This document shows, one piece after another, positions 1 through 64,000 of a stretch of 64,000 bases of DNA. Source of the DNA: a virus; the IMG/VR virus record IMGVR_UViG_3300044620_001243. The stretch is one strand, 5' to 3'. Positions within the stretch are counted from its first letter, which is position 1; the number at the start of each line of letters is the position of its first letter. Below the pieces are notes generated by a model. The model was not told the DNA's origin and did not search any database. It saw only the letters and a program-made list of their open reading frames with translations. A program made the position numbers and the translations under genes.

Positions 1-231
1 TCTTATCAATGATTTCATTGATTTGTTTGTCCATTACTGTTATTTCTTGAGGAGAACTATTTGTAGTTCCTTCTGTTAATTGTACAGTGATTGTTTGATT
101 GTTAACTGCTTGATTGTTTTTTTTACATCCGCATCCGGCCATAATTAGTGTTTTTTTATAAATATTTGGTTTATTGAAAATAATTTACTATATTTTTGAT
201 GAAAAAATATTAAAATACAAACAAAAAGTAA

Positions 232-885
232 ATGGAAAAAGATTTTAAAATCGTAAAAAGTGTCCAACATTCAAACTATGAGGCGATAAAAAACATCATG
301 GAACTCTATGGTATAGAGAGATTTGACTTAGATTGCACCTACTCAAAAGGTAATTTTTGGAAAAATTTACCTGAACCATTACATAAAACCGACTTGTATC
401 CACATTATGAACATGTTATTGAGGCGAATTCTGAAAATTTACCATTCGAAGATGGTTCAATGAAAAGTATTATGTACGACCCACCTTTTGTTATTGCGGG
501 AAAAACATTTAAAGAAAACAGACCCGGAAGTTCGATTATAGCAAAAAGATTTGAAGGTTATACCACATATAAGGAATTACAAGAAAATTACCACAATACA
601 TTAAAAGAATTATATAGAATTTGTCAAAAAGATGGATTTGTGGTTATGAAATGTCAAGATACCGTGTCAGGGGGTAAACAACACTTTAGTCACGTAATGA
701 TAATGAATATGGCGTTTAAGCTTGGATTTTATCCATTAGATATGTTTGTTTTAATAAATAATGTGAGACTTAATAGTTTTGGTACAAAATGGACAAAACA
801 AGAACATTGTCGAAAATACCACAGTTATTTTTGGGTATTCAAAAAAATTAAACCAAAAGTTAATTATGATTTTATTGGGTTTTGA
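232..885 (+). CDS. putative DNA N6-adenine methyltransferase (phage Dam-like; DPPF motif)
   Basis: 217-aa ORF with SIMYDPPF, the motif IV signature of N6/N4 DNA methyltransferases. No clear FxGxG motif was seen, so the call is tentative. Confidence 0.4.
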   Translation: MEKDFKIVKSVQHSNYEAIKNIMELYGIERFDLDCTYSKGNFWKNLPEPLHKTDLYPHYEHVIEANSENLPFEDGSMKSIMYDPPFVIAGKTFKENRPGSSIIAKRFEGYTTYKELQENYHNTLKELYRICQKDGFVVMKCQDTVSGGKQHFSHVMIMNMAFKLGFYPLDMFVLINNVRLNSFGTKWTKQEHCRKYHSYFWVFKKIKPKVNYDFIGF

Positions 886-1235
886 GGTGAACCCAAATAC
901 ATATTAACCTTGTCTCCAACTTTCATACCTGAACACGTTCCCGATGGAAATTCAATTACATGGTCACCAATACCCGAATATCTTTTTGGGTTCATTTCGT
1001 TTCGACCAGCGGGTTCACAATTTAGGTGAATTTTACTGATTCGACCATTTAATATAAAAACAATATCCAAATTAATAAGACAATTTTTCATCCAAAATGA
1101 ATGATGACCAATTTTACCCATATTAAAAACCATACACCCGTCTAAATGGTCTCTACCCATCATACCTCTTTGGATTTCTTCTGGAGTCGATAGATATTCC
1201 GCAGAATACTTTTGGTTATTAATTATTACTGACAT
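864..1235 (-). CDS. DUF192-family protein
   Basis: Minus-strand 123-aa ORF. STPEEIQRGMMGR...DGCMVF...FWMKNCLINLDIVF resembles the conserved DUF192/COG1430 fold. One of only three minus-strand genes. Confidence 0.5.
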   Translation of the reverse strand: MSVIINNQKYSAEYLSTPEEIQRGMMGRDHLDGCMVFNMGKIGHHSFWMKNCLINLDIVFILNGRISKIHLNCEPAGRNEMNPKRYSGIGDHVIEFPSGTCSGMKVGDKVNMYLGSPQNPIKS

Positions 1236-1806
1236 TTTTTTATAAATATTTGTTTATCTCATTATTTTTTTTTATATTTTAGATATGAGACCCATTTTTG
1301 ACGGAAACTTTAATTTTGAAAACCACATTGAGTTGGAATATGTTTTGGATAATTTAAATCCAAAAATAGCAATTAACATACTAGAATTAGGAATAGAACA
1401 GGGACTAAGGGAAGGTATATATGATTTGACCGAAGTTCATTGTTTATATAAATCACTTAGATTTTTAAAAAATTATGAAGATAAGAATAATAATTTATTC
1501 AATGATAATAATGATGGGGATAATAACTAAATTATTTGTTGATACAACATACATATTTAATCATTATTTTTTGAATGGAATGATTTTCATGTCTTTAGTG
1601 AATATTTTATTAGAATATTTAATTAATAGAAAAAATGGGTAAAATAGAAACTAAAAAATATTTATACGATTTTTTTATTCTTAAAAAGAAACATTTTTGG
1701 TTTTTAATACCAACCCCAATTTTTTATTATAATAAAGAAACGTTTTTTGAAACCGGTGTATATACACCATCATTTGGGTTTACATTTAGGTTTTTAAATA
1801 TTATGA

Positions 1807-2958
1807 TTGGAATACAAATTCAAAAAAACTTATATATTAAAAATGAAAACAAAAATTGAATACGTATGGTTAGATGGATATATATCTGAACCTAATTTAA
1901 GAAGTAAAATAAAAATAATCGATTACGCCAATCCATCAAGAATAACATTGGGGGATATACCTAATTGGGGGTTTGACGGTAGTTCAACAAAACAAGCCGA
2001 AGGTAATTTTTCTGACTGTTATCTTAAACCAATCAAATTATATCGTTCGGATAATAATGAATCAGATACGATTTACGTATTATGTGAAGTTTTGGATGGA
2101 GACAATAATACACATGACTCAAATACTCGAGCATTAATTGGTGATGAAGATATTGATTTTTGGGTGGGTTTCGAACAGGAGTACTTTATCAGAAAAGGTC
2201 ATAATCAAAACATTTTAGGATTTAACGGTACAATCATTGACCCACAAGGAAAATACTATTGTGGTGTTGGTGGACAAATGCATGGAAGACATCTAAGTGA
2301 TGAACATTTGGATATGTGTCTAAAGTATGGAATCAATATTGAAGGAACAAACGCAGAGGTTGCTATTGGTCAATGGGAATACCAAATATTTGGTAAGGGT
2401 AAAATATCAACATCAGATGACTTATGGATGTCTCGATATTTTCTTTATAAATTGGCCGAAAAATATGGATACCAAATTGATTTACATCCAAAACCTATTC
2501 AAATTGGTGAGTGGAATGGTTCAGGTTTACATACAAATTTTTCAAATAAAAAAATGAGAGAAGTTGGAGGAGAAGAATATTTTAACTCAATTTTTAAATC
2601 TTTTTCAAGTAGAACAAAAGAACACATTGATGCATATGGTTCCGATAACCATTTAAGATTAACCGGAAAGTATGAAACACAATCGATTGACAGGTTTAGT
2701 TGGGGATTTTCTGATAGGGGAGCGTCTATTAGGGTACCTAAAATGGTATCTGAAAATTGGACAGGGTATTTGGAAGACAGGAGACCGGCTTCACATGCTG
2801 ACCCATATAGAATTGTTAAAGTTATTTCAGATACGTTAAAATTTGCGGATGAATTATATAAAACGTTATATATGATGTATTACGAATCGGATGTTATTAA
2901 AAATGATTATGGTACATTAACAAAAGATGAACTTCTTAATGATTTCAAACAAGACTAA
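1807..2958 (+). CDS. glutamine synthetase type II-like (catalytic domain)
   Basis: GSII hallmarks are present: EQEYF, NGSGLHTNFS and RFSWGFSDRGASIRVP. The likely true start is the ATG at 1843 (MKTKIEYVWLDGY). Confidence 0.7.
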   Translation: MEYKFKKTYILKMKTKIEYVWLDGYISEPNLRSKIKIIDYANPSRITLGDIPNWGFDGSSTKQAEGNFSDCYLKPIKLYRSDNNESDTIYVLCEVLDGDNNTHDSNTRALIGDEDIDFWVGFEQEYFIRKGHNQNILGFNGTIIDPQGKYYCGVGGQMHGRHLSDEHLDMCLKYGINIEGTNAEVAIGQWEYQIFGKGKISTSDDLWMSRYFLYKLAEKYGYQIDLHPKPIQIGEWNGSGLHTNFSNKKMREVGGEEYFNSIFKSFSSRTKEHIDAYGSDNHLRLTGKYETQSIDRFSWGFSDRGASIRVPKMVSENWTGYLEDRRPASHADPYRIVKVISDTLKFADELYKTLYMMYYESDVIKNDYGTLTKDELLNDFKQD

Positions 2959-3353
2959 TGTTTATACATATAACACCCGACGAACTCGAGGATGAATTTA
3001 AAAATTCTTGGAAAAGTGGATTGTTAACAAACGCTCACATTGATTACGCCACCAATGCGATTCATTGTTTATTTATGAATAGACAAGAAGTTATTGTTTT
3101 TAAATTCGATAAATATGGATTTATAAACGATAATCGATGTAACAAATATTCACTCTCTTCAGGTTCCGCTGGAATAACCATTAAAATAGAAAAAACATGA
3201 TACATCAAGAAATTTTAGACACATTTGTATTTGAAACAATAAATGGTCAGTTCGGTGTTTGCGACCCAACAGAATTCGACCAAATTATTGGTTATTACAG
3301 TACAAAAATTGAAGCTGAAAACGCTTTAAAAGAATATGTAACTCGAGAACAGA

Positions 3354-3734
3354 TTGTTTTTGAATAATATGAGTAGAATATTCTTAATCGATATTGATGG
3401 TACCATTTGTGATGATATCAGTAATGAAAATAGTCACCTTTATCCAAATGCAAAACCTATGGTTGGTGCTCAAAACATCATCAATAAATGGTACGATGAA
3501 GGAAATATCATTACTTTCTTTACCGCTCGTGAATCCAAAGACAGGACAATCACCGAAAATTGGTTAGATACACACGGATTCAAATATCATGGTTTGATTA
3601 TGGATAAACCGCGTATTCAAGATGGTCAAGAATACGTGTGGATTGATAATAGAAAAGTTAGAGCCATAACTTATCTTGGTACTTGGTCTGAGTTAACAGA
3701 AGTAGACGCTAAAATTCAAATGTTTAAAAAATGA
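3354..3734 (+). CDS. HAD-superfamily phosphatase
   Basis: The N-terminal LIDIDGTICDD sequence is the DxDGT motif I of HAD hydrolases. 126 aa. Confidence 0.55.
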   Translation: MFLNNMSRIFLIDIDGTICDDISNENSHLYPNAKPMVGAQNIINKWYDEGNIITFFTARESKDRTITENWLDTHGFKYHGLIMDKPRIQDGQEYVWIDNRKVRAITYLGTWSELTEVDAKIQMFKK

Positions 3735-3919
3735 ATATACGTTTAATAACAAAAATGAAAGAGATACAGACTTTTTATAGAGAAATAGGAAGTTTTTGTT
3801 ACGAATTGTATACGTTGATGTACGCATTCGCATTAAAAGAAAATATACCTTACGGCTTAGATATTCATCTGAAACTCATGGATGTAGTAGAAGAAGAATA
3901 TGCGGGAATTTGATTTTTT

Positions 3920-4567
3920 TTGAATTTTTGTTATATTTGTATTAAACCGAAAATTATTAAAAAAGTTATGAACAACGAGATGAATAACAAAGGAGGAAAA
4001 ACAATTATTATTGATGATGCTAAAGCATTTTTCGAACATCTATCATTTTGGCATAACAAATCAGATGATGAGTGTATTGAATTAGCAACAAATGAATATG
4101 GTTTAGACGCCGAACAAGCATTGAGGAACATGTTCGAAAGAGATTTTGTTACTGGTATGAATAATAATTTAATTGAAGAACTTAAAAATTTAAGAGACAA
4201 TGAGGATGAAGAAAGATACAATCGGATTATTGATGATGCTTATAAGAATTTCAAGAATAATTTCCCGATGAAAAAATCTAACCCACCGAAAGACTATATT
4301 AATAGTAAAGGACAATTACTAACAAAAGAAGAATTCATCAACAAATGTAAAACCGATACAGAATTCTCCCAAAGGTGGGGATTGAAGATTGAACAACGAG
4401 AGTTGAGTTTGGAAGAAAGAGCAAAATGGTTACAAGATAATAAAGGATACGACTTATTGGTTGGTAATTTAGACCACGACCATATAAGAGAAGTTGTTGA
4501 AGAAGAAGCACCAACCAAACTAATCACAATAACATATAACGATAAAACAATAGAAAGCTATGAGTAA
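3920..4567 (+). CDS. hypothetical protein (junction-motif family; contains thyA-derived segment)
   Basis: 215-aa ORF. Its C-terminus TKLITITYNDKTIESYE is shared with downstream ORFs. An internal EEFINKCKTDTEFSQRWG...RELSLEER segment resembles two separated segments of the thyA at 6871. Confidence 0.45.
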   Translation: MNFCYICIKPKIIKKVMNNEMNNKGGKTIIIDDAKAFFEHLSFWHNKSDDECIELATNEYGLDAEQALRNMFERDFVTGMNNNLIEELKNLRDNEDEERYNRIIDDAYKNFKNNFPMKKSNPPKDYINSKGQLLTKEEFINKCKTDTEFSQRWGLKIEQRELSLEERAKWLQDNKGYDLLVGNLDHDHIREVVEEEAPTKLITITYNDKTIESYE

Positions 4568-4868
4568 AGAAATTAGCCCTGTTATTATAGTAGCAGTAGA
4601 TTTAATGAAACGTGTTAATGAGGGTTTGGAAGTGGAATTCATAGGTGAAATGAAAAGAACAGAACCATCGGAATACTATCCAATTGGTCAGTTGGGGATT
4701 TCCACTAAAATGACCTTGTTAGGTCTTGAAGAAAATGTTTTTTTAGGAGCACAACAATGTGAAGACATGATAAACCCTCTCGGACATCTCTTAGCTGAGG
4801 ATTTAGTGATGACAGTTTTTAGAGACAAGCTAAAAGTATTATTTGAGCAGATAAGCCAAAATAATTGA
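4560..4868 (+). CDS. hypothetical protein
   Basis: 102-aa ORF whose start overlaps the upstream stop (ATGAGTAAA). Confidence 0.35.
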   Translation: MSKEISPVIIVAVDLMKRVNEGLEVEFIGEMKRTEPSEYYPIGQLGISTKMTLLGLEENVFLGAQQCEDMINPLGHLLAEDLVMTVFRDKLKVLFEQISQNN

Positions 4869-5311
4869 AAATTATGAATAAAGAACAACAAGAATTATTG
4901 GATGATGTTTATGAGACATACACAAATTATCCATTAGCAACAATACAAGACCATCATACAAACATACTTTATCAAAATTTATACAAAGGTTGGTGTATTC
5001 TCATTGGTCTTTCTATCGTATCCCCGCACCCAACTAGACATCTAACAAAAGAAGAATTCATCAACAAATGTAAAACCGATACAGAATTCTCTGAAAGGTG
5101 GGGATTAAAAATTGAAGAACGAGAGTTGAGTTTGGAAGAGAGGAGTATTATAGCAAAATCAAACCACTATGAAGTATCTCAGAACATAAAGAGGTCTGTT
5201 CGTGTTGATGAAGACCGCACATTACATAAAAATTTGGATGAAATTAACATCCCAACAAAACTAATCACAATAACATACAACGATAAAACAATAGAAAGTT
5301 ATGAAAGTTAA
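4865..5311 (+). CDS. hypothetical protein (paralog of 3920..4567)
   Basis: Shares the EEFINKCKTDTEFSERWGLKIEERELSLEER segment and the C-terminal TKLITITYNDKTIESYE with 3920..4567. Confidence 0.45.
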   Translation: MKIMNKEQQELLDDVYETYTNYPLATIQDHHTNILYQNLYKGWCILIGLSIVSPHPTRHLTKEEFINKCKTDTEFSERWGLKIEERELSLEERSIIAKSNHYEVSQNIKRSVRVDEDRTLHKNLDEINIPTKLITITYNDKTIESYES

Positions 5312-5591
5312 AATTAATGAAAAATGGTTTGAGGGTAGATATGATGATGAAAGAAAATTTATTATACCTCTATCTGAAGAACAAGATGTGATTTTTTTTT
5401 ATAAATGGCAAAAAAAATGTAATCTTGGATTGAATGGACAAATACCTAAATCAGATTATGTGAAAGATGTTGAATATAAAAGAATTTGCGAGTCTGGTAT
5501 TTTAAATAATTGTTACCCAACACTAAACCTAAATGAAGATGCGGTATGGTTAAAATTTGATAGTTATAAAACAATAGAAAGTTATGAATAA
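5301..5591 (+). CDS. hypothetical protein (junction-motif family)
   Basis: 96 aa, ending in KTIESYE, with an overlapping start and stop. Confidence 0.4.
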   Translation: MKVKINEKWFEGRYDDERKFIIPLSEEQDVIFFYKWQKKCNLGLNGQIPKSDYVKDVEYKRICESGILNNCYPTLNLNEDAVWLKFDSYKTIESYE

Positions 5592-5862
5592 AGAAATCAA
5601 AAAAGGAAATCTGAATTACGACGGGTCAGGTAGAGCATACCCTGATAATCCACAAATAAAAGAAAATTGGGATTGTATTTGGGAAAATAATGGTAAACAT
5701 TATATGCTAGTTGGTAGTGATGAACACAAGAAGTGGGAAATTTACTTGGGTGAAATGATTAATGTTTGGATTGAACGTCGTGGGTATCTTGATTTTGATA
5801 CTGATGAACAGGAGATTATTGATTTTTACAATAAGACACAACAAAACAATAGAAAGTTATGA
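5584..5862 (+). CDS. hypothetical protein (junction-motif family)
   Basis: 92 aa. The 3' end carries the same AAAACAATAGAAAGTTATGAA junction. Confidence 0.4.
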   Translation: MNKEIKKGNLNYDGSGRAYPDNPQIKENWDCIWENNGKHYMLVGSDEHKKWEIYLGEMINVWIERRGYLDFDTDEQEIIDFYNKTQQNNRKL

Positions 5863-6434
5863 AAGGAATATTAACAAGGAATGAAGATGGTATTTGGATG
5901 GTAAAATGGTCTGATTTACATTCATTCGGTCACGGAACGCATTGGTCTTATACAGAACTATCTAATGATAGTAATTCAATCAAGTACATTAAAGATGGTG
6001 AAATTAAATATAACGTACTTAAAGAAGGTTTGGAAGTTGATTTCGAAATTATAACATCAGGATACGATAGGGTAAACTTTACACCAAATAATTCAGCTAA
6101 ACTTATATTCCCAGAAGTTGATATTTTTGAAAAAGAAGGTTATATTAAAGAGTATGTTAAAGAAGGTGGTGACCTATGGTCAATATACAATATATCAACT
6201 ATTAGGGATGGTGGTACAATTATGTTAATAAGACCACCACAAAGTAAATTAAACCCAATTTATATTCATAAAGATTATTGGACATTACATGATGGTTATC
6301 CAACAACGGATGAAAATCTAATAACTAATACAAATGAACAATATTACATAATAGATAGGTTACAAAAATATAAAAGAGATTGTGAATTTAATTTACGACA
6401 AATTAAAGATATTATAGAAAAAATAAAGCTATGA
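5859..6434 (+). CDS. hypothetical protein
   Basis: 191-aa ORF coupled to its neighbours by overlapping ATGA. Confidence 0.4.
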   Translation: MKGILTRNEDGIWMVKWSDLHSFGHGTHWSYTELSNDSNSIKYIKDGEIKYNVLKEGLEVDFEIITSGYDRVNFTPNNSAKLIFPEVDIFEKEGYIKEYVKEGGDLWSIYNISTIRDGGTIMLIRPPQSKLNPIYIHKDYWTLHDGYPTTDENLITNTNEQYYIIDRLQKYKRDCEFNLRQIKDIIEKIKL

Positions 6435-6868
6435 ATAAAGAAATAATAAAAAATAAATTTGGTGATGAATCCGTGTGGAATCAACCAGAATTAAATGAAG
6501 GATTTGATAAATTTATTAAGGAAAAAACATCTCCCATAGGTGAGGGAAATGACCCGTGGAACTACAATATTCCATTAAATGAATTAAACATTAATATAAC
6601 AAAAGTAGAAGGACCTACATTTGAATACAATGGACGAGCATTCATTTGTCAAATTAGAAAAGCACCTCTGTTAAGAATCCATAATTTAGATGAAAACTTT
6701 TCAAATCTTACAGATAACTCTAGAATAAAAAAAGAGTTGGAGGATTTTATAAATGATAACTTCACCCATATCTACCAAGTTTTTGAGGAGAGATTATTGT
6801 CCTTTGTTGGTGATAATAGAGTGATGAACGAAATCAAATATGTCGTTAGAGGAACTAAAATAATTTAA
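6431..6868 (+). CDS. hypothetical protein
   Basis: 145-aa ORF. Confidence 0.4.
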   Translation: MNKEIIKNKFGDESVWNQPELNEGFDKFIKEKTSPIGEGNDPWNYNIPLNELNINITKVEGPTFEYNGRAFICQIRKAPLLRIHNLDENFSNLTDNSRIKKELEDFINDNFTHIYQVFEERLLSFVGDNRVMNEIKYVVRGTKII

Positions 6869-6870
6869 TT

Positions 6871-8016
6871 ATGAACAATTTAGATAAAAAATACATAGCA
6901 CTCCTACAAGACATACTTGATAATGGAGTAGAAAAGAAAGACAGGACAGGTACGGGGACTCTATCAGTATTCGGTAGACAAATCCGTCATTCTATGAAAG
7001 ATGGTTTCCCACTATTAACTACAAAGAAGATGTATTTCAAAGGAATTGTAACTGAATTGTTATGGTTCTTGCGTGGCGACACAAACATCAAATTCCTTGT
7101 TGATAATGATTGTCATATTTGGGATGGGGACGCATACAAAAACTATACCAAAAAAATGACATACCACCCAGAAGAAAATTGGTTAGATGATGGAATAGGT
7201 GGGAAAACTTATCGTCAACTCACACAAGAAGAATTCATTAACAAAATCAAGACAGATGATGAGTTTGCTAAGAAGTGGGGGTCGCTCGGGCCCGTGTATG
7301 GTAAGCAATGGAGAAGTTGGAGTAAATTAGAACTTACTGAGGTTGGTAAAGAATTATCTGAAATTTGGGATGGTAGAACACATACTAAACTTGATTTTCC
7401 GATAGACCAAATCGCAAACCTAATCAACGACCTTAAAACAAACCCAGACTCAAGACGATTGATGGTTAGTGCTTGGAATGTTGGAGAATTAGACCAAATG
7501 GTTCTTCCTCCTTGTCACTACAGCTTTCAAGTTTATACAAGAGAGTTGAGTTTACTAGAAAGATATGAACTGATGAAAAAATTAGATAATTGGGTGTCGG
7601 TTCACTACAAAGAGCCTAAGACAATGGAGTATATGGATAAACATAATATCCCAACCAGAGCAATCTCATTAATGTATAACGCCAGAAGCCAGGACGTACC
7701 ATTAGGAACGCCCTTCAACATAGCCTCCTATGCACTACTCTTGGAAATAATTGCAAAGATGGTTAATATGGTTCCTGATGAATTGATTACTAATATGGGG
7801 GATTGTCATATCTACCTCAATCAAATTGAAGGTATTAAAGAACAATTGACAAGAGAACCTTACACACTGCCAAAATTATTGGGAAAGGATGAATATTATT
7901 ACTTAATGGATTTGGATATTCCTTTCTCTGAAAAAATTGATGCATTCAAACCCGATTTTTGGAAATTGGAAAACTACCAATCTCACCCAGCAATTAAATT
8001 ACCATTATCAAATTAA
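6871..8016 (+). CDS. thyA: thymidylate synthase (ThyA, phage td-like with insertions)
   Basis: Carries DRTGTGT, LGPVYGKQWRSW, NPDSRRLMVSAWNVGELD, the catalytic PCH and LGTPFNIASYALL. It is 381 aa because of a T4-td-like insert (…DDEFAKKWGSLG). Confidence 0.85.
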   Translation: MNNLDKKYIALLQDILDNGVEKKDRTGTGTLSVFGRQIRHSMKDGFPLLTTKKMYFKGIVTELLWFLRGDTNIKFLVDNDCHIWDGDAYKNYTKKMTYHPEENWLDDGIGGKTYRQLTQEEFINKIKTDDEFAKKWGSLGPVYGKQWRSWSKLELTEVGKELSEIWDGRTHTKLDFPIDQIANLINDLKTNPDSRRLMVSAWNVGELDQMVLPPCHYSFQVYTRELSLLERYELMKKLDNWVSVHYKEPKTMEYMDKHNIPTRAISLMYNARSQDVPLGTPFNIASYALLLEIIAKMVNMVPDELITNMGDCHIYLNQIEGIKEQLTREPYTLPKLLGKDEYYYLMDLDIPFSEKIDAFKPDFWKLENYQSHPAIKLPLSN

Positions 8017-8031
8017 CACACAAATAAACAC

Positions 8032-8206
8032 TATGAAAAATCTACAAATTGAAATAACCATCACCGATGGCGAAAAAGAGGCAAAGGCATCAATCAATGT
8101 TGGAGAATATCAAATGATGAAAGAACTACACAATGTTAGTTTAATAGATATGCAAGTTGATGTTTTACTCAATGAAATCAAAAAATCAATCACACCCATC
8201 AATTAA
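8032..8206 (+). CDS. small hypothetical protein
   Basis: 58-aa ORF. Its 3' end duplicates the 3' end of thyA (…ATTAAATTACC..TCAAATTAA). Confidence 0.3.
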
Positions 8207-8228
8207 ATTACCGCTTTCAAATTAAAAA

Positions 8229-8498
8229 ATGGAAAAATATTACATCAATGTTAAAATTTCTGGCGGAAAATCAGAAATTAGTGAAATTCTAAATCTTTTT
8301 GCTAAGATACAATATCTTGGAAATGTCGGTGCCACCCGCACAATTCCGGTCGTTGTTGATGGGGATGGGTCAGGTCAGTTACGATTTGAAACTATTGAAA
8401 CGGACAACAATATAATTGACAACTTTGAATTAGAAAATTTCAAAAGTCAAGTTGACTCAGGCATAGATAAACTAGATGACCATTGGATAGGGGAGTAA
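8229..8498 (+). CDS. hypothetical protein
   Basis: 89-aa ORF. Confidence 0.35.
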   Translation: MEKYYINVKISGGKSEISEILNLFAKIQYLGNVGATRTIPVVVDGDGSGQLRFETIETDNNIIDNFELENFKSQVDSGIDKLDDHWIGE

Positions 8499-8526
8499 TA
8501 CATTTAAAAATTAAAATTAAAAAATT

Positions 8527-9099
8527 ATGAGTTTAACAAATTACGCAAAAAAAGAATTACAGACCGCCGGTTTCTTTGATGAAGATTCCGATTACGGGGG
8601 TTTAATTGGAGAGGCTGTAATGGAACTTATTGAAGTGTTCGATAAACAAGGACACTCGGGTATGTCTGCTCCTTATGTTGCTTCAATCTTTAACAAACTT
8701 GCCAACTTTGAACCTTTACTACCTATTACAGGTAAAGATGAAGAATGGGGAGATGTTAAGGATTTGGAAAGTGGAAAACCTTGGTATCAAAACAGGAGAT
8801 GTTCTGCTTTATTTAAAGATGGGAAGGATGGAAAACCCTACTTCATACACGCAATTATTAAAAGAGACCAAAATGGGAGTTGTTGGAGTGGAATGGCGTG
8901 GTTAAATGAAGAAGATTACAAATCAGGCGATAGAAGTAAAATGGTTGGAAAGAAGGGGTATGTTAAATCATTTCCTTTTGTTCCTAAAACATTTTACATT
9001 GATGTTAAGGATGTTGAGGTAGGAAAAGATGATTGGGAATCATTTGTTGTCGACCCATCACAATTGGAAGAGGTGTGGGAGTATTATGATAAGGATTAA
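8527..9099 (+). CDS. hypothetical protein
   Basis: 190-aa ORF. Confidence 0.4.
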   Translation: MSLTNYAKKELQTAGFFDEDSDYGGLIGEAVMELIEVFDKQGHSGMSAPYVASIFNKLANFEPLLPITGKDEEWGDVKDLESGKPWYQNRRCSALFKDGKDGKPYFIHAIIKRDQNGSCWSGMAWLNEEDYKSGDRSKMVGKKGYVKSFPFVPKTFYIDVKDVEVGKDDWESFVVDPSQLEEVWEYYDKD

Positions 9100-9356
9100 T
9101 AGATATGGTTACTAAGATACACGTCAATCAACACCACATTCGTTCCAACAAAACCAAAGGAACTGATTTACCTGTTATCACCGTTAAACAGGGTAGAAAA
9201 AACACCTATTGTAATGAAGTGGAGATATTGGGACCAAGTAAAATAACTTACTGTGGAGCTGGGGATGATGTAAAACCTTTAATTTCTTGTGGAGCAAGAG
9301 TGGTTATTGAGACTGAATCTGATGTACGGATTTTGAATTGATTTATATTTATTGAT

Positions 9357-9788
9357 ATGATAAAACTTATAAATGTATTGAAAGAAATCGATGAACCACA
9401 AGAAATTGACCAAAAAGATTTGTTTAGATTTTTTGAAAAAGTATTTTATGAAATAAAAGATAAAAGACATGGTTTACCAACGTCAGACCAATTGGCCCAA
9501 TTAACACCTGAAGCAAAATCTTATTTGCTGACTGTGTTAGATACAGTTAAGATGTATGACAGCAAATATCAAAGACTAGGAAAATTCCTACACCCAGACA
9601 ACAACAAAGAACTTACATCAGAAGACGAGTTAATATCGTATCTTTCTTCTATGTACTTTGCTGGTTTTGATAGACCTTCAATATTGGGTAAACCAAATAA
9701 ACCTATTCAAGGGTTGAAATTACCCCAACCACCATCTCAAGAAGTGGTGAACAGTATAATCAATTTCGCTAAGGCTAGAAAAACTTAA
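9357..9788 (+). CDS. hypothetical protein
   Basis: 143-aa ORF. Confidence 0.35.
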   Translation: MIKLINVLKEIDEPQEIDQKDLFRFFEKVFYEIKDKRHGLPTSDQLAQLTPEAKSYLLTVLDTVKMYDSKYQRLGKFLHPDNNKELTSEDELISYLSSMYFAGFDRPSILGKPNKPIQGLKLPQPPSQEVVNSIINFAKARKT

Positions 9789-10139
9789 ATAAATTTGGAT
9801 ATGATACTTTTTTTTATTATATTATCAATGACAATACCTCTTTCCATTCTTTGGGTGCGAGGTATTGATTACATGAAAGAAAATCATCCTGACTATTGGG
9901 GTGAGAATTTATTTGATGAAGAAGATAAAATACACATAAGTTAATTTTTATGAAAGAAACTAATTATAAATTCAAAGTAGGCGATAAGGCTTACAAACCA
10001 AAAGGATATAAATTTCCTTGTACAATTGTATCCGTTTTTGAAACAACTTCCTCTCAAGTAAGGGTGGTAGCGGAAATGGATGAATACGGATTGTTACATA
10101 TTTTTAACGAAGAACAGTTAGAACATTACACTCAATAAA

Positions 10140-10787
10140 ATGGCATATTTAAATCACAATTTACCTTTAACATCCTGTCTAATTAGAAATGAATTTTTAT
10201 ACAACCACGAAAAGGGACATGGAGAATATACCGTCGCAAATATGCATTCTGTGGCATCAGTGGAGGGTATGGTACCATTATTCGAAGCCTTTTTAGAAAA
10301 TGGTGTAAATTGGACTCGAAGACCGATTCATGCTTTTTGTTGGAAAAAAGATGCAGAAGTATTACCACTAACCGAACATGTATATTGGGATTCTTTTAGT
10401 CCGTACATTGATGTTCAAGTTAGGGCAAGGTTGTATCCACTCAGTGCTGAGTTAATTTCAATCACGGGAGTGAAAAGAAGAGGTGTTTATATGTTCACAC
10501 TTGACTGGTCTCATGAAAATAAAACCATGTTAGATACAAATTTTTCAGAAACAACTGAACACAAATGTGGACATATGTTCAAGATGGATAATGGCAATTA
10601 TTTTATTTACCCAAATAATCGAATTTTGTGGATAGATAAGGCATTTACATTTAAAAGAATAGACAAAAATCCTGGATTTAAAATAGATAGGACAATATAC
10701 ACGGTTGATTCCAATTCAGATTATTTCACGGATGAGAATTATATCACAAATTTTGAAAAAAATCCAAACACCAATGATAAAAGTTAA
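10140..10787 (+). CDS. hypothetical protein
   Basis: 215-aa ORF. Confidence 0.35.
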   Translation: MAYLNHNLPLTSCLIRNEFLYNHEKGHGEYTVANMHSVASVEGMVPLFEAFLENGVNWTRRPIHAFCWKKDAEVLPLTEHVYWDSFSPYIDVQVRARLYPLSAELISITGVKRRGVYMFTLDWSHENKTMLDTNFSETTEHKCGHMFKMDNGNYFIYPNNRILWIDKAFTFKRIDKNPGFKIDRTIYTVDSNSDYFTDENYITNFEKNPNTNDKS

Positions 10788-11139
10788 AACTATAATTAAA
10801 CTATCACCAGGTAAAGGAGTTGGATTATTTGCTTTAGAAAATATTATGAAAGGTCAATTAATTTACGATGAGGGAAGTTATGAAAAAATATTTCATAAAG
10901 ATAATCTGTCAAATTTAAACCAACATGAAATAGATTATTATGAAAATTATTCTTGGCGTGTTGGTGATTATATTTACCTTTCTACTGACAATACTATGTA
11001 CATAAATCATTCAAATGAACCAAATATAGATGGTATGAGTGGACGAGCGTTGAAAAATATTAAAATTGGAGAAGAATTAACTGAAGATTATTCAACATTT
11101 GATGCGGATTTTAATGATTACATCGAAACTTACATTTAA
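10774..11139 (+). CDS. SET-domain protein (putative protein-lysine methyltransferase)
   Basis: GKGVGLFA, NHSNEPN (compare the SET motif NHSCxPN) and GEELTEDY (compare ELTxDY). Start moved to the in-frame ATG at 10774. Confidence 0.6.
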   Translation: MIKVKTIIKLSPGKGVGLFALENIMKGQLIYDEGSYEKIFHKDNLSNLNQHEIDYYENYSWRVGDYIYLSTDNTMYINHSNEPNIDGMSGRALKNIKIGEELTEDYSTFDADFNDYIETYI

Positions 11140-11403
11140 AAAAAACAATTAAAAAAAAATGAAAACACTTGGATTAATAAATTACGAAGGTGATAACCTA
11201 AGTCTAAAAAAAGTCGCACCCAATAAATTTATTGTGGTCGACCAATTTGATGTCAAGGTAAGTGAGTTAACTTTGGAAGAATTGTGTGATTGGATTGAAG
11301 GTAGAACCTCAATTAAAGATTCTCAAGGTATGGATTGGTATTACACATATCAACCTCAAGATGCGAGAGTCTCATTGTTTAAAATTATAAATTACATAAT
11401 GCG

Positions 11404-12246
11404 ATGATAAAATGGGTCACCTCCATTATAGAAAAATATAAAAAATCATTATTATTAATTTATTTTTACATTTTTATCTCCCAAATTATTTTTTTACTTG
11501 AACCATATGTTTTGGGTAAATCAATAGACGGATTGATAAATAAAGACTATTCGTGGATAATCGTTTTTTTACTTATAGATTTACTTGGATGTTTTTTTAT
11601 ATATAAAAGAATGGTATTTGATACAAAAATTTATACATCAATATACAACGATATTGTTTTTAATTATTTAGACAACACGAAAGATGGTGATGTTTCTACC
11701 AAATTGGGTAGAACAGACTTAGCACACAATATCATTGATTTTCTCGAACACCATATTCACTATTACATTGTTTCAATATTAACGGTTGTTGGTACACTTA
11801 TTTTTATAATGTATTCACATTTATTGACGGGATTAATTGCATTATCTACAACACCTTTTATTTGTTTTATTGTTTGGAAGTTTTATAGGAAAATTGCTCA
11901 ATCAACACAAGTAAGCCATAATCATCATGAAAAAAAAATGAACATTTTCAACACCAATAATGATGGATTTATAAAATCATTTTTTGAGAGAAGAAAAAAA
12001 TTGTGGATTTTTGGTTCAACAATTCAGGGAAAAAATTGGACAGCATTAAACACTACAAAAACATTTTTTTTGGTTTTATGTTTGGTGATATTTACAAATA
12101 AAAATATTAATTTATCACAAGGGGAGGCGATAGCAATGTATTCTTACATTAATCAATTTTTAAATTCTTTATTGTCTATACCTGTTGGTATGGAAATGTT
12201 TACAAGAATGAAAGATGTTATTCAAAGATTAAACACAACAATATGA
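11404..12246 (+). CDS. integral membrane protein
   Basis: 280 aa with multiple hydrophobic segments. Confidence 0.4.
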   Translation: MIKWVTSIIEKYKKSLLLIYFYIFISQIIFLLEPYVLGKSIDGLINKDYSWIIVFLLIDLLGCFFIYKRMVFDTKIYTSIYNDIVFNYLDNTKDGDVSTKLGRTDLAHNIIDFLEHHIHYYIVSILTVVGTLIFIMYSHLLTGLIALSTTPFICFIVWKFYRKIAQSTQVSHNHHEKKMNIFNTNNDGFIKSFFERRKKLWIFGSTIQGKNWTALNTTKTFFLVLCLVIFTNKNINLSQGEAIAMYSYINQFLNSLLSIPVGMEMFTRMKDVIQRLNTTI

Positions 12247-12463
12247 TAAAAAAAATAATAGTTTCAATTAGAAAATTATTCTCACCTGAAATAAAAAAAG
12301 AATTGTCATGGACGGTTAACGATTTTAATATTGCAAAAAAATGGGCAAGTTGTCGTTTTCATCCAAATCATGAAAATAAAACAATATGGGAAATTGTTTA
12401 TTCACCAAGACAAGATTCTGTTGATGTAATATACGAAATAAATAAACTAACAAAAAAAATAAA

Positions 12464-13846
12464 ATGAAAGCAATAAAAGTACTAATAATAATTTTCGGTG
12501 TAATTTTTACAATTTACTCCTGTACAAAAGAAGAAACAATAACACCTGTTGATTTCCCTAAAGATTTGGGGATTGATAATTTTAAATTTCCTGAAGATTC
12601 TCTTGAGATAATGAAATGGGTCGAAAATCAAGATACACATAAAATAGTTTCACATGCTTGGGGTATTTGGGCGGGGTTAACCGAACCAACAAATCAAAAA
12701 TACAACGGTCAGACCTTATTGGTTTTTGAAACATGGATGGGAGTTCAAGAACTTGCGGCAATGTCCGCAAATGGACAAATCGCAAACAATAATATGGTTC
12801 GAAAAAATAGAACAAATTTAAATGTACCAAAACAATTTGTTCACGGTTTTTTATTAACTGGCGAAAAACACATCGTTGACACCAATTTTTCGGTGTTGGA
12901 AACGGTTTCTTATGACCCATCCGCATCAAAATTTGTAACAGAAAACTCACTTTTTAACCAATCAAAATTAAATTCATATAAAAAAGATGGACAAATAAGT
13001 AGTATTCCTGAGTTTCCAAATACATCAATCACAATAAAACCAACGTATTACGCTGGTGTTCCAAATAAAGATGGTTATATAAGAGTCCCTGTTTGGACAG
13101 AACCATACGGACCGGGTGCTTACAAATATACTGAATGGAAAGAATGGGTCTTTGTCGATATAAAAAATAGACAAGAAGAAGGTAAAGTTATATATCCAAC
13201 AACAGACCCATCTCCATCAAATAATGATATGTATTGGTCAACATGCAACTTAAAGGACTTTATTCATTATAAAATTGATAGAGTTGGTGCTGATTATTTA
13301 AATAATCATCAAGATGTTGGAACATCACCGAGTAGACAATTTATTGATGGTGATTACGTATTGTTAGTGGCAATGCACGTTACAACTAAGGAATTTAAAA
13401 ATTGGACTTGGCAAACATTTTTTTGGGTTCCTAATATTGAAAGTCCACCATATCCAAGTTCGTGGTTTGAATCAAATTTAATGCCCGTTGAATTAAAAGG
13501 AGCTGCTTCACATTATGCCGTTAGTGTGGCATATGCCATGGTTTGGCCAAATCAACCTGTTACTGGTGGTACGGATAAAGACGCCAGACCTATAATTGCC
13601 TTTAACCCATATTTGGAAGGTGGATTTGGACCAAAAGTTTTCAAATTACCAAATAAATTTAGAACTGATTTTGTTTACGGCATGCAAACCAATTGCATGT
13701 CCTGTCACGCGTTATCAACAATGTCTGGTAAAAATGGATATACAACAAACCAATACATTGATATGATGGATACTACACTTTTTAAAAACGACGTAAAATT
13801 AGATTTTACGTGGTCTATTCAAGGAAATATTAATTTGGATAAATAA
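12464..13846 (+). CDS. secreted lipoprotein with CxxCH motif
   Basis: Signal peptide with a lipobox (…FTIYSC). The C-terminal TNCMSCH is a heme-binding-type CxxCH motif. 460 aa. Confidence 0.45.
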   Translation: MKAIKVLIIIFGVIFTIYSCTKEETITPVDFPKDLGIDNFKFPEDSLEIMKWVENQDTHKIVSHAWGIWAGLTEPTNQKYNGQTLLVFETWMGVQELAAMSANGQIANNNMVRKNRTNLNVPKQFVHGFLLTGEKHIVDTNFSVLETVSYDPSASKFVTENSLFNQSKLNSYKKDGQISSIPEFPNTSITIKPTYYAGVPNKDGYIRVPVWTEPYGPGAYKYTEWKEWVFVDIKNRQEEGKVIYPTTDPSPSNNDMYWSTCNLKDFIHYKIDRVGADYLNNHQDVGTSPSRQFIDGDYVLLVAMHVTTKEFKNWTWQTFFWVPNIESPPYPSSWFESNLMPVELKGAASHYAVSVAYAMVWPNQPVTGGTDKDARPIIAFNPYLEGGFGPKVFKLPNKFRTDFVYGMQTNCMSCHALSTMSGKNGYTTNQYIDMMDTTLFKNDVKLDFTWSIQGNINLDK

Positions 13847-13893
13847 AATAATTTTATTAATTTTGTGATATTTATAAATAAAAAAATATCACT

Positions 13894-15225
13894 ATGAAAA
13901 TGAACTTTTTCAACAGATTTCTAAGTTTTGTAAATAAAAAAAACCATAACAAAGAAAGGGCAAAAAAAATAGAAGAACTAAGTAAAAAAATTACATTACT
14001 TGAGCCCGTAGTTGCGGTGGTACCTGTCGTGGAAGAAACACCTGTTGTAGAAGAAATACCGGTAATTGAAGAAACACCTGTCGTGGAGGAACCCGTTGTA
14101 GAAGAGGTACCAGTAATTGAAGAGACACCTGTAGTTGAAGAAACACCTGTTGTAGAAGAACCTGTCGTGGAGGAAACACCTGTTGTAGAAGAAACACCTG
14201 TTGTAGAAGAGGTACCAGTAGTTGAAGAAGTACCTGTTGTAGAAGAGGTACCAGTAATTGAAGAAACACCTGTCGTGGAGGAACCTGTTGTAGAAGAGGT
14301 ACCGGTAATTGAAGAAACACCTGTTGTAGAAGAACCTGTCGTGGAGGAAACACCTGTTGTAGAAGAACCTGTCGTGGAGGAAACACCTGTTGTAGAAGAA
14401 ACACCTGTTGTAGAAGAGGTACCAGTAGTTGAAGAAGTACCTGTTGTAGAAGAGGTACCAGTAATTGAAGAAACACCTGTTGTAGAAGAACCTGTCGTGG
14501 AGGAAACACCTGTTGTAGAAGAACCTGTCGTGGAGGAAACACCTGTTGTAGAAGAAACACCTGTTGTAGAAGAGGTACCAGTAGTTGAAGAAGTACCTGT
14601 TGTAGAAGAGGTACCAGTAATTGAAGAGACACCTGTAGTTGAAGAAACACCTGTTGTAGAAGAACCTGTCGTGGAGGAAACACCTGTTGTAGAAGAAACA
14701 CCTGTTGTAGAAGAGGTACCAGTAGTTGAAGAAGTACCTGTTGTAGAAGAGGTACCAGTAATTGAAGAAACACCTGTCGTGGAGGAACCTGTTGTAGAAG
14801 AGGTACCGGTAATTGAAGAAACACCTGTTGTAGAAGAACCTGTCGTGGAGGAAACACCTGTTGTAGAAGAACCTGTCGTGGAGGAAACACCTGTTGTAGA
14901 AGAAACACCTGTTGTAGAAGAGGTACCAGTAGTTGAAGAAGTACCTGTTGTAGAAGAGGTACCAGTAATTGAAGAAACACCTGTTGTAGAAGAACCTGTC
15001 GTGGAGGAAACACCTGTTGTAGAAGAACCTGTCGTGGAGGAAACACCTGTTGTAGAAGAAACACCTGTTGTAGAAGAGGTACCAGTAGTTGAAGAAGTAC
15101 CTGTTGTAGAAGAGGTACCAGTAATTGAAGAGACACCTGTAGTTGAAGAAACACCTGTTGTAGAAGAACCTGTCGTGGAGGAAACACCTGTTGTAGAAGA
15201 ACCTGTGGTAGAGGAGACACCATAA
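13894..15225 (+). CDS. acidic tandem-repeat protein (PVVEE/PVIEE hexapeptide repeats)
   Basis: About 70 copies of (E/T/V)PV(V/I)EE, organised into a higher-order repeat of roughly 240 nt. The minus-strand ORF over the same span is a repeat artefact. Confidence 0.55.
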   Translation: MKMNFFNRFLSFVNKKNHNKERAKKIEELSKKITLLEPVVAVVPVVEETPVVEEIPVIEETPVVEEPVVEEVPVIEETPVVEETPVVEEPVVEETPVVEETPVVEEVPVVEEVPVVEEVPVIEETPVVEEPVVEEVPVIEETPVVEEPVVEETPVVEEPVVEETPVVEETPVVEEVPVVEEVPVVEEVPVIEETPVVEEPVVEETPVVEEPVVEETPVVEETPVVEEVPVVEEVPVVEEVPVIEETPVVEETPVVEEPVVEETPVVEETPVVEEVPVVEEVPVVEEVPVIEETPVVEEPVVEEVPVIEETPVVEEPVVEETPVVEEPVVEETPVVEETPVVEEVPVVEEVPVVEEVPVIEETPVVEEPVVEETPVVEEPVVEETPVVEETPVVEEVPVVEEVPVVEEVPVIEETPVVEETPVVEEPVVEETPVVEEPVVEETP

Positions 15226-15300
15226 AGATTTTTTTATTTTACAGTAAAAACTTTTTTTGTTGATTTAAGTTTTTTCCGTATCTTTACAAAAAAAACGGAT

Positions 15301-17031
15301 ATGGAGATTTTAAACCAAAGATTTCAGTATTTCACAATAGACTTGTGCCAAAATTATTCAAACATAAATGGCTCGGATTGTTCCGATTCATATGATTTTG
15401 AAAAGTACAGGTACATGTCATTGACCCCAAAAGAAAAAAATCCAAAAAGAACAAAATACTATTACACAAATGACGCGCGTGGTGAAAGAATAATATTAAA
15501 ATCTTGTTTCCCAAAACCAATTGAGACACAAAAAGAAAAACAATTAAAAAGACATTATGGTAATCCTTTTGCTCAAGTAGAGACACATTTTAAACAAAGG
15601 AGTGTTAAAATTATTGATAATAAAATTTCTTTTAGAATTTTTAGTCATTCAAAATATAGGGGTATCAATGATAAATTTTTTATAAAAACCTCAAATGTCA
15701 AAATCATAAAAATGGATTTAAATACTGGAGATTTTACCTTATGCGATATTAATTCTAAATTGAAAAGGAAACAATTTAGAAAAAATAATTTTGAAACTTT
15801 AAAAAATTTTATAACTGAACATGATTTTTTTACAAAAAAATATCATTTATCTAATGAATCTTTAATGAAAGAACAAAACATATCATTAAATGATGATATG
15901 TTTATTGATGTTTTATTGAAAAAAATTTCTTCAAATTTGGAAAGTAAAGAGGTTTCCAATATGGATATTTACAATGCATTTATTGATTTTTTCGTTATGA
16001 AGAAAAAAATCAAAACACCAAACAACTACCACTCTCTTATTTCAAATTTATACCCAACAGAAAAATTTCTCAAGAAAAACGATAGAAAATTAATACTATC
16101 CGTTTTAGATAGTTTTGGGATGAAATCAAAATTTTTCATAAAATATTTTCATGAAAATTCAGACAAATCAATAGTGGTGCACTCATTTTTTGTTAAGTTT
16201 TTTGGTGACGATTATCCAAAATACATGACAGCATTGTCTCCGATGTACTATCACCAATCAAAAATTGAGAATTCCAAAGTTTCAGTTCCTACCGTTAAAG
16301 ATAGAAAAATAAAATTTATTACTTTTTTAGAAAAGAAAGAAAAAGAGAATCTTGTTAAAATAATTAATTCATTTATTAATTGTCAAGATTTTTTAAAACA
16401 TGAATCGACACCACTTAGAACTCTTTGTTTACTTATAGATGACCATATTGAAATGTACAAAAAAATAAAAGATTATGAAATCGATGTCAAAATTAATGCA
16501 ACTAATAAGGAATCATTTATGTTAGAACACCAAGAATTTACTAGACTATCTTCTTTGATAAAAAAAGGTTGGACGATAGAATATCAATATGACAATAGAA
16601 TGGTTAGATACGTGGAATCACCAATTACAGTAAATTATGTGAATAAAGAATATACGTTTTTCCCAATCATACTAAAAAGAGAAGAAGAATATGAAACCGA
16701 AGGTGATTTTATGCACCACTGTGTTGCGTCTTATTCATCAAAAGAAAATTCGTTAATTGTTTCACTGAGGACAAATAATGGGATGGATAGGGTGACCTGT
16801 GAGTTCAATAAAAAAACAGGTGAATGTGTGCAATCGAGACATTTTTGTAATGCCAATCCCCCAAAACATTTTGAAAGGGCACTAGATATTTTAGATTCAA
16901 GAGTTAAAAGATTCAAAAACCAAAGATTACTTAACCATGTGGATGTTAAAAAAGTTAGGGTATGTATAAATGGAATAGAAATAAAAAATAATACGGTTAA
17001 CAATGAAGTGTTACATCATTTACCATTTTAA
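15301..17031 (+). CDS. hypothetical protein
   Basis: 576-aa lysine-rich ORF. Confidence 0.45.
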   Translation: MEILNQRFQYFTIDLCQNYSNINGSDCSDSYDFEKYRYMSLTPKEKNPKRTKYYYTNDARGERIILKSCFPKPIETQKEKQLKRHYGNPFAQVETHFKQRSVKIIDNKISFRIFSHSKYRGINDKFFIKTSNVKIIKMDLNTGDFTLCDINSKLKRKQFRKNNFETLKNFITEHDFFTKKYHLSNESLMKEQNISLNDDMFIDVLLKKISSNLESKEVSNMDIYNAFIDFFVMKKKIKTPNNYHSLISNLYPTEKFLKKNDRKLILSVLDSFGMKSKFFIKYFHENSDKSIVVHSFFVKFFGDDYPKYMTALSPMYYHQSKIENSKVSVPTVKDRKIKFITFLEKKEKENLVKIINSFINCQDFLKHESTPLRTLCLLIDDHIEMYKKIKDYEIDVKINATNKESFMLEHQEFTRLSSLIKKGWTIEYQYDNRMVRYVESPITVNYVNKEYTFFPIILKREEEYETEGDFMHHCVASYSSKENSLIVSLRTNNGMDRVTCEFNKKTGECVQSRHFCNANPPKHFERALDILDSRVKRFKNQRLLNHVDVKKVRVCINGIEIKNNTVNNEVLHHLPF

Positions 17032-17360
17032 TTAACTTAAAATCACAATTATGACAAAAATAAACCCGCACAACCCAAATGAAAAAGATGTAACATTTGA
17101 ATATGGTTACATCAATATAAAAACATCAACAATCGTAAAATTAAATGAAACATTTATTGTTGATACCGAAGACGGACCTGTTTATTTAAATGTTGAAATT
17201 TCCTCAGATTTCAAATTAATAGATGAGAAATATCATGAATTGTTTCTTAATATCTTATCATCAAAATATCTCAATAGAGTTTCATTTGGTAAAAATCCAT
17301 TTTCAGAATGTAAACCAATGAAAAAAAGAAAATGGTATGAATTTTGGAAATCAGAATACT

Positions 17361-17822
17361 TCACTTAAACCAATACGGTATCTCTCTGTTTTTCCATTTC
17401 GCAAATTTTGATTTATCACCAATATAGTACTTTCTATACGATTCGACTACCGAATCTGTTTTATATTGGTCAGGCATTGCCATTGGTGGTATAGTAAAAC
17501 CTTTGTCACAAATATTGATTTTATTTGTGACACACCATTCAATTATGTATTTAGATTTGTGTTGGTTATTGTATCTATGATTATACTCTTTACATAATTC
17601 TAAACCTAATTCACATAGGTATAGATAATTTGACAAAGACTCTCTAACCCATTTAGAACATGGGTGATTTTTGTGTACCATTTTGTATGGGGCCTCTGAA
17701 CCTGAAACCCAATGGGAGGTGCATAATAATTGAGCACTTTCTAATATCATTTTAACAACATGTTTGTCACAATGATATTGGGCACATTTTCTGACATCTT
17801 CGTCTAAAAAGAATATATTCAT
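17361..17822 (-). CDS. conserved Cys/His-rich hypothetical protein
   Basis: Minus-strand 153-aa ORF, MNIFFLDEDVRKCAQYHCDKHVVKMILESAQLL… I recall this pattern from large DNA viruses and phages. Function unknown. Confidence 0.45.
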   Translation of the reverse strand: MNIFFLDEDVRKCAQYHCDKHVVKMILESAQLLCTSHWVSGSEAPYKMVHKNHPCSKWVRESLSNYLYLCELGLELCKEYNHRYNNQHKSKYIIEWCVTNKINICDKGFTIPPMAMPDQYKTDSVVESYRKYYIGDKSKFAKWKNREIPYWFK

Positions 17823-17872
17823 GGTGTAAATATACTTATTATACCTTATATTTAAAAAAAAATTAAAAAAAG

Positions 17873-18541
17873 ATGAAAATTAATCATCCATTATTAAAGT
17901 GTGAAGTGGTTGAAATTAAACCGAGAATTTTTGTTGTGACCGTTAAAAATGATTATGATAGGTCAATGTTGTTTTGTAGATACCAAGAATACTACGAGTC
18001 ACCACATTCAATGTTTTATCGTAAATTTTTTACATTAGAAGAATTTATGAAAATCTATTCCAAAAAAAGAAAAACATCATTTTTTTCATATCCTCTTGAT
18101 TGGATTGGATTTAATATTCCATCAGAAGTTTTAATCGAATCCCACAATTTATTTAAAAACTCTGGCAGTTTTTATGATGATATCATGGGTCAGATTATTT
18201 CTTTCTGTAAAAAAGAAATAAATGATGATAGTAAAAATTGGTATTTAATTGGTACGGATAAATTAAATTCTAAAATTTTAAAACATGAAATTTCACATGG
18301 TTTTTATTATACAAATGTAGACTATAAGAAAAATATGGATAAAATTATTAAAAAAATAGATAATGAAGACTTTCTTTTAATGAAAAAAAAATTGATTTTG
18401 ATGGGGTATCGAAATGAAAAGAAAATAATTTATGATGAAATACAAGCATACATGTCAAGTTATAAACTACCATCATGGAGTGATAATATTTATATGAAAT
18501 ATAGGTATGAATTTATTGAAGTTTTTGATATTTATAAATAA
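17873..18541 (+). CDS. hypothetical protein
   Basis: 222-aa ORF. Confidence 0.4.
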   Translation: MKINHPLLKCEVVEIKPRIFVVTVKNDYDRSMLFCRYQEYYESPHSMFYRKFFTLEEFMKIYSKKRKTSFFSYPLDWIGFNIPSEVLIESHNLFKNSGSFYDDIMGQIISFCKKEINDDSKNWYLIGTDKLNSKILKHEISHGFYYTNVDYKKNMDKIIKKIDNEDFLLMKKKLILMGYRNEKKIIYDEIQAYMSSYKLPSWSDNIYMKYRYEFIEVFDIYK

Positions 18542-18551
18542 ATATATTATT

Positions 18552-18722
18552 ATGAAACCTACAAAAGAACAAATTTTTGGAATGATAAGACACGGATTAA
18601 CATTTATTGGTGGTGTTTTAGTTATGAACGGATTAATAAATGAAGGAATGTCTCAAGAACTAATTGGCGGTTTAATGACATTTATTGGAACCGTTTGGTC
18701 GGTTTTTGATAAAAAAAAGTAA
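18552..18722 (+). CDS. putative holin (two TM helices, charged C-terminus)
   Basis: 56 aa (MKPTKEQ…LTFIGGVLVMNGLI…LIGGLMTFIGTVWSVFDKKK), immediately upstream of the M23 lysin. Confidence 0.4.
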   Translation: MKPTKEQIFGMIRHGLTFIGGVLVMNGLINEGMSQELIGGLMTFIGTVWSVFDKKK

Positions 18723-18731
18723 TTTTATTTA

Positions 18732-20066
18732 ATGAAAAAACTCACGATTGAAGAGGAAATCAAAAGATTTCATGAGATAACTTTTGGAAAAACATTTCTA
18801 CCAGAAGAAGATAGGGGTTTTTTAAGTAGACTTTTTGGGAAGAAAAAAATTGATGACCCCAAGAAAGCAGATTTCGTAACTGATGATGTTACTCAATTTT
18901 TTAAAACCATAGAAGATGCTTCGAATTCAGGGGGACTGAAACAGAGTGAAAAGGGTAGTATGAATTTTCAAAAAGAAGTTGAGTCAATGCAAATTGGTTT
19001 AAAATTATTAGACCCAACAGTTTTACCAAAATATGGGGTTGACGGTTTATATGGACCCGAAACGGCGGCGGCGGTTAAGAGTTTTGTTGAGAAAAATTTA
19101 AGTCAACAAAAAACAGTTAATGAAGTTGCACTATCTTCTCCGATTGGTGACACTGTTATTACATCACCATATGGACCAAGAAATGGAAAGACTCACCATG
19201 GTATCGATTTAAAAGCTGATTCAGGTACACCAATTAAGGCCCCATTGGATGGTCAAATCATTGACGCAGAAATAAGGGCAGATGCATGTGGAGGAACGAT
19301 TAGAATACAACACGCTGATGGATTAACAAGTAGATATTGTCATTGTAAACAAATTAATGTGAAAAATGGTCAATCAGTAAAAAAAGGAGAGATAATTGGT
19401 TTAACAGGTGGAGGTCAAGGTGATTCGGGAAAAGGTCGTTCTACTGGTCCACATTTACATTTTGAACTTTATAAAAATGGACAGATTGTAAACCCCGTAC
19501 AGTATTTAGGTTCAGAAGTTGGGGAGTTTACAGGGGTAAATAGTGGTGGTTTTATGTATAATGCGTCTCCTGAAATGTTGAGAAAACTATTGGAGATGTT
19601 GAAAGAAAGAGGAGTTAAATCTGAAGAATTAAAATCGTTTATTGATGTTGGTGTTACATTTGTTGGTGAAGTTACCGATAAAGCAGTTTATGAAAAAATA
19701 TTACAAGAATTGGGGGCACCAATTACAGATGAAAATATGAAATTTATGTTTGCTTGGAGACAAGCGGAAGGAAAAGGAGGAAAAAATAACCCATTTAATA
19801 CCACTCAAAATATGGCAGGTGCAACCAATTTTAATAGTGTTGGTGTTAAAAATTATTTAACAATATCGGACGGAGTTAATGCAACATTAAAAACCTTAAA
19901 AAATGGTCGATATAATTGTATCATAAATGGTTTACAACAAAATATTGGAGCAAGTGAAATTGCGAAATGTCAATCATTAAAAACTTGGGGAACGGGTGAT
20001 TTGGTTGCAACAGTATTGAACGGATATGATAGTGGGGCTAAACCAAAAATCTCAAGTCTTGCATAA
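18732..20066 (+). CDS. peptidase M23 with peptidoglycan-binding domain (putative endolysin/lysin)
   Basis: PG_binding_1-like segment (GVDGLYGPETAAAVKSF) plus the M23 motifs HHGIDL…D and GPHLHFE. Confidence 0.8.
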   Translation: MKKLTIEEEIKRFHEITFGKTFLPEEDRGFLSRLFGKKKIDDPKKADFVTDDVTQFFKTIEDASNSGGLKQSEKGSMNFQKEVESMQIGLKLLDPTVLPKYGVDGLYGPETAAAVKSFVEKNLSQQKTVNEVALSSPIGDTVITSPYGPRNGKTHHGIDLKADSGTPIKAPLDGQIIDAEIRADACGGTIRIQHADGLTSRYCHCKQINVKNGQSVKKGEIIGLTGGGQGDSGKGRSTGPHLHFELYKNGQIVNPVQYLGSEVGEFTGVNSGGFMYNASPEMLRKLLEMLKERGVKSEELKSFIDVGVTFVGEVTDKAVYEKILQELGAPITDENMKFMFAWRQAEGKGGKNNPFNTTQNMAGATNFNSVGVKNYLTISDGVNATLKTLKNGRYNCIINGLQQNIGASEIAKCQSLKTWGTGDLVATVLNGYDSGAKPKISSLA

Positions 20067-20373
20067 CATTTACTTTTTATAGTTATTATTTTATAATATA
20101 ATTAAAAAGTAAAAATATGAAAGATAAATGTGTTATATGTGGAAAAGAATCACCTTATGATATTACAACCAATGTAGATTATAGAATCGGTTACATTGAT
20201 GGAGGTGGTCAGGGTTGTTTTCAATCCGAAATTTGTAAAAAAACAATTTCAATTAATGAAGAATTAATTAAAGATACCCCAAATGATTTTGAATTGGGTG
20301 GTAAAGTTAGAGAATTATTTAATAAAATTAAATAATATCTAATTTTTAGATATTTATAATAAAAAAATATTTT

Positions 20374-21570
20374 ATGGATAAATTAACTGAAAGTTATCTC
20401 AAAAAAATCATAATAGAATCACTATCTAGAGAAGTTGAAGAATTAGCTTATGTTCGTAAAGACAAACAAAGTACCTCACTAAAATCTGGCGAAAAAAGAT
20501 TAAGACAATATGTCCCAATGAATGACGATGGTTCGCCTTTTCCAGAAGAAGATAGAAAAAAAAGTATACCCGATTATGTTATTGCAAATCCAAATTTAAT
20601 AGATGGTGGGGAAATTATTGTCGTTCCATTAGGATGTAATGAACTTGAAATGTTTAAAGACCAAAACAAAGAATGGTTAGAAAGTCTTGGAGTTAAACAT
20701 GGTAATCTTGAAGTACAATTAATACAATGTGGTAGAACTAAATATCCACATAAGTCTCTTGAAAAATTTTATCCCAAAGAAAAAACGGGAGAAAAAATGG
20801 GAGAACAAGAAAAAATTAAGAGAAAATTTTTTAGAATTGTATACAATGAATTAGATAATTCTGAGTTTCAAGGAATATTGAATAAGGCTAGCATTCCCGC
20901 TTTAAATATGAAAGATAATTCGGAATTTGGTAAAGCTCAAACAAAGAAAACAAATATAAGTCAATATGATATGTACGGTAACGATAAAATTGAATTTAAT
21001 TTACACAGTTACAATGGATATGATAGTTTAAAAAATTTCTTAGATTCAGTAATTGGTCGAATAAAAGGTACAGAAAATATCCCTAATACGTTTTTTATGT
21101 CAAGACAATATAACACAGGAGGATATGGTAATTACGATGCTGCTAGAAAAATGGAAAAAAAATATAAAGGTAAAACACCAGTACAGAAAAAAGATTCAAG
21201 AGATTACTACGAACAAAATTTAGATGCGACAGTTAGACTTGAAATTAATATTACAGGTGAGTTAATGGATAATAGTTATTTGTGGAATTTTGGATTAAAA
21301 ACACTTATCGGAAGAAAACTTGAAGATGAAAGTGGATTGAAAGGTGGTTATTTGGACAATAATTTAATACAGTCTTCAGAGACCGTACAATTGGAACCTA
21401 ATATCGAATTCAATGAAGAAAATACAGTTATGGATAATAAAGACATTGTTAATGGATTGATAAATGTATTAGATGATGTGAAATCACAAATTGAACAAAT
21501 TAGTCCTAAAACCATGTTAAAATGGGCAACAGTGAGAAGGAACGAAGTAGTAAGAAACGAATTAGCATAA
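20374..21570 (+). CDS. hypothetical protein
   Basis: 398-aa ORF. Confidence 0.4.
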   Translation: MDKLTESYLKKIIIESLSREVEELAYVRKDKQSTSLKSGEKRLRQYVPMNDDGSPFPEEDRKKSIPDYVIANPNLIDGGEIIVVPLGCNELEMFKDQNKEWLESLGVKHGNLEVQLIQCGRTKYPHKSLEKFYPKEKTGEKMGEQEKIKRKFFRIVYNELDNSEFQGILNKASIPALNMKDNSEFGKAQTKKTNISQYDMYGNDKIEFNLHSYNGYDSLKNFLDSVIGRIKGTENIPNTFFMSRQYNTGGYGNYDAARKMEKKYKGKTPVQKKDSRDYYEQNLDATVRLEINITGELMDNSYLWNFGLKTLIGRKLEDESGLKGGYLDNNLIQSSETVQLEPNIEFNEENTVMDNKDIVNGLINVLDDVKSQIEQISPKTMLKWATVRRNEVVRNELA

Positions 21571-21784
21571 ATTTAAAAAAATAAGAAAAATGAAAAAAAA
21601 TATTGTAAAGTTGTCACTTAAGGACATTGAAAACATCGTAGAGAGAACAATTAATGAATCAATGAATGAAGACGATTCTTTAGAGGGTGTTTCTTCGGAC
21701 AGAAATATAATGATTGGTAAAGACGAGGATGGTAAAATATATGTTATGGATGTTGAGACGGGTGATATTTTAGGTACAAAATAA

Positions 21785-22264
21785 TTAATTACTTTTTTTA
21801 CAATTTGTTTTTAATTTTTGCACCATCCGTATAAGTTTCTCATCTTTTTCTAATTGAATTTCTGTTTCCATCATTTTACCATTCACTACTCCACCATATA
21901 TGGTGTCACCATGGTAGATTTCACTAACCCTGTAAGTCGTTGATTTTTTAGGTTTTTTAACATAGTTTTCAATCTCATTAACAATTAATAAAATTTCATT
22001 TTCTCTTTCTATAATACGATTGGTACATTCTATCTGATTTTTTATAACTTTTTGATTTAAATCATTTACATTTTCATTTAATTCAGTTATTAATTTTTTT
22101 TGTAATTCAATCTTTGTTTCCAATTCTTCGTTGTTATATGTTGTTAATTCAACAATTTTTGGACCAATTGAGATAGATACAATTGAAAATAAAATAATAA
22201 TAAGTGCAACTACCCTTTGTGTTTGAGTGAATTTTGATAAAATCTCAGATATATATTTAAACAT
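21785..22264 (-). CDS. membrane-anchored coiled-coil protein
   Basis: Minus-strand 159-aa ORF with an N-terminal TM segment followed by a coiled-coil region. Confidence 0.4.
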   Translation of the reverse strand: MFKYISEILSKFTQTQRVVALIIILFSIVSISIGPKIVELTTYNNEELETKIELQKKLITELNENVNDLNQKVIKNQIECTNRIIERENEILLIVNEIENYVKKPKKSTTYRVSEIYHGDTIYGGVVNGKMMETEIQLEKDEKLIRMVQKLKTNCKKSN

Positions 22265-22710
22265 AATAATAAATATTATACATTAAAAAAATGGCAAAAA
22301 AAGATATTGAAGCAAAACTAGTGAATGTTTTCAATCCTGAAAACGGTGATGAATTTGAAGTTTTTGTTACTTATGAATTCATAAACGATAATTTGTTGGA
22401 AGAAGATGAAGAAATCTACATGTACAATTATGGTTTCGACATAAAAAGTTATGTTTCATCCAACAATGAAGACGTACCCGAGTGGATGACCGAAGAAATG
22501 GTGTACCACTCATTAAGTGAGATTATTAATGATTCAATGATTGAAGATATGTTTTATGATGATGGAGACATTGACGATGCCGATGAAATTGAAGATTATG
22601 ATGACGATTTAAATTTCTCCGAATCTGATGATGAGGATGATTGGTAAAAATTTGTTATCCATTTTGATTTTTAATGTTTTTTTTATATATTTGTTTTATA
22701 ATCGACAAAT

Positions 22711-23811
22711 ATGAAAATAAACATATCTAATGCAACCTTTTCTTCTATTGTGGGTATTGGGCAGAAAGTAAAAAGAGCAGCTAAAGAAACTGGACACGAG
22801 TATTTGGAGTTAAATAGGGGGGTCAATGCTGTTGTTGAAATCGATTTAGAAAATATTATTAAAACTATTGATTTTAATTCAAAAGAATTTCAAGTATATG
22901 CGCCAAATTTAGGTATAGAATCTTTTAGAAAATCGATTCTTAAAGAATATTTTCCATCAATAGATGTTAACGAAGAATCATTAAATTATGTGTCGGTAAC
23001 ACCGGGGGGAATGCCCGCACTTGATTTAGTAATTCAAATATTGAACGTTGAAAATGTTTTATTTCCCAAATTTTATTGGGGGTCTTATTCTAAAATGGCA
23101 ACAATAAGAAAACGTTCATTCTCCTTTTATGAATCAATAGAATCTTTAGATGTTGATAAACTCAACGAATCCTCTTGTGTTTTCATATGTGACCCAAATA
23201 ACCCAACGGGAATAAAAATTAACGATGGGAAGTTATTAAACAAAATAGAGGAATTAACAAAAAAAGGAGTAATTGTCGTATTTGATTCACCATACAGAAA
23301 ACTTTTTTTTGACAATGATGATTTTTTTAATACGATATCCAAATTCGATAATTTAATTATTACAGAGTCGTTTTCTAAATGGATTGGACTATCTGGACTT
23401 AGAATGGGATTTATCTTCTGTAAAAATAAGGATTTCAATTCCGAATTAAATATACGTTTATTATACGAATTTAATGCTGTATCCTCACCATCACAAATGA
23501 TTGTCGAAAGAGTAATATCAACACCAGAAGGTAAAGAGGCTCACACAAAATTTAGAAATATTACGGTAGATAACATTCGTAAAAATATTGAACTATTAAA
23601 AAATTTAGAACTCTTACCTTATGAAATATATGGTGATAAATCACCAATAGGTATTTTTTCTGTAATAAAAAAATCTGAAGATTTTCTATTTCAAAACAGA
23701 ATAGGTGCGGTAGGAATGGATAAATTTGTTTATCACGATAAAGATTACTGGTCATCATATTCCAGAATATGTGTGTCAGTTAAACATGAATTATTTTATA
23801 AATTTTTTTAA
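22711..23811 (+). CDS. PLP-dependent aminotransferase (class I/II)
   Basis: SFSKWIGLSGLRMGF matches the SxSKxxxxxGxRxG pyridoxal-lysine motif. Confidence 0.6.
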   Translation: MKINISNATFSSIVGIGQKVKRAAKETGHEYLELNRGVNAVVEIDLENIIKTIDFNSKEFQVYAPNLGIESFRKSILKEYFPSIDVNEESLNYVSVTPGGMPALDLVIQILNVENVLFPKFYWGSYSKMATIRKRSFSFYESIESLDVDKLNESSCVFICDPNNPTGIKINDGKLLNKIEELTKKGVIVVFDSPYRKLFFDNDDFFNTISKFDNLIITESFSKWIGLSGLRMGFIFCKNKDFNSELNIRLLYEFNAVSSPSQMIVERVISTPEGKEAHTKFRNITVDNIRKNIELLKNLELLPYEIYGDKSPIGIFSVIKKSEDFLFQNRIGAVGMDKFVYHDKDYWSSYSRICVSVKHELFYKFF

Positions 23812-24056
23812 AAAAAACAAAAATGCAAACACTATTATTTAACACAACAAATAAAGAAGTAAAATTATTTAGTTCTTCTTTACATGAATCAAAACTATTA
23901 TTGATGTTTACCGATATTCCAACTGTTAGAATGTCCTCCGATGGGTATTATGAAGTTATGAAAAGAGATGAACTAAACGATAGGAACATTCCGGTTCTTA
24001 GAGTTCCTATTGCAAATACAAACATGTTAATTGAGCGATAATTCTTTAAAAGAAAT

Positions 24057-25970
24057 ATGACAAATTTTGTTCCAAGTAAGTATCAAAAAGAAATTTTTAA
24101 CTTTATTTCAAAAGACACCAAAAATGCGGTAGTATCTGCCGTTGCTGGTAGTGGTAAGACCACAACTTTGATAAATGCGTTGGATAAAGTACCTGACACA
24201 AAAAGTGTTTTATTTTTGGCATTTAATGTTAGTATTGTTGAGGAACTACAAAAAAGATTGGTTGGTAAAAACAACATTCGAATTAGTACTGTTCACAAAT
24301 TCGGATTCGATATTTTAAGGAACAATTTTTCTTGTGAAAAAAATAATCAAAAATATCGAGACATCTTTAAACAAATATTGTGCGAATATTTTGATGTAAA
24401 AAAATACATCACAAATATTACATTTGATGAAATTCATTATCCATATGTTGAAAAAATATATCAATTTCTTTCGGCTGATGGATTAGATAGGACAAAATTT
24501 ATTTCCAATTGTATTTCTTTATGTGATTTGGCTCGTTCAAATTATGTTGATTTTGAAATAAAAGCAATTGGAATTGGTGAAATAAATAGTTTGGCCGAAA
24601 ATCATGGTATTAGTAATGAAGATGGGGAATCAACAGTTACATGGTATTTGGGTAAATTAGGTTCTATGTTTACTAATGTGATTGATTTTACCGATATGAT
24701 TTTTTTACCAAATATCTTAAATGTAAAATCTGAAGAATTTGACTTTGTGTTTATTGATGAGTGTCAAGATTTAAATAGTTGTCAGAGATTAATAATGCAA
24801 AAAGCGGTTAAACTAGAAACAGGTAGATTTATTGCCGTTGGAGACCCAAAACAAGCAATATATGGTTTTGCCGGTGCCGATTATCAATCGTACAATAAAT
24901 TAAAATCTTTACCAAATACTGTTGAACTACCGTTATCATTCACATATCGAGTGGCCCCTGAAATTTTAAATTTGGTTAAACACATAAACCCTTCAATATC
25001 TGCACACAGTAAAAATAAAAAGGGAAGAATAGATAACAATTCATCATACAAAGACATTATGGATGGTGACATGGTCTTATGTAGAAATACTTTTCCCTTG
25101 GTTGTTTTATGTATCAGGTTATTACAAGAAAATAAAAAATCATATATTATTGGTTCAGATATTGGCGCATCCTTAAAATTTTTAATTTCAAACCATATAA
25201 ATCACAATGAACCACATACAATGGAAAACGTGATTATTAGTTTAATAAAAGAAAAGGAGAGAATGATTGAGAAAATTATGTCAACACACAATGTTGATAG
25301 GTCAGTTGCATGTGAAGAAAATTCAGTAATATTATTTAGTGAAAATATAAAAGTTATTGAAGCGTTATCTGAAAATATTGAGAATCCCGATAAGGTAATT
25401 GAAAAAATAGATAGTATTTTTTCAAAAGATACTAAAATAGGTATTTGTTTGAGTACAATACATAAAGCAAAAGGATTGGAATCCGATAGAGTATTCATTT
25501 TACACCCTGAACTAATACCTTCAAAATATGCTAAATTAAGTTGGCAATTAGAACAAGAAAAAAACTTAGAATATGTGGCCTATACTAGAGCAAAAACGTT
25601 TTTAGGTTTCATAACCGATTTCGATGCGTTTAAAGAACATAAATCAAAAAATTATGATTCAAATAAACTTAAAGTAAGTAAACATATTGGTAAACCAAAT
25701 GATAAACTTTGGTTAAGTTTAACAGTTACAAATATTAGACAAGTTGATTCTAAATTTGGTGGGGGAAAAACGCTAGTGTATGATATGGTTGATGATGAAG
25801 GAAATGTTTTTTGTAAATTTGATAAAATTGATAATTCTTTTTTAGATGATGACAATGATACCGATAGAATTGAAATAAATTCCAAAGTATCTTTTTATGC
25901 AAAAGTAAAAAACCACGGAGAATTTAAAGGTATAAGATATACCAATTTATCCACAATTTCACATTATTAA
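24057..25970 (+). CDS. UvrD/PcrA-like SF1 DNA helicase
   Basis: Walker A (AVAGSGKTT), DExx (FIDECQD) and motif VI (TIHKAKGLESDRVFI). Confidence 0.8.
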   Translation: MTNFVPSKYQKEIFNFISKDTKNAVVSAVAGSGKTTTLINALDKVPDTKSVLFLAFNVSIVEELQKRLVGKNNIRISTVHKFGFDILRNNFSCEKNNQKYRDIFKQILCEYFDVKKYITNITFDEIHYPYVEKIYQFLSADGLDRTKFISNCISLCDLARSNYVDFEIKAIGIGEINSLAENHGISNEDGESTVTWYLGKLGSMFTNVIDFTDMIFLPNILNVKSEEFDFVFIDECQDLNSCQRLIMQKAVKLETGRFIAVGDPKQAIYGFAGADYQSYNKLKSLPNTVELPLSFTYRVAPEILNLVKHINPSISAHSKNKKGRIDNNSSYKDIMDGDMVLCRNTFPLVVLCIRLLQENKKSYIIGSDIGASLKFLISNHINHNEPHTMENVIISLIKEKERMIEKIMSTHNVDRSVACEENSVILFSENIKVIEALSENIENPDKVIEKIDSIFSKDTKIGICLSTIHKAKGLESDRVFILHPELIPSKYAKLSWQLEQEKNLEYVAYTRAKTFLGFITDFDAFKEHKSKNYDSNKLKVSKHIGKPNDKLWLSLTVTNIRQVDSKFGGGKTLVYDMVDDEGNVFCKFDKIDNSFLDDDNDTDRIEINSKVSFYAKVKNHGEFKGIRYTNLSTISHY

Positions 25971-26226
25971 TTATGAAATTCTTAGAATTACTTGCGATTT
26001 TAATATCTACAATTTTGGGATTTGTACCAATGTATTTAATTATTTTTTTTCTAACAAAAAACCCATATCTGTTGGAATGGGATTTGTGGGAAAAAATTCT
26101 TTTTCTTTTCATTTCATACGGATTATCCGGTATCTTATACGATAAGATAAAAAAAAATGTAGATGAAGATGATGAAGTTGTTTGATTTTTGAACTTTTTT
26201 TCTTATATTTTTTATAAAAAAACATT

Positions 26227-27081
26227 ATGATAATAAAAACTTTTACACCCGAATGGAAACTGTGGATATGGTCGAATATTGTAAACGGATTTAATAAAGA
26301 ATCTGTTTTTAATATTTTGTTAAATAACGGATTTGATTATTCACTAATAAGAAATGAGCTTGGAATTGAACCAACAAACTCTTTAATATGGAGAAGACAA
26401 TACAACCAAGAAAGTTTAAATACACCATATGAAGTTGAACTATATCCATATAATAAATTCATATGTGATAATCCGAGAGCGTATCGTATAGAAAATAATC
26501 AAATGGAAATATATCATTTTCCTGAATTGTTAACATATGAAGAGTGTGATGAATTACTTTCAATAACAAATAAAAAATTAAATAAGAAAAATCAAGTAGC
26601 ACATAAATTGGACATGTCGTTAGATATATCCAAAACAATTAATAAGAGACTATGTGATGTTATTGGTCTTTCAGAAGATTTTGGTGAGGACATCTTTATT
26701 CAAAAATATTCATCAAATGTTGAATATGGTGAAAATGTTGATTATATGTTACCAGAATTAACAGACAATTTGTTTCAGACAAAAGGTCAACGAGTTTGGA
26801 GTGTGCACATTTGGTTAAATAATGTTAATGAAGGTGGACATTTAACTCTAAAATCGATAGATAAAAGTATTAAACCAGTTAAAGGGGAGGCGACCATATG
26901 GAAAAACATTCATCACGATGGTAGTATTAACGAAAACACTAGTTATGTTCACAACTCATTTACCGATGGCGATAAATACGTTTTAGTAAAATATTTTAGG
27001 GAAAGAGGCGATGTTAGTGTTGAGGTTTTAGAAAGTAAGGGTCCTACTGAAATTGAGTTCGAAATTACAGAAATTAAATAA
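26227..27081 (+). CDS. 2OG-Fe(II) oxygenase (prolyl 4-hydroxylase-like)
   Basis: A P4Hc-like C-terminal half (…HIWLNNVNEGGHLTL…GEATIWKN…) with candidate His/Asp residues. Confidence 0.5.
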   Translation: MIIKTFTPEWKLWIWSNIVNGFNKESVFNILLNNGFDYSLIRNELGIEPTNSLIWRRQYNQESLNTPYEVELYPYNKFICDNPRAYRIENNQMEIYHFPELLTYEECDELLSITNKKLNKKNQVAHKLDMSLDISKTINKRLCDVIGLSEDFGEDIFIQKYSSNVEYGENVDYMLPELTDNLFQTKGQRVWSVHIWLNNVNEGGHLTLKSIDKSIKPVKGEATIWKNIHHDGSINENTSYVHNSFTDGDKYVLVKYFRERGDVSVEVLESKGPTEIEFEITEIK

Positions 27082-27634
27082 AATGGGAAATTACAATTTC
27101 TCTGAAGATTTAAAATTTGGTAATATTGGTGAGGAAATTGTTGCAAAATATCTAACCAAAAATTATGGCGCGAAATTAATCGGTAAAAGTGATGTAAAAG
27201 AAAAAAACCATAAACATTTTGATTTATCTTTTGAATTTCCACATTCCAAAAATGTAACTTACGAAGTTAAGTCTGAAGACATTTATATTGTACCAAAAAA
27301 AGTTTTACCTAATGGTGCAATTTTTCCAGGAAAAGATACGGGTAATCTTTTTATCGAATATATGTGTTATCAAAAAGATAGTGGTATTATGGTGACGATG
27401 GCAGATTGGTGGGCACATGTTTTGGTACACATTGGTGAAATATGGTTTATTAAATGTGAAGAACTAAAATCGTTATTAGACAAAAACAATTTTCCAAAAA
27501 CTATTGGTGGGGATTCTAAAGATAGAAGTGGTAATATAATAAAAGAAGAAGATAGGTCACATGGTTATTTGATTCCAAGAAAAGAAGTTGAAGAACATTT
27601 TATCATAAAAAAATTTAACATCAAAAACTTGTAA
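27053..27634 (+). CDS. hypothetical protein
   Basis: 193-aa ORF. Confidence 0.35.
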   Translation: MSSKLQKLNKMGNYNFSEDLKFGNIGEEIVAKYLTKNYGAKLIGKSDVKEKNHKHFDLSFEFPHSKNVTYEVKSEDIYIVPKKVLPNGAIFPGKDTGNLFIEYMCYQKDSGIMVTMADWWAHVLVHIGEIWFIKCEELKSLLDKNNFPKTIGGDSKDRSGNIIKEEDRSHGYLIPRKEVEEHFIIKKFNIKNL

Positions 27635-27872
27635 TTTATTTAACAAAAAGATAAATATTTATCTTAATAAAGAATTTAATACCTATGACATCAGAAGAAA
27701 TGTATGAATATTACGGTTGGATGGCGTATCGCCATGGTTTTTTTAATGAATGGAGAAATGAAGTAACCAAAGAAATTAAACAAAACATAAAAGAACATGA
27801 ATTTTCCACAAAAAAAGCGGAAATTTCTGAAATCGTTTTTAGTAAAATATTATCAATTAAAAACATAAACGA

Positions 27873-28574
27873 ATGAAAGTAGAATCGTTGTTTTTATCTG
27901 ACATTCATTTGGGTTCAAAAGGTTCCAATTCAGATTTAGTTCTTAAAATATTAAAAAAATATGAACCCGAATATCTTTTTTTAGTTGGGGATATTATAGA
28001 CGGTTGGTTATTGAAAAGAAGATTTAGGTGGAAACAATCTGATACAAATGTTATAAGAAAAATTCTTTCATATTCAAAAAATGGAACAAAGGTAATTTAC
28101 ATAACTGGTAATCATGATGATTTTTTAAGAGAATATGGTGATTTAAATTTTGGTAATATTGAAATTTGTTTAGAATATAAATATAAAAATATTTTTATAA
28201 CCCATGGTGATTTATATGATGGAGTTATAAAATTAAAATGGTTGGGCGTGTTAGGTTCTTTTGGATACGATTTAGCAATTTCAATCGATAGATTTTTAAA
28301 AAAAATTGGATATAAACGTTCATTGTCTAAATTCTTAAAAGATAAAGTAAAAGAGGCGGTAAAATTTATAACCAGTTTTGAAAATGAATTAGTTAGACAA
28401 GCGAAAAAAAGAGAGTGTGATGTGGTGATTTGTGGACACATTCACAACCCCGAAGATAAAACAATTAATAATGTTCGTTATTTAAATTGTGGGGATTGGA
28501 TTGAAAACAACACATACATTACTTTTGATAAAAATATATTCAAAATTAATTATATTAAAAATGAAATACCTTAA
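27873..28574 (+). CDS. calcineurin-like metallophosphoesterase (LpxH-like)
   Basis: FLSDIHLG, LVGDIIDG, GNHDDF and THGD motifs. Confidence 0.7.
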   Translation: MKVESLFLSDIHLGSKGSNSDLVLKILKKYEPEYLFLVGDIIDGWLLKRRFRWKQSDTNVIRKILSYSKNGTKVIYITGNHDDFLREYGDLNFGNIEICLEYKYKNIFITHGDLYDGVIKLKWLGVLGSFGYDLAISIDRFLKKIGYKRSLSKFLKDKVKEAVKFITSFENELVRQAKKRECDVVICGHIHNPEDKTINNVRYLNCGDWIENNTYITFDKNIFKINYIKNEIP

Positions 28575-29289
28575 TATAAAAGAAAAATTGACCATTGTCA
28601 TTCCTTGTTATAATGAAGAAAATTATTTGAAAAAAACTGTTGAATCTATATATAAACAAATTTATATAGAAGGAACTAGAGTAATTATATCAGATAATCA
28701 TTCGACAGACAGAACAAGACAGATTATTCATAATTTATCTAAAATGTATGCCGATAAGTTGAGAATTGAGTTAATTGATGGTGGGCCCGTTGCTGTATCG
28801 AGAAACTTGGGTAGTGATTTAGTGGATACCGAATATGTTTTATTTATGGATGCGGATACTCATTTATTTACGATTACAACAATATATGAAACATTGAATA
28901 ACATGATTGATTATGAATTAGATTTATTAACTTGTAAAATAAAATCTATTTCAAATGACATAAAAAGCAAAATAATATTTTCATTGTTTAATATTTTAAA
29001 TAACTTCATAAGTCTTACAAGTCCATTTGCTGTTGGTACTTATTTTTTAACACGAATTGATATTTTTAGAAAACTCGGTAAATTTGATGAAACATATAGA
29101 CATAGTGAAGATTATGGGTTAAGTAGAAAATACAACCCAACTAATTTCATGATATCTAAAAATTTTGTTGGTCAAGACAATCGTAGATTCAAAAAGTTTG
29201 GTTATATTAATATGTTAAAGTTGGTAATAAACTCATATAAAAATAGAAACAACCCTAATTTTTTTAAAAAAGATGTTGGGTATTGGTAA
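28561..29289 (+). CDS. family 2 glycosyltransferase
   Basis: LTIVIPCYNEENYL, DNHSTD and the DAD motif. Start moved to the ATG at 28561. Confidence 0.7.
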   Translation: MKYLNIKEKLTIVIPCYNEENYLKKTVESIYKQIYIEGTRVIISDNHSTDRTRQIIHNLSKMYADKLRIELIDGGPVAVSRNLGSDLVDTEYVLFMDADTHLFTITTIYETLNNMIDYELDLLTCKIKSISNDIKSKIIFSLFNILNNFISLTSPFAVGTYFLTRIDIFRKLGKFDETYRHSEDYGLSRKYNPTNFMISKNFVGQDNRRFKKFGYINMLKLVINSYKNRNNPNFFKKDVGYW

Positions 29290-29299
29290 AAAATAAGAT

Positions 29300-29737
29300 A
29301 TGACAAAAAAAATTTATATCGCATCGGACCACGCGGGTCTTGAATTAAAAAAAATTTTAATAAATAGAATAGTAAAATCGAACATAGATTTTGAAGATAT
29401 GGGTCCATTCACATATGAACCTGTTGATTATCCAGAATTTGCCCATAAGGTGTCCGATTGTGTATCGAAAAATGGGGGCACAATGGGAGTGTTAATTTGT
29501 GGTAGTGGTAATGGTGTTGCAATGACCTCAAATAAATGGGAAAATATAAGAGCATCTCTTTGTTGGAGTAGAGAAATTGCGAGTTTAGCTAGGTCACATA
29601 ACGATTCGAATGTCTTATGTATACCTGGAAGATTTTTATCAGTTGAAGACGCTATCGATATTTTGGATTATTTTATACACACACCCTTTGAAGGTGGAAG
29701 ACACGAAAATAGAGTCAAAAAAATAAACAAAACATGA
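29300..29737 (+). CDS. rpiB: ribose-5-phosphate isomerase B / sugar-phosphate isomerase RpiB-LacAB family
   Basis: KIYIASDHAGLELK…GVLICGSGNGVAMTSNK. Confidence 0.8.
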   Translation: MTKKIYIASDHAGLELKKILINRIVKSNIDFEDMGPFTYEPVDYPEFAHKVSDCVSKNGGTMGVLICGSGNGVAMTSNKWENIRASLCWSREIASLARSHNDSNVLCIPGRFLSVEDAIDILDYFIHTPFEGGRHENRVKKINKT

Positions 29738-30498
29738 ACGTAACAATTCTTCAAACCGACATCAAGTGGAATGATGTTATTTATAATAGAAATAGAATAG
29801 AAAATAATTTAATTGATTTAAAAGACAGTGATTTAGTTATTCTTCCTGAAATGTTCACAACGGGGTTTAACATGAACCCATCTGAATCATTCGAAACAAT
29901 GGAAGGGGATACAGTTAACTGGATGAAAAAAATATCAAACGATAACGGTTTTGCGATTTGTGGGTCGATTATAATTAAAGAAAACAATAAATTTTACAAT
30001 AGATTTTTGTGGGTTGAACCAAATGGCACAGTTAAGTCTTATGATAAAAGACATTTATTTTCTTATTTGGGTGAAAATGTTAATTATGTTAAAGGTAACA
30101 AAAAAGTTATTATAGAATATAAAGGTTTTAAATTTTTACCTTTAATTTGTTATGATTTGAGATTTCCTGTTTTTTCAAGAAACAGTGAAAATTATGATGT
30201 TTTAATTTATATTGCAAATTGGCCATCAAAAAGAATAGATTCATGGGGAAACTTATTAACCGCTAGGGCGATTGAAAACCAATCTTACGTATTTGGGGTA
30301 AACAGGGTGGGTGAAGATGAGAATGGATTAACATACAGTGGTATGTCTCAAATCATTGACCCAAATGGAAACAAAATAATAATTATGTTACACATTGAGG
30401 GTAAATACACCTATACAATTGAAAAAGACCACATATCACAGATAAGGTCTGAATTTCCCTTTTTAAAAGACAAAGATTATTATCAACTATATATGTGA
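29734..30498 (+). CDS. carbon-nitrogen hydrolase (nitrilase superfamily)
   Basis: Candidate E-K-C triad contexts ILPEMFTTGF, …K… and ICYDLRFPV. Confidence 0.75.
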   Translation: MNVTILQTDIKWNDVIYNRNRIENNLIDLKDSDLVILPEMFTTGFNMNPSESFETMEGDTVNWMKKISNDNGFAICGSIIIKENNKFYNRFLWVEPNGTVKSYDKRHLFSYLGENVNYVKGNKKVIIEYKGFKFLPLICYDLRFPVFSRNSENYDVLIYIANWPSKRIDSWGNLLTARAIENQSYVFGVNRVGEDENGLTYSGMSQIIDPNGNKIIIMLHIEGKYTYTIEKDHISQIRSEFPFLKDKDYYQLYM

Positions 30499-30542
30499 TT
30501 CAATTGAACATGGTTGCATAATATAAATTTTATTTTTAATTC

Positions 30543-30568
30543 ATCGGTAAAATTTTACCGATTTTTTG
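30543..30568 (+). terminator. rho-independent terminator
   Basis: ATCGGTAAAA/TTTTACCGAT palindrome followed by T6, after the nitrilase-family gene. Confidence 0.7.
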
Positions 30569-30623
30569 GTTTTTACGAAAAAAACCACTATATTTGACTG
30601 TAATTTGAAAATTAAAAAACGTT

Positions 30624-31046
30624 ATGAAGATAACTCAATCAATGAAGTTAAATGATTGGACCTACAATCAAAAAAGAAATGTCGTTTCAAGGGCAATTAA
30701 ATGGTGTAAAGAAAATATTAAATCAAATAAGAAAAGTAAAATTCCATTAACATATGTTGTAAAAAAATACGAAAAAGATAAAATAACCTACGGAGGTTAT
30801 AGTCATGATTATAATAGAATATTTATTTACTTTAAAAATATAAATAATTTAAAATTATTATTGTGTACAGTAATTCATGAATACCAACATTCAACTCAAC
30901 CAATGATAGTAAAATATAATTTGTATTCAAAAAAATATGGTTATTGGAAAAATCCATTAGAAATTGAAGCGAGAGACGCAGAAAAGAAGTATTTTCGCGA
31001 ATTGTATAAACACATTAAAAAAACACAAAATGAAAACCAAAATTGA
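30624..31046 (+). CDS. hypothetical protein with HExxH motif
   Basis: VIHEYQHS. 140 aa. Confidence 0.35.
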   Translation: MKITQSMKLNDWTYNQKRNVVSRAIKWCKENIKSNKKSKIPLTYVVKKYEKDKITYGGYSHDYNRIFIYFKNINNLKLLLCTVIHEYQHSTQPMIVKYNLYSKKYGYWKNPLEIEARDAEKKYFRELYKHIKKTQNENQN

Positions 31047-31145
31047 GTTTATTATAAATCTAATCATTAGTTCAACTTCGATTATTGCTTTTTCAATTCT
31101 TGTTTATGGGGTATACACCTTAATAAATGATATGTTTAATAGAGG

Positions 31146-31817
31146 ATGATTTTAATATCTAAATTAAAAAAAACCATGAAAAGTAAATTCGAATTCAAAG
31201 ACAATCGTTCTTTTAGTGTAAAGATGAAAGATTTTGCTCAATCTCTACTTTTTTGGAAAGGTAGAAAAAAAGGAATGATTTACACTCGTGATATTGTGTG
31301 GGGTGATATTCGTGAAATATTCTTTCCTAAAAACTTTGAGGAAAAATATGGTTATTTAGGTTCGGTTCCTTATGACCCGAGGACAAATACTTTTAAGGCA
31401 CTTTTACCCTTAGTTCTTGCTATGGATTACGAAGCAAAACCTAAATGGTGTCCTCGTTGGGTATTGAGATTTCTTTATGTATTTGGTGATGATAAATCTA
31501 TGGTAAGGGTTCGTAATAGGTTTTTATCTAATTTATCTAAAAAACTAACCAAAGGAATTACATTATACGATTACAAGACTAAATGGTCGTACTATGATTT
31601 AAGGATTAGTATTGGTGCTCCCCAATATCTACAAGATTTGGCCGATGACATTGAGCATGGTTATTACCAAAGAGGTAGGAGAGAAGAACTATTGAGTAAT
31701 ATCAAAAAGTATGAACCAGATTTTAATAAATGGATGACCATAAAAGAATTAGGTGAATATTTGGATGGTTTATCAGAAAAAAAAATAGTTAGAAAAAATG
31801 ATGAGGAGGGCGATTAA
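31146..31817 (+). CDS. hypothetical protein
   Basis: 223-aa ORF. Confidence 0.4.
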   Translation: MILISKLKKTMKSKFEFKDNRSFSVKMKDFAQSLLFWKGRKKGMIYTRDIVWGDIREIFFPKNFEEKYGYLGSVPYDPRTNTFKALLPLVLAMDYEAKPKWCPRWVLRFLYVFGDDKSMVRVRNRFLSNLSKKLTKGITLYDYKTKWSYYDLRISIGAPQYLQDLADDIEHGYYQRGRREELLSNIKKYEPDFNKWMTIKELGEYLDGLSEKKIVRKNDEEGD

Positions 31818-32067
31818 ATTAGAGATGAAGCAGATAAAATACTGAGCGAAGGTAGAAACAAACTCCTACAAGAAGATTTGGGTAAAAATGGAAGTTATAG
31901 TATTTATAACCCCAATGAAGTAGATGAAAGTTGTAGGGTTGCTTTTGACTTGATACAGGTTATTAGACATGAATTTTGGAAAAACGAACCAAACAGAAGT
32001 AGCATAACTGTCGATTCATCAGTACATTTGAGAACAAAGGAATCAGGTAAAATTAAATGTAAAATAG

Positions 32068-33363
32068 ATGTCTAAATACAAACCCATAGGGATTACACCC
32101 AAAGAAAAAGCAGACCAGTTGTTAGAATCTGTTATGTTTAGTCTAAATAAACAATTTGACCCAAACACAGGTGAATATCAACCAATCCCAACCAACCCGC
32201 ATTATAAAGAATGCGCATTAGCAATTGTAAACGAAATCTTTGAGTTTATTAAAAAAGATGATTTAGATTCCGAAACGGCGTATTGGGCAAATCATCCTAT
32301 TTCTAATTTTTGGGTTGAAGTTGAACGTGAAATTAAAAAACAAATGAATTTGATTCAAATTTTAGAGAATTATTTTCAAAAAGGTTGGTTGATTAAACAA
32401 ACTCACCCAACTTTACCTCTGACAATTTGGAATTATTCCCAAACAACCCAATACGAGGGTAGGTGGGATGAAATAACCCTCATGTGTAGAGGTTTGGTTA
32501 CAGATGATGATGGAAATATTGTTGCCAGACCTTTCAAGAAGTTTTTCAATTTAGAAGAGGGAAAACACACACCAACCTCAGAATTCGAAGTATATGAAAA
32601 GATGGATGGTTCTTTGGGTATTTTCTTTTATTATCAGGAGCAACCCGTTTTTGCATCCAGAGGTTCTTTCACTTCCGACCAAGCCATCAAAGGAAGAACT
32701 CTTTTAGATAAGTATAATTGGCAAGGTGGAACTTACCCTGGCTACACTTACCTATTTGAGATTCTTTACCCGGAAAATCGGATAGTAGTAAATTACGGTG
32801 ATTTAGAAGAACTGGTTGTTTTGGGTGTGCTCAATACCCAAACTGGAGAAGAGTGTGATTTTTCAGAAATGAAAAACGAAGGATTCGTTCTAGTTAAAAA
32901 ATACGATGGAGTTAAAGACTATACCAAATTAAAGAGTATGATTTTTAACAATCAAGAAGGGTTTGTTGTAAAGTTTTCAAACGGAAATAGGGTAAAAATC
33001 AAAGGAGAAGAATACTTGCGTCTTCATAAGATTATGACTGAAGTTTCGACTAAATCTGTTTGGGAGATTTTATCCAATGGTGATAATATGGAAGAGATAC
33101 TCAGAGATGTTCCTGATGAATTTTTTGATAAGGTCAAGGAATATGAAACAGAACTTGTTTCTAAATTTGATGATATAAAGAATGAATACACTTGGATTTA
33201 TAAAGTTTTAGAAAGAAACGAGGAAATTTCAGAAAATAGAGCTATCTTTGCCCAATACGCTAAAAGATACAAACACCCATCCATTTTATTTGGTCTATTG
33301 GACGGTAAAAATATAGACCCTATGATTTGGAAAATAATACAACCCGAATATAAAAAACTATGA
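32068..33363 (+). CDS. ATP-dependent RNA ligase (nucleotidyltransferase motif I KxDGS)
   Basis: EVYEKMDGSLGIFF is the ligase adenylation motif I. Its size and its position next to the phosphatase and kinase genes suggest a T4 RnlA-like tRNA repair ligase. Confidence 0.55.
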   Translation: MSKYKPIGITPKEKADQLLESVMFSLNKQFDPNTGEYQPIPTNPHYKECALAIVNEIFEFIKKDDLDSETAYWANHPISNFWVEVEREIKKQMNLIQILENYFQKGWLIKQTHPTLPLTIWNYSQTTQYEGRWDEITLMCRGLVTDDDGNIVARPFKKFFNLEEGKHTPTSEFEVYEKMDGSLGIFFYYQEQPVFASRGSFTSDQAIKGRTLLDKYNWQGGTYPGYTYLFEILYPENRIVVNYGDLEELVVLGVLNTQTGEECDFSEMKNEGFVLVKKYDGVKDYTKLKSMIFNNQEGFVVKFSNGNRVKIKGEEYLRLHKIMTEVSTKSVWEILSNGDNMEEILRDVPDEFFDKVKEYETELVSKFDDIKNEYTWIYKVLERNEEISENRAIFAQYAKRYKHPSILFGLLDGKNIDPMIWKIIQPEYKKL

Positions 33364-33773
33364 AATACTCAATTTACTTAGATGATGTGAGGACACCCAT
33401 TCCGGGTAATATAGACTGGATTGTTGTCAGAAGCTACGACGAGTTTGTGAGTAAAGTCACCCAAATCGGTCTTGACAACATAGACCTTATTTCCCTCGAC
33501 CATGACCTTGGCGACTCTGCTATGAAGGAGTGGCACACAAATGTCTATCACAACTACACGCTGGATTACAACAACATTACAGAAAAAACAGGTATGGACT
33601 GTGCAAAATGGTTGGTTAATCAGTGGCTGGACGGTGCTCCCGTGGTGAAAGTTATGGTTCATTCTGCAAACGCTATCGGCTCGGCTAATATGATGGGTTA
33701 CATCAACAATTACAAGCATGTGCATAGAATGATACAAGATTGCCAAAGGTGGGTAGTTCCACACACGGTTTGA
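33360..33773 (+). CDS. hypothetical protein (GC-richer, possibly receiver-like fold)
   Basis: 137-aa ORF whose GC content is noticeably higher than the surrounding sequence. Confidence 0.35.
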   Translation: MKYSIYLDDVRTPIPGNIDWIVVRSYDEFVSKVTQIGLDNIDLISLDHDLGDSAMKEWHTNVYHNYTLDYNNITEKTGMDCAKWLVNQWLDGAPVVKVMVHSANAIGSANMMGYINNYKHVHRMIQDCQRWVVPHTV

Positions 33774-33972
33774 TTTTTTGGGAATTTTTTTGTATGTTTG
33801 TGTAAAATGAAATGATGAAAAAATTGTTGTTCCTGATATGTTTTTTCACAATCTCCTGCAATAATGAACGTCCGTGGCGAGTCATTGAGGTGAGACAAAA
33901 AAGTGAAATGTGTGAGTACGTTCTGAGCCGCAGTAACGGACTAGGTCCACAGTTAAAAGAAGTAATCGACAC

Positions 33973-34452
33973 TTGTGGAAAATACCAATGGAATCAAGTA
34001 ATTCAAAACAAAGACCTATGAAACAATACTTAGAGTGGCTTGAAAAACAAATTGACTTTTATTTAGAGGATAAAACGATGCAAAGAGAACATTGGGCTTT
34101 TTGTAAGGCATACGAGAAGTTCAAAAGCCTTGAAACGACCGCTGAATCAGAAGAACTCACACCCTACATTGAATACTACTCCAACGGAAATGTATCTATT
34201 AAAGGACAATTGAACTCCAAAGGACAAGAAGAAGGTCTTTGGGAGTGGTTCTATCCAAACGGAAACATCGAATGGAGAACCCCATACAAGGAGGGTAAGA
34301 TGGATGGAATTGAGGAGCGGTTTGATAAACAAGGAAACATCAAATGGAGAATCCCATACAAAGAGGGAAGGAGGATGGGATTGAGGAGGAATTTGATGAA
34401 CGAGGAAACATCACCGAAACCCATATTTGGAAAGATGGAGAACTAATTGAAT
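33973..34452 (+). CDS. YwqK/MORN-variant repeat protein (3' frameshift)
   Basis: Repeats YxNGNIEWRTPYKEGKxDGIEE. The reading frame breaks near 34367 relative to the paralogs (gagggaagg versus gagggtaagg). The other frame continues …KEGKEDGIEEEFDERGNITETHIWKDGELIE*. Confidence 0.45.
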
Positions 34453-34719
34453 AAACTAAACACTAAACCTATGAAAGACGGACAAACAATCGGCCAATGG
34501 CTGAACTGGGACTTTGAGGACAATGGTAACCTTAATGTTAAAGACAAGAATGGCAATCTCATCTACCAAGAATCTCCAAGTGGCTTTTGGGATAGGCGCG
34601 AATTTAATTCGAATGGCTTTGTCATCTACTATGAAAATTCAGATGGTGTCATTACTGACAACCGCACTCCCGAAATCATCGAACACAACGGACGCAAATA
34701 CCAATTAATTCCTAACTAA
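34447..34719 (+). CDS. hypothetical protein
   Basis: 90-aa ORF. Confidence 0.3.
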   Translation: MNKLNTKPMKDGQTIGQWLNWDFEDNGNLNVKDKNGNLIYQESPSGFWDRREFNSNGFVIYYENSDGVITDNRTPEIIEHNGRKYQLIPN

Positions 34720-34725
34720 AACAAA

Positions 34726-35382
34726 ATGAAACTAATTTTAGAAAAAGACCAAAGATTATTTTTTACTAGTGATACCCACTACAATCACTCTAATATTTGT
34801 AGGGCAACTACAAAATGGGAGGACAGTTATGATGCCACTCGTGATTTTAAATCTTTAAGTCACATGAACGACAGTATTGTTCAGAATATTAATGATTTGG
34901 TAAAAGAAAATGATGTTTTAATCCACATGGGAGATTGGTCATGGGGTGGATTTGAATATATTGAAGAATTTCGAAAAAGGATTGTTTGTAAAAACGTTCA
35001 CTTAGTTTTTGGAAACCATGATGAACATATTAAAAAAAATACAGAAAACATTCAAGATATATTCACATCAACTCATGATTATTTACATTTGGATGTTAGA
35101 CAACCTTCCTCAACCAACAAAGGGTCAGTAAATAAGTTTGAATTTATTTGTATGCACTATCCTATTGCTAGTTGGGATGGTTTGTACCACGGTACAATTC
35201 ATTTACATGGTCACACACATCTAACTCCTAACTCTAGAATTTCACAAGGAAAAGCAATGGATGTTGGTGTAGATGGTAACGAGTATAAACCTTTACTTAT
35301 GCAAGAGATTATTGTTATCATGGGAAATAGAGAAATAAATCACCTTTGTTTACCAAAAGACCGTAACGAAAAAAGAATTTGA
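34726..35382 (+). CDS. metallophosphatase (polynucleotide 3'-phosphatase-like)
   Basis: Calcineurin-like motifs (DTHYNH, GDWSWGG, GNHDEH, GHTH). It is adjacent to and overlaps the kinase gene. Confidence 0.55.
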   Translation: MKLILEKDQRLFFTSDTHYNHSNICRATTKWEDSYDATRDFKSLSHMNDSIVQNINDLVKENDVLIHMGDWSWGGFEYIEEFRKRIVCKNVHLVFGNHDEHIKKNTENIQDIFTSTHDYLHLDVRQPSSTNKGSVNKFEFICMHYPIASWDGLYHGTIHLHGHTHLTPNSRISQGKAMDVGVDGNEYKPLLMQEIIVIMGNREINHLCLPKDRNEKRI

Positions 35383-35783
35383 AAATTATGAAAAATCTAA
35401 TATTATTAAGGGGTTTACCTGGTTCGGGAAAATCGACAGTCGCAAAAATGTTGGTCAACAAAGACTACTGTCATAAAGAAGCAGATATGTTTTTCGTCGA
35501 CAGAGAAGGCAACTATAAGTTCGAGCCGTCGAAAATCAAAGACGCACACGCTTGGTGCCAAGAAGAAGTTGAGTTCTTGTTGAGACTCGAACACACGCCG
35601 GTGGTTGTTTCCAACACATTCACACAAGAATGGGAGATGGAAGCTTATTATAAGTTGGCCAAAGATTACGGTTACACAGTTTTCTCATTGATTGTTGAAA
35701 ACCGACACGGCGGAAGGAATATTCACGGTGTTCCTGATGATAAGTTAGAAATTATGAAAAACAGATTTGAAATAAAATTATGA
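35379..35783 (+). CDS. P-loop polynucleotide kinase-like protein
   Basis: Walker A LRGLPGSGKST. 134 aa. ATGA overlap with the phosphatase gene. Confidence 0.55.
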   Translation: MKIMKNLILLRGLPGSGKSTVAKMLVNKDYCHKEADMFFVDREGNYKFEPSKIKDAHAWCQEEVEFLLRLEHTPVVVSNTFTQEWEMEAYYKLAKDYGYTVFSLIVENRHGGRNIHGVPDDKLEIMKNRFEIKL

Positions 35784-37006
35784 AAGAAAAACAAATTGAT
35801 AAGTTATACCTAGACAGATTCATCGATTCGATGGAGAATGATTATGAAAATTGGAAAATGGACCATTACGCCGGACCAGGGATGTCATGGGCAGAATTTC
35901 ATAGTCCAACTTATGAAAAAGAAAATGGAGGAAGGTTATCTTTTGGTTGGAGTTCAAATCATATTGGTGCCTGGGTGAACGGTCATTTTTCTTGGAAAAT
36001 ACCGTTTGCTGTTTTGAATCCATTCAATCCTATTTTTTGGAAATTCAGAAGGGCCGAAAAAAGAATGAAAAATTATTTGAGAAGTAAAGAAAAAGAGTTA
36101 TATTTGGATAATTTAAAAAACGTATTGTAATGATTAAACTATATTATATAATACTCAAAGATAAAATCCGGTCTTGGAAAAACTTTATCAAAAATATTTG
36201 GTTATTTAGAAAGGAGCTTACTGATTTTCATTGGTGGGATTATAGTGGTCTAATTCAATTTATGAACACAGGCATTAATGAAATGGTTAATGGGATTGAG
36301 AATAAAGGTAGTGAGATTAAGTCCACTAAAATGAAAAAAGTGGACAAAATGAGGCGTGCTTGTGAGATTTTACAAAACCATATAGATGATAACTACACCA
36401 CAATGGCTGAAAACATTTTGGGTAAACTTTACGATTCTGAAATTAAATTTGTTCCTTTGGAAGATAGACCTGATTTATTTAGATATGAAGATGGTTTAAC
36501 TGAAGAACAAAGTGAACACAACTTAAAAGTTTTTTTAAAATCTCGTGAACTTGAAGTTAAGGAATGGGAAGAATTTTGTGAAATAATTAAAGGACAGGGA
36601 GATTTTTTCGAACAAGATAGTTGGGAGGAAGAGTTTGATGGTTCGGGACTTAAAAATTGGTGGAATTAAAATTTTCAAAGCATAAAAAATTATGAAAATA
36701 GAAATAAACAAAACATATTTAACAAAGCACGGTCGATTTGTGAAAATGGTATGTGAGCCTTGGTCCGGAGTATTTAACGGTGAATATGAAGAAGATGGAA
36801 GAGGGGGGGATATGGTTCCCAGATATAAAGAAGATGGAAAAGCGTGGAATGTTTTTTTTACCATGGGGGGTGTTTATTTTCCCGAACACGACATCATAAT
36901 GGAAGATAGTGCTGAAGCAAGAAAACTTGCTCAAGAAATGAAGTTAGAAAGAAAGAGGAAAGCATACGAAGAAACTAATTAAGTATTAATTTTTAATCGA
37001 AAAAAT

Positions 37007-38032
37007 ATGAAAAAACTAGAATTAACAAAAGACGAATTGGAAAAACTTTATTATCTCCCCCCAAAGGATGTTGAGAAAGAAACAGAATTCCAAATAACCT
37101 ATCGAATGGGTAGAAACTCATTAGTGTTGGAGTTGATAAAAAAGATAGATGAGGAACTCACACCCTACATTGAATACCACGACAACGGAAATGTGTGGAT
37201 TAAAGGACAAGAGAACTCCGTAGGACAACGAGAAGGCATTTGGGAGTATTTCTGGGTGAACGGAAACATCGAAAGGAGAATCCCTTTTAAAGAGGGTAAG
37301 GTGGACGGTATTCAGGAGGTTTTCTATCCAAACGGGAACATCGATTTTAGAACCCCATTCAAAGATGGTAATATGGATGGAATTCAGGAGTGGTTTGATG
37401 AACAAGGAAACATCACCAAAACCACTCTATGGAAAAATGGTGAAGTAATTGAAGAAACTGAACCCGAACTCACACCATACGTTGAATACCACGACAACGG
37501 AAATGTAGCGGTAAAAGGACAAAAGAACTCCGTAGGACAGGAAGAAGGTATTTGGGAGTTCTTCTATTCAAACGGAAATATCCAATATTCAAACGGAAAT
37601 ATCCAATGTAGAACCCCATACAAAGAGGGTAAGGCGGATGGTATTCAGGAGGTTTTCTATGAAAGCGGAAACATCCATTGGAGAACCCCATACAAAGAGG
37701 GTAAGAGGGATGGAATTGAGGAGTGGTTCTATGAAAACGGAAACATCGAATGGAGAACCCCATACAAGGAGGGTAAGATGGATGGAATTGAGGAGCGGTT
37801 TGATAAACAAGGAAACATCAAATGGAGAATCCCATACAAAGAGGGAAAACTGATTGAAGAAACTAAACCCAAACCACAACCTGACCCACAACTAATTGAT
37901 TTTATGGCAATGAGATACAGACATGACTTTGGGTTTTTGGATGAAAAACACAAAGAATCCATCAGAATAACAATGAAACAACTTTGGGAAGAAGTTGTTG
38001 GTCTTGGATTTTATAAACCAAAATCAAAATAA
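37007..38032 (+). CDS. YwqK/MORN-variant repeat protein
   Basis: At least eight repeats of NGNI(E/H)WRTPYKEGKxDGIxE. A 3' block is nucleotide-identical to 34141-34360. Confidence 0.6.
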   Translation: MKKLELTKDELEKLYYLPPKDVEKETEFQITYRMGRNSLVLELIKKIDEELTPYIEYHDNGNVWIKGQENSVGQREGIWEYFWVNGNIERRIPFKEGKVDGIQEVFYPNGNIDFRTPFKDGNMDGIQEWFDEQGNITKTTLWKNGEVIEETEPELTPYVEYHDNGNVAVKGQKNSVGQEEGIWEFFYSNGNIQYSNGNIQCRTPYKEGKADGIQEVFYESGNIHWRTPYKEGKRDGIEEWFYENGNIEWRTPYKEGKMDGIEERFDKQGNIKWRIPYKEGKLIEETKPKPQPDPQLIDFMAMRYRHDFGFLDEKHKESIRITMKQLWEEVVGLGFYKPKSK

Positions 38033-38380
38033 TGAAATATGAATAAAATTAAATTTTACAGGGATTCTCATAGCATTTCCCGAGATATGTATGAACATAT
38101 TAATGACCCATCTTTGGTAGATGAATTAGATAAATGGGAATCGGTTCGATATAGAATGAGTGATGAAGGAATTGAATATTGTTTTAAACATTATTCTACT
38201 TTTAGTGAAATTGAAGATGAACAATTCCATTCAAAACGTGAAAAACTAATTGAACTGATGGTAGACATAGAAGAATATGTCCAAAATAAAATCACAGAAA
38301 TAAAAGACGAAATAACCAAACTAACAGAAGATGAATAAAATCGAAAAAGCAATTTACGACACAAAACTCCATATTGAAAA

Positions 38381-38418
38381 GTTGGAAAATCAAAATTTAC
38401 TTCGTATATTTACACCAT
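38381..38418 (+). promoter_or_regulatory. Bacteroidetes-type promoter (TTGG-N20-TATATTTA; extended TTCGTATATTTACACCAT)
   Basis: The -7 box TAnnTTTG-like at 38405-38412, 19-25 nt upstream of ATG 38431. Confidence 0.5.
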
Positions 38419-38670
38419 AATTAAATCTCTATGAAATACATTCTCCACAAAACACTCATACTTGTCATGTTTGCATTATTTTGCTCCGAAGTATTGAAAA
38501 TATGCTTCGGATTAATGAACCAACCATCCACACTTCAATTCCTAACGGGCGTTGCAGTACTGATGACAGGAATTTATGGTTCTTTTTACTTTGTAAAATG
38601 GCTTATCAATTACCCAACTTCAAAAACCAAAAATAACTCTCAAAATCAAAACAATTAAAAAACAAAAAAA

Positions 38671-39525
38671 ATGAATCAGAAAAACTTAATTATTCTCGGA
38701 GTTGCCGCCTTTATCTTAGGCCTCTTCTCTATGACCAGCTGTGAAATAATCGACGCTGGTCACGTTGGTGTTAAAGTCAATCTTTACGGCGACGGAAAAG
38801 GTATTGACGATGTGACCGAAGTCAATGGCAGGGTATTCTACAACCCCTTTACCACAAAAATTGTTGAATTTCCAACTTTTATCCAGCACAAAGAATACAA
38901 ACACAACGGAGAAGACAATCCCGATGAATCTTTTGTGGTCAACTCAAAAGATGGGTCAGAGTTTCATGTATCTCCATTATTGAACTATTCAGTCAAGAGG
39001 GAAAGAGTTCCTTATATTTTCGGTAAGTACCGAGTTACTCTGGATGAAATCGAATCTGGTTTCTTAAAAACAGCAGTCTATGATGCCTTTCGTGTTGTCG
39101 CAAATTCATACACCGCAGATGAATTGATTTCAAATCGTGAACAGTTCGAAGTAAAGGTTCGTAAGGTTTTGGTAACCCATCTCTTACCCGAAGGATTCAT
39201 ACTAGCACAATTTACATCTAATCTTGTCTATCCCGAAACATTCAAGAAAGCCATTGAAGCTAAGAACAATGCGGTTCAATCAGCACTCACCGCAGAGAAC
39301 AGAGTAAAACAAGCGGAGGCCGAGGCAAAAATCAAAATTGCACAAGCCGAAGGTAATGCTCAAGCAATGCTGACTTCGGCCAAGGCAGAAGCGGAGTCAA
39401 ACAGGATGAAACAACAAACCATTACACCTATGCTTCTACAACTTGAGTACATCAAGAAATGGAACGGAGTTGAACCCACAACACAATTGTGTTCAGGGTC
39501 AAATATGATGTATAACATAAAATAG
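38671..39525 (+). CDS. SPFH/band-7 (prohibitin-like) lipoprotein
   Basis: Lipoprotein signal (…FSMTSC), a band-7 core and an Ala/Glu-rich coiled-coil C-terminus. Confidence 0.7.
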   Translation: MNQKNLIILGVAAFILGLFSMTSCEIIDAGHVGVKVNLYGDGKGIDDVTEVNGRVFYNPFTTKIVEFPTFIQHKEYKHNGEDNPDESFVVNSKDGSEFHVSPLLNYSVKRERVPYIFGKYRVTLDEIESGFLKTAVYDAFRVVANSYTADELISNREQFEVKVRKVLVTHLLPEGFILAQFTSNLVYPETFKKAIEAKNNAVQSALTAENRVKQAEAEAKIKIAQAEGNAQAMLTSAKAEAESNRMKQQTITPMLLQLEYIKKWNGVEPTTQLCSGSNMMYNIK

Positions 39526-39550
39526 AAATTAAAAGAGAAATGTTTAAAGA

Positions 39551-39577
39551 GGGAAGAATTGTCTTCCCTTTTTTTTG
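39551..39577 (+). terminator. rho-independent terminator
   Basis: GGGAAGA-ATTG-TCTTCCC hairpin followed by T9. Confidence 0.8.
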
Positions 39578-39613
39578 TTTGGTATTTTAAAATTTATTTC
39601 GTATATTTACACT
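39578..39613 (+). promoter_or_regulatory. Bacteroidetes-type promoter (TTTG-N20-TATATTTA; extended TTCGTATATTTACACTAT)
   Basis: Sits just after the terminator and just before ATG 39614. Confidence 0.5.
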
Positions 39614-40333
39614 ATGAAAACCGTATTCATCGGCGATATTCACGGACGTTCCATTTGGAAAGAAATTGTAGAACAGGAAAAACCTGATAGGGTTATTTTT
39701 GTCGGAGACTATTTCGACTCACTTGATATTCCAGGTATTGACCAAATTCATAATTTTAAAGAAATCATTCACCACAAAAAAACAAGTGGAATTGAGGTTG
39801 TACTGTTGGTAGGTAATCACGATTATCATTATATGGATATGGGTGAAACTTACAGTGGATTTCAACCTGCTCTAAAATTTGATATTGGGCAGTTACTCAA
39901 AGAAAATATGGAACATTTACAAATGGCACATTCATTTGATAATTTCCTTTGCACCCACGCTGGTGTATCTTCGGTGTTTATGAATGATAATTTTAGAGAT
40001 AGTTGGGATTGCGATAATTTAGTTGAAAAACTGAATGAAACATTTAAATATTCTCCATTCATTTTTAAGTTCAATGGTTTTAATCCATATGGGGATAATG
40101 AAACACAATCACCTATTTGGATTAGGTTGAATTCATTGAGAAGTTCAAATAACAAACGAGGTAAAGATGGAATTAAAAAGCAATTTATTCAAGTGTTTGG
40201 ACACACCCAAGTTAAAGAAATTGATTTGGTTGGAATGGCGAAATTTTTAGGTGGTAGATATATTATGATTGATGCTTTACCATCCCGTCAATACCTAATT
40301 TACAATGGAGAAATTAAAGTAGGAAAAGTGTAA
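39614..40333 (+). CDS. Ser/Thr protein phosphatase-family metallophosphoesterase
   Basis: VFIGDIHGR, FVGDYFD and GNHD. Start moved to the ATG at 39614, downstream of the promoter box. Confidence 0.7.
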   Translation: MKTVFIGDIHGRSIWKEIVEQEKPDRVIFVGDYFDSLDIPGIDQIHNFKEIIHHKKTSGIEVVLLVGNHDYHYMDMGETYSGFQPALKFDIGQLLKENMEHLQMAHSFDNFLCTHAGVSSVFMNDNFRDSWDCDNLVEKLNETFKYSPFIFKFNGFNPYGDNETQSPIWIRLNSLRSSNNKRGKDGIKKQFIQVFGHTQVKEIDLVGMAKFLGGRYIMIDALPSRQYLIYNGEIKVGKV

Positions 40334-41393
40334 GAAAATGAAAGATTTGATATACGTTAAAGACCCAAAACTAAGTGCCATACCGATTACAAAATTAATG
40401 AAATTAGTTTACGAGTTTATCCCAATAGAACAAAGAGAAGAATTTTTATCTGAATATAAAAAATTATATATGGAATCGTTACAAGACTTACAAAAATCAT
40501 ATGAATATGGACTTAATGAAAAAATACATAACGAATAAAAAAATAGTTATTATTGTTTCAGTAATAATTCTTCAAATACTCTTCGGTTTTGACCCCAAAT
40601 TCACATTTATAAATCTCATCTGGTTACTTTTTTAATATGAACAACAAATTAATATCCACATCAAATTATCTCTATTTGGTAGACGATTCAATAATAAACA
40701 ATGGTGATTATGTTTTTAACATTGAGGCTAAAATTGTGTGTGATTATAATTCTGATTTTAATGTAAACAAATCTTCTCTAAAAAAGATAATCGCCCATTT
40801 ACCATTGAAAGAAGATTCGTTTTATTTAAAAAAATTAAAATTACTTCCAAAATTAGATATGAACCTAATGCCAAATAAATTTATCTGTGAAACAGATTCA
40901 TCAGGTAAACCAGTAATTAAGGTTGACGAAAAAAATAGACCTATTTTGGTTGGAAAATACGAATATTGATGAAAAATTTATTATACGGCATTTTCTTAAT
41001 GGTTATTGCACAAATTTTAACTTTTTATCAAATACAAGGTCCACTTAAAATTGCGTTTTTTAAAAACAATTATTGGTTTGCCATTTTGATGGGTATTCCT
41101 TTATCGATTTTATATGTGGAGTCAGTTAAACAAATTGTAACATATTATGATGGTTTAGTGTGGCCAGGTAGATTAATTGGTTTTGGTGTTGGTGTGATTG
41201 TCTTTGGGATTTTTTCCTATTATGTGTTTAATGAAACATTAACCACAAAAACATTATTGTGTCTTTTACTGTCTTTAGGGATTATAGCTATTCAACTTTT
41301 TTGGAAATGATAGAATATTCAGATGTGATTGTCGATTTACATATGATATATAATTTATTTAATGAAAAATTTGGTTTTTTGAATTTTATTGCG

Positions 41394-41401
41394 TATATTT
41401 G
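41394..41401 (+). promoter_or_regulatory. -7 box TATATTTG
   Basis: 19 nt upstream of the lipoprotein minigene ATG. Confidence 0.4.
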
Positions 41402-41420
41402 AATCATAAAAAAAACACTT

Positions 41421-41579
41421 ATGAAAAACCTATTTATGTTTTTGGTTCTTTGTGGTCTAACAATGACCTCATGTTCCAATGGTGGTGAAAACTCGAGCGA
41501 GACTCCTGTTGAGGTACCACAAGATTCAGTATCCGTCGATACCGTCCCAGCGTATACGGATACTGTTCGTCCACTTTAA
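41421..41579 (+). CDS. small lipoprotein minigene (52 aa)
   Basis: MKNLFMFLVLCGLTMTSC… lipobox. Not in the ORF track because it is shorter than 60 aa. Preceded by a TATATTTG box. Confidence 0.35.
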   Translation: MKNLFMFLVLCGLTMTSCSNGGENSSETPVEVPQDSVSVDTVPAYTDTVRPL

Positions 41580-41587
41580 GTGGAATA

Positions 41588-41725
41588 GTCAGATGGCGAA
41601 ATGTAGCCGCTATTTGGGTAAAACAGTTTAACACGAGACGCGAACCTCACACAAAGCCTGATAATAACCAAATGAAAGTGCGAAGTACAGTAACACTTAT
41701 ACGGGTTCGACTCCCGTTCTGACTG
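41588..41725 (+). tRNA. diverged tRNA-like unit (acceptor AGTCAGA/TCTGACT, T-arm ACGGGTTCGACTCCCGT; non-canonical core)
   Basis: Same architecture as the 44.8-48.2 kb family but diverged in sequence. No canonical anticodon arm was found. Confidence 0.4.
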
Positions 41726-42300
41726 CGAGCCAGAGATATGGTAGTAATCGCACTGGTATATGAAGTAATTCAAATGTTGAATCCTAAGAATCTCAATCTT
41801 ACAACTATGGGTGGCTTAATTGTTGGTTCTACTCCTGAAATTACAGAGGAAATTGTCCTGAGAAAACAAGAGTACTCTGTAATCAGGTTAAATTTAAAAC
41901 AAAAATCATGATACAAATAATTTCAGTTTTATTGATTTACGTTCTTATCTACTTAATAGTTTCCGCTTGGATTAAGTTCTCAAATGAAAACACAATTAAA
42001 AACCTTTACAAAAAATAAAAATATGAAACAAAACAGTCACCTAATTCTTGCAATTAGTTTATTTTTACTTGGAATTTTAATTCAATGTGTATTACCACAG
42101 TTTACCGTTTTAGCGCATTTATCCTGTTTTATTTCGGGATGGTTTTTTGGTAACTATTTTTTCAATAAACAATATTCAGAATAAATTTAACAACAGGGAT
42201 GTATCCCCTCATGCTTATACCATGTAGAAAGGGTAATTGGTGACATATGAGTTCGAGTCTCATCTTCCCTACAATTCAAAAATCAAATTAAAAAAAAACC

Positions 42301-42711
42301 ATGAAAAAACTGTTCACATTTTTATTCTTAATGATTATTTCCATTGTTTCATATGGTCAAAAACCAATGGTTGGTTTTACGGAAGACGATATTAAAACAT
42401 ATAATAGAATTCAAAATGAAACGTTTTTTTGGGATAAAATTTATGAATCAAATATATGGTGTCTTTGGACAAAACACCAAACTCTTGATTTAATGAGCTT
42501 TTATGTTTTTGAATATGGTAAAAATAAAAACACCATGTTTGTAAACGCCACAAAAGATGATGAACTTGCTTTAATTATTTTAGATAAAATAAGAGAAGAT
42601 TGTGTTTTTTTAGGTAATGATAGGTACTTTAACAAAGACAATGGTTTGACAGTAAAATGTGAGTACAACCAAAGTGAGAAATCATTCATGTTTAAGTGGT
42701 GTTTTGAATAG
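42301..42711 (+). CDS. secreted hypothetical protein
   Basis: N-terminal signal peptide. 136 aa. Confidence 0.4.
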   Translation: MKKLFTFLFLMIISIVSYGQKPMVGFTEDDIKTYNRIQNETFFWDKIYESNIWCLWTKHQTLDLMSFYVFEYGKNKNTMFVNATKDDELALIILDKIREDCVFLGNDRYFNKDNGLTVKCEYNQSEKSFMFKWCFE

Positions 42712-42727
42712 TTTAAAAAAACATAAC

Positions 42728-43375
42728 ATGATTAATAATATTGAACTTATTAAACCCCTATTGAATTATGAAGAACACGGGGATTTTTACATGCTCTATG
42801 TTTTTAAAAGAAAAAAAGACCAACCCGAAGGAGAAAAAGATAACCATCAATCTGTTAGGACAATAAAAACATATTGTGTAGAAAGTATTGAATACTTAGA
42901 AAAAAGATTTGATGAGATAAAAGAATTGTGTGAATATTTTAAAGCGAGAGCATACATCCATGTTCAAAAACAAAACCATAAGGATGTCTCATTAGATATG
43001 ATGATTAGTTTGGCGGAAAAAATTAAAAATGGGCAACTGAATCAAAAGAATCTATTTGATTCGGTTGTTGGTCAAATAAAAACACACGAGAAAAGATGGG
43101 TCATTGACATTGATGGGTCTGAAACCCCATCTCCATTAATGATGGCAAATATTGAATATCATTGTAAACCAATAACCACACTTAAATATGATAAATCGGG
43201 GGTGATGAACGGTTATACTTCTGGCCCAAAAATTGAGGCCATTATCCCAACAAAAAACGGTCACCATATCATCACGAAAAAATTTGATGTGATGGAGTTT
43301 AAAAAATATTATCCCGATGTCGATATTCAAAAAAAGAATCCAACATTATTATATTATCCAAAAAGTTTAGGATAA
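42728..43375 (+). CDS. hypothetical protein
   Basis: ORF in the frame of the 42659..43375 track entry, with the start moved to ATG 42728 to avoid overlap. Confidence 0.35.
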   Translation: MINNIELIKPLLNYEEHGDFYMLYVFKRKKDQPEGEKDNHQSVRTIKTYCVESIEYLEKRFDEIKELCEYFKARAYIHVQKQNHKDVSLDMMISLAEKIKNGQLNQKNLFDSVVGQIKTHEKRWVIDIDGSETPSPLMMANIEYHCKPITTLKYDKSGVMNGYTSGPKIEAIIPTKNGHHIITKKFDVMEFKKYYPDVDIQKKNPTLLYYPKSLG

Positions 43376-43399
43376 TTTTTTATTTTCAATTTTTTTTCT

Positions 43400-43407
43400 T
43401 ACATTTG
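43400..43407 (+). promoter_or_regulatory. -7 box TACATTTG
   Basis: Upstream of ATG 43431. Confidence 0.4.
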
Positions 43408-43430
43408 TACTAACAAAAAAAAATACCAAC

Positions 43431-44411
43431 ATGAAAACAAAAAAAACTCAATTTGTAAATCTTTATGACGTATACAAAATAATTTTTAGTGATGATAAAA
43501 CTAAATATATTGATATGTTGTCAAGAATTTCAACTAAAAGTATTGAAAACGTTGAATTAATCAACTTACGAGAACATTTACTATCGTATGGTATTGGCGT
43601 TGATGTTTTAGATAAAATGTCAAATGTTGATTTATTGTTTCTTCATTCTGTTATGGATGGGATATTTCGTTATCACATGAAACTTGATAAGCAAGAAATT
43701 CAAACCGTAAGGAAGTTTATTGAATACAATGAGAGAGGTTTAATTGCAAATAATGATGTGTCCACATATAAAGATTTTAAAGAATTAGAAGATTCTGTTA
43801 GAATTGCAAATCTCAAAAGTCTTGATAAAGAAATGAGTAAAGAAATAAAAGAAATTTATTCTGACGATGAATGGTTTGTTTTAAGACCACTCACCACTTT
43901 ATCTGGTGAAAAATATGGATACGGTACTAAATGGTGCACAACCATGAATTCTGAATATTTTTTAAGATATTCACGAAATGGTATTTTGATTTACATAATC
44001 AATACAAAGACAGGAAAAAAAGTTGCATGTCATTCCTCTTTGGTAGAAGAAAATTCTACTTCTTTTTGGAATGAAGCAGATAATAGGGTGGACTCGATTG
44101 ACACAAATTTACCCGATTTTATTCTTGAAAAATTAAGAGTTGAACTTAAAAGTGGGGTAGACAATTTCAGTTTTCTTTCTGAAGAAAAACAAAAAATTGA
44201 ATTAGATAAAATTCATATAACCCTTAAAGAAAGTCATGAAATTGTAGAAAATATGGCAATGGATGAAATAATGGGGGAGGATGAGATGATTCCGACTCCA
44301 ATAAATCTGCATGAAAATATACGAAGGATGATAAATGGTGGTGGGGTGACGGGATTAAGAGGAAATGAATACGAACCCACGGAACAGAGGGAAGAAATTA
44401 GTGAAGAATAA
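43431..44411 (+). CDS. hypothetical protein
   Basis: 326-aa ORF preceded by a TACATTTG box. Confidence 0.4.
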   Translation: MKTKKTQFVNLYDVYKIIFSDDKTKYIDMLSRISTKSIENVELINLREHLLSYGIGVDVLDKMSNVDLLFLHSVMDGIFRYHMKLDKQEIQTVRKFIEYNERGLIANNDVSTYKDFKELEDSVRIANLKSLDKEMSKEIKEIYSDDEWFVLRPLTTLSGEKYGYGTKWCTTMNSEYFLRYSRNGILIYIINTKTGKKVACHSSLVEENSTSFWNEADNRVDSIDTNLPDFILEKLRVELKSGVDNFSFLSEEKQKIELDKIHITLKESHEIVENMAMDEIMGEDEMIPTPINLHENIRRMINGGGVTGLRGNEYEPTEQREEISEE

Positions 44412-44603
44412 GAAATACCACGGTTTATTGGATAAAATTATGCAACCAAAAGAATCAAAAACAAATACCCATTTTCAATTAAGTTTGATAAAATCTCTTT
44501 TAAGGATATTAGGATGTATTTATCTATTCTTTGGGTGTACAAGTATGTTTGTAATTATTTTCATATTTGCAGAAATTCTTGGAATTTTAGAAGAAATTTT
44601 GTA

Positions 44604-44627
44604 GTTTGAATTTTTTTTCGTATATTT
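44604..44627 (+). promoter_or_regulatory. promoter box TTTG…CGTATATTTG upstream of tRNA-Met
   Basis: An exact TAnnTTTG -7 consensus. Confidence 0.45.
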
Positions 44628-44653
44628 GTATTCTGAATATGAAAATAAACAAT

Positions 44654-44727
44654 AGCGGGGTGGTGGCAGATGGTAGCCCGCCAGGCTCATAACCTGGAGG
44701 TCGTAGGTTCGAGTCCTACCCCCGCAA
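44654..44727 (+). tRNA. tRNA-Met (CAT); 1:72 A:A mismatch, could be an initiator or a tRNA-Ile2-type
   Basis: Anticodon stem CCAGG/CCTGG with loop CTCATAA. T-arm GTAGG-TTCGAGT-CCTAC. Acceptor AGCGGGG/CCCCGCA. Promoter box TATATTTG at 44620. Confidence 0.8.
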
Positions 44728-44791
44728 CCGTATAGTTTTTGTTCTTTGACATCTTGGGAATTAAAAGTAAAAGTCGAGAGACTTAAAAATT

Positions 44792-44901
44792 AGTCAGGTG
44801 GCGGAATTGGTAGACGCAAGTGAGAATAGTAATTGCGCTGATGTAGCGGCAGATGCAGTAAGTTATTATTCATACAGGTTCGAGTCCTGTCCTGACTACC
44901 A
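44792..44901 (+). tRNA. tRNA-like unit 1 (Leu-type scaffold, 56-nt variable core, CCA encoded)
   Basis: 5' AGTCAGGTGGCGGAATTGGTAGACGC … ACAGGTTCGAGTCCTGTCCTGACTACCA 3'. Acceptor strands are complementary. No canonical anticodon arm was found. Confidence 0.5.
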
Positions 44902-44992
44902 AAGAAACAAGTAAAACGCAAACGCACAGTCCCTTGATGCATCAGGTGAGGCGCACACTGTATACTGGATGACCTCTGTTTCTTTTTTAATC
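44902..44992 (+). repeat. 91-nt spacer, identical copy at 45370-45460
   Basis: Exact duplicate following the two CCA-encoding units 1 and 3. It contains an AGAAACA…TGTTTCT helix followed by a T-run (terminator-like). Confidence 0.7.
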
Positions 44993-45101
44993 AGTCAGGT
45001 GGCGGAATTGGATAGACGCATTGAGGAATCTAAACTTGGTAGCATTTGTTAGATTTAATAGTAATCCTCCTTCCTTACAGGTTCGACTCCTGTCCTGACT
45101 A
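44993..45101 (+). tRNA. tRNA-like unit 2 (variable core 57 nt)
   Basis: Same conserved flanks. The core has a GAGGA…TCCTC stem enclosing 37 nt. Confidence 0.5.
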
Positions 45102-45267
45102 CGACAGTTAGCAGATAATACTTGGTAGTTCTTGTAACGTCTGACTATGCGTGAGGTGGTTTTATAACTTTCCACCAGCTGGTCCAAAACTAAAAGTTAA
45201 TACAGGTTTAATAACGGGGTGAAGGAAAGTCTAACTAACAAGTACTTCACTACCTACTGTAAAAATT

Positions 45268-45369
45268 AGTCAGGTGACGAAATTGGTAGACGTGCCACGA
45301 ATAAAACTAAGTGGTGGAGAAACAGCTTTCAGGCACTCCATACAGGTTCGAGTCCTGTCCTGACTACCA
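45268..45369 (+). tRNA. tRNA-like unit 3 (CCA encoded; compensatory D-stem A10:T25)
   Basis: D-stem ACG/CGT versus GCG/CGC in the other units. Followed by the same 91-nt spacer as unit 1. Confidence 0.5.
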
Positions 45370-45460
45370 AAGAAACAAGTAAAACGCAAACGCACAGTCC
45401 CTTGATGCATCAGGTGAGGCGCACACTGTATACTGGATGACCTCTGTTTCTTTTTTAATC

Positions 45461-45558
45461 AGTCAGGTGGCGGAATGGTAGACGCACTGGACAGGCGATG
45501 CATTTAAAACAGAAATAAGCCCAGTCGGTACTTACAGGTTCGAATCCTGTCCTGACTA
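45461..45558 (+). tRNA. tRNA-like unit 4
   Basis: Conserved flanks. The core has an ACTGG…CCAGT stem with a 30-nt loop. Confidence 0.5.
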
Positions 45559-45926
45559 CAAATCTTAGGAGTAATTAACCTAAGACTGAGAGGTTCGAAA
45601 CTCTCGATTGGCTATGGTGTAATGGGCACAGAGAAACGGAGTACGAAAGGGGTTACGGGAATTTTCCCGCAAACATCAGAAACGGGACTCAGGATTATGG
45701 TTCGAATCCATATTAGTCAACAAGCCGTCTTTTTTTCTTGTCCGCCGTGGACGTGGATTGTTGAGACGTAAAAGTAACAATCGATTGATTAGAGAACGGT
45801 AGGATACAGGTTCACTAGACGAAGGTAGAAGTTTTTTTTTGATAGATGGGTTTGAGTTCTTTATAACAACAAACCAACTATAATTCAGTAGGGACAAATG
45901 GGAGCGGCTTACTCCAGTCCCGAAAT

Positions 45927-46085
45927 AGTCAGGTGGCGGAATTGGTAGACGCTATGAAATCATGTTTTAAGATTGAACGGGTAGGCAGACGTAACATATA
46001 GGTAAAAGAGTGTTATCGCCGAATACACTTATAAGGGTCCTATGAAAAAACTTCAATCATACAGGTTCAAGTCCTGTCCTGACTA
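45927..46085 (+). tRNA. tRNA-like unit 5 (110-nt core)
   Basis: Conserved flanks with T-arm ACAGGTTCAAGTCCTGT. The very long core suggests an insertion or intron. Confidence 0.45.
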
Positions 46086-46328
46086 CACGTTCCGAAACAG
46101 ACAACGGATAGTTCCACTATGAACGATGAGAAACAGGGTGATGTCCTGTATTAGTTATCGCCTCCCGAATGCGGTCGGGATAGGTTGACCACCTAAACAT
46201 CAGCAATGTGAACGGTCTATTTCTAACTCACCTACGTTTGTAAGACAACATAGAAGTGACGAGACGGGAAACTCGTCGTGAGGACATCCAAGACACCTGT
46301 AAGTTGGATAAATTAGGGTGTTATTTTT

Positions 46329-46451
46329 AGTCAGGTGTGGGTAAAAATGCGCTAACTGGAAACCCACTGAAAGCGAAAGCAAAGTCGAGGTCTAAATGCG
46401 CACTATGGCCGAGGTAATGGCGAGATACAGGTTCAAGTCCTGTCCTGACTA
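46329..46451 (+). tRNA. tRNA-like unit 6 (altered D region)
   Basis: Acceptor AGTCAGG/CCTGACT and T-arm conserved. The D region is replaced by TGGG…CCCA. Confidence 0.4.
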
Positions 46452-46596
46452 CAAAGACAATGGTTTTCCCCATTCAACGGATGTCGACAATCCAGAATGG
46501 AATCGGAATTCAGCACCCTCAGCCGAGGCGCCTCGTAAAACTACGATTAAGCTGTTAAGATTGGAGCGAGACGGGTACTCCATCATTGTCTTATTT

Positions 46597-46668
46597 GGTC
46601 GGTTCATCTAGAGGTTAGGATACAAGATTTTCATTCTTGTCACATGGGTTCGATTCCCATACCGACTA
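46597..46668 (+). tRNA. tRNA-Glu (TTC)
   Basis: Clean cloverleaf. Acceptor GGTCGGT/ACCGACT, D GGAT-loop-ATCT, anticodon stem CAAGA/TCTTG with loop TTTTCAT, T-arm ATGGG-TTCGATT-CCCAT. 72 nt. Confidence 0.8.
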
Positions 46669-46833
46669 CCTTGGAGGTATAGGGGTAAACCCTTGAGGCG
46701 AAGTACAAGCCATAGTCACTGAACTTAAACTGACCTCCAACCAAATTAGAAGTGTCGCAATACGCGTTTCAATCTAATTGATAGACGTATCAATGAAGAT
46801 GTTCGAGGGTGAAAATCCCAAGCTTCTAATCCT

Positions 46834-46938
46834 CCATTCTTAGTGTTATGTGGTTAAAACACGTTAACTCTTACATCGCCTGATTAGCGCTAATCCGAAT
46901 GTAAGACGAGTAAGTTGGTTCGAATCCAACAGAATGGA
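46834..46938 (+). tRNA. tRNA-like gene with distinct acceptor (CCATTCT/AGAATGG), canonical D and T arms, and a 26-nt insertion inside a TCTTAC/GTAAGA helix (possible intron-containing tRNA)
   Basis: D-arm GTGT-loop-ACAC and T-arm GTTGG-TTCGAAT-CCAAC. The core is too long for a type I tRNA and the anticodon is unresolved. Confidence 0.45.
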
Positions 46939-47216
46939 CAATGAGTAAGAGATACTCAGAGTCTTTGGTCTAAGACTTAAACAATAGACTCGCAGAATGT
47001 CTACGGCGTGAGTGGGACATCATGGGAACAAAGAAGAGTCACACACCTTCTCCCAGTAGTGTTGACAGGTTTTTATGTGGTAAGACACTAATGAAAAAGA
47101 CTCGTTCTATGGGGTACTTATCTGGAGTATCAAACAAGTGTGAGTGATATGGTTCTCGAACAGACAGAGAAACCCGTTAAAATCTACCCGTCTGGAATCT
47201 CAGGATGGGGAAACAT

Positions 47217-47319
47217 AGTCAGGTGGCGGAGTGGGCTAACGCTAACTTGGAAGAGTCTGAGGAGTGGTAACCAAGTACCTATACTCTGATGACCGCAGGT
47301 TCGAATCCTGTCCTGACTA
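47217..47319 (+). tRNA. tRNA-like unit 7
   Basis: Conserved flanks (D-loop variant AGTGGGCTAA, T-stem GCAGG). The core has a CTTGG…CCAAG stem. Confidence 0.45.
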
Positions 47320-47337
47320 CAAAAATAAATTAAAATT

Positions 47338-47598
47338 ATGTTTATAGAAAGATTTTTTAACCCCTATGTGTCATCTCACGAAAGGGTATTATATGAGAAT
47401 AAAGAAGCAATTGAACATTGTTTGAAATATCATACATGGATTAGACATTATTCATTTGAAGGTGATGAATATATCAAAAATGTTAATGGTAAATTAGTTT
47501 GGAATGATGGTAGTAAAGTTGATAAAAGAAAATTACCTAAAAAAGGAAAAGGATGGGGCAGATATTCAAGTGAACTTTATAATTTGTGTTCTTTTTAA
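47338..47598 (+). CDS. small hypothetical protein embedded in tRNA island
   Basis: 86-aa ORF that exactly fills the gap between units 7 and 8. Confidence 0.35.
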   Translation: MFIERFFNPYVSSHERVLYENKEAIEHCLKYHTWIRHYSFEGDEYIKNVNGKLVWNDGSKVDKRKLPKKGKGWGRYSSELYNLCSF

Positions 47599-47605
47599 AT
47601 TAAAT

Positions 47606-47751
47606 AGTCAGGTGGCGGAATTGGTTAGACGCTGTAAAAGTAAGATATGGGAATTGTGCACTCGGTAAACCTACGCACAAGGCTTAGATAGTTGTGCAAC
47701 AGCGGAAAGTCTTACAAAACTATCTTACAGGTTCGAATCCTGTCCTGACTG
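47606..47751 (+). tRNA. tRNA-like unit 8 (95-nt core closed by 8-bp GTAAGATA/TATCTTAC helix; discriminator G)
   Basis: Conserved flanks. The self-contained closing helix suggests an inserted element or intron. Confidence 0.45.
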
Positions 47752-47906
47752 CAAAATTAAAGATATGTTTAGAACATTAAATTATATTTGGAAATTGTTT
47801 TGGAAAAGACCTAGTAGAAGAGTATTTTTTATATTTTTTAGAATGCTAAAAACGGAAATTAAGTGTTTAATGTTGACTGGATACTCAACAGATGAATTAC
47901 TAAATT

Positions 47907-48033
47907 AGTCAGGTGGCGGAATTGGTAGACGCACGATTTATTGTTTAACGATGTGGCTCAATGTCCTAATGGATGAGAGAAAATAAACAGAGAAATATAC
48001 CACATACAGGTTCGAATCCTGTCCTGACTACCA
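47907..48033 (+). tRNA. tRNA-like unit 9 (CCA encoded)
   Basis: Conserved flanks with a 73-nt core. Confidence 0.45.
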
Positions 48034-48085
48034 AGTTAACCCACTAAGACTAGAAACGGGTGACACCTCGGAAAGACGAGGACAT

Positions 48086-48170
48086 AGTCAGGTGGCGGAA
48101 TGGATAGACGCGGCCCTATCAGGGGTAGAGGCGAAAGAAACTCATACAGGTTCGAATCCTGTCCTGACTA
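48086..48170 (+). tRNA. tRNA-like unit 10 (85 nt, type-II length)
   Basis: Conserved flanks. The 34-nt core forms CCCT-ATC-AGGG and GAG…CTC minihairpins but no 7-nt anticodon loop. Confidence 0.45.
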
Positions 48171-48278
48171 CACAGTGTTGGCTTCAAGGACCTATTAGGG
48201 AAGTACACTTAAATAAAACAAGAACGGGGAAAACACCGAATCTGCAGATAACGGCGAAGTACCAACGAAAGGTGAAAC

Positions 48279-48352
48279 GACCTCATAGCTTAATTGGTAA
48301 AGCACCTGGCTTTTAACCAGGGGAGTCCAGAGTTCGAGTCTCGGTGGGGTCA
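48279..48352 (+). tRNA. tRNA-Lys (TTT)
   Basis: Acceptor GACCTCA/TGGGGTC, D GCTT-AATTGGTA-AAGC, anticodon stem CCTGG/CCAGG with loop CTTTTAA, T-loop TTCGAGT. Confidence 0.85.
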
Positions 48353-48553
48353 CAAAGGTTGATTGGGGAATGATGGTGACAAAGACTTGAGAGTTTATGC
48401 CGGTCGTTACCATCGGAGTTGGGAGGTATAAACCTAAGCAATGCCAATCGTAAAAGGAGTTGTCCACTCGACCATCTTCTCCTTTCCTTTTTTTTAAAAA
48501 AATTCTTAAAGACACATTTTGGTTTTATCATTTTACTTTTGTATATTTTACAT

Positions 48554-48820
48554 ATGAAAAACATAATAAACATAAGAAAAGTTGTATCTCAACTAACTCA
48601 AGAATATCTCTTTTTTAAAGAGGCATTTGAATCAGACGTGGATTCTGAAACTATGGAAAACACCAAAACGATTATGGATGATTTTGAAGATTTCGTTGAT
48701 GCATATTTGGATGAAAACGATGTTGATGATACGATAACAGACGATGAGATTTTAGATGATTGGATTGAAAAAAATGAGAGGTCAATGTATAAAAAGTTGA
48801 ATCGAAACGATATCAATTAA
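48554..48820 (+). CDS. small acidic hypothetical protein
   Basis: 88-aa ORF starting at ATG 48554, directly after a TATATTTT box. Confidence 0.35.
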   Translation: MKNIINIRKVVSQLTQEYLFFKEAFESDVDSETMENTKTIMDDFEDFVDAYLDENDVDDTITDDEILDDWIEKNERSMYKKLNRNDIN

Positions 48821-49001
48821 TCAATGGAAAAGAAGTGACCAAGTTTACTTTAATAAAATTTTTGAATTTTTTTGGAATTCTCATTTCTTTTAGTTATATT
48901 TGTATCATATTCGTTCTTTGAAATATTAAAAATGTAATTAATACCATTAACACTTATAAATACCCTTTCTATAACGATATAAATAATTTATAGATATTTA
49001 T

Positions 49002-50435
49002 ATGTGTGAATTTTTACCAAAAAGAATGGGTTATAAGTTAGAATTACTTAAAAGTGCGTTAAGTATTGATGGGGTTGAATCAATAGATAATGTGATAAAT
49101 TGGATTTTACTTCAAAATAAATCAACACATATTTCTGTAAATCGTGTTGATTTAATGTCACTTAAAAATTGGTTTTTTTCAAATGACATTCAAAACATAT
49201 ATCATAAAACTGGTAAATTTTTTTCTATTGATGGAATAACAGTTAAAACTAATTGGGGAACTATTAATGAATGGGACCAACCCATTATTAACCAACCTGA
49301 AATAGGGTTTTTAGGGTTTATCACACAAGAAATAAATGGGGTTTTACATTTCTTATTACAAGCTAAGATTGAACCAGGAAACGTAAATTATGTGCAATTA
49401 TCCCCAACTTTACAAGCCACACGTAGTAATTACACTCAAATTCATAGAGGAAATAAACCTTTTTTTCTTGAATATTTTTTAAATGTTAAATCAGAAAACA
49501 TTCTTTTTGACCAGTTACAATCTGAACAAGGTGCTCGTTTTTTGCGAAAACGAAACAGAAACATTATTATTAAAGTTGACGAACCAATAAAGCCACCTTC
49601 TAATTTTATGTGGTTAACTTTAGGTCAACTCAAACTATTAATGAAGATGTCTAATATCGTAAATATGGATACAAGAACAGTAATTTCTGGTATTTTATTT
49701 GACGGTCTTTCTCAATTTAATTATGAACAAATCATGAATGAAAAAGGAATAGTTCCTTCTGATTTGGGTGTTTCATTTTTTAAATCTGCAATTCTTAATG
49801 AAGGGTCTCTTCATAGTATTGAAGAGATAATTACATTTTTAACTAAACACAAAAGTTTTTTTGAAATTTTTATTGAACGAATACCACTTACTCATTTACG
49901 TAAATGGGAAGTCAAATCAGACGAGATTGTACGTCCTGATAATAAATATTTTAAAATTATTGGTGTAAATGTTGAAATTGATAATCGAGAAGTATCTAAT
50001 TGGGACCAACCGATGTTAATGCCATTGCAAGAAGGTATTTGTGCCATGATTGTTAAAAACATAAATGGTGTAATGCATTTTTTAATGTTAGCAAAATTAG
50101 AGTGTGGTAATCATGATATTATTGAATTTGCACCAACTATTCAACACACATCAACTGGCAATGATTTGTCATCTAATTGTCCACCATTTTTAAATTATGT
50201 GCTTGAATCCAATGAAAAACAAATAATTTACGACACTTATCAATCAGAAGAAGGTGGTAGATTTTATCGAGAACAAAATAGGTATCTAATTGTCCTCGCA
50301 GATGAAGATTTTAAAAACGAAGTGCCTGAAAATTATATTTGGATGACATTGTATCAAATTCAAGTTTTTTTAAAATTTAACAATTATATTAATATACAGG
50401 CACGTAGTCTTATCGCGGCTATTTCTTATTTATGA
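49002..50435 (+). CDS. NDP-hexose 2,3-dehydratase-like (two-domain) protein
   Basis: Internal duplication (…EIGFLGFITQEINGVLHFLLQAKIEPGN… and …EGICAMIVKNINGVMHFLMLAKLECGN…), typical of EvaA/TylX3-type 2,3-dehydratases. Confidence 0.55.
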   Translation: MCEFLPKRMGYKLELLKSALSIDGVESIDNVINWILLQNKSTHISVNRVDLMSLKNWFFSNDIQNIYHKTGKFFSIDGITVKTNWGTINEWDQPIINQPEIGFLGFITQEINGVLHFLLQAKIEPGNVNYVQLSPTLQATRSNYTQIHRGNKPFFLEYFLNVKSENILFDQLQSEQGARFLRKRNRNIIIKVDEPIKPPSNFMWLTLGQLKLLMKMSNIVNMDTRTVISGILFDGLSQFNYEQIMNEKGIVPSDLGVSFFKSAILNEGSLHSIEEIITFLTKHKSFFEIFIERIPLTHLRKWEVKSDEIVRPDNKYFKIIGVNVEIDNREVSNWDQPMLMPLQEGICAMIVKNINGVMHFLMLAKLECGNHDIIEFAPTIQHTSTGNDLSSNCPPFLNYVLESNEKQIIYDTYQSEEGGRFYREQNRYLIVLADEDFKNEVPENYIWMTLYQIQVFLKFNNYINIQARSLIAAISYL

Positions 50436-51418
50436 AAAAACGTTTTGTTGTTGGTATCATGGGTTGTGCAAGTATTGCTGAGAGAATGATGATTCCGGCA
50501 ATACAAAATAGTTTGTATTTTGATTTAAAATTAATAGCGAGTAGGTCTCAATCAAAAGCAAAACAATTTGCTCAAAAGTTTAATATTGAGGCGGTAGTTG
50601 GTTATGAGAATTTATTAAACAATCCAAATATAGAAGTCATATATATGCCTCTCCCAACTGGTCTTCATTTAGAATGGGCAATAAAAACATTAAATGCGGG
50701 AAAACATTTACTTATAGAAAAATCATTAGCAAATAATTACGAAGAAACTAAAACGATAGTATCTTTAGCAAAAAAGAAAGGACTTCTTGTTATGGAAAAT
50801 TTTATGTTTCAGTATCACAGTCAGATGGGTGAATTAAGTAAATTATTAGATTCACATGTAATAGGTGATATTCGTTCTGTACATATTAGTTTTGGATTCC
50901 CACCATTCAAAGATTCCTCTAATATTCGTTACTCTCATGAGCTTGGGGGTGGGTCGTTACTTGATGCGGGGTCATATACATTGAAAATCGCTCAATTATT
51001 ACCTGTAGGTAAATTAAAAATTCAAGGAGCCAGTTTAGTTCAATCAAGAACCCATGGTGTTGATATTTCAGGAGAATGTTTTCTAACTACTAATCAAGGT
51101 ATAGGAATACACACTTCTTTTGGATTTCAACACTATTATCAGTGTAAATTAGAAATATGGGGTAGTCAAGGTAAAATCATCGCTCATCGTATTTTTACCG
51201 CTGGTCCGAATGTGATTCCTAAAATTGAAGTTGAAACAGAAAAAAAAACCATTCAAATATCTACTTCCGCAGATAATCACTTTATAAATCTATTGTCTCA
51301 TTTTGGAAATTGCTTACAACAAATGGATTTTATTGAGTCTGAATATCAATTACTTTTACAACAATCGTATTTATTGGAGGAATTAAGGTTAAAAGCCGAA
51401 ATTTTTTATCAAAATTGA
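50432..51418 (+). CDS. Gfo/Idh/MocA-family NAD(P)-dependent oxidoreductase
   Basis: N-terminal Rossmann fold (VVGIMGCASIAERM) and EKP-like (LIEKSLA). ATGA overlap with the dehydratase. Fits a 3-ketoreductase partner. Confidence 0.7.
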   Translation: MKKRFVVGIMGCASIAERMMIPAIQNSLYFDLKLIASRSQSKAKQFAQKFNIEAVVGYENLLNNPNIEVIYMPLPTGLHLEWAIKTLNAGKHLLIEKSLANNYEETKTIVSLAKKKGLLVMENFMFQYHSQMGELSKLLDSHVIGDIRSVHISFGFPPFKDSSNIRYSHELGGGSLLDAGSYTLKIAQLLPVGKLKIQGASLVQSRTHGVDISGECFLTTNQGIGIHTSFGFQHYYQCKLEIWGSQGKIIAHRIFTAGPNVIPKIEVETEKKTIQISTSADNHFINLLSHFGNCLQQMDFIESEYQLLLQQSYLLEELRLKAEIFYQN

Positions 51419-51469
51419 TAAAAAAAACACAAATACAATCTTAAAATTTACGTAAGATATTTATATCAT

Positions 51470-52702
51470 ATGAGAGAATTAATTAGAAAAATTTTATATG
51501 AGACGGTTGGTGTGCCTTCAGGTATCACCACAGTCGGAAAAAACATTTATAATAAATTAATGGAGTATTTGAGACAAAATCCGGATTTTGCTATAAATGG
51601 TCAAGAAATAAGATTTTACAATGAAGATGGACCCAACGGTCGTATATTTGACTTTGCAGATGTTGGACCAGAATATATCAATATATATATAAATTTAAGA
51701 GAAGTAGATAGTGATGAACTTAATAGATACGTTATGATAGGACTTGGTCTAAGAGAACATATCAAGTTTAACGTAGATACATTAAAAGTTGACATACCAC
51801 CAAGAAATTTCATTAGTTTAAATTTTAATATTGCATATCCGTCCAACGACACTCCAAAACCTGAAAGTGTTATTGATTTATTAAAAAAAGATACGGAAAC
51901 AGAAAAATATGATAATGGAATTGATATAATATCCTCAATCGTTCACGAAATTATGCATGATTACGATTCATTTAAAAAGAAAAGAGAGGGGGTAAGAGAA
52001 AGGACAAAATACTCAAACGCGGCGAATAAACGATTTGGTATTAAAGTTATTGATAAATTTATTTATAATACCTATTTTGTCACCAATATTGAATCGACTG
52101 TTAGACCAAGTGAGATTTTTTCTAAATTTGAATTAATGAATGTAACCCAAGAAACTTTTTTGGAAGAATTAAGAAAGACCAAAACATACGAGAAATTAAA
52201 AGAAATCGAAAGCTTTACGTATGATAAATTTATAGAAAGATTAAAAAATGAAGTTGATTTAGATAGCCCACCCAAGACAGATAATATGACCGAGGAAGAA
52301 AAAGTTAAATTATTTTTAAAGAGAGTATATGTTGCATTTCACCAAAGTTTTGTTGATTTGTTGCCAAGATTTTTAGGAATGGAAACTTTCACATCAATTT
52401 TAGATAGTGATGACACCAAAGAGAAGAAAAGAAATATGTACGATAAACTTTCCAATGAAGTTGTTAGAAACGTTGATAACCCAATAGATTATTTTCAAAA
52501 GACAATAAAAAGAAATTCATTTCTTGCTCAAAACGCAATAAAAAGGATTTCAAAAATTTATTCACTATTACCATCATCAAAAAATCAAAATAATTCAATA
52601 AATCCAAATATTGCATTAAAAGAATATGATTATTTTCCAGAAAAAAGGGTAAAGTTGGGTGGAGTAAAAATTAAACGTCTTAATTTTAAAAAAGATAACT
52701 GA
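51470..52702 (+). CDS. hypothetical protein
   Basis: 410-aa ORF. Confidence 0.4.
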   Translation: MRELIRKILYETVGVPSGITTVGKNIYNKLMEYLRQNPDFAINGQEIRFYNEDGPNGRIFDFADVGPEYINIYINLREVDSDELNRYVMIGLGLREHIKFNVDTLKVDIPPRNFISLNFNIAYPSNDTPKPESVIDLLKKDTETEKYDNGIDIISSIVHEIMHDYDSFKKKREGVRERTKYSNAANKRFGIKVIDKFIYNTYFVTNIESTVRPSEIFSKFELMNVTQETFLEELRKTKTYEKLKEIESFTYDKFIERLKNEVDLDSPPKTDNMTEEEKVKLFLKRVYVAFHQSFVDLLPRFLGMETFTSILDSDDTKEKKRNMYDKLSNEVVRNVDNPIDYFQKTIKRNSFLAQNAIKRISKIYSLLPSSKNQNNSINPNIALKEYDYFPEKRVKLGGVKIKRLNFKKDN

Positions 52703-52746
52703 AATGGTTTTTTACACATCTTGTTAATTTTATATATTTATTATAT

Positions 52747-53517
52747 ATGAAAATAATAAGATTAGTTGAAGAAATTGTTATTGATAAATATAGGTTAAAA
52801 CTATTGACCGAAAACCTTGAGGTTTTTTTATCAAAAAATGTTGGAAATGAGGGTCAGGTAACACAAGAAGAGTACGATAAAATTGATAAAACATTTAGTA
52901 AATACGGCCAGGGTTACGTTCAATGGATGGTAAGGAGAATAAATGAAAAGAAAATAAAACTTGAAGATTTAATTCAATGGGATATCATTATTGATACTTA
53001 TATTAAACCAATATACAAAAATGAATGGGCTCAAAGTGGGGTTCCAAGGGATATCAATCAAATTAAAACGTTGGATGATATTGTAATGTTATCTAAAGCA
53101 TCCCAAGATGTTAGAAGTAAACATAGAGAATCTATGGGTATTACTTCCGATGTTGATGTTCTTGATACAAATAATTATCTAAGTCCGAAAGACATTCAGA
53201 GATTAAAAAATGTGGGAATTATTTTTCATGGCATTGTTGAGGGATATCAATTATTTCAAGTACCACCTTCCGCTGCAAATTTTAATGAGGACCAATGGAA
53301 AGTTTATAAAGGAATACTCGGCCAATGTGCGAACCGTGAAAGTGAAAAAGTTGCATTATGTACGGTGGCCACATTAGAACATTTTCATCATTACCTTAAT
53401 CTACATCCAGATTCCTCTTATTGGGTTTTGTTTAATTTGGGTGACCCGTTGTCCCCATATCAGTTTCATTATGAAAGTGGTCAATTTATGCATAAAAATA
53501 ATCTTACCATCTTATAA
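52747..53517 (+). CDS. hypothetical protein
   Basis: 256-aa ORF. Confidence 0.4.
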   Translation: MKIIRLVEEIVIDKYRLKLLTENLEVFLSKNVGNEGQVTQEEYDKIDKTFSKYGQGYVQWMVRRINEKKIKLEDLIQWDIIIDTYIKPIYKNEWAQSGVPRDINQIKTLDDIVMLSKASQDVRSKHRESMGITSDVDVLDTNNYLSPKDIQRLKNVGIIFHGIVEGYQLFQVPPSAANFNEDQWKVYKGILGQCANRESEKVALCTVATLEHFHHYLNLHPDSSYWVLFNLGDPLSPYQFHYESGQFMHKNNLTIL

Positions 53518-53524
53518 TTAGAAA

Positions 53525-54256
53525 ATGGATAAAGATAAATTAAAAAATATCATTACCAGAATTGGTCAAATAAATCCAAAATATGAATTGGAAAATATTC
53601 TGCCTCAATCGCCAAAATTAATTAAATTAATGCCTAAATTAATTCAACTCATGGGTGACCCATTAGAAGATGCTCAATTGGCTGCAGTTAAAAAAGATGG
53701 TTTAACAATCGAATATATCGTTAAAGGTGGAATCACCCCATCAGAAGATGTTCAATTGGCTGCAGTTAACGAAAATGGTTATGCAATCCAATATATCATT
53801 AATGGTGGAATCGTCCCATCAGAAGGTGTTCAATTGGCTGCAGTTAACAAAAAGGGTTATGCAATCTCAAATATCATTAAAGGTGGAATCGTCCCATCAG
53901 AAGATGTTCAATTGGCCGCAGTTAACGAAGAGGGTTATGCAATAGGATATATCATTGATGGTGGAATCGTCCCATCAGAAGGTGTTCAATTGGCCGCAGT
54001 TAATAATAATGGTTATGCAATCCAACATATCATTAATGGTGGAATCGTTCCATCAGAAGGTGTTCAATTGGCCGCAGTTAACAAAAAGGGTTTATCAATC
54101 GAATATATCATTGATGCCGGAATCATTCCATCAGAAGATGTTCAATTTGGAGCAGTTAATTATAATGGTTTATCAATCCAATATATCATTGATGCTGGAA
54201 TCACCCCATCAGAACGTGTAAAAGAACTTGCTCGTTCCAAGGGTGTTCAAATATAA
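53525..54256 (+). CDS. DUF4116-like repeat protein (paralog 1 of 3)
   Basis: N-terminus MDKDKLKNIITRIGQINPKYELENI, then about eight 24-aa repeats (GI(T/V)PSEDVQLAAVNxNGYAIQYII). C-terminus SERVKELARSKGV. Confidence 0.5.
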   Translation: MDKDKLKNIITRIGQINPKYELENILPQSPKLIKLMPKLIQLMGDPLEDAQLAAVKKDGLTIEYIVKGGITPSEDVQLAAVNENGYAIQYIINGGIVPSEGVQLAAVNKKGYAISNIIKGGIVPSEDVQLAAVNEEGYAIGYIIDGGIVPSEGVQLAAVNNNGYAIQHIINGGIVPSEGVQLAAVNKKGLSIEYIIDAGIIPSEDVQFGAVNYNGLSIQYIIDAGITPSERVKELARSKGVQI

Positions 54257-54261
54257 ATAAC

Positions 54262-54897
54262 ATGGATAAAGATAAATTAAAAAATATCATTACCAGAATT
54301 GGTCAAATAAATCCAAAATATGAATTGGAAAATATTCTGCCCCAATCACCAAAATTAATTCAATTCATGGATAATCCATCAGAAGATGTTCAATTGGCCG
54401 CAGTTAAAAAAGATGGTTTAACAATCTATTATATCATTGAAGCCGGAATCGTCCCATCTGAAGATGTTCAATTGGCTGCAGTTAATAATAATGGTTCATC
54501 AATCTATCAAATCATATATGATGCTGGAATCACCCCATCAGAAGATGTTCAATTGGTTGCAGTTAAAAAAGTGGGCGACTTAATCTATGATATCATTAAA
54601 GTCGGAATAACCCCATCAGAAGATGTTCAATTGGCTGCGGTTAATAATAATGGTTCATCAATAGGATATATCATTAACGGTGGAATCACCCCATCAGAAG
54701 ATGTTCAATTGGCCGCTGCTAATCAAAATGGTAGGGTAATCCAATATATCATTAAAGCTGGAATCACCCCATCAGAAGATGTTCAATTGGCCGCAGTTAA
54801 TAATAATGGTTATGCAATCCAACATATCATTAACGCCCGAATCACCCCATCAGAACGTGTAAAAGAACTTGCTCGTTCCAAGGGTGTTAATATATAA
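54262..54897 (+). CDS. DUF4116-like repeat protein (paralog 2)
   Basis: The first 100 or so nt are nearly identical to paralog 1. Same repeat and C-terminal block. Confidence 0.5.
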   Translation: MDKDKLKNIITRIGQINPKYELENILPQSPKLIQFMDNPSEDVQLAAVKKDGLTIYYIIEAGIVPSEDVQLAAVNNNGSSIYQIIYDAGITPSEDVQLVAVKKVGDLIYDIIKVGITPSEDVQLAAVNNNGSSIGYIINGGITPSEDVQLAAANQNGRVIQYIIKAGITPSEDVQLAAVNNNGYAIQHIINARITPSERVKELARSKGVNI

Positions 54898-54902
54898 GTT
54901 AT

Positions 54903-55616
54903 ATGGATAAAGATAAATTAAAAAATATCATTACCAGAATTGGTCAAATAAATCCAAAATATGAATTGGAAAATATTGTGCAGCAAGCGCCACAATTAAT
55001 TCAATTCATGGATAATCCATCTGAAGAAATTCAATTGGCCGCGGTTGAAAAAGATGGTAAATATATAAAAAATATTATTGAAAGTGGAATCAAACCATCA
55101 GAAGATGTTCAATGGACAGCTGTTAATCAAGGTGGTCAGTCACTTTATTTTATCCTTGAAGCCGGAATCGTCCCATCTGAAGATGTTCAGTTGGCAGCGG
55201 TTAGAAGTAGAGGTTCGGCAATCCAATTTATCATTGAAGCTGGAATCATTCCATCAGAAGATGTTCAATGGTTTGCGGTTAACGAAAATGGTTATGTAAT
55301 CCAAGATATCATTGATGCCGGAATCACCCCATCAGAACGTGTTCAATTGGCCACAGTTAATTATAATGGTTTGTTAATCAAATATATCATTGATGTCGGA
55401 ATCACCCCATCAGAACGTGTTCAATTGGCTGCTGTTAATCAAAATGGTTTGTCAATCAAAGATATCATTGAAGCCGGAATCGTCCCATCTGAAGATGTTC
55501 AGTTGACTGCAGTTAGAAGTAGAGGTTCGGCAATCCAATTTATCATTTATAATGGTGGAATCAAACCATCAGAACGTGTAAAAGAACTTGCTCGTTCCAA
55601 GGGTATTAATATATAA
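54903..55616 (+). CDS. DUF4116-like repeat protein (paralog 3)
   Basis: Same N- and C-terminal blocks, with the repeats more diverged. Confidence 0.5.
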   Translation: MDKDKLKNIITRIGQINPKYELENIVQQAPQLIQFMDNPSEEIQLAAVEKDGKYIKNIIESGIKPSEDVQWTAVNQGGQSLYFILEAGIVPSEDVQLAAVRSRGSAIQFIIEAGIIPSEDVQWFAVNENGYVIQDIIDAGITPSERVQLATVNYNGLLIKYIIDVGITPSERVQLAAVNQNGLSIKDIIEAGIVPSEDVQLTAVRSRGSAIQFIIYNGGIKPSERVKELARSKGINI

Positions 55617-55621
55617 ATAAC

Positions 55622-56194
55622 ATGGAAAAAAATCTAAATGAAGAGATTTCAAGAATAAAATCAATAATCAATTTTATGAATGAAAATGAATTGCCCAAAA
55701 ATTCTGGAGACTTAATAAGGATGTTACCTGAAAAGTTAAAAGAATTATTTTTCAATCAATGGAAAGCAAAACAAAACCCAAAATGGCACCCCGAAGGTAA
55801 CACATTGAAACATATTCTTGTTGTAATTAAAAGGGCTTATCATTATTATCCTGATGACCCCAATATGATTATGGCGGCGTTGTTTCATGATTTGGGGAAA
55901 ATTGATACATACAACATTAACCCAAAAACGGGGGAACCAACTGCGTATGGTCATGAGAACAAGTCAGTGCAATATGTGGAAGAATTCAAAGATTGGATTC
56001 AGAGTTTTGAGGGAACGAACGTGGAAGAGATTAAATATTTGGTTAAAAACCATATGAAGGTAAAACCATCCACATGGGACTCAATGAGGGATATTAAGAA
56101 AGAACCGATACAATCACACCCCGCATTTGATAAATTAATGGGTTTTACAAGTAAATTGGATGGTGGGGGGATTAATTTGGAAAAAAATATTTAA
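55622..56194 (+). CDS. HD-domain phosphohydrolase (CCA-enzyme C-terminal-domain-like 2',3'-cyclic phosphodiesterase)
   Basis: KWHPEGNTLKH…LFHDLGK matches the KWHPE…H…HDxGK pattern of the bacterial CCA-adding enzyme HD domain. Confidence 0.5.
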   Translation: MEKNLNEEISRIKSIINFMNENELPKNSGDLIRMLPEKLKELFFNQWKAKQNPKWHPEGNTLKHILVVIKRAYHYYPDDPNMIMAALFHDLGKIDTYNINPKTGEPTAYGHENKSVQYVEEFKDWIQSFEGTNVEEIKYLVKNHMKVKPSTWDSMRDIKKEPIQSHPAFDKLMGFTSKLDGGGINLEKNI

Positions 56195-56830
56195 ACAAAA
56201 AAGTTAATTTTTTTGGAAGTATGGTATCTTTTACTTATCTTTGTAGAAGATGAAAACAAATCTATTCATGGAAATATTAATTTATATTGGGTTTATCTTG
56301 TGGTTTTTTGCGGGATATAATATGGGTGTGTGTGACCAAAGAATGAAAAATTTATTTAAAAATAAATAAATCCAAAATGGGAACCGAAGTAAAATTGTTT
56401 GTCAAATACAATGAAATTGACGGTAGGTCATATTTTGATTTAAGTGTTGGTGATGGTAATAAAGACATATCTTTACGTGATATTCGTGCAATATTAACTG
56501 GTGCCGTTGCTATGACCATTAGATTATCTGAAAATGATGTCGAGGCAATGACAGAGGTTATAAACTTATTGAATGAACAATTTGTGAGTCCTCATGCATT
56601 CGAAGATGGTAAATTAAAAAAAATAATATGATATTACTTAGACAACAAAAAGTATTGGTGACTGGTGATGAATACGCCGGCGATATTCAGAACAAGATTG
56701 ACAAAATCTTGGAAGATGGTTGGTTCATTGTATCTGTAACAGCACAACACATATCAACAGGTAGTAGTAGTTATCTAAGAGGAGGTTATCTCATCGTGTT
56801 TGAAAGAACCATTAGTTAAATCCAAAACCG

Positions 56831-57448
56831 ATGCAAAAAGTTATTTTCTTGGATATTGATGGGGTAATGAACTCACATATTTTCTATGAACAAAGGCATA
56901 GAAAAAGATGGTTGAAATGGAGAACTTATTATTTTTTGATTAGAAGATTTTTGGGGATTAAATCCAAATCCGTGAGTCTTGCTAACCACAAAACACCCAA
57001 ATCCCATTGCACATACCAACACCAATTTAAAAGATTAAAAGAAGAGACTTGTCAGCAAAAATGGAAATGGCTTGCTAATTTCTGCAACGAGACTGGAACT
57101 AAAATTTGTGTATCATCTGTGTGGAGATTTCATTTTGGAAATGAAGAATCGGTTATACCCCTGTGGTGGGAACGAGCACTGATTGATTTGGGTTTCAACG
57201 AAGGAACATTTGTTGGTATCACCGACAGATTGGGAATGAGAGGAGAAGAAATCAAGGATTGGCTTCAAAAAAATCAGGAAGTTCAGGAATATGCAATTTT
57301 AGATGATGACTCTGATATGCTACCTGAACAGATGGATAAATTTTATCATTGTGATGGATATTTTGGTCTTTCTCCCAATCACTTATATCGTATCCAAAGA
57401 GCCTTCTCGGGTAAAAGTAAATATGGACATTTGAATAAAACCGTATAA
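56831..57448 (+). CDS. HAD-like hydrolase
   Basis: VIFLDIDGVMN (motif I) and ILDDDSD (motif IV-like). Confidence 0.45.
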   Translation: MQKVIFLDIDGVMNSHIFYEQRHRKRWLKWRTYYFLIRRFLGIKSKSVSLANHKTPKSHCTYQHQFKRLKEETCQQKWKWLANFCNETGTKICVSSVWRFHFGNEESVIPLWWERALIDLGFNEGTFVGITDRLGMRGEEIKDWLQKNQEVQEYAILDDDSDMLPEQMDKFYHCDGYFGLSPNHLYRIQRAFSGKSKYGHLNKTV

Positions 57449-57467
57449 ATTTATAATTCAAAATCGA

Positions 57468-58595
57468 ATGAGACACGAAAAATTGATTGAAAAACATTTA
57501 GGTATTAACACACCTGATTGGGTTAAAGAAAAAGTAAATAATGCCATAGATGAAGCACTTGGTTATAATTTGAAAAAATCTGAAGAACTCACACCATACA
57601 TTGAATACTACTCCAACGGAAATGTACTTGTCAAAGGACAAAAGAACTCCAAAGGACAAGAAGAAGGTCTTTGGGAGTGGTTCTATAAAAACGGAAACAT
57701 CCGTATGAGAATCCCATACAAAGAGGGTAAGGAAGATGGAATTGAGGAGGTTTTCTATGAAAACGGAAACATCAGTATGAGAATCCCATACAAGGAGGGT
57801 AAGATGGATGGAATTCGGGAGTGGTTTGATAAACAATGGAACATCAAAGCAAGAATCCCATTCAAAGAGGGTAAGGAGGATGGAATTGCGGAGTGGTTTG
57901 ATGAACAGGGAAACATCACCGAAACCCGTGTATGTAAAAATGGTGAAGTAATTGAAATAACTAAACCCGAACTCACACCCCACATCGAATACTACTCCAA
58001 CGGGAACGTAAGGGTCAAAGGACAAAGGAATTCCAAAGGACAACGAGAAGGTATTTGGGAGTGGTTTTTTGAGAACGGAAACATCCTATGTAGAACCCCG
58101 TACAAAGAGGGTAATATGGATGGTATTGAGGAGTTGTTCTATGAAAACGGAAACACCAAATGGAGAATCCCATACAAAAATGGCGTGGAGGATGGAGTTC
58201 AGGAGTGTTTTGATGAACAGGGAAACATCACCGCGACCAGTCATTGGAAAGATGGTGAAGTAATTGAAGAAACTAAACCCGAACTCACACCCCACATTGA
58301 ATACTACCCCAACGGAAATGTATGGTTCAAAGGTCAAAAGAACTCCAAAGGACAACGAGAGGGGATTTGGGAGATTTTTTGGATGAACGGAAACATCGAA
58401 TGGAGAACTTCTTACAAAGAGGGTAAGGAGGATGGTATTGATGAGGGGTTCTATTCAGACGGAAACATCCGTTGTAGAACCCCATACAAAGAGGGTAAGG
58501 AGGATGGAATTGAGGAGCGGTTTGATGAACAAGGAAACATCACCGAAACCCGTCATTGGAAAGACGGGGAAATAATTGAAGAAACTAAACACTAA
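57468..58595 (+). CDS. YwqK/MORN-variant repeat protein
   Basis: 375 aa with at least 12 repeats. Paralog of 37007..38032 and 33973..34452. Confidence 0.6.
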   Translation: MRHEKLIEKHLGINTPDWVKEKVNNAIDEALGYNLKKSEELTPYIEYYSNGNVLVKGQKNSKGQEEGLWEWFYKNGNIRMRIPYKEGKEDGIEEVFYENGNISMRIPYKEGKMDGIREWFDKQWNIKARIPFKEGKEDGIAEWFDEQGNITETRVCKNGEVIEITKPELTPHIEYYSNGNVRVKGQRNSKGQREGIWEWFFENGNILCRTPYKEGNMDGIEELFYENGNTKWRIPYKNGVEDGVQECFDEQGNITATSHWKDGEVIEETKPELTPHIEYYPNGNVWFKGQKNSKGQREGIWEIFWMNGNIEWRTSYKEGKEDGIDEGFYSDGNIRCRTPYKEGKEDGIEERFDEQGNITETRHWKDGEIIEETKH

Positions 58596-58598
58596 ACT

Positions 58599-59222
58599 AT
58601 GACACACAACATCATTAAAACAGACAACTATCTTTTTATTGGTTCTGATGATGACATTAGAAGAGGATTGTTTTATTGTGTAAGAAGGAAAAATATTTTC
58701 CAAGATGAGGGTGAAGATATTCATTGTTGTATGGGAGATATCAGAATTATGGCCCACTTACCACTCAACAACTCACCTGTTCTTGAAGGTATAGACTTAT
58801 TACCCGCTTTAGAGGATGGTGTTGAGAAGTTGGCTGAGGAATTTAAAAGTTCATATAAAAAAGTTGGAGTTACTGATTATGAGGTTTCATCATTTATTGT
58901 AGGCTACAACAAAGCCAAAGAGAAGTACAAGTACACAGAAGAAGATTTGAGAGAAGCTTTATTTGAAGTATTAAATACATCAAAAGAAGAATGTTGTGCA
59001 ACTCATACGAAAGATAGTATTGTTCGTAGAGTAATCAAATCCCTCCAACAACCAAAGATACCTGATGCTTTTGAGTGTGAGATGGTAACTATGAACAAAG
59101 GTTATACTGAAGAATCTGACTATCCGTATCAACAGTGTGATATACCAAAAATCACAACCAACTCACAAGGTCTCACGCAGTGGGTTGGTAGCTATATCTT
59201 TAAAACCAAAAATCAAAACTAA
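58599..59222 (+). CDS. hypothetical protein
   Basis: 207-aa ORF. Confidence 0.4.
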   Translation: MTHNIIKTDNYLFIGSDDDIRRGLFYCVRRKNIFQDEGEDIHCCMGDIRIMAHLPLNNSPVLEGIDLLPALEDGVEKLAEEFKSSYKKVGVTDYEVSSFIVGYNKAKEKYKYTEEDLREALFEVLNTSKEECCATHTKDSIVRRVIKSLQQPKIPDAFECEMVTMNKGYTEESDYPYQQCDIPKITTNSQGLTQWVGSYIFKTKNQN

Positions 59223-59570
59223 ATTAAAAATTATGCAAAATTTAATCTCAACCGAATTATACGAAGTAACCGAAAAACTTTACAGAGATATGAACCCAAA
59301 TGGCAGGATGTCAGAACCACCGAGTAGTGTCTATGTTACTGTTATTGAAAAGTGGTATCCCGAATACCGGCAATCAAATTCCGAATTGAGTTTCTACGAA
59401 TGGTGTAAAAAAAATAAAAGTAATTAAATATGATAGGACTTATTATTTTCGGATTGTTGATTTTTTGGATTATTATAACGGAAGGAAATATTTTTCTTCG
59501 CGATAATGACGATGATTGGGACGGAACAAATCAAAGTATAGATTTGTGATTATTTTCAAAAATAATTTTT

Positions 59571-59608
59571 TTTTTTGAACTTGTAGTTAGTATATTTACA
59601 CCATCAAA
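59571..59608 (+). promoter_or_regulatory. promoter box (AGTATATTTACACCAT)
   Basis: Third copy of the extended motif, upstream of ATG 59621. Confidence 0.45.
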
Positions 59609-60239
59609 TCAAGATTAAAAATGTACGAAGCAAAATACGTAATCGTTGAAGGGAGTGGAATCATCTTTTCCGCAGCAATCCAACACAAAGACATGGTTGG
59701 TTATAATGAAAAATGCGAAGGTGCTGGGTTCGTAAGGTTTGCCGTTGAAAAAGATAGCTACGGCGATGACATCATCGTTGCCCAATGCTACGGCGAGTCC
59801 ATTTCATTGGGTATCGAATCTCGACCAGAAAAAGATTCAAAAATTCTAACGCGTCAAATCACCAATCCTTTTTGAATGTAAAACTAAAAAATATTAAAAC
59901 GATGATAACAATTTCAACTCTATTCATTTTGCTGTACTCATACAGTCTGTATAAAATTAGAAAAGACTCTGGGTCTTGGAAAGAATTCGACCCATTTGGG
60001 AGTAGTCTATTTGTCTCGTTGGTATTCATATTCGGTACATCAGCAATCATAGTATGTGTGTTAGGAATTCTAGGTTATGTGGTACAAAATAATTTAATAC
60101 CCTAAATAATACAAAACATGAAAAAAGAAAAAACATATTTTGATGGAATTATAGTAGGGTTTGGTATAACTTTTATACTTTATTCAATCTTGTTAGGTTA
60201 TATCATTTCAATCTTAACACCATAAAACTCTTCAACCAC

Positions 60240-60947
60240 ATGTACGTAGTATACGCAAAGAATGATTTCACTCTTTTAGGAAAAGAGTATTTCGGTACTG
60301 ACGAAAAAAGTATCATCGGCTTTCATGACCCAGTTAGAGCTTCTCACTTTGAATCTGTTGAAGCGGCAGAAGAGTTCTGTAAACTTTTTGACTATCCAGA
60401 TAGAAAGATAGAACCTCTGTCAAAACACATAAAGCTTTTTCAAAAGTGCACTTATGTTTACAGAAAGATTGATAAGCTAGATGACTGTATAAACATCAAG
60501 TATGATGAGAAAAAGCACGATGCTCTCGCAGTTCTTGATTGGAGAATGAAACATGCTAAAGAACCAGAAAGAGCGGTTGCTTATGAGAACTATCGAACTT
60601 GGCCAGATTTGTATTCTGTATTTACATACTTATTCAAACTCACTAGATACTACTCAAGAGATTACAAATCCCTGTTCTATTCGGTTCAGTTAAAGACTCC
60701 AAAGAACGGAAACTACGAGGCTTTTTACAAGGAATTCGCACTCGTTCTTGACTATTGTACTTTTGTAGATGAGGATGGCAGAAAGGTATTTGACATTATA
60801 GACCTCGAACTTTGTGAATATGAAAGAAGAAGATTATGTTTCGGTGGAGAAGATGATTGCACCATTTCAAATGGTAGGCGCGACATCTTCAAGGGAACTC
60901 TGAAAGAGTGTTTTGAGGAAATGAGAAAAGACTTTTGGTATAACTGA
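60240..60947 (+). CDS. hypothetical protein
   Basis: 235-aa ORF. Confidence 0.4.
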   Translation: MYVVYAKNDFTLLGKEYFGTDEKSIIGFHDPVRASHFESVEAAEEFCKLFDYPDRKIEPLSKHIKLFQKCTYVYRKIDKLDDCINIKYDEKKHDALAVLDWRMKHAKEPERAVAYENYRTWPDLYSVFTYLFKLTRYYSRDYKSLFYSVQLKTPKNGNYEAFYKEFALVLDYCTFVDEDGRKVFDIIDLELCEYERRRLCFGGEDDCTISNGRRDIFKGTLKECFEEMRKDFWYN

Positions 60948-61015
60948 TATTCCAAGAAATCTTTACCCAGATTTGAATCCTATCTTGACAACAAAAAAAA
61001 CAAAAAACAAAACAA

Positions 61016-61222
61016 ATGAAAAACAAAGTTTGGAACAAAACAGTTATTGCAACTGAAGAACAAAACGTAAGCATTTATCCGACAGATGAGTTTGATGGCA
61101 TTATAGTTGAAACAAAAGAGTTGGACGATAAAACATTAAATGGTAAGTTGTATCTTAACAAAGATGAAATGGAACTGTTGATTCAGAAAATGGTGGAAAT
61201 GATGAATTACGTAAAAAGTTAA
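61016..61222 (+). CDS. small hypothetical protein (leader AAAACAAAACAAATG)
   Basis: 68 aa. Preceded by a degenerate tRNA 3'-half remnant (60978-61003) and the conserved leader. Confidence 0.35.
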   Translation: MKNKVWNKTVIATEEQNVSIYPTDEFDGIIVETKELDDKTLNGKLYLNKDEMELLIQKMVEMMNYVKS

Positions 61223-61412
61223 TCGAATCCTGACTGCAAATCAAATCAACTAAAAACAAAACAAATGAAAAATAAGTTAAAAACAATTTGGCATGATTTT
61301 TGGACTGACCCCCTATACTACATTGTAATTATGTCGTATATTGGTTTGCTTTTAATTATGTTAATAGTTAGTGTGGCTTGGTTTATCCAACCTTTAATAA
61401 AATAACAAAACA

Positions 61413-61501
61413 GTCAGGTGGTGGAATTGGTTAGACCGTCCCCTCCCTTAAGTGGAAGGGGGAGACCGAAAGGTATACAGGTTCGAATCCTGTCCTGACT
61501 A
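61413..61501 (+). tRNA. tRNA-like unit a (89 nt; D-stem shifted with compensatory changes)
   Basis: GGTGG/CCGT D-arm variant. The core folds best as a CTCCCTT/AAGGGGG helix with an AAGTGG loop rather than as an anticodon arm. An alternative reading as tRNA-Leu (CUUAAGU loop) would need a mismatch. Confidence 0.45.
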
Positions 61502-61685
61502 CTAAAAATTAAAGAATTATGAAAATAAAAGTACACTTATTAAGTCAATCTAAACCGATTGAATATGAGGATGTGAAAAACGCATACACAAAAAGCGGTT
61601 TGTATTGTGTCTATCTAAAAAACAATCAAGTACACAAATACCCTTTGTGTAATGTATTTAGAATTGAAGAAGATTATTAAAACAT

Positions 61686-61768
61686 AGTCAGGTGGCGAAA
61701 TTGGATAGACGCTAGGGAAACCTTCCCGAGAATGAAAGTTCATATAGGTTCGAGTCCTGTCCTGACAA
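61686..61768 (+). tRNA. tRNA-like unit b (83 nt; A1:A72 mismatch)
   Basis: 3' acceptor CCTGACA. The core has a GGGAA-ACC-TTCCC minihairpin. Confidence 0.4.
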
Positions 61769-61784
61769 CTAAAAATTAAAGAAT

Positions 61785-61967
61785 ATGGAATGGGTTGAAA
61801 TTAAAAATGGAAAACCAAAAGATGGTAGTTGGGTACTAATTCAAAGTTCTTTGAAGAACGTACCGAAATATGAGGTTTGCTATTATGAAAATGATGAATG
61901 GTACATACCTTCGTATAATGATGTATGTGAAGAGAAACATATTATTAAATGGTCGTACATTGAATAA
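61785..61967 (+). CDS. small hypothetical protein
   Basis: 60 aa, lying between units b and c. Confidence 0.35.
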   Translation: MEWVEIKNGKPKDGSWVLIQSSLKNVPKYEVCYYENDEWYIPSYNDVCEEKHIIKWSYIE

Positions 61968-61973
61968 TCAAAC

Positions 61974-62096
61974 AGTCAGGTGGCGGAATTGGTAGACGTA
62001 TAGAGTAGGGAGTAGCACTCCATTTATGGTAAGGCAAGCAAATAAGACCTAACCCTCTAAGGTAGCACCATACAGGTTCGAATCCTGTCCTGACTA
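61974..62096 (+). tRNA. tRNA-like unit c (123 nt)
   Basis: Conserved flanks (D 3' strand CGT). The core contains GGAGT-AGC-ACTCC. Confidence 0.4.
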
Positions 62097-62115
62097 CAAA
62101 CAAACAAAAAAAAAT

Positions 62116-62322
62116 ATGAGTCAATTTATCAACACAAATCACGCAAACGAAGCGGCAAGAGAAGCCTTTCAGGGTTATAGGAAAGACACAGAAAGAATCA
62201 AACAAATCAGACAGATGTTACAGAATGGTGAATCTGTTAGCAATGAAGATATTCTTTGGTTGTGTCAAAGAGCTCAATCAGGCATACTACAAGAAGAATC
62301 AAGTTGGTATGACCACGGATAA
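62116..62322 (+). CDS. small hypothetical protein
   Basis: 68 aa, after an AAACAAACAAAAAAAAATATG leader. Confidence 0.35.
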   Translation: MSQFINTNHANEAAREAFQGYRKDTERIKQIRQMLQNGESVSNEDILWLCQRAQSGILQEESSWYDHG

Positions 62323-62328
62323 AAATAT

Positions 62329-62435
62329 AGTCAGGTGGCGGAATTGGTAGACGCAATAAGGCATGGAAACATGCGCATCATGACGGATTGGTGATATTAG
62401 CCAAAGTTATACAGGTTCGAATCCTGTCCTGACTA
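62329..62435 (+). tRNA. tRNA-like unit d (107 nt)
   Basis: Conserved flanks. The core contains GCATG-GAAAC-ATGC. Confidence 0.4.
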
Positions 62436-62454
62436 CAATAAAAAAACAAAACAA

Positions 62455-62943
62455 ATGAAACTAAATCAAAACTCACTCTCGGCAAAACTCTATCGTTGGT
62501 TCTATAAAACCGACACAATGCCAACCAACCTATGTCCTTACTTTTGGAAACTGGTCACTGCGGTGATTCTTTCACCTTTGCTTGCAATTCACACCCTACC
62601 CTATGAAATCATCAACTACAAACGTCAGCGTTGGGATACATACAGTGATATGCTCGGAATATCGCTTGTTTGTTGGTGCCTTATCGCTGTTGTTATTTGC
62701 ATGATTTCATCATTGGGTCTTTTCTTTTACATCCCTGATAAGGGTTCATCACTTTGGACAATGATGTCAATCGGTCTTATTTGTTGGGGTACCCTTATCC
62801 TAGTTGGCATTACTTGGGCTATTACTAAAACAGTAGTATACTTAAAATCAAAGAAGAGTGATAATGAAAAGACAGACAACATCATCGTTGAAATGGTGAA
62901 AGCAAAGTATCACAAATACTGCCCTAAAATTGATTGGAAGTAA
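62455..62943 (+). CDS. small integral membrane protein
   Basis: 162 aa with 3-4 TM segments. Leader AAAAACAAAACAAATG. Confidence 0.4.
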   Translation: MKLNQNSLSAKLYRWFYKTDTMPTNLCPYFWKLVTAVILSPLLAIHTLPYEIINYKRQRWDTYSDMLGISLVCWCLIAVVICMISSLGLFFYIPDKGSSLWTMMSIGLICWGTLILVGITWAITKTVVYLKSKKSDNEKTDNIIVEMVKAKYHKYCPKIDWK

Positions 62944-62950
62944 AACAAAT

Positions 62951-63028
62951 AGTCAGGTGGCGGAATGGTAACGCAGCTCGCGGTGTACACAAAGGGGTGA
63001 ATTGCAGGTTCGAATCCTGTCCTGACTA
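62951..63028 (+). tRNA. tRNA-like unit e (78 nt)
   Basis: Conserved flanks (D-loop AATGGTAA, T-stem GCAGG) with a 29-nt core. Confidence 0.4.
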
Positions 63029-63047
63029 CAATAAAAAAACAAAACAA

Positions 63048-63320
63048 ATGAAAAGACTATTTTTATTTCTTCTCAGAAGATACAGCAACACTGAATCACA
63101 ACGAATGGAAATTTACCGTGAGTTGTGGGAAAAAACCAAAGAGGAATATTGGGCACAAACCGCATTTGGAAATGTCTACAATATGAATATTGAGGTTCTA
63201 ATGGCAAATCCATTTTTCGAAAGTAGAGTTAAGTTAGGAGAGGATGAACATTTAAGAATGTTAAAAGCTGGACTATCAGATTCATTTGACGATAGTGTTG
63301 AATATATCCTGAATGGTTGA
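63048..63320 (+). CDS. small hypothetical protein
   Basis: 90 aa starting at ATG 63048 behind the conserved leader. The longer track ORF (62934) would read through the tRNA-like unit. Confidence 0.35.
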   Translation: MKRLFLFLLRRYSNTESQRMEIYRELWEKTKEEYWAQTAFGNVYNMNIEVLMANPFFESRVKLGEDEHLRMLKAGLSDSFDDSVEYILNG

Positions 63321-64000
63321 AAAAATTAATTTACTGTTTCTCTAAATTTAAAAATATGTCAGATTTCAAAGGTAGTAAATTTTTCTTTGGAGATTCGGAA
63401 AATCAAAATTTATTACTTATATTTAGGCCATAATTAAACAAAAAATAAGATGGAAAAACAATTGAATATATCTGATGATAGAAGTAGTAAAATTATATAC
63501 ACAGTTGTACCTTACTTTTCAAATGGATATGAAGTAAATCAAAATGATGTAAAATCTTTCACTGATTTTAAAAAAGCGGAAGAATATACATGGACATTAA
63601 ACTGTCATTTTGATGTGATTGAAAATGAACTTATATAATTTTATTTCATATAACGTCCGCACTTGATTTGAAATTAATTTTAAAACTATGAACGGAAGAA
63701 AATTATACAGAGAGTATGCTCAAAGTAAAGGTAAAGAAGCAAAGGAATTTGTAAAAATAGAAGAAGATTGGTACAACCAAGACACATTAATTACGAAAGA
63801 TAACAAAGGTAATGAAGAACGAACAAGTATTAATTACAAAGACCTTGTGAACTGGATTATACGTACCGTACCCAATGGTGCGTAACGTCCACAAATATGA
63901 GTGGTAAATTTTTCTTTGGAGATTCGGAAAATCAAAATTTATTACTTATATTTGCTGTTAGAAATAGTTAGACATAATTGTTTCTAACGGTTGGGTATAT

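Follow-up and report, generated by a model that had tools for sequence, protein, structure and literature searches.

The question raised by this viral locus is whether genes that share one tRNA-Leu-like scaffold around hypervariable cores encode decoding tRNAs, mimics of tRNAs or RNAs of another kind. An initial annotation of the 64,000-nucleotide stretch analysed here (the window) had placed at least eleven such units between positions 44654 and 48352. The shared 5' and 3' scaffold that it described is confirmed: allowing up to three mismatches, the 3' segment ACAGGTTCGAATCCTGTCCTGACTA has 15 sites and the 5' segment AGTCAGGTGGCGGAATTGGTAGACGC has seven, all on the + strand, where shuffles expect none; the other 5' halves in the window are set apart from AGTCAGGTGGCGGAATTGGTAGACGC by D-loop indels. 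The count changes, however, to ten scaffold units at 44.6-48.4 kb, accompanied by two tRNA-like units with different acceptors (one of them tentative), and six more scaffold units lie outside this interval, one at 41.6 kb and five at 61.4-63.0 kb (Table 1). All 16 are on the + strand (approximately none expected by chance), and a structural descriptor finds 25 matches on the + strand of the window, none on the - strand and approximately 0.2 per shuffle.

The units in the window are 78-159 nt in length. Their cores are as variable as described, but the range first given (34-110 nt) is corrected to approximately 27-108 nt across the 16 units. CCA directly follows three units, as reported, at 44899, 45367 and 48031; two of the three carry it because an identical 94-nt spacer beginning with CCA trails both. 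The interspersed genes for tRNA-Met(CAU), tRNA-Glu(UUC) and tRNA-Lys(UUU), which had folded cleanly, are genuine tRNAs. Overlooked at first were the wide distribution of the family, the conservation and cassette exchange of its cores, and a second cluster interleaved with ORFs.

Table 1. Features of the window (L014 is a close relative; L136 and L243 also carry chassis units).
Feature	Position	Strand	Remarks
Bacteroidota-type promoter motif (TTTG-N-TAnnTTTG)	41370..41401	+	5' of small ORF and diverged unit; motif scan against shuffles
52-aa ORF	41421..41579	+	Stop codon 7 nt before chassis unit; read from sequence
Diverged chassis unit, 139 nt	41587..41725	+	Compensatory changes: acceptor G7-C66 to A-U, T-stem A51-U63 to G-C
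Bacteroidota-type promoter motif	44598..44628	+	Immediately 5' of array
Genuine tRNA-Met(CAU)	44654..44729	+	Opens array
Chassis unit, 107 nt	44792..44898	+	CCA next
Spacer, 94 nt	44899..44992	+	100% identical to 45367-45460; begins with CCA
Chassis unit, 109 nt	44993..45101	+	Payload recurs in other viral contigs
Chassis unit, 99 nt	45268..45366	+	CCA next
Chassis unit, 98 nt	45461..45558	+	30-nt loop closed by 5-bp stem
Tentative tRNA-like unit	45609..45720	+	Other acceptor, TGGCTA/TAGTCA; in L014 core replaced, T-stem change compensatory
Chassis unit, 159 nt	45927..46085	+	Longest core, approximately 108 nt
Chassis unit, 123 nt	46329..46451	+	D region atypical
Genuine tRNA-Glu(UUC)	46597..46670	+	
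tRNA-like unit	46834..46938	+	Acceptor CCATTCT/AGAATGG; lacks canonical anticodon arm; compensatory T-stem change in L014 homologue
Chassis unit, 103 nt	47217..47319	+	Identical in L014
86-aa ORF	47338..47598	+	18 nt after one unit, 7 nt before next; absent from L014; 75% DNA identity to a megaphage
Chassis unit, 146 nt	47606..47751	+	Discriminator G
Chassis unit, 124 nt	47907..48030	+	CCA next; core missing in L014
Minimal chassis unit, 85 nt	48086..48170	+	Short-loop hairpin and GAAA-type variable arm; ARAGORN Pro(AGG) rejected as a forced call
Genuine tRNA-Lys(UUU)	48279..48353	+	Closes cluster 1
Truncated 3'-scaffold remnant TCGAATCCTGACTGCAA	61223..61239	+	Abuts ORF 61016-61222
Chassis unit, 90 nt	61412..61501	+	6 nt after ORF 61265-61405; anticodon stem 4/5 bp; probably a true or ancestral tRNA-Leu(UAA)
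Chassis unit, 83 nt	61686..61768	+	5 nt after ORF 61519-61680
Chassis unit, 123 nt	61974..62096	+	6 nt after ORF 61785-61967
Chassis unit, 107 nt	62329..62435	+	6 nt after ORF 62116-62322; 19 nt before ORF 62455-62943
Chassis unit, 78 nt	62951..63028	+	7 nt after membrane-protein ORF 62455-62943; same payload in L136 and L243, whose chassis differ by compensatory changes

The chassis consists of an acceptor stem (AGUCAGG/CCUGACU), a Leu-type D-arm, a T-arm and discriminator A73 (retained in 195 of 216 units). Its structure is conserved at the RNA level and includes the tertiary nucleotides of a tRNA: U8, A14/A15, G18G19, U48 (257/300) and the T-loop are all kept. Where both sides of a pair have changed, pairing is preserved in 24/28 cases in the acceptor stem and in 66/74 in the T-stem, compared to 13/26 in slid controls; the covariation in homologs whose absence had been named as an argument against the units is found in the chassis. 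When the 5' half alone is used as bait, the same T-stem is present in 96 of 110 units. Rfam reports only "tRNA" for the units, and ARAGORN makes no call for 144 of 191 chassis units, whereas among 221 tRNA-like structures built on other acceptors it recognizes 198 as ordinary tRNAs. Deposited phage genomes (50,697) and isolate bacterial genomes lack the chassis; its carriers beyond this phage, hundreds of uncultured relatives that probably infect Bacteroidota, come throughout from metagenome assemblies, in which 25-nt repeats could in principle make chimeric joins.

The cores, or payloads, comprise more than 340 unrelated types, with at least 406 unique units and at least 309 singleton cores in viral contigs. 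Among the core families, which are what the covariation tests cover (the 309 singletons fall outside them), helices predicted from one member keep their pair in 19/20 double changes, compared to 10/36 in slid controls; RNAalifold finds compensatory pairs in three families, and the covarying stems surround invariant loops. GNRA tetraloops are present 18 times (approximately five in shuffles), and relative to shuffles the cores show only a modest gain in structure (mean z -0.85). Core identity between homologous units has a median of 0.90, an estimate biased by the collection of the families through core similarity, and in 62 of 83 pairs neither flank is related. At least 15 other viral contigs carry the payload of the unit at 44993 with 95-98% identity, set in at least eight unrelated flank contexts, and this payload varies less than its own chassis. 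The inserts are structurally constrained and are conserved across unrelated genomic contexts. No motif common to all cores was found, and no antisense match to them in 2.15 Mb of phage DNA.

A comparison of syntenic pairs is free of the bias from core similarity. In 65 pairs of units the flanks on both sides are related, with a mean identity of 94%; the cores match at 90% identity or more in 39 of these pairs and fall to background in the other 26, with no intermediate values. The window differs from L014 by whole units, with breakpoints at scaffold junctions, and one indel between them comprises a leader, an ORF and a unit core with scaffold segments at both bounds. Inserts are swapped as whole cassettes, with junctions in or beside the scaffold arms.

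The units sit in coding-strand tRNA arrays behind Bacteroidota-type promoter motifs, of which the window has 21 (9.4 expected, and fewer than 21 in each of 100 shuffles). They also share a leader and trailer signature with the adjoining genuine tRNAs: C at +1 in 98% of chassis units and 100% of tRNAs nearby, with CAA or CTA trailers, and U at -1 in 80% and 69%, respectively. This signature suggests that the units are matured and stabilized like tRNAs.

On balance, we favour the explanation that the units are non-decoding RNAs matured in the manner of tRNAs, with the exchangeable core as a selected payload. A single chassis would have been derived from tRNA-Leu, its anticodon and variable-arm domain swapped for one of hundreds of folded inserts. 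The precursor would be cut by RNase P of the host and by the pathway that matures tRNA 3' ends, and the product would be CCA-tailed, so that the chassis would act as a processing and stability handle, as in engineered tRNA scaffolds, and the insert as the functional payload. The units may be leucylated, since bacterial LeuRS does not read the anticodon. Excision of units between small ORFs would also punctuate polycistronic mRNA.

This last role leads to the strongest alternative. ORFs and units alternate strictly in cluster 2 (ORF, 4-7 nt, unit, 17-20 nt, ORF). For 27.8% of units across loci (11.7% of tRNAs, 7.7% of random sites), an ORF ends no more than 30 nt upstream, at a distance that peaks at 5-8 nt, and ORFs flank 12.3% of units on both sides (3.0% and 1.4%, respectively); approximately one quarter of units lie immediately 3' of small ORFs, in a punctuation-like layout. 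Conceivably, though we think it unlikely, the units serve solely as processing punctuation and as handles for recombination, in the manner of plant mitochondrial t-elements or of mitochondrial tRNA punctuation: cuts by RNase P and RNase Z at the chassis would set the ends of neighbouring small mRNAs or spacer RNAs, homology for shuffling small accessory genes would come from the repeated chassis, and the core would have no function beyond folding harmlessly. The ORF layout, the tRNA-like flanks, the scaffold-bounded L014 indel, the scaffold remnant behind ORF 61016-61222 and the documented precedent of t-elements are consistent with this view. Approximately 72% of units do not adjoin an ORF, however, and cluster 1 is almost ORF-free. 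Any tRNA could punctuate, but it is this one chassis that bears the odd cores, and they are long despite size-constrained genomes. Core sequence, and not foldability alone, is kept across unrelated contexts; covarying stems surround invariant loops, and syntenic cores are either conserved or replaced, without drift.

A second alternative, to which we assign a somewhat smaller chance, makes the chassis itself the effector. The units would be tRNA decoys or sponges without a decoding role; by binding a host factor that recognizes tRNA (for example an anticodon nuclease, a toxin that modifies acceptor ends or some other defence enzyme), they would titrate it away. The insert would serve mainly to remove the cleavable anticodon loop and bar ribosome entry, and many copies would provide dosage. 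The chassis is found in at least 240 viral contigs, in up to 16 copies per genome, and its sequence is highly conserved beyond the fold, also if one half, whichever it is, is allowed to vary in the search. In minimal units a loop of 3-6 nt closes the anticodon arm, a feature shared with the tRNA-Undet genes of the cultured Tenacibaculum phage pT24. The phage also encodes a T4 Rnl1-type RNA ligase, metallophosphatases, an HD protein and an RNA-repair-type HAD domain; of the enzymes listed initially (RNA ligase, phosphatase/kinase pair, HD phosphodiesterase), only the kinase has no counterpart among the approximately 40 ORFs scanned. An Rnl1-type ligase with repair phosphoesterases is the classic counter-measure to anticodon nucleases, and their presence makes a link between the units and the tRNA-cleavage arms race plausible. 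Against the chassis as effector, the conservation of particular payloads in many contexts would be left unexplained, as would the length and diversity of the cores, for which minimal ones would suffice. Anticodon-like 7-nt loops are not in overall excess (seven, compared to approximately two, a difference accounted for by a few real tRNAs), and the units have neither a tightly linked protein family nor a linked defence or anti-defence gene.

The possibility that the units decode, each as a leucine-charged tRNA with odd features (introns that some unknown pathway removes, giant anticodon loops, additional arms), is effectively refuted. Its attractions are the Leu-type D-arm and A73, the phage RNA ligase, a few chassis units that are true tRNAs (Lys-UUU in relatives L021 and L056, Ile-UAU in L101, Leu-UAA at 61412) and the intron-aware ARAGORN calls for 250 of 400 units. 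Shuffled-core units, however, give 236-253 calls of 400, 190-206 introns compared to 193, and the same unphysiological A34 in approximately 35% of anticodons. The "intron" positions are scattered among units, Rfam detects no group I intron, the cores are shorter than such introns need, and ordinary tRNA-Leu genes with different acceptor stems share loci with the units. Constrained folds yield no canonical anticodon arm in the scaffold units, in agreement with the initial annotation except possibly at 61412-61501 (Leu-UAA, 4/5 bp), and an anticodon-arm-like hairpin occurs in only 14/197 units. Intron- or insert-bearing type II isoacceptors, the first of two explanations originally offered, are thereby ruled out, and intron-aware ARAGORN does not give every unit an ordinary anticodon. 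The second, tRNA mimics on a minihelix that might be processing elements, is supported in outline by the tertiary nucleotides, the RNA covariation, the true-tRNA flanks and the many units that punctuate small ORFs. Decaying tRNA pseudogenes or assembly artefacts are most improbable: although all relatives are metagenomic and tRNAscan-type tools would tag such genes as pseudo or undetermined, decay would erode scaffold and core equally, whereas the scaffold is nearly invariant and shows covariation. The units also keep to the + strand with tRNA-type flanks, compensatory changes are seen in the cores, and many independent samples have yielded contigs with the same units.

The architecture of chassis and payload resembles several known systems. 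Ponchon and Dardel reportedly put payload RNAs in place of the anticodon arm of a tRNA scaffold for recombinant RNA expression; such scaffolds, which recruit tRNA processing and protect the payload, likewise keep the acceptor stem, D-arm and T-arm and replace the anticodon stem-loop with a structured RNA. They are man-made, whereas the phage units are natural, arrayed and exchanged as cassettes with more than 340 payload types, and their processing and stability are putative. tmRNA has the same topology, its ends forming a tRNA-like acceptor/T-arm domain with a large functional insertion at the anticodon-arm site. However, ARAGORN finds no tmRNA in the window, the third acceptor pair of the chassis is U3-A70 rather than the alanine identity pair G3-U70, the units lack a conserved tag ORF and the tmRNA pseudoknot set, and tmRNA is one conserved gene per genome rather than an array. 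YrlA, a bacterial Y RNA that often adjoins RNA-repair genes and is sometimes encoded by phages, is similarly a modular non-coding RNA with a tRNA-mimicking domain and a second, protein-binding module. Its topology is permuted, with the Ro-binding stem at the termini and the tRNA-like part internal; the units have no Rfam Y-RNA match at E≤1, and no Ro/Rsr gene is present among the ORFs scanned. PeSLs, promoter/stem-loop repeats that act as mobile regulatory cassettes shuffling small genes in T4-type phages, also flank small accessory ORFs and offer homology for modular exchange between related phages, but they consist of promoter-terminator DNA and RNA hairpins, lack a tRNA shape and have no variable internal payload. 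T4 species I and II are released from the precursor transcript that also yields the T4 tRNAs, and no function has been assigned to them. These stable RNAs, encoded within the T4 tRNA gene cluster (PMC2330249), are, compared by description only, likewise non-tRNA RNAs of a phage tRNA cluster, but they are two single-copy RNAs rather than a one-chassis family with hypervariable inserts. Plant mitochondrial t-elements, whose excision by RNase P and RNase Z sets mRNA ends, are CCA-tailed and base-modified but not charged (PMC1920247; bioRxiv 10.1101/2024.09.09.612099). They too are tRNA-derived, non-decoding and beside ORFs, a layout that cluster 2 matches, and they show that a processed, CCA-tailed tRNA-like RNA can still be an uncharged by-product, which counts against the favoured explanation. 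However, t-elements are few and degenerate relics of tRNAs, confined to particular lineages, and have neither a chassis in common nor conserved inserts, whereas most phage units are not beside ORFs and their inserts are conserved and exchanged.

The arrays look like a natural tRNA-scaffolded RNA library, previously undescribed, carried by these phages. More speculatively, its payloads may bind or decoy host factors in the conflict between phage and host, a role that would fit the open repertoire and fast turnover of the cassettes.

A family of tRNA-shaped genes is found in the window, all on one strand. There are 15 sites for the 3' scaffold segment (ACAGGTTCGAATCCTGTCCTGACTA) and seven for the 5' segment (AGTCAGGTGGCGGAATTGGTAGACGC), in each case with ≤3 mismatches and on the + strand, with no matches expected for either segment in shuffles; the shared scaffold proposed in the initial annotation is borne out. 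Once 5' halves are joined to their 3' partners, the window contains 16 complete units, 78-159 nt long, each consisting of a tRNA-Leu-like chassis (acceptor, D-arm and T-arm) and a variable core in place of the anticodon arm. The flagged interval at 44.6-48.4 kb (cluster 1) is an array of such units as described, but it holds ten of them rather than the at least eleven claimed. A structural descriptor independent of sequence (T-arm hairpin, 7-bp acceptor and D-arm) has 25 matches on the + strand versus none on the - strand, with approximately 0.2 matches per shuffle.

Cluster 1 is approximately 3.7 kb in length and has a sole ORF of 86 aa; units and tRNAs account for 1,595 of 3,700 nt. The tRNA-Met, tRNA-Glu and tRNA-Lys genes described as clean were confirmed with both ARAGORN and Rfam. 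Three units are followed by CCA, as reported; for two of them, this CCA is the start of a 94-nt spacer that comes after both. This spacer is duplicated at 100% identity between units (44899-44992 and 45367-45460); its ends pair (AAAGAAACA...UGUUUCUUU) and a U-run comes next, with a fold z-score of just -0.5. Another spacer contains a free-standing T-arm-like hairpin (GAGAGGTTCGAAACTCTC, 45588-45605) that is 100% conserved in L014, a close relative of the window. Extra T-arm-like hairpins also lie inside several cores elsewhere (e.g. at loci L132, L133 and L044).

Features of the window associated with the tRNA-like units and with RNA repair
Feature	Position	Strand	Remarks
T4 Rnl1-type RNA ligase	32068-33363		
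Diverged chassis copy	41587-41725	+	Acceptor and T-stem differences compensatory
Promoter motif	44598-44628	+	Just ahead of the array
tRNA-like unit, other acceptor (tentative)	45609-45720	+	
tRNA-like unit, other acceptor	46834-46938	+	Added by the structural descriptor
Three tandem paralogous ORFs	53525-55616		DUF4116 repeats
HD-domain ORF	55622-56194		Follows the DUF4116 ORFs
RNA-repair-type HAD ORF	56831-57448		
Truncated scaffold remnant	61223-61239	+	TCGAATCCTGACTGCAA; follows a sixth ORF (61016-61222)
Cluster 2, five units	61412-63028	+	Paired scaffold halves

The units share with decoding tRNAs a 7-bp acceptor, a D-arm and a T-arm with U8, A14, G18G19 and U54-A58. Rfam tRNA scores of 33-47 bits arise from the scaffold halves, and the model aligns only if the middle of each unit is skipped. 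When an anticodon arm is defined as a 5-bp stem and 7-nt loop with U33 and purine 37 at positions 27-43, scaffold-constrained folds of the window units contain none, in agreement with the initial annotation; the marginal exception is 61412-61501, which has a Leu-UAA arm with 4 of 5 bp. Overall, an anticodon-arm-like hairpin is present in 14 of 197 units. Unusual cores go with this particular chassis: ARAGORN is silent on 144 of 191 chassis units, whereas among 221 tRNA-like structures that have a different acceptor, 198 are ordinary tRNAs. A few real tRNAs (Lys-UUU, Ile-UAU and Leu-UAA) do occur among the chassis units, and the commonest genuine tRNA at the same loci is tRNA-Leu(UAA/UAG) with other acceptor stems (30/192).

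The suggestion that the units are intron- or insert-bearing tRNAs was rejected, as intron-aware ARAGORN calls are no more frequent than on shuffled cores: 250 of 400 real units are called versus 236-253 of 400 with shuffled cores, "intron" counts are alike (193 versus 190-206), and A34 anticodons make up approximately 35% of both sets. No Intron_gpI match was found in the window at E≤1. Rfam 15 matched tRNA alone in the window and in 12 unit-rich loci, so a known curated RNA family was rejected as well. A tmRNA is recognised by a G3-U70 pair (alanine identity), by pseudoknots and by an ORF for the tag peptide; ARAGORN called no tmRNA in the window, and 394 of 417 units have U-A, not G-U, at positions 3-70. 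In the bacterial Y RNA YrlA, the Ro-binding helix is formed by the termini and the tRNA-like domain is internal. This candidate was rejected because the unit termini are the acceptor stem and there is no Rfam match.

The chassis itself is conserved as an RNA. A search with either half recovers units in which the partner half is conserved too (e.g. an (A/G)CAGG/CCUGU T-stem in 96 of 110 units), and pairing is kept in 24 of 28 two-sided changes in the acceptor and 66 of 74 in the T-stem, versus 13 of 26 in slid controls. Most units carry a GGCGGAAU(U)GGUAGACGC D-arm. The chassis retains U8, A14/A15, G18G19, U48 (257/300), the T-loop and A73 (195/216), and these nucleotides are the tRNA tertiary core. 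Leucyl identity in E. coli is independent of the anticodon and depends on A73, a Leu-type D-loop, A15-U48 and where G18G19 are placed. With its A73, Leu-type D-arm and U48, the chassis would, as far as sequence goes, qualify as a LeuRS substrate; leucine charging is not to be assumed, since plant mitochondrial t-elements (discussed below) go uncharged. The flanks of the units match those of genuine tRNAs: C at +1 (98% of chassis units versus 100% of tRNAs) with CAA or CTA trailers, U at -1 (80% versus 69%), and A at -2 and -4. This signature suggests that both are matured by the same 5' and 3' enzymes.

Scans of IMG/VR for exact patterns, conducted separately for the 3' and 5' halves, yielded at least 120 loci each and together at least 406 unique units from at least 241 sources; each locus has between 1 and 16 units. 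All of these values are lower bounds on abundance and diversity, and diverged members are under-sampled, given a search by exact patterns and the structural descriptor. The relatives are all metagenomic, and the 25-nt repeats could in principle create some chimeric assemblies. A survey of approximately 185,000 species-representative genomes places the 3' half in just 28 MAG contigs, mostly freshwater Bacteroidota bins. None of the 28 has a normal host tRNA bearing this half, and a copy of host tRNA-Leu or an attP site was rejected on this basis. A search of 50,697 deposited phage genomes yielded no complete chassis. Proteins of the window are similar to those of Bacteroides and Flavobacterium phages. 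The Bacteroidota promoter motif TTTG-N15-23-TAnnTTTG occurs at 21 window sites versus 9.4 expected (approximately two-fold over shuffles), mostly on the + strand and upstream of ORFs (e.g. 3909, 22663, 30565, 41370, 44598 and 48871), and this enrichment supports a Bacteroidota host.

The cores are highly diverse: just 97 of the 406 units collected fall into 38 small core families, the other 309 cores are singletons, and no motif universal to cores was found. The sole recurring core heptamer, TAAGTCC, is present in ten unrelated cores (e.g. in loci L090, L145, L160, L203 and L218) versus 0.7 expected, and frequently abuts the 5' side of the T-arm. Cores are A-rich and modestly more stable than shuffles (mean z -0.85), which they exceed in stable hairpins; GNRA tetraloops are in 3.6-fold excess. 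When helices are predicted from one member of a family, double changes in its other members preserve pairing in 19 of 20 cases, versus 10 of 36 in slid controls. RNAalifold detects compensatory pairs in three core families, one of which has a hairpin with an invariant 9-nt loop and three of six pairs covarying. Homologous units on different contigs share a median core identity of 0.90, while their 120-nt flanks match no better than background (in 62 of 83 pairs neither flank is related); this comparison carries an ascertainment bias, the families having been picked by core similarity, of which the flank-selected comparison below is free.

The payload of unit 44993-45101 is 95-98% identical in at least 15 contigs and at least eight unrelated contexts; differences between copies are located in the chassis (D-loop, T-loop and acceptor) rather than the payload. 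The payload of the unit at 62951 recurs on a chassis with a compensatory change from A1-U72 to G1-C72. The anti-Shine-Dalgarno core of 16S rRNA is CCUCCUU. In the 44993-45101 payload, an SD-like GAGGA pairs with CCUCC and the payload end is CCUCCUU, which may be coincidence. Antisense guides or spacer-like cores were rejected, as there is no coding-region match in 2.15 Mb of phage DNA, and the cores have no match across the 50,697 phage genomes. Anticodon-arm decoy cores were likewise rejected: 7-nt U33-type loops are not in general excess.

Comparison with L014 illustrates how the cores change. Spacers are 89-98% identical to those of the window, and whole units are lost, gained or replaced, with junctions within the scaffold segments; in one unit the core is replaced between flanks that are 97-100% identical. 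Among 65 unit pairs in which both flanks are related (mean identity 94%), chosen without selecting on core similarity, 39 have cores ≥90% identical and the other 26 have cores at background, with no pair in between; cores are therefore kept or swapped whole and do not drift. Where only one flank is related, core identity is at background in 157 of 189 cases. ORFs resembling GIY-YIG homing endonucleases lie near unit arrays in eight loci (L062, L096 and others). The GIY-YIG relative SegB of phage T4 recognises T-arm DNA (PMC2330249), and such enzymes could therefore drive recombination between scaffold repeats. No homing endonuclease was found in the window arrays using Pfam and PHROGs.

Cluster 2 (61016-63100) has five small ORFs of 46-162 aa, each followed 4-7 nt on by a unit; the ATG of the next ORF is 17-20 nt past the unit, behind an A-rich leader (CAAUAAAAAAACAAAACAAAUG). 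Across the collection, an ORF stop lies ≤30 nt upstream of 27.8% of units (with a peak at 5-8 nt), 11.7% of tRNAs and 7.7% of random sites; units abutting ORF ends are thus 2.4-fold enriched over tRNAs, yet are a minority of units. The 86-aa ORF of cluster 1 (47338-47598) lies between two units and is not in L014. Its 75% DNA identity to a 642-kb uncultured megaphage (LR756502.1, 9604-9849) suggests a small gene that moves horizontally. No scaffold is present near this match, which is confined to the small ORF, and the megaphage was rejected as a chassis carrier. All-against-all clustering of 2,393 ORFs from approximately 150 loci identified no protein family present in >15 loci and none tightly linked to the units, the top families being terminase-like, structural and GIY-YIG proteins. 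The window also encodes several metallophosphatases; no aminoacyl-tRNA synthetase or tRNA-processing enzyme was found among the window ORFs scanned.

On balance, we think it probable, by a modest degree, that the units are non-decoding RNAs matured like tRNAs, in which the chassis is a handle and the insert a selected, exchangeable payload. The handle would serve processing and stability, and possibly leucylation too; where a unit lies between ORFs, its excision would also punctuate the mRNA. The payloads may bind or decoy factors in phage-host conflict, as the open repertoire and rapid cassette turnover suggest. A bolder version, which we consider possible but less likely than not, is that these phages of probable Bacteroidota hosts carry a natural library, open-ended in content, of effector RNAs on a tRNA scaffold. 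The fixed tRNA-Leu-derived chassis would guarantee processing, CCA addition, stability and perhaps leucylation; structured payloads would recombine like cassettes between the two 25-nt arms; and each payload would be an effector RNA, be it an aptamer, a decoy or an inhibitor, aimed at a different factor of the host or of a competitor.

It is unlikely that the units are purely punctuation and recombination handles with indifferent cores. The ORF-interleaved layout and the junctions within scaffold segments fit this reading; against it stand core identity kept while flanks are unrelated, the covarying hairpin around an invariant loop, the steadiness of the 44993 payload across at least eight contexts, and syntenic cores that are conserved or replaced with none intermediate. 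Somewhat less likely still is that the chassis itself is the decoy, aimed at host factors that target tRNAs, which would leave payload conservation unexplained. We consider it highly improbable that the units are odd decoding tRNAs, a reading refuted by the shuffled-core ARAGORN control, or, to the same degree, pseudogenes or artefacts.

The units have parallels among known systems. Engineered tRNA scaffolds have the same architecture. In plant mitochondrial t-elements (PMC1920247; bioRxiv 10.1101/2024.09.09.612099), cleavage by RNase P/Z sets the ends of mRNAs, and the RNAs are CCA-tailed and modified but uncharged; the ORF-interleaved arrays of units resemble them, and the units have the leader/trailer signature of true tRNAs. 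The location of the units in tRNA arrays behind a promoter motif recalls the T4 species I and II RNAs, non-tRNA transcripts made together with the tRNAs of a phage cluster (PMC2330249). The tmRNA topology is similar, but the units are without its defining features. The cultured Bacteroidota jumbo phage pT24 of Tenacibaculum (LC168164.1, 192032-192477; L242 in our collection) has two tRNA-Undet genes with a closed hairpin for an anticodon arm, as well as a tRNA-Pro with a 5-nt loop; its chassis differs from that of the units, although the phenomenon is similar. Full-text searching of the literature recovered no description of such elements, and no curated family or paper was found that combines a shared tRNA chassis with hypervariable, exchangeable and conserved inserts. 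We place the units among tRNA-derived modular non-coding RNAs.

If the favoured reading is true, the units would add a large class of phage non-coding RNAs, which standard tools mislabel as pseudo, undetermined or intron-bearing tRNAs; the number of tRNAs credited to phages of these lineages would be inflated, as would arguments from codon usage. In this class the tRNA body is nature's generic display chassis for RNA modules, a use hitherto confined to engineering. The payloads would amount to hundreds of compact RNA folds already vetted by evolution, with Bacteroidota defence or translation factors as possible partners, and the arrays would offer a testable case of cassette exchange at the RNA level; the ORF-interleaved arrays would be a bacterial-virus example of tRNA-type mRNA punctuation. 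Should the more tentative idea of an effector library also hold, these arrays would be to RNA what anti-defence islands are to genes, and engineered tRNA scaffolds would have a precedent in nature.

Follow-up and report, generated by a model that had tools for sequence, protein, structure and literature searches.

Results

The window analysed here, a 64,000-nt stretch of viral DNA (IMG/VR record IMGVR_UViG_3300044620_001243), is A+T-rich, carries nearly all of its genes on the + strand and holds 15 matches to the Bacteroidota-type promoter motif (TTTG...TAnnTTTG) where 5.5 are expected. One of these (TTTG...TATATTTG; 44598..44628, + strand) stands before an array of tRNA and tRNA-like genes, all on the + strand, and a motif scan within the array gave no further match from 44628 until 48871. 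The array lies in a non-coding island of raised G+C content that extends from 44654 to about 48350 and contains tRNA-Met (44654..44729, + strand, identified by tRNA calls), which is the array's first gene, tRNA-Glu, tRNA-Lys and ten units with a common scaffold, AGTCAGG-TG-GCGGAATTGGTAGACGC ... ACAGGTTCGAATCCTGT-CCTGACT-A. The two scaffold halves are near-identical among units over about 26 nt on the 5' side and about 29 nt on the 3' side, and the scaffold matches that of the phage's own tRNA-Leu(UAA) at 61412-61502. A diverged unit lies outside the island at 41586-41727, and more units are found at 61412-63027. The related contigs are of freshwater-lake origin, and binning often places them with Bacteroidota; several of the viral ones are 130-430 kb long, and a GenBank phage search with the island returned, beyond tRNA-Met, a sole match to a 642-kb uncultured phage (one small ORF). 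In our reading, this is a large freshwater phage of Bacteroidota, and its tRNAs and tRNA-like units, the latter derived from tRNA-Leu, belong to a long transcription unit that is probably a single one.

Two identical copies of a 91-nt spacer, here called S, separate units of this array, at 44902-44992 between U2 and U3 and at 45370-45460 between U4 and U5. U2 (44792..44901, + strand) combines the tRNA-Leu-like scaffold (AGTCAGG TG GCG..CGC ... ACAGGTTCGAGTCCTGT CCTGACT A CCA) with a non-tRNA core, c2, and was recognised by scaffold match and folding, with no ARAGORN call. U3 (44993..45101, + strand), identified by scaffold match and folding, carries core c3 at a position that holds another core in the related loci L133 and L176. 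E2 (45102..45267, + strand), a conserved non-coding element that is 99-100% identical in L133, L176 and L177, lies between U3 and U4. U4 (45268..45369, + strand) is supported by scaffold match and D-stem covariation; it has a compensated D-stem (ACG/CGT), encodes CCA and contains core c4, which was not found in independent IMG/VR contigs. U5 (45461..45558, + strand) has core c5, which in L122 sits upstream of S. Also encoded in the window are an Rnl1-type RNA ligase, a HAD_SAK_2 domain ('Swiss army knife' RNA repair), three metallophosphoesterases and an HD protein; these give the phage the means to deal with RNA ends, which we take as context and not as evidence for a link to S.

tRNA-like units with exchangeable cores

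The units have no anticodon arm; their D-arm and T-arm are separated by 30-130 nt of unrelated sequence that is structured. Of 233 distinct units collected from the window and from related loci, 217 have a paired D-stem, as against 176 in a partner-shuffled control, with pair types that include GCG/CGC, GTG/CAC, CCC/GGG and ACG/CGT. Unconstrained folding recovered the acceptor stem in 15/15 units and the acceptor together with the T arm in 11 of the 15. The neighbours of S are thus real tRNA-like RNAs, and standard tRNA finders largely miss such tRNA-scaffolded RNAs: ARAGORN made a tRNA call of any kind in 46/233 units, and its only recurrent sensible call was Leu(TAA). A reading of them as intron-containing tRNAs was rejected, given that ARAGORN -i puts the 'introns' inconsistently at positions 29-41 and with odd anticodons. 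The cores of 176 distinct units (first 127 viral loci plus the window) fall into 148 clusters. These cores match other units only and have no matches outside units, and CRISPR-like capture from phage or host sequence was rejected on this ground. They are replaced far faster than the flanking sequence mutates, which points to selection for diversity among tRNA-scaffolded RNAs.

A 138-nt exact repeat that spans a junction

The original prediction held that 44902-44992 and 45370-45460 are identical and that both follow CCA-encoding tRNA-like units. Both statements proved correct, the first of them base for base, and both spacer copies are preceded by ...CCTGACTACCA. The exact repeat is longer than 91 nt, however, and continues for 31 nt further left and 16 nt further right to a total of 138 nt, so that 44871-45008 equals 45339-45476 with a period (start-to-start distance) of 468. 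There is no third copy of the spacer elsewhere in the window with up to 3 mismatches allowed, and 100 dinucleotide-preserving shuffles gave 0 matches. The repeat comprises the T-arm, 3' acceptor strand, discriminator and encoded CCA of one tRNA-Leu-like unit, then S, and then the 16 nt that open the next unit (acceptor strand and start of the D-arm). Copy A (44871..45008, + strand) accordingly holds the T-arm, 3' acceptor strand and ACCA of U2, S and the first 16 nt of U3, and copy B (45339..45476, + strand) is the same junction between U4 and U5.

The duplicated block had been described as a tRNA-like unit plus spacer whose core was afterwards swapped or had diverged. What is repeated is instead a junction of a 3' scaffold half, S and a 5' scaffold half. 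The remaining 330 nt of each 468-nt period are unrelated, cores 2 and 4 align with a score no better than that of shuffles, and the sequence after unit 3 (E2) compared with that after unit 5 (E3) also scores at shuffle level. The cores therefore show no residual similarity that would mark them as diverged copies, and are different cassettes.

These data bear directly on the idea of a plain tandem duplication of unit and spacer (period 468) after which the cores diverged. The two copies are in direct orientation and 468 nt apart, and the minority T-loop variant TTCGAGT precedes both of them in the window, as such a duplication would leave them. Yet the similarity is limited to 138 of the 468 nt, and under neutral divergence cores and E2/E3 at shuffle level are irreconcilable with 0 substitutions in 138 nt. 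We consider this explanation very unlikely, and the sister haplotypes described below weigh further against it.

Sister haplotypes and recombination at scaffold halves

Near-identical genomes from other samples were found through a small in-array ORF at 47338-47598. L175 is 100% identical to the window over 10,261 nt and may represent the same strain or the same assembly. L177, which comes from another JGI sample, is 99.6% identical (15 mismatches over 4 kb), carries both copies of S and has the same order as the window, c2-S-c3-E2-c4-S-c5-E3. That the second copy is an assembly artefact of repeats or mixed strains is suggested by the repeat-rich nature of the array, at the start of which assemblies often break (L168-L170 end within 300 nt of the array), and by L175, which may be the window's own assembly. 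The independent support for two copies accordingly comes from L177, and because this genome from another sample has both copies in the same order, the two-copy state is real and an artefact is hardly credible.

Other genomes differ from the window by whole blocks. L177 lacks 338 bp (E4 and the 5' part of U7), and both endpoints of this deletion are inside a 29-nt scaffold repeat. L176, whose overall identity to the window is 97.9-99.4% and which matches it exactly in the aligned flanks of the swap, has the second S copy only: a single unrelated core of about 125 nt takes the place of the window's c2-3' scaffold-S-5' scaffold-c3, with breakpoints exactly at the scaffold/core borders (D-arm end and T-arm start). 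L133 has the first copy only: S is followed by a unit with a different core, by E2 (99% identical) and by a further unit that runs directly into window position 46426. It has no second S and lacks E3, U6, E4 and core c7. More distant relatives contain the same inter-unit modules in different orders. The arrays are mosaics, remodelled by recombination at the scaffold halves and at conserved inter-unit elements.

Each context of S thus occurs alone in a near-identical one-copy genome (L133, L176), contrary to what a tandem duplication of unit and spacer would predict. The shared T-loop variant also loses its weight as a trace of such an event. The T-loop before copy 2 reads TTCAAGT in L176 and L177, whereas in the window it reads TTCGAGT, as it does before copy 1; since copy B of L177 has TTCAAGT, the shared variant is not ancestral. 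The TTCGAGT before the window's second copy may be a substitution or a gene conversion from copy A, and the identity reaches 138 nt in the window because of this change. The identity of the repeat as a whole reflects strong conservation of S and scaffold, possibly with gene conversion between the copies.

Homologous recombination between array haplotypes, together with cassette exchange at conserved scaffold halves, accounts best for the duplication. A single ordinary crossover in E2 between an L133-like array (S in the first position) and an L176-like array (S in the second) would give the two-copy array; the two-copy array could also be ancestral, with the one-copy arrays as deletion products. 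In itself, the duplication is ordinary recombination between repeats. The expectation that the locus would give a view of how the array changes was well founded, and the duplication of S and its one-copy sister haplotypes show this evolution as blocks that are swapped, deleted and added at scaffold halves.

S is a structured RNA motif

The spacer is a small folded RNA motif of about 85 nt from P1 to P1, with a pseudoknot, and is neither filler nor a convincing terminator. Copy 1 (44901..44985, + strand) matches the covariance model with 114.9 bits and has no Rfam match, and the identical copy 2 lies at 45369..45453 (+ strand; also matched by the covariance model). The motif is closed by P1, a 9-bp helix AAAGAAACA/TGTTTCTTT (44901-44909 with 44977-44985), whose first A is the A of the upstream unit's encoded CCA. 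A conserved junction, AGUAAAACGCAAACGC (44910-44925), leads to the 5-bp inner helix P2a (44926-44930/44957-44961), which encloses the hairpin P2b with a UGCA loop (44932-44946). A conserved AUACUGGAUGA (44962-44972) follows, and the pseudoknot P3 is formed across P2a by GAGG (44948-44951) and CCUC (44973-44976). All these elements are on the + strand; the helices and the pseudoknot were assigned from pair counts and the two conserved stretches from the alignment. In the aligned motif, the unpaired block after P1 is nGUAAAACGCAAACnn and the later blocks are CAC and A-ACUGGAUGA; the invariant unpaired blocks, GUAAAACGCAAAC, CAC and ACUGGAUGA, together contain about 25 invariant unpaired nucleotides.

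Pairing was evaluated on 11 distinct S sequences from several phage lineages, in which 94.2% of pair cells are paired. Both sides have changed in 16/22 pairs, most of these double-sided changes coming from only 5-6 divergent lineages. In the controls, 0/500 shuffles reached any of the measures, and slid registers were 38-57% paired. P1 has at least five different sequences with pairing kept, and P2a has five, all paired (ACAGU/ACUGU, ACGGG/CCCGU, GUAGA/UCUAC, ACAAC/GUUGU and CAACU/GGUUG). P2b is partly broken in the L132/L183 type, and P3, which is UAGG/CUUA in L095, is supported by one double-sided change and one wobble. By covariation, P1 and P2a are strongly and P2b moderately supported, whereas support for the pseudoknot is thin. 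Among near-identical window-type copies, the three single-base variants within helices (L128, L129 and L130) are all wobble-compatible, and the single-base variant of L136 is located in the P2b loop. As a single sequence, S does not fold with unusual stability (z = 0.19), and the MFE structure misses P2a and the pseudoknot. S thus combines compensatory changes with conserved unpaired nucleotides, as a structured non-coding RNA does.

A search of Rfam 15 gave no match in 40000-50000 at E values up to 1, nor in the 101-nt region at E values up to 10, and the families left unmatched by S include hammerhead, hairpin, hatchet, pistol, twister, HDV, fluoride and other riboswitches. No copy of S is present in GenBank phages, no ARAGORN or Rfam tRNA call overlaps 44902-44992 or 45370-45460, and S has no antisense complementarity of 12 nt or more within the window. 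S is a well-supported structured RNA motif and, by comparison with Rfam 15 and GenBank phages, a previously undescribed one; a catalogue of 10,006 viral candidate RNAs (PMC10690425) lies outside this comparison. Peptide coding was rejected as well: S does contain an 11-codon ATG...TGA frame, yet each of the two point variants at GAGGCGCAC is non-synonymous, and S is covered by no + strand ORF of at least 50 aa.

Distribution and contexts of S

Searches with three exact 23-24-mers found S in 9 viral contigs and 10 metagenome contigs. In these matches S is 98-100% identical and the flanking unit cores are completely different; S keeps this identity even in relatives that match the window at no more than 77-90% in tRNA-Lys, tRNA-Met and inter-unit elements. 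Divergent homologues were not found by nhmmer alone; a covariance model gave L095 (= L181), and gapped patterns on the invariant blocks gave L182, L183, L184 and L189. The S family is present in several lineages of large freshwater phages, mostly wedged among tRNA-like genes.

In the relatives, S has at least 9 different upstream partners and about ten different downstream partners. Some contexts lie away from tRNA arrays: in L132, which shares only 71 nt with the window, S is at an ORF end with a canonical terminator directly after it and has a closing helix of TATTTATCA/TGATAAATA instead of AAAGAAACA/TGTTTCTTT, and in L184 it is about 70 nt upstream of the start of a small ORF. In L182 it stands directly after a Bacteroidota-type promoter motif, with tRNA genes next. 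The original prediction had proposed that the array expands by local duplication and divergence and that unrelated spacer contexts in relatives would weaken this model. S occurs in at least 9 unrelated unit contexts and in non-tRNA contexts, the model is therefore weakened, and recombination and cassette exchange take its place.

An encoded CCA precedes S in 7/9 distinct upstream contexts, compared with 7/280 other units (Fisher p = 4e-9), so that the link of S to CCA-encoding units, first noticed for the two copies in the window, is significant. It extends to L123, in which a genuine tRNA-Tyr upstream of S also ends in CCA, and is absent in L127, L131, L132, L182, L183 and L184. The CCA may be functional or may be a passenger of the junction module. 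In the window, S is flanked directly by same-orientation tRNA-like units behind a single upstream promoter motif, as a tRNA-punctuated small RNA would be.

The spread of S over otherwise unrelated contigs raises the question of whether it could be a mobile DNA element of small size, of the MITE or homing type, with insertion beside tRNA 3' ends and into hairpins. A nearly identical core in contigs such as L132, several non-homologous contexts and two copies in this genome would suit such an element. The inspected contexts show no target-site duplication or duplicated flank, however, relatives have one copy per genome, and no protein gene is common to all S-bearing loci or near S in them, the apparent 'shared ORFs' being spurious frames across S itself. 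P1, which would be the terminal inverted repeat, varies between lineages with pairing kept, and P2a covaries; covariation of this kind is a signature of selection on RNA structure and not of a transposase substrate. Mobility of this type is highly improbable.

S is probably not a terminator

The first reading of the spacer had noted an AGAAACA...TGTTTCT helix and called it terminator-like. The helix exists and in fact has 9 bp, whereas its likeness to a terminator is weak, given that it is AU-rich, encloses 67 nt and has a U-run that is not conserved. As an intrinsic terminator or attenuator, P1 and the U-run would stop or throttle transcription after the CCA-encoding unit. Window-type P1 (AAAGAAACA/UGUUUCUUU) is indeed followed by more U residues, with a run of T6-T11 among relatives, and a P1 stabilised by a ligand or protein beside a U-run could in principle attenuate. 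Set against this, only 2/9 pairs of P1 are G-C, the enclosed 67 nt are structured, a simple terminator scan gives no call, and no U-tract follows P1 in L123, L132, L095 and L184. The contexts fit no better: L132 has its own canonical terminator right after S, S of L182 sits between a promoter motif and tRNA genes, and in the window the genuine tRNA-Glu and tRNA-Lys and nine further units are found downstream of S and have no recognisable promoter of their own, so that S is not at an operon end. The invariant unpaired blocks and the pseudoknot would moreover be superfluous for termination. S is probably not a terminator, and a role in attenuation is equally improbable.

Discussion

We find it reasonably probable that S is a small structured RNA gene inside the array transcript, that it is excised there, and that it is present twice through recombination at the scaffold and E2. 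Judged from sequence and position, excision of a small RNA from a polycistronic tRNA-like transcript is the most likely reading of S. It would be transcribed in sense with the neighbouring tRNAs and tRNA-like units as one precursor, in which P1, P2a, P2b and the pseudoknot would fold S and the invariant unpaired stretches would form its functional core. S directly adjoins a tRNA-like unit on either side, the 3' end of one and the 5' end of the next, and would therefore be released by the enzymes that mature these neighbours: RNase P would cleave at the unit downstream, and 3'-end processing would take place at the CCA-encoding unit upstream. An encoded CCA can inhibit RNase Z in bacteria where this has been studied, and S could therefore remain attached to the upstream unit. 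Once freed, S would be a stable RNA whose sequence-constrained core engages a partner, be it a protein, an RNA or a small ligand, while homologous recombination at the shared scaffold halves and at elements such as E2 would swap, delete and add blocks of the array.

T4 RNA C and RNA D lie within the T4 tRNA cluster and are matured from tRNA precursors. They are described as small stable RNAs encoded with phage tRNAs, with a function that is still unknown (PMC9697503). S resembles them as a small RNA encoded with phage tRNA genes but, compared by description, no relation in sequence or structure is evident: S is pseudoknotted, is flanked by non-decoding tRNA-like units and belongs to Bacteroidota phages. 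The large RNAs GOLLD and ROOL are reported to lie often near tRNAs in prophages (PMC5737381). These are ornate RNAs of 500-800 nt and both are Rfam families, whereas S has about 85 nt and matches neither. Release through recruitment of RNase P or RNase Z is familiar from E. coli 3'ETS-leuZ and from the TMERs of the herpesvirus MHV68 (tRNA-like structures plus hairpins). In MALAT1-mascRNA, a tRNA-like structure is likewise described as recruiting the processing enzymes, by which the neighbouring RNA is released (PMC8457004). The release of S would follow the same principle, although S is bounded on both sides and is unrelated to these RNAs in sequence and fold. Its likeness to intrinsic terminators is confined to the helix and U-run of window-type S, from which the AU-rich stem, the 67-nt 'loop', the unconserved U-tract and the position within the operon set it apart.

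Invariant unpaired nucleotides and covarying helices are a pattern typical of ribozymes and aptamers, and S might itself be catalytic or ligand-sensing, either as a new self-cleaving ribozyme that defines the ...CCA 3' end upstream or as a cis riboswitch-like aptamer. It shares its size, pseudoknot, invariant junction nucleotides and freely covarying helices with small self-cleaving ribozymes and riboswitch aptamers: the fold is compact, about 25 unpaired nucleotides are invariant and the helices are free to covary. The strong link to an encoded CCA immediately 5' of P1, the RNA-end-healing and sealing genes of the phage and the position of S about 70 nt upstream of an ORF start in L184 could also be accommodated. 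S differs from known classes, however, in that it matches no Rfam 15 model and has no coherent gene context or downstream gene set: it occurs between two tRNA-like units, behind ORFs, ahead of a terminator and in one case upstream of a small ORF. A ribozyme that makes CCA ends would also have to account for L127, L131, L132, L182, L183 and L184, which have no CCA upstream of S. Likenesses by eye to the hammerhead, the hairpin ribozyme and the fluoride riboswitch were rejected, the resembling bases being either not conserved or out of register: the hammerhead-like CUGGAUGA has an extra G, and the AGAAACA that resembles the hairpin ribozyme is part of P1, where other lineages do not keep it. We regard a catalytic or sensing S as unlikely.

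A bolder version, which we hold to be unlikely, would make S a new catalytic or ligand-sensing RNA class that works within the array, for example as a ribozyme that cuts at its own 5' edge to leave the upstream ...CCA end, and the array an exchangeable small-RNA library on a tRNA-Leu scaffold, possibly of decoys against host tRNA-targeting defences. It builds on the 148 core clusters among 176 distinct units and on the replacement of cores between 99%-identical genomes. If S were catalytic or ligand-sensing, the array would be a phage system that expresses and rapidly exchanges hypervariable RNA cores. The size of S is well suited to direct biochemical tests of self-cleavage, ligand binding and processing by RNase P and RNase Z.

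The novelty lies in the RNA motif S and in how clearly the exchange of cassettes can be followed within an array built on a tRNA scaffold. Variable inserts between short conserved sequences are also found in integron cassettes, CRISPR arrays and the modular mosaicism of phages that works through short boundary sequences, and as in cassette arrays, closely related genomes differ here by whole cassettes. Unlike in integrons and CRISPR arrays, genes for an integrase or Cas proteins were not seen here, tRNA-Leu-like scaffold halves serve as boundaries and general homologous recombination explains the exchange. The report on Lak megaphages speaks of 'enigmatic introns' in tRNAs and of highly expressed intergenic regions in these huge Bacteroidota phages (PMC6784885). 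The units described here recall the over-long tRNA-like genes of Lak phages, although the intron model fails for them.

tRNA-Leu-derived units and inter-unit elements

Arrays of units derived from tRNA-Leu(UAA) lie at 44792-48171, 41586-41727 and 61412-63027 of the window and recur in related loci (L001-L167). Their acceptor, D and T arms are conserved, and the anticodon arm is replaced by a structured, hypervariable core of 30-130 nt. We found 148 core clusters among 176 distinct units, and between genomes with 99% identical flanks the core sequences are wholly different. The 3' scaffold motif of the units is carried by more than 120 viral contigs, and approximately 80% of the units escape standard tRNA finders. 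Two ARAGORN calls require comment. The 86-nt 'tRNA-Pro(agg)' at 48086-48171 is one of the scaffold units and lacks a proper anticodon loop, and the 84-nt 'tRNA-Gly(acc)' at 61686-61769 looks equally doubtful.

Long non-coding elements separate the units at 45562-45926 (E3), 46088-46328 (E4), 46454-46596 and 46671-47216 (E5 and E6) and 48173-48278 (E7). They are 83-100% conserved in relatives, and none of the five has a match in Rfam. In some of them there are additional T-arm-like motifs with other acceptor stems, such as GGTTCGAATCC at 45698 and 46918. E3-E7 may represent more large RNAs, either tRNA-like or novel. A 21-nt hairpin, CCCGCAAACATCAGAAACGGG, recurs with variants in three different inter-unit elements (45666-45686, 46190-46210 and 48040-48060).

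The RNA array also contains an 86-aa open reading frame (ORF; 47338-47598) without a match in Pfam. The public collection holds exactly the same protein in 59 blocks, and at the DNA level the ORF shares approximately 75% identity with the 642-kb phage LR756502.

Array surroundings in related phages

In close relatives, TnpB/IS605 OrfB-type genes adjoin or lie within the tRNA-like arrays (L173, 199-1407; L179, 3761-5197); these genes are absent from the corresponding place in the window. In another phage lineage (L182, 5126-5370), a Bacteroidota-type promoter is followed directly by S, the approximately 85-nt structured RNA motif, and then by a candidate amber suppressor tRNA, whose anticodon is CUA. 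Three independent assemblies (L168-L170), all contigs carrying the 326-aa gene found at 43431-44411 of the window, end less than 300 nt from the array start, and the region is therefore likely to be under-represented or fragmented in metagenome assemblies.

Other genes of the window

Candidate genes for RNA-end processing or repair are clustered in the window (32068-33363, 56831-57448, 27873-28574, 34726-35382, 39575-40333 and 55622-56194). They comprise a T4 Rnl1-type RNA ligase, three calcineurin-like phosphoesterases, an HD-domain protein and a HAD domain of the kind found in 'Swiss army knife' RNA repair proteins, a cluster that suggests pressure from host tRNA-cleaving defences.

At 13894-15225, ORFs of 443 aa (plus strand) and 410 aa (minus strand) overlap almost fully within a 1-kb stretch that has an unusually high G+C content (0.44 versus approximately 0.30). 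MORN-repeat proteins are encoded by repeated DNA in several paralogous genes (34273-34718, 37349-37875 and 57707-58602), and this repeat-encoding DNA matches the end of locus L126.

Follow-up and report, generated by a model that had tools for sequence, protein, structure and literature searches.

Covarying tRNA-like units with a hypervariable middle in a phage probably infecting Bacteroidota

The window, that is the whole stretch of 64,000 nucleotides analysed here (IMG/VR record IMGVR_UViG_3300044620_001243), is AT-rich phage DNA, and its phage probably infects Bacteroidota. It contains 16 units built on one tRNA-like scaffold, all on the + strand, and these are listed below together with the canonical tRNA genes and related elements.

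41587-41725, + strand: outlying unit, 139 nt; acceptor stem AGTCAGA/TCTGACT and T stem ACGGG/CCCGT, both compensated
44654-44729, + strand: canonical tRNA-Met, heading the RNA cluster
44792-44898, + strand: unit, 107 nt; consensus scaffold
44993-45101, + strand: unit, 109 nt
45268-45366, + strand: unit 3, 99 nt; A10-C11-G12 paired with C-G-U; 72.0 bits with model R1
45461-45558, + strand: unit, 98 nt; 43.9 bits with the Rfam tRNA model
45927-46085, + strand: unit, 159 nt; longest insert of the window
46329-46451, + strand: unit with the D arm swapped for a longer hairpin, GUGGG...CCCAC; a different unit stands at the same place in the related contig L011
46597-46670, + strand: canonical tRNA-Glu(UUC), within the RNA cluster
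46834-46938, + strand: long tRNA-like element of the same build, with another acceptor stem (CCATTCT/AGAATGG) and T stem GTTGG/CCAAC
47217-47319, + strand: unit with the alternative form of the Levitt pair (G15, C48); copy in L011 identical
47606-47751, + strand: unit, 146 nt; missing from L011, the insertion boundary lying within the conserved ends
47907-48030, + strand: unit, 124 nt
48086-48170, + strand: unit, 85 nt; called tRNA-Pro(agg) by ARAGORN, stem-loop non-canonical
48279-48353, + strand: canonical tRNA-Lys(UUU), closing the RNA cluster
60967-60992, + strand: decayed 3'-end remnant CCAGATTTGAATCCTATCTTGACAAC, T stem broken and 5' half missing
61223-61239, + strand: second 3'-end remnant, TCGAATCC-TGACTGC, with an internal deletion
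61412-61501, + strand: unit a; D stem GUGG/CCGU; ORF stop codon 6 nt before its start
61686-61768, + strand: unit, 83 nt, flanked by two small ORFs
61974-62096, + strand: unit c; G10:U25
62329-62435, + strand: unit, 107 nt, flanked by two small ORFs
62951-63028, + strand: shortest unit, 78 nt; insert kept in contigs L138 and L320 despite a D-stem change from GCG/CGC to GCA/UGC

Ten units are found in a 3.6-kb stretch (44.6-48.4 kb) that has a single ORF of at least 70 amino acids off the RNA genes (47338-47598). The window also encodes a full RNA-repair kit, composed of an Rnl1-type ligase, cREC_REC, a PNK-like P-loop kinase, three metallophosphoesterases, HD and HAD_SAK_2, and the anti-Thoeris protein Tad3 is encoded as well. 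The 16 units share the acceptor stem AGTCAGG/CCTGACT, a D arm of tRNA-Leu type and the T arm ACAGG-TTCGAAT-CCTGT. The near-identity of acceptor and T sequences across phages is partly a search artefact, because exact patterns from those ends were used as queries.

Unit 3 reads AGTCAGGTGACGAAATTGGTAGACGT at 45268-45293, with ACG at positions 10-12 (45277-45279) and CGT on the 3' strand (45291-45293), against GCG and CGC in its sister units. The first-pass annotation had taken this as covariation. The substitution can be read directly from the letters, and the replacement of G10:C25 by A10:U25 is a true double change, as GCG...CGC stands in the same register in 10 of the 16 window units. The G10:U25 pair claimed for the unit at 61974 (GCG...CGT) is also present. 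For the unit at 61412 a one-nucleotide register shift had been proposed, with G:U pairs preserving the helix; the D arm is indeed GTGG AATTGGTTAGA CCGT, with possible pairs G:U, U:G, G:C and G:C and a D loop longer by 1 nt, but its register is ambiguous, since RNAfold prefers a GGU/ACC pairing. The helix survives in either register.

One double change is all that the window alone offers, which is weak by itself, and a larger alignment was therefore used to settle covariation. Since whole-unit alignment with MAFFT mis-registers the 3' strand of the D stem, it was replaced by a permutation test and a covariance-model alignment. In the permutation test each non-GCG triplet at positions 10-12 was matched to the sequence of its own unit and to those of other units (168 distinct 5' ends, 2,000 permutations). 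Such triplets occur in 46 of the 168 ends, and 36 of them can pair over 3 bp within their own unit, compared with 24.1 +/- 2.5 in other units (permutation maximum 34). With Watson-Crick pairs only, the figures are 21 of 46 against 7.3 +/- 2.3 (maximum 15). The covariance-model alignment of 145 distinct copies is fitted to the structure and so biased towards it, a bias that the permutation test does not have. In it both partners have changed in each of the three D-stem pairs: 10:25 (AU 5, CG 1, GU 10), 11:24 (UA 10, UG 5) and 12:23 (AU 3, UA 2, UG 2, CG 1, GU 7), with only 2-5 unpaired cells per pair. Double-change cells average 2.9 +/- 1.5 after shuffling but number 27 in the alignment, a count reached in none of 500 shuffles, and sliding the partner columns out of register lowers pairing to 31-38%. 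The first-pass annotation had stated what would count against its own reading, namely a larger alignment with pairing broken by substitutions as often as preserved; the outcome was the opposite, pairing being kept.

The remaining helices behave in the same way. The 5' and 3' ends form a 7-bp acceptor stem that is paired in 99.2% of cells among the 145 copies and covaries at G2:C71 (to A:U), C4:G69 (to U:A) and G6:C67 (to U:A). In the T stem, ACAGG/CCTGT is replaced by GATGG/CCATC, GTAGG/CCTAC, GCTGG/CCAGC, GCTTG/CAAGC, GTGGG/CCCAC or ACGGG/CCCGT. Many of the changes are G:U wobbles, which pair solely on the + (transcribed) strand. Covariation extends to the tertiary Levitt pair 15:48, which is A15-U48 in 249 units, G15-C48 in ten (with different payloads) and G15-U48 in one (Fisher p = 5e-12). 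The core is conserved, with U48 in 93%, G18G19 in 87%, a canonical T loop (UUCRANY) in 97% and A73 in 89%. The units thus keep the acceptor stem, the D arm, the T arm and the tertiary core (U8, A14, A15-U48, G18G19 and the T loop), so that on their sequences they should fold into the L shape. The claim that these are functional folded RNAs rather than decaying pseudogenes is borne out by covariation in the D, T and acceptor stems and at 15:48. According to a review of tRNA identity, the leucyl-tRNA synthetase (LeuRS) of E. coli recognises A73, A15-U48, G18G19 and the D/T-loop tertiary contacts, and charging needs neither the anticodon arm nor the long variable arm (PMC9976931). The set U8, A14, A15, G18G19, U48 and A73 is complete in 139 of 238 distinct units (58%), and each of its members, taken by itself, is present in 87-93%.

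Between the D and T arms the units have nothing in common. This region, here called the payload, measures 27-108 nt in the window units and is unrelated from one unit to the next. Across the family, constrained folds give one to three hairpins of unrelated sequence, from 27 to about 170 nt, in place of the anticodon and variable arms. An anticodon arm (5-bp stem, 7-nt loop, standard elbow distance) is absent at the right place in most units. ARAGORN accepts 48 of 180 units in one set and 56 of 243 (about 23%) in another, with scattered anticodons; 12 of the 56 receive an unassignable one ("???"), and a leucine anticodon is called in only ten of the 243. The unit at 61412, called Leu(taa), has an "anticodon" stem of about 8 bp and a loop of 6 nt and is thus non-decoding. 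Scores of 33-47 bits place ten of the 16 window units above the Rfam gathering threshold for tRNA (29 bits), six fall below it, and tRNA-Glu and tRNA-Lys reach 59-62 bits. The same phages hold separate canonical tRNA-Leu genes with other acceptor stems. Intron-containing tRNAs were considered and rejected: ARAGORN with introns of 10-130 nt returned scattered identities and nothing coherent, and no bulge-helix-bulge or group I features were found in the units. Almost certainly, then, the units are not ordinary decoding tRNAs, although a minority may be genuine tRNAs built on this scaffold, for example 70-nt copies whose anticodon arm is canonical and bears UUU. "tRNA-like" was the right term in the first-pass annotation, which overlooked this non-decoding nature, with its hypervariable middle and usually absent anticodon arm.

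Around one payload class, CACCUCCCCAAGGUUGAG...CUCUUUAUGGCAAAG, which shows no variation over about 47 viral contigs, the acceptor, D and T stems change by compensation, even to a wholly different acceptor stem (AAUUAUG/CAUAAUU). This payload class has no anticodon-like loop. Other payload clusters show compensatory changes inside their hairpins. Scanning for the payload of the unit at 62951 added a single further contig, and 186 of 243 payloads are singletons. Payload G+C content is 42%, compared with about 30% for the genome, and fold stability is barely above that of shuffled sequence (mean z -0.31). As judged from these patterns, selection on the payload appears evident for the CACCUCCCCAAGGUUGAG...CUCUUUAUGGCAAAG class and some clusters, most payloads being singletons. 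When the payloads of all 16 units were compared by blastn-short with the two strands of the window, only chance-level matches of 12 nt or less appeared, and no antisense target emerged.

The flanks of the units resemble those of true tRNA genes. U stands at -1 in 75% of units, C74 in 97%, C75 in 6% and A76 in 73%, and for 408 canonical tRNAs of the same loci the values are 71%, 91%, 1% and 77%; CCA is not encoded. In 18 related loci searched with Rfam, the units lie within phage tRNA clusters that also include tmRNA. An ORF stop codon precedes the unit start by less than 15 nt in 118 of 390 units, and an ATG follows 10-30 nt downstream in 100 of 369. Five consecutive cases of the succession stop codon, 5-7 nt, unit, 16-19 nt and next ATG stand at 61.2-63.1 kb. 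The leader after the remnant at 61223-61239 is the leader that follows an intact unit in contig L071. Breakpoints relative to contigs L011 and L206 coincide with the conserved ends of units. No dedicated recombinase for the units was identified.

The scaffold is present in more than 260 viral contigs and is almost absent from bacterial genomes. A search for a host tRNA origin in one genome per species (185,579 bacterial and archaeal species) gave 33 matches, nearly all of them short MAG contigs with the same kind of unit, and no host tRNA-Leu gene. Among Rfam families, at gathering thresholds and at E <= 1, tRNA alone matches the units, group I and Y RNA being absent; on the 18 related loci only tRNA, tmRNA and one group I intron were found. 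A conserved partner protein was looked for by all-against-all clustering of the ORFs of 120 loci, which gave no protein family in more than 15 loci. Megablast of the 40-50 kb segment against cultured phages returned no match. In a distant search of a phage collection with the RNA cluster, the matches listed were tRNA-Met and one 244-nt match overlapping the ORF at 47338-47598, and T4 is not among the 25 records listed of the 152 that match the cluster. Short-query matches in Tenacibaculum phage pT24 and the crAss-like cr4_1 were rejected, these being other tRNA-like 3' ends outside the scaffold family. No description of the family was found in Rfam 15 or in a full-text literature search. A large family of phage RNAs with tRNA ends and core and a hypervariable middle has thus apparently gone undescribed.

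On balance we favour the interpretation that the units are non-coding scaffold RNAs derived from tRNA-Leu (class II), matured by the tRNA pathway of the host, with variable functional inserts and with ends that serve as recombination junctions. They would be transcribed together with neighbouring tRNAs or small phage genes. Sequence signals suggest that host RNase P would release the units at the 5' end, and that the 3' end would be made by host 3'-processing enzymes and the CCA-adding enzyme, as for the surrounding canonical tRNAs. The units would then accumulate as stable RNAs, in which the variable arm is the putative working part, binding protein or RNA, and the tRNA body serves for processing and stability and possibly for leucylation. 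Excision may also cut polycistronic transcripts apart, in the order stop codon, unit, next ATG. At the DNA level, the conserved ends of about 26 nt may act as homology arms through which payloads and small-gene cassettes are exchanged between phages. As a tentative extension, which we put forward as a possibility and do not rate as probable, phages of Bacteroidota might keep a natural "tRNA-scaffold" library shuffled by recombination, in which a leucine-type body is processed by the host, CCA-tailed and perhaps leucylated, and hundreds of swappable structured arms work as RNA effectors, whether decoys, sponges or aptamers directed at host factors, and may take part in counter-defence alongside the RNA-repair genes.

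The tRNA shape could instead be the entire function, giving RNase P and 3'-end punctuation of polycistronic transcripts into separate mRNAs and homology blocks for the shuffling of cassettes, with the middle as tolerated filler that need only leave the fold undisturbed. The regular spacing of stop codon, unit and ATG would suit this, as would the gap between unit and next ATG, which is too small for a promoter; the mostly singleton payloads with their weak thermodynamic signal, the breakpoints at the conserved ends and the 3'-end remnants kept ahead of leaders point the same way. Punctuation fits poorly, however, with the ten units at 44.6-48.4 kb, where only one ORF of at least 70 amino acids lies clear of the RNA genes. 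Filler would also be expected to shrink, yet inserts of more than 100 nt exist, and at least one payload class is invariant over diverged scaffolds while several others show compensatory changes. We therefore regard this explanation as unlikely.

Decoys against tRNA-directed host defence would offer tRNA bodies that soak up toxins or sensors of the acceptor end or elbow, complementing RNA-repair enzymes and spare tRNAs. A single scaffold sequence at high copy number suits a bait, and the RNA-repair kit, Tad3 and the tRNA-Lys, tRNA-Glu and tRNA-Met carried by the window agree with such a role. Yet the anticodon loop, which most known anticodon nucleases need, is precisely the missing part, the conserved payload classes are left without a reason, and the data examined show no link between any defence system and the units, which makes this idea quite improbable.

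We give very little chance to the units being genuine decoding tRNAs whose variable arms are very long or whose intervening sequences are removed, perhaps with joining by the phage ligase and end-healing enzymes. The tRNA-cluster setting, the tRNA-type flanks, the ten units above the Rfam threshold, the canonical anticodon arms of a few short copies and the RNA ligase, kinase and phosphoesterases encoded in the window could be taken in its favour. It is opposed by the lack of a 5-bp stem and 7-nt loop at the right place in most units, the scattered identities in ARAGORN intron mode, the missing group I and bulge-helix-bulge features, the conserved payload class without an anticodon-like loop and the separate tRNA-Leu genes. 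That the units are decaying tRNA pseudogenes or a selfish tRNA-derived repeat (MITE- or SINE-like) without RNA-level function, as their many copies per genome, the truncated remnants and the insertions within the acceptor 3' strand of some copies in other contigs might suggest, was already disfavoured and is scarcely credible, because secondary and tertiary pairs are kept by compensation over hundreds of copies, every copy lies on the transcribed strand, and true remnants look different from intact copies (that at 60967-60992 has six uncompensated mismatches and three of five T-stem pairs broken).

Among known systems, the tRNA-derived scaffold RNAs proposed here recall the T4 species 1 and 2 RNAs (rnaC and rnaD), which are likewise small stable RNAs within a phage tRNA cluster and whose biological role is still without explanation (PMC3014915). 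T4 rnaC (139 nt) has a tRNA-type T arm, CCGGGUUCGAAUCCCGG, at its end, a short terminal stem and a long structured middle, a likeness of architecture only. Unlike the units, the T4 RNAs are single-copy and do not form a multi-copy family on one scaffold; a clear 7-bp acceptor stem or D arm is not seen, there is no hypervariable cassette behaviour, and the host lineage is another. In the engineered "tRNA scaffold", a tRNA body is the handle for processing and stabilising a foreign RNA module that replaces the anticodon arm, as in the units; that scaffold is man-made, whereas the phage units are natural, bacterial-viral and exist in hundreds of variants. The tRNA-miRNA units of murine gammaherpesvirus 68 also use a tRNA body as a handle for cellular tRNA enzymes on an unrelated RNA module, but their cargo lies downstream of the tRNA and not inside it, and eukaryotic Pol III and tRNase Z are needed.

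YrlA, a non-coding RNA of modular build that occurs in bacteria and phages and is associated with RNA-repair loci, includes a domain resembling tRNA, with T arm, D arm and acceptor-like stem (PMC4201824, PMC7824862). YrlA, a partner of Ro60, starts and ends in the Ro-binding stem and has a closed acceptor-like stem, whereas the phage units start and end at the acceptor stem. Scans of roughly 58 window ORFs with PHROGs or Pfam revealed no Ro60/TROVE gene. An identity as Y RNA or YrlA was rejected on the position of the termini, the lack of a TROVE gene among the scanned ORFs and the lack of an Rfam Y RNA match. tmRNA was rejected as well: ARAGORN and Rfam find none in the window, pair 3:70 is U:A and not G:U, and true tmRNAs are separate in related loci.

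The aminoacylatable 3' tRNA-like structures of plant virus RNAs and mitochondrial tRNA punctuation also place a tRNA shape right after an ORF, where it is recognised by RNase P, the CCA-adding enzyme or a synthetase. In mitochondria tRNA excision separates cistrons, and the comparison with the units concerns mode of working, not ancestry. The plant-virus structures are pseudoknotted mimics that end an RNA genome, whereas the phage units are DNA-encoded cloverleaf cores inside transcripts, with variable inserts. T4-type PeSL cassettes and integron attC sites resemble the units as short conserved, partly palindromic boundaries of variable length that flank small accessory genes in hyperplastic regions and mark breakpoints. 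A PeSL is a promoter plus stem-loop and attC is an integrase substrate, whereas the boundaries described here are tRNA-shaped RNAs with G:U and tertiary covariation.

The finding has a practical consequence for phage annotation. Some units are listed by tRNA finders as tRNAs with unusual anticodons, in the window Pro-AGG, Gly-ACC and Leu-UAA, and such calls inflate phage tRNA counts and codon-usage inferences. Ever since T4 species 1 and 2, phage tRNA clusters have been known to contain tRNA-like RNAs, whose role is without explanation after fifty years. The present family supplies hundreds of natural variants on one scaffold, with secondary and tertiary covariation, clear boundaries, a defined host group and some payload classes fit for modelling. 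This old question is therefore now approachable by experiment, through the partners of the arms, charging, and the effect of excision on phage mRNAs. If the tentative picture of a shuffled effector library is true, phages would have in RNA an equivalent of their hypervariable islands of anti-defence proteins, and the engineered tRNA scaffold would have a precedent in nature.

The sequence AGTCAGGTGACGAAATTGGTAGACGT at 45268-45293 is the 5' portion of a 99-nt element, unit 3 (45268-45366), whose 3' terminus is ACAGGTTCGAGTCCTGTCCTGACTA (45342-45366). Each unit is a tRNA-shaped RNA element, with tRNA ends and core and a variable insert, the payload, between the D and T arms. The window, AT-rich with a G+C content of about 30%, holds 16 unit copies, all on the + strand, which also carries nearly all genes: one at 41587, ten within 44792-48170 and five within 61412-63028. 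Three methods returned the identical set: pattern matching, a custom scan for cloverleaves and a covariance model. These copies have in common the acceptor stem AGTCAGG/CCTGACT and, with A73 and C74 after it, the T arm ACAGG-UUCGAAU-CCUGU; UGGCGGAAUUGGUAGACGC is their usual D arm. The 27-108 nt between the D and T arms are unrelated among the 16 copies, which measure 78-159 nt overall. Canonical genes for tRNA-Met, tRNA-Glu and tRNA-Lys (n=3) lie in the same cluster, and the helicase of the window has its nearest relatives in Bacteroides, Chryseobacterium and Flavobacterium phages. Related elements in the window are:

46834-46938, long tRNA-like element of 105 nt on another scaffold (not AGUCAGG), acceptor stem CCAUUCU/AGAAUGG, T stem also different
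60967-60992, decayed unit 3' remnant, 6 mismatches, T stem broken
61223-61239, decayed unit 3' remnant, internal deletion

With its own acceptor and T stems, the element at 46834-46938 indicates that the long tRNA-like design is not confined to the AGUCAGG scaffold.

The first-pass annotation had described D-stem substitutions that preserve pairing and had read them as selection on a tRNA-like structure. The description is accurate. Unit 3 has ACG at positions 10-12 (tRNA numbering) and CGU at 23-25, where GCG and CGC prevail among the sister copies, so that G10:C25 is replaced by A10:U25; at 61974 the pair is G10:U25. The sole alternative reading concerns the copy at 61412, where GUGG...CCGU is present and the D loop is extended by one nucleotide but the register is ambiguous, RNAfold favouring GGU/ACC.

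The inference of selection also holds. When an identical partner search was run on each unit's own sequence and on foreign sequences, a full D-stem partner was found in 36 of 46 non-GCG units, against 24.1 +/- 2.5 expected by permutation; counting Watson-Crick partners only, the figures were 21 and 7.3 +/- 2.3. Aligned by covariance model, 145 distinct copies show double changes at all three D-stem pairs (27 double-change cells versus 2.9 +/- 1.5 in shuffles), with 99% pairing in register versus 31-38% with the partners slid. In the set of units gathered through the 5' end alone, the T stems GATGG/CCATC, GTAGG/CCTAC, GCTGG/CCAGC, GCTTG/CAAGC, GTGGG/CCCAC and ACGGG/CCCGT are fully compensated, and variants of the acceptor 3' strand are wobble-compatible in almost all cases. 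Position 15 and the nucleotide preceding the T stem (48) covary like the Levitt pair of real tRNAs, with A15-U48 in 249 units, G15-C48 in ten and G15-U48 in one (Fisher p=5e-12). Because the ten G15-C48 carriers differ in their middles and D arms, this combination is not one inherited event. The selection argument stands because the D, T and acceptor stems and a tertiary pair all compensate in the intact copies, unlike in the decayed remnants at 60967-60992 and 61223-61239. One amendment is needed: the evidence supports tRNA-shaped scaffold RNAs, not tRNAs.

That the units are ordinary decoding tRNAs is suggested by some gene predictions. ARAGORN calls three of the 16 window copies, as Pro(AGG), Leu(UAA) and Gly(ACC), and ten of the 16 pass the Rfam tRNA model, with low scores. 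Across the family ARAGORN accepts 23-27% of units, with anticodons scattered over many amino acids and, in several cases, loops of abnormal size; its intron mode gives more calls without improving their coherence. In the "tRNA-Leu(UAA)" at 61412 a 6-nt loop closes a stem of about 8 bp, and some units have only 4-11 nt at the place of the anticodon arm. Canonical tRNA-Leu(UAA/UAG) genes in the same phages have other acceptor stems and normal anticodon arms. Failure of the anticodon arm, the scattered identities and the separate canonical tRNA-Leu together make an ordinary decoding role very unlikely for most units. With the three core stems of the scaffold constrained, the middle folds into one hairpin in 32 units, two in 38 and three to four in eight. 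The last predicted hairpin often adjoins the T stem via a 2-nt linker ending in U48, an arrangement that in these models matches a class II variable arm.

The scaffold recurs in many other viral contigs. Viral contigs were scanned by exact pattern, once with the 3' end of the unit and once with the 5' end, giving at least 120 matches each; combined, the scans cover more than 260 loci and at least about 400 units, of about 53 to 190 nt. No similarity to any other unit was detectable in the middle of 186 of 243 units. Among 185,579 bacterial and archaeal species, one genome per species, there were only 33 matches, nearly all on small MAG contigs, mostly labelled Bacteroidota; these are the same kind of unit and no host tRNA gene. 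The family was not found in cultured GenBank phages among the matches listed. Tenacibaculum phage pT24 (L121) has two near-identical 79-nt genes annotated "tRNA-Undet" (5790-5868 and 6157-6235), with normal acceptor, D arm and T arm and an odd, extended anticodon region, a further cultured-phage case of a non-canonical tRNA-like gene. In the units of five loci (L156, L158, L161, L169 and L197), an insertion of 50-85 nt interrupts the acceptor 3' strand after the T arm; it contains a hairpin with a UAGAAAU loop and in some cases also a promoter motif of the Bacteroidota type (TAnnTTTG).

Canonical tRNAs, of which 408 were predicted in the unit-bearing loci, have flanks that match those of the units.

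Nucleotides at the ends of units and canonical tRNAs
U at -1: units 75%, canonical tRNAs 71%
C74: units 97%, canonical tRNAs 91%
C75: units 6%, canonical tRNAs 1%
A76: units 73%, canonical tRNAs 77%

A complete CCA is encoded in only eight of 243 units. These phages almost never encode CCA in their canonical tRNAs either, where C74 is followed by A or U and then by A76, a uniform and unusual 3' trailer signature. U at -1 favours bacterial RNase P. The units probably enter the normal tRNA pathway, in which RNase P would cut the 5' end and the 3' end would be trimmed and receive CCA. The phage tRNA arrays that hold units also hold tmRNA genes (L010 7609-8193, L074 4975-5349 and L089 553-939), and the L010 tmRNA match directly adjoins or overlaps a group I intron (97.8 bits).

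The D arm UGGCGGAAUUGGUAGACGC, carried by most units, presumably matches that of tRNA-Leu. U8, A14, A15, G18G19, U48 and A73 are all kept together in 58% of 238 distinct units. In E. coli, LeuRS requires A73, the A15-U48 pair, G18G19 and D/T-loop contacts, while neither the anticodon nor the long variable arm is needed, variants without both arms still being charged (PMC9976931). In sequence, the family thus retains what LeuRS reads and has replaced what it ignores, which makes leucylation plausible.

Some payloads are themselves conserved. Viral contigs with the motif CCTCCCCAAGGTTGAG, which comes from one payload, number 59; in about 47 of them it lies within tRNA-shaped units, and the core CACCUCCCCAAGGUUGAG...CUCUUUAUGGCAAAG is invariant across 20 distinct members. 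Around this core the acceptor changes from AGUCAGG/CCUGACU to AAUUAUG/CAUAAUU or AAUCAUG/CAUGAUU, the T stem from ACAGG/CCUGU to AUUGG/CCAAU, D-stem pair 10:25 takes four forms and the payload-closing stem varies too, all these changes being compensatory. This tRNA-shaped RNA of about 100 nt sits on two unrelated acceptor/T scaffolds (L275, L278, L286, L296, L297, L299, L300, L307 and about 39 other loci); its CACCUCC stretch may resemble the 16S rRNA 3' end. Other small payload clusters have compensated hairpins, conserved loops and diverging D arms. A payload G+C content of 42%, versus about 30% for the genome, likewise speaks for function. Against it, the majority of payloads are singletons, folding energies improve only a little on shuffled sequence (mean z -0.31; 22% below -1), and comparing payloads with both strands of the window and clustering ORFs in 120 loci yielded no target or partner. 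We read the payload as the probable working part in at least some classes, and infer a function for the variable arm.

The units may also act on transcripts. At 61.2-63.1 kb the arrangement of ORF stop, 5-7 nt, unit, 16-19 nt and ATG occurs five times over. Across all loci, a stop codon lies less than 15 nt before the unit in 118 of 390 cases, and an ATG 10-30 nt downstream in 100 of 369. With this spacing, excision would divide operons into mRNAs of one gene each, headed by short A-rich leaders. At the DNA level, the window is mosaic relative to the related contigs L011 and L206, with breakpoints at conserved unit ends: 47728-47933 joins one unit's 3' end to the 5' end of the following unit, and a replaced segment lies between 62005 and 62437. 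Such positions indicate that the conserved ends serve as homology arms through which payloads and small-gene cassettes are gained, lost and exchanged. Homologues of a 68-aa ORF (61016-61222) are present at the nucleotide level in at least seven other contigs with units (L071, 90%; L032, L061, L118, L172, L174, L208); the L071 copy lies directly downstream of a unit.

The window also encodes a dispersed RNA-repair set and an anti-defence gene:

32068-33363, Rnl1-type RNA ligase
33360-33773, cREC_REC cyclic-phosphate domain
35379-35783, PNK-like AAA_33 kinase
27873-28574, 34726-35382 and 39575-40333, three calcineurin-like metallophosphoesterases
55622-56194, HD domain
56831-57448, HAD_SAK_2 domain
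8527-9099, Tad3 (Type I Thoeris inhibitor) ORF (Pfam, E=6e-38), not part of the repair set

By these domain matches the phage carries known anti-defence genes (Tad3), and together with the repair set they show investment in RNA conflicts, making a counter-defence role of the units conceivable. No Ro60 gene was found among roughly 58 window ORFs scanned with PHROGs or Pfam. Several MORN-repeat proteins are encoded (33973, 37007, 57468), and at 53525-55616 three paralogous ORFs of 243, 211 and 237 aa lie in tandem, showing DUF4116 and DRTGG-like matches. A 94-nt element follows units 1 and 3 (44899-44992, repeated at 45367-45460); it has a long-range stem, AAAGAAACAG...CUGUUUCUUU, then a U run, and may be a terminator or some other structured RNA. 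Long ORF-poor spacers among the units (45559-45926, 46086-46328, 46452-46596, 46671-46833 and 46939-47216) have a G+C content of about 39-40% versus about 30%, are in part 89-96% identical to L011 (45533-45933 and 46427-46988) and gave no match in an Rfam search; they may hold further non-coding RNAs.

Rfam 15 has no model specific to the unit family, and a full-text literature search found no description of it. Functionally the units presumably resemble the engineered tRNA scaffold and viral tRNA-linked small RNAs. YrlA differs from them in topology and partner, tmRNA in identity and content, and canonical tRNA in having an anticodon arm, on which the units fail. The nearest precedent is the pair of stable RNAs of the T4 tRNA cluster, of which rnaC combines a tRNA-type T arm with a long middle; its biological role is still unknown (PMC3014915). 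The units belong among the tRNA-like phage RNAs, to which they add, as new features, the behaviour of a hypervariable cassette and a retained leucine identity set.

Follow-up and report, generated by a model that had tools for sequence, protein, structure and literature searches.

A host-derived 2,3-dehydratase and ketoreductase cassette of a large phage of probable Bacteroidota hosts

The gene pair and its enzyme families

We describe here a two-gene nucleotide-sugar cassette on a viral contig (IMG/VR record IMGVR_UViG_3300044620_001243), a stretch of 64,000 nucleotides referred to below as the window. The source replicon is a large, low-GC, uncultivated phage whose genome is ~70% A+T, and the sequence covered, the 64-kb window plus a leftward walk, represents an incomplete phage genome. 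The initial annotation had placed a deoxysugar-biosynthesis pair in a phage, a context that the analysis supports, and the two open reading frames were recovered on the plus strand at exactly the coordinates it gave. The features of the locus are as follows:

48859..51454, no strand assigned: cassette of 2,596 bp (promoter, dehydratase and ketoreductase), replaced in the sibling contig L153
48871..48902, plus strand: promoter-like motif of Bacteroidota type (TTTG-N20-TATATTTG), lying within the cassette some 100 nt before the dehydratase start
49002..50435, plus strand: NDP-hexose (dTDP-4-keto-6-deoxy-D-glucose) 2,3-dehydratase of the EvaA family, 477 aa, with two Nudix-like PF03559 domains
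50432..50435, plus strand: ATGA stop/start overlap (...TTA TGA / ATG AAA...), joining the dehydratase stop to the reductase start
50432..51418, plus strand: KijD10-type NDP-hexose C-3 ketoreductase of the Gfo/Idh/MocA fold, 328 aa (PF01408 + PF22725, KijD10 match)

The 477-aa protein carries PF03559 twice in tandem (E=8e-145, 479.7 bits against a Pfam cutoff of 25), and its internal duplication is also seen when the N-terminal half of a bacterial homologue is aligned with the C-terminal half of the window dehydratase (33% over 221 aa, E=2.5e-36). Its sole PDB match is EvaA (4j7g), with an alignment that spans the whole protein (E=2e-95; 425 residues at 39% identity). The pocket A glutamates E139 and E190 of EvaA, which have a catalytic role (PMC8987622), correspond to E124 (AKIEPGN) and E175 (LQSEQGA) of the phage enzyme and are invariant in a 19-sequence alignment (A1); across the whole protein, the phage dehydratase keeps 153 of the 163 columns that are invariant in 18 bacterial homologues. 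The two PF03559 domains, the EvaA match and the conservation of both glutamates thus bear out the 2,3-dehydratase assignment made initially. Judging from homology and from the rmlA and rmlB genes in the bacterial clusters of the closest homologues, the enzyme would act on dTDP-4-keto-6-deoxy-D-glucose. No match to the dehydratase was found in PHROGs, NCBIfam or PADLOC, and DNA and protein searches of 50,697 GenBank phage records returned no homologue.

The 328-aa protein consists of a GFO_IDH_MocA N-terminal domain (PF01408, E=7e-22) and a C3 domain (PF22725, E=7e-15; both from Pfam), and KijD10 (PDB 3rbv) is by far its best structural match (E=6e-61, 36% over 315 residues), the next PDB family scoring E=3e-29. 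For both proteins the domain scores lie well outside what chance would give. Residues K97, D178 and Y182 align with KijD10 K102, D182 and Y186 and are at least 95% conserved among 78 homologues, and all 22 columns conserved at that level (>=95%) are kept in the phage reductase. Asp182 and Tyr186 of KijD10 lie near the catalytic Lys102, and their functional roles are presumed here. Lys102 itself is an established catalytic residue (PMC11167396). The 3-ketoreductase step suggested by the initial annotation is therefore upheld, with KijD10 as the top match and the Lys/Asp/Tyr residues conserved. By analogy with KijD10, the phage reductase would reduce C-3 with NAD(P)H, and its product is predicted to carry an equatorial 3-OH like the products of KijD10 and OleW. 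The reductase has no PHROGs or PADLOC match and only sub-cutoff, generic Gfo-family matches in NCBIfam, and the GenBank phage records yielded only weak generic Gfo matches (<=33% identity), mostly to unannotated fragments.

An accessory cassette and its bacterial relatives

The two genes are probably translationally coupled through the ATGA overlap, a layout common in coupled gene pairs. Upstream of them, the promoter-like motif conforms to what we take to be the Bacteroides/Flavobacterium promoter consensus; matches to TTTG-N17-21-TAnnTTTG number 15 in the window against 5.5 +/- 2.4 expected (15 or more in 0 of 100 shuffles), those on the plus strand lie mostly in intergenic gaps 5' of genes, and a host-type promoter within the cassette probably drives its transcription. 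A scan for sigma-70 promoters and terminators was uninformative (34 sites against 28 expected). The promoter motif, the relatives of the phage's genes and the nearest homologues of the pair together point to a host in the Bacteroidota.

A sibling contig (L153) is 97.9% identical to the window up to position 48858 and 98.2% identical from 51455 on, and in the intervening slot it carries a 929-bp segment with an unrelated 258-aa minus-strand ORF and no cassette. An HNH-like motif was read in this ORF by eye only, Pfam giving no match. An exact-flank search of IMG/VR found no further siblings, and the cassette was present in none of 36 related viral loci, within <=10 kb on each side of the adjacent-gene homologue. 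The dehydratase and reductase genes have GC contents of 0.29 and 0.31 and GC3 values of 0.18 and 0.20, equal to the phage background, which suggests a long residence of the pair in the phage.

Since the nearest relatives are bacterial and one contig (L001) is joined abnormally within the adjacent tRNA island, the locus might be suspected to be bacterial sequence brought into a phage contig by mis-assembly, or to consist of decaying, non-functional genes. However, the pair occurs with identical flanks and the same junctions in contigs from at least six samples (L002–L004 span both sides), and such independent assembly argues against an artefact; the lake samples that contain the phage are ERZ27272064, ERZ27272055, SRR27430018, SRR10955592 and JGI 3300034071 and 3300034280. 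The composition and codon usage are also those of the phage, the promoter is of phage/host type, the catalytic and conserved residues are intact and the protein shows 100% identity from one sample to another, leaving mis-assembly or decay with a negligible probability.

The closest homologues of the dehydratase (57–60% identical) belong nearly all to Bacteroidota, where they lie in surface-polysaccharide clusters, and those of the reductase reach 54% identity. The phage copy nests within the Bacteroidota clade; by these relationships the cassette is of bacterial origin, apparently copied long ago from the surface-sugar clusters of the hosts. The C-2 deoxygenation branch has been seen as characteristic of antibiotic pathways in actinomycetes, yet the EvaA/KijD10-type pair is widespread in Bacteroidota, where surface-polysaccharide clusters of at least 591 species genomes contain it. 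The two genes are adjacent in 70 of 80 bacterial loci, beside RmlA, RmlB, a flippase and Wzy, and the third gene, following the pair, encodes a DegT aminotransferase in 49 of the 80 and an RmlD-like 4-ketoreductase in 17. Host-derived, equipped with its own promoter motif, variable among close relatives and phage-like in composition, the pair has the traits of an auxiliary metabolic gene or moron, and is best explained as an accessory cassette that a large phage, probably infecting Bacteroidota, took from its hosts.

Pathway partners and viral counterparts

No RmlA, RmlB, RmlD-like or DegT gene was found in the 64 kb by tblastn (1e-5) or by profile HMMs applied to all six-frame ORFs, the best profile-HMM score for RmlA or RmlB in the window being E=0.1. 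The phage locus therefore encodes the C-2 deoxygenation steps only, not a complete route to a dTDP-2,6-dideoxyhexose or 4-amino-2,4,6-trideoxyhexose, and substrate and finishing would have to come from the host or from distant phage enzymes. The third-gene position downstream of the pair is occupied by an ORFan with an HExxH motif, whose relatives do not lie beside sugar genes. The downstream 410-aa and 256-aa genes were considered as hidden pathway enzymes and rejected, having no Pfam, PHROG or PDB relatives; in the 410-aa family HExxH is invariant, and one relative is located in a lysis/structural region without sugar genes.

The initial annotation had linked the pair to a PLP aminotransferase, a GT2 glycosyltransferase and RpiB elsewhere in the window, a grouping that is not supported. 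The aminotransferase (22711-23811) is of class I/II (PF00155) and closest to HisC, CobD and DapL, and the DegT profile gives no match, so that a role as sugar aminotransferase was rejected; alongside GlnII and an omega-amidase of YafV type, its likely place is in nitrogen metabolism. The GT2 and RpiB genes form a separate cluster 20 kb away. The GT2-metallophosphatase part of that cluster is seen again at a related phage locus, and the stretch fetched there contains no dehydratase. The cassette locus itself has no dedicated glycosyltransferase, this GT2 being the nearest, and its PHROG matches are to GtrB-like (weakly, E=2e-9) and polysaccharide families. GtrB is the bactoprenol glucosyltransferase of the Gtr-type seroconversion module of temperate phages, to which the GtrA flippase and GtrC also belong.

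These assignments also bear on the initial suggestion of DNA hypermodification, in which the deoxysugar would decorate the bases of the phage DNA and help it to evade restriction. Glycosylation of phage DNA is known, T-even phages using glucose (PMC9614988), and a generic GT2 is encoded in the window. However, no route to a hydroxymethyl-pyrimidine acceptor was found in it: its ThyA scores as a thymidylate-synthase equivalog (300.7 bits against a cutoff of 108), and its 2OG oxygenase, considered as a TET/JBP enzyme and rejected, matches prolyl 4-hydroxylases. No PHROG match resembles a DNA glycosyltransferase, the ~98% identical sibling dispenses with the cassette, and we know of no DNA sugar modification with a dTDP-sugar donor. 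DNA hypermodification is accordingly very improbable.

The ~10 kb to the left of the window form a glycan island, with a GT2_5 glycosyltransferase, a methyltransferase, a DAO oxidoreductase, an SDR-like protein and a TIM barrel resembling keto-sugar epimerases, and the phage lineage has at least three genes of glycosyltransferase type. The leftward walk through these ~10 kb of glycan-type genes yielded neither RmlA nor RmlB and no clear 4-ketoreductase. The best that the SDR-like protein achieves against GalE is E=0.19, and it has YGTNR at the position of the YxxxK motif, so that its assignment is unsupported. Related lineages have versions of the island that are 64–95% identical.

Further viral copies of the pair were recovered from IMG/VR by an alignment query, a single-sequence scan having given no match, and fourteen contigs carry independent, more complete versions of the pathway. 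The pair is found on viral contigs of a jumbo-myovirus lineage (L011–L013, L016, L017 and L021; 22–254 kb) and on L019/L022, with more divergent copies on L009, L010, L014, L015 and L018; terminase, tail-sheath and T4-type topoisomerase II genes mark these contigs as genuinely viral. In the jumbo myoviruses, the order between the tail-sheath and topoisomerase genes is dehydratase, reductase, DegT, PglD-like acetyltransferase and GT2, which reads as a self-sufficient branch that includes its own transferase. The other viral dehydratases share 33–47% identity with that of the window by tblastn (33–45% in a trimmed alignment) and fall in separate clades, indicating independent acquisition; by this evidence, phages have captured the EvaA/KijD10-type pair several times. 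The other viral copies belong to fuller pathways, accompanied either by DegT, a PglD-like acetyltransferase and GT2 or by RmlA, RmlB and tailoring enzymes.

Proposed role and comparison with known systems

In the reading that we favour, host-derived enzymes divert a host dTDP-sugar into a 2-deoxy sugar of a surface glycoconjugate, changing the surface of the infected cell; we give it slightly better than an even chance. The input would be host dTDP-4-keto-6-deoxy-D-glucose, which RmlA and RmlB produce and from which the route to dTDP-L-rhamnose branches off. The dehydratase would remove the 2-OH to give dTDP-3,4-diketo-2,6-dideoxyglucose, and the reductase, with NAD(P)H, would reduce the C-3 ketone to yield a dTDP-4-keto-2,6-dideoxyhexose. 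Finishing by 4-ketoreduction or 4-transamination, followed by glycosyl transfer, would then fall to host genes or to phage genes outside the locus, and the most likely outcome would be a 2-deoxy sugar in a surface glycoconjugate and a cell surface altered during infection. Host-glycan remodelling, which the initial annotation offered as one of its options, is plausible.

Given the glycan island beyond the left edge of the window, the pathway could also be completed by the phage's own enzymes and on an acceptor of the phage's choosing, with phage glycosyltransferases placing the finished sugar on, for example, virion proteins. The number of glycosyltransferase-type genes in the lineage, the SDR-like protein and TIM-barrel epimerase as candidate finishers, the self-sufficient jumbo-myovirus branch with its GT2 and the parallel of giant viruses, which attach rare sugars of their own making to their capsid fibrils (PMC9614988), all lend themselves to this alternative. 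However, the island and the GT2 cluster lie 20–50 kb from the cassette in other transcription units, relatives have versions of the island, or the GT2-metallophosphatase pair with no dehydratase at the fetched locus, and the SDR-like candidate departs from its presumed family in both GalE score and motif. Any such glycosylation would be optional, given a near-identical sibling without the cassette, and we regard it as unlikely.

A second alternative is metabolic sabotage or nucleotide salvage, in which the pair would drain dTDP-4-keto-6-deoxyglucose, halting rhamnose-type glycans, freeing dTDP from labile 2-deoxy sugar nucleotides for the AT-rich phage DNA, or both, and no finished sugar would be needed. 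The cassette encodes only two irreversible, diverting steps, and the third step, near-universal elsewhere, is missing here; unlike nearly all bacterial and other viral loci, this one could thus serve a different purpose, such as precursor draining. The dehydratase yields a chemically labile compound that tends to lose dTDP, and ThyA shows that the phage invests in thymidylate supply. Mere destruction of the substrate would, however, make a coupled and fully conserved 3-ketoreductase needless, dTDP-sugar pools are small relative to the demand of DNA synthesis, and no precedent was found in the literature searched. This explanation therefore seems to us decidedly unlikely.

Within the favoured diversion of a host dTDP-sugar, we put forward a more specific and speculative proposal, itself rather unlikely, that the cassette is a device for surface editing or superinfection exclusion, chemically of a new type. 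The dTDP-rhamnose precursor would be turned into a 2-deoxy analogue, and host RmlC/RmlD-type enzymes and rhamnosyltransferases would incorporate 2-deoxy-L-rhamnose (L-olivose). If so, the receptor polysaccharide would be rewritten, or chain-terminated at 1->2 linkages, without any phage transferase, and the presence or absence of the cassette in ~98% identical siblings would reflect host-strain-specific arms races.

The cassette represents no new kind of system. It is minimal, promoter-equipped and strain-variable, and the natural cassette-minus sibling offers a ready isogenic comparison for what a phage gains from 2-deoxy sugar synthesis. The pair could also serve as a compact, two-gene, low-GC enzyme source for the chemoenzymatic synthesis of dTDP-2,6-dideoxy sugars.

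The enzymes themselves are ordinary but very rare in phages, and the pair joins the nucleotide-sugar auxiliary genes that are already known as a class in phages. Phage auxiliary genes for the nucleotide sugars of O-antigens include rmlB, rmlD, gmd and rmd (PMC12911398); these genes, galE and the sugar pathways of giant viruses share with the cassette the concept of host-like nucleotide-sugar enzymes of viruses that reshape glycans (PMC12911398, PMC9614988). The C-2 deoxygenation branch differs from the known phage sugar genes in having neither a PHROG family nor a GenBank phage match, and no report of it in viruses was found in the literature searched. The Bacteroidota modules (for example the L007/L031 MAG and the Flavobacterium and Pontibacter loci) have the same gene order and spacing as the phage pair; they continue with a third enzyme and are surrounded by rmlA/rmlB, a flippase and Wzy, whereas the phage copy consists of two genes and their own promoter. 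The reductase shares with the KijD10/OleW type the Gfo/Idh/MocA fold and the position directly 3' of the 2,3-dehydratase, but has no 5-epimerase or 4-ketoreductase partner gene nearby. The dehydratase has the double Nudix-like PF03559 layout of EvaA, TylX3, OleV, Gra-orf27 and KijB1, with both catalytic glutamates kept; the EvaA-type members were described from actinomycete antibiotic pathways (PMC8987622), whereas the phage copy appears to derive from the polysaccharide clusters of Bacteroidota.

The enzyme pair and its cassette

The initial annotation had described a deoxysugar-biosynthesis gene pair, and both reading frames are present exactly where it had placed them.

Features of the cassette (window positions)
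48871-48902, + strand: promoter-like motif, a match to TTTG-N17-21-TAnnTTTG; the cassette starts 12 nt before it
49002-50435, + strand: dehydratase ORF, 477 aa, two tandem PF03559 domains
50432-50435, + strand: stop/start overlap of the pair, four shared bases, ATGA
50432-51418, + strand: reductase ORF, 328 aa, Gfo/Idh/MocA family

The internal duplication claimed for the 477-aa protein is real, since PF03559 ("NDP-hexose 2,3-dehydratase") matches it in two tandem stretches (E=8e-145); its C-terminal half is also cross-matched by the N-terminal half of a bacterial homologue. The proposed enzyme assignments likewise held: EvaA (4j7g) is the sole PDB relative of the dehydratase (E=2e-95; 39% identity over 425 residues, both domains covered), and the 328-aa protein, with Gfo/Idh/MocA N-terminal and C3 domains, matches the 3-ketoreductase KijD10 (3rbv; E=6e-61; 36% identity over 315 residues), the next family reaching just 3e-29. 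Mutating E139 or E190 in pocket A of EvaA abolishes activity (PMC8987622), and their counterparts, E124 and E175, are invariant in an alignment of 19 sequences; 153 of the 163 columns invariant among 18 bacterial homologues are kept in the phage dehydratase, the ten changes being mostly conservative. In the reductase, K97 aligns with Lys102, the catalytic residue of KijD10 (PMC11167396), a nearby LLDxGxY motif (D178, Y182) is present, and none of the 22 columns with conservation of 95% or more among 78 homologues is changed. With catalytic residues and conserved columns retained in both proteins, both genes look active and both enzymes are predicted to be so; beyond family membership, we infer the function of either.

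Comparison with the sibling phage contig L153 delimits the cassette. The two sequences are 98% identical on both sides, and the alignment stops at 48858 and resumes at 51455; the window has 2,596 bp between these points, and L153 has 929 bp, holding a minus-strand 258-aa ORF with an HNH-like motif (read by eye only) and no match in Pfam. The segment hugs the promoter-like motif at one end and the reductase stop at the other (ending 36 nt past it), and is thus self-contained, with promoter, dehydratase and reductase together. In the stretches fetched around homologues of the adjacent 410-aa gene (up to 10 kb per side), all 36 related viral loci lack both genes. The pair is thus an accessory, strain-variable module.

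At a second indel (window 52704-55612), L153 lacks both a 256-aa ORFan and three paralogues in tandem that carry DUF4116-type repeats (53525-55616; about 80% DNA identity among copies); in L153, an HD-domain gene directly adjoins the 410-aa gene.

The phage and the bacterial relatives of the pair

The window has a GC content of about 30%, nearly all of its genes lie on the + strand, and it carries tRNA genes together with phage-typical genes for a T4 Rnl1-type RNA ligase, a UvrD-type helicase, an M23 peptidase/endolysin-like protein, ThyA and a DenV-type pyrimidine-dimer glycosylase; several further proteins match PHROG families only. The best phage relatives of the helicase belong to 167-179-kb Bacteroides phages, and its most numerous matches are in Flavobacterium phages. 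Relatives of the 410-aa gene occur on 36 IMG/VR contigs (12.7-309 kb, GC 0.28-0.34), about two thirds of which share one to eight further window genes at 23-72% identity; the GenBank phage collection holds no DNA-level relative of the window. The motif TTTG-N17-21-TAnnTTTG, the Bacteroidota promoter consensus, has 15 matches where 5.5 +/- 2.4 are expected; no shuffle reaches 15, and its + strand matches lie mostly in intergenic gaps preceding genes. Taken together, the gene content, the phage relatives and the promoter motif identify the replicon as a large uncultivated phage and point to Bacteroidota as its most likely host.

Several other features of the window were recorded. GGTTCGAATCCTGTCCTGACTAC occurs in thirteen + strand copies (44600-48400 and 61400-63100) and corresponds to a tRNA T-arm plus 3' acceptor strand, each copy being preceded, at a distance of 79-160 nt, by one complementary 5' strand; the copies are a family of tRNA-like genes sharing one acceptor stem and T-arm, most of them well beyond the length of a normal tRNA. 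With default settings, ARAGORN calls two of the thirteen (six tRNAs in the whole window), Rfam adds three more, long ones, and ARAGORN with introns allowed finds 17 genes, of which 11 have "introns" of 8-73 nt. The tRNA islands (44.7-48.1 kb and 61.4-63.0 kb) are joined differently, via a shared repeat of about 28 nt, in L153 and in the metagenome contigs L001, L002 and L028 (in L001, 62097 is fused directly to 48003), which points to mosaicism among strains or, alternatively, to chimeric assembly at the repeat. A 443-aa ORF (13894-15225) consists almost wholly of PVVEE/PVIEE-type repeats; its DNA contains numerous internal repeats, a long antisense reading frame arises as by-product, and its weak PHROG matches are to families of unknown function. 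Three MORN_2 (YwqK-like) repeat paralogues (33973-34446, 37007-38032 and 57468-58595) exceed neighbouring genes in GC, and the stretches 37.2-37.8 kb and 57.6-58.5 kb share about 78% identity.

The exact dehydratase was found in public contigs from six samples, and the next-closest relatives are at most 57-61% identical. When one genome per species was scanned, relatives turned up in at least 591 species, the best 80 matches being almost all Bacteroidota. Among these 80 loci, the reductase directly follows the dehydratase in 70 (the remainder mostly reach a contig end), a third enzyme comes next in nearly all (DegT aminotransferase in 49, RmlD-like 4-ketoreductase in 17), and rmlA or rmlB often lies within 8 kb. 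In the best-matching MAG, the pair is flanked by rmlA/rmlB and by a flippase and Wzy polymerase, and the locus is a surface-polysaccharide cluster. The phage dehydratase nests within a Bacteroidota-dominated clade in a neighbour-joining tree. The GC (0.29/0.31) and GC3 (0.18/0.20) of dehydratase and reductase equal the phage background, so the transfer is old and the genes have since adapted to the phage. Composition and independent assemblies exclude an artefact, whose probability we regard as negligible.

Pathway partners in and near the window

No RmlA, RmlB, RmlD-like reductase or DegT aminotransferase was found in the 64 kb by tblastn or by profile HMMs run against every six-frame ORF (built from 12-57 sequences, unfiltered; best E=0.03, against 8e-208 and 8e-118 for positive controls).

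Other genes in and near the window
51470-52702: third-position gene, 410 aa, ORFan with an invariant HExxH motif
1807-2958: GlnII-type glutamine synthetase
29734-30498: YafV-type omega-amidase (259 bits; NCBIfam cutoff 249)
27873-30498: tightly packed cluster of LpxH/YfcE-like metallophosphatase, GT2, RpiB and the omega-amidase
Left of the window, - strand: glycan-island genes for GT2_5, FkbM-type methyltransferase, DAO-type FAD oxidoreductase, a 349-aa protein, an SDR-like 255-aa protein and a TIM barrel

A relative of the HExxH ORFan is located in a phage lysis/structural region devoid of sugar genes. The PLP aminotransferase (22711-23811), previously linked to the sugar pair, proved to be of class I/II and closest to HisC, CobD and DapL; with GlnII and the omega-amidase it suggests auxiliary nitrogen metabolism, the three resembling a glutamine transaminase/omega-amidase route. 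Nor is the suggested link to GT2 and RpiB supported: both sit in the separate 27873-30498 cluster, and a related phage locus, in which the fetched stretch shows no dehydratase, has the GT2-metallophosphatase part of that cluster as well. This two-gene unit is 49-64% identical in the related viral locus L126, and in the viral contig L019 an RpiB homologue (34%) lies 7 kb from a dehydratase.

That phage transferases glycosylate an acceptor of the phage's own choosing has, in our estimate, a small but real chance. The GT2 has weak GtrB-like PHROG matches, and the glycan island lies immediately left of the window in contigs of the phage lineage (L023/L024 1-6200, L112, L113, L114 5400-13100). Its TIM barrel is xylose-isomerase-like, nearest to 3-keto-glucoside 4-epimerase and psicose 3-epimerase. 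Calling the SDR-like protein a 4-ketoreductase is unwarranted: it matches GalE at just E=0.19 and bears YGTNR where YxxxK is expected.

DNA hypermodification with a deoxysugar, also raised initially, is very improbable: it finds no supporting gene, ThyA being canonical and the oxygenase prolyl-hydroxylase-like, and it is at odds with a dispensable cassette.

Proposed role and known systems

A dispensable cassette, bacterial in origin, gives the phage two intact C-2 deoxygenation enzymes, whose genes share a stop/start overlap and follow a promoter-like motif of their own. Host dTDP-4-keto-6-deoxy-D-glucose would be the substrate and dTDP-4-keto-2,6-dideoxyhexose the product, analogy with KijD10 and OleW predicting an equatorial 3-OH; the sugar might then be completed and transferred by host enzymes, or by phage enzymes encoded elsewhere. 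Drainage of rhamnose precursor or salvage of dTDP, which would draw on the same pool, has a rather slight chance. The most economical role would be to alter a glycoconjugate on the infected cell's surface.

The enzymes themselves are textbook, and 2,3-dehydratases are placed in antibiotic biosynthesis (PMC8987622). Although the literature treats the family in this way, the pairing of EvaA-family dehydratase with KijD10-like reductase (usually followed by DegT) in at least 591 species genomes, the best matches being almost all from Bacteroidota, raises the possibility that Bacteroidota commonly carry 2-deoxy or 4-amino-2,4,6-trideoxy sugars in their surface glycans. The literature searched contains no report of a viral 2,3-dehydratase, PHROGs has no family for either enzyme, and GenBank phages hold no dehydratase homologue.

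Homologues of the dehydratase (33-47% identity) were found on 14 IMG/VR contigs; in the tree they fall into separate groups that lie no nearer to the window sequence than bacterial ones do. Terminase, a 1083-aa tail sheath and T4-type topoisomerase II mark one lineage (contigs of 22-254 kb) as a genuine myovirus; its module comprises dehydratase, reductase, DegT, PglD-like acetyltransferase and GT2. Two further viral contigs also encode RmlA, alone or together with RmlB, plus tailoring enzymes. Phages have thus acquired this module on several occasions, and the window version is the most reduced. As a side observation, an SPFH/Band-7 lipoprotein-like gene (38671-39525; GC 0.41, above the phage background) is 71% identical to one in the otherwise unrelated, dehydratase-bearing jumbo-myovirus contigs L011-L013.

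Phage auxiliary genes for O-antigen nucleotide sugars have been described (PMC12911398), and a surface-glycoconjugate role would be consistent with them. The pair joins this known class of viral nucleotide-sugar auxiliary genes, within which it stands out for its minimal form and its clean presence/absence polymorphism.
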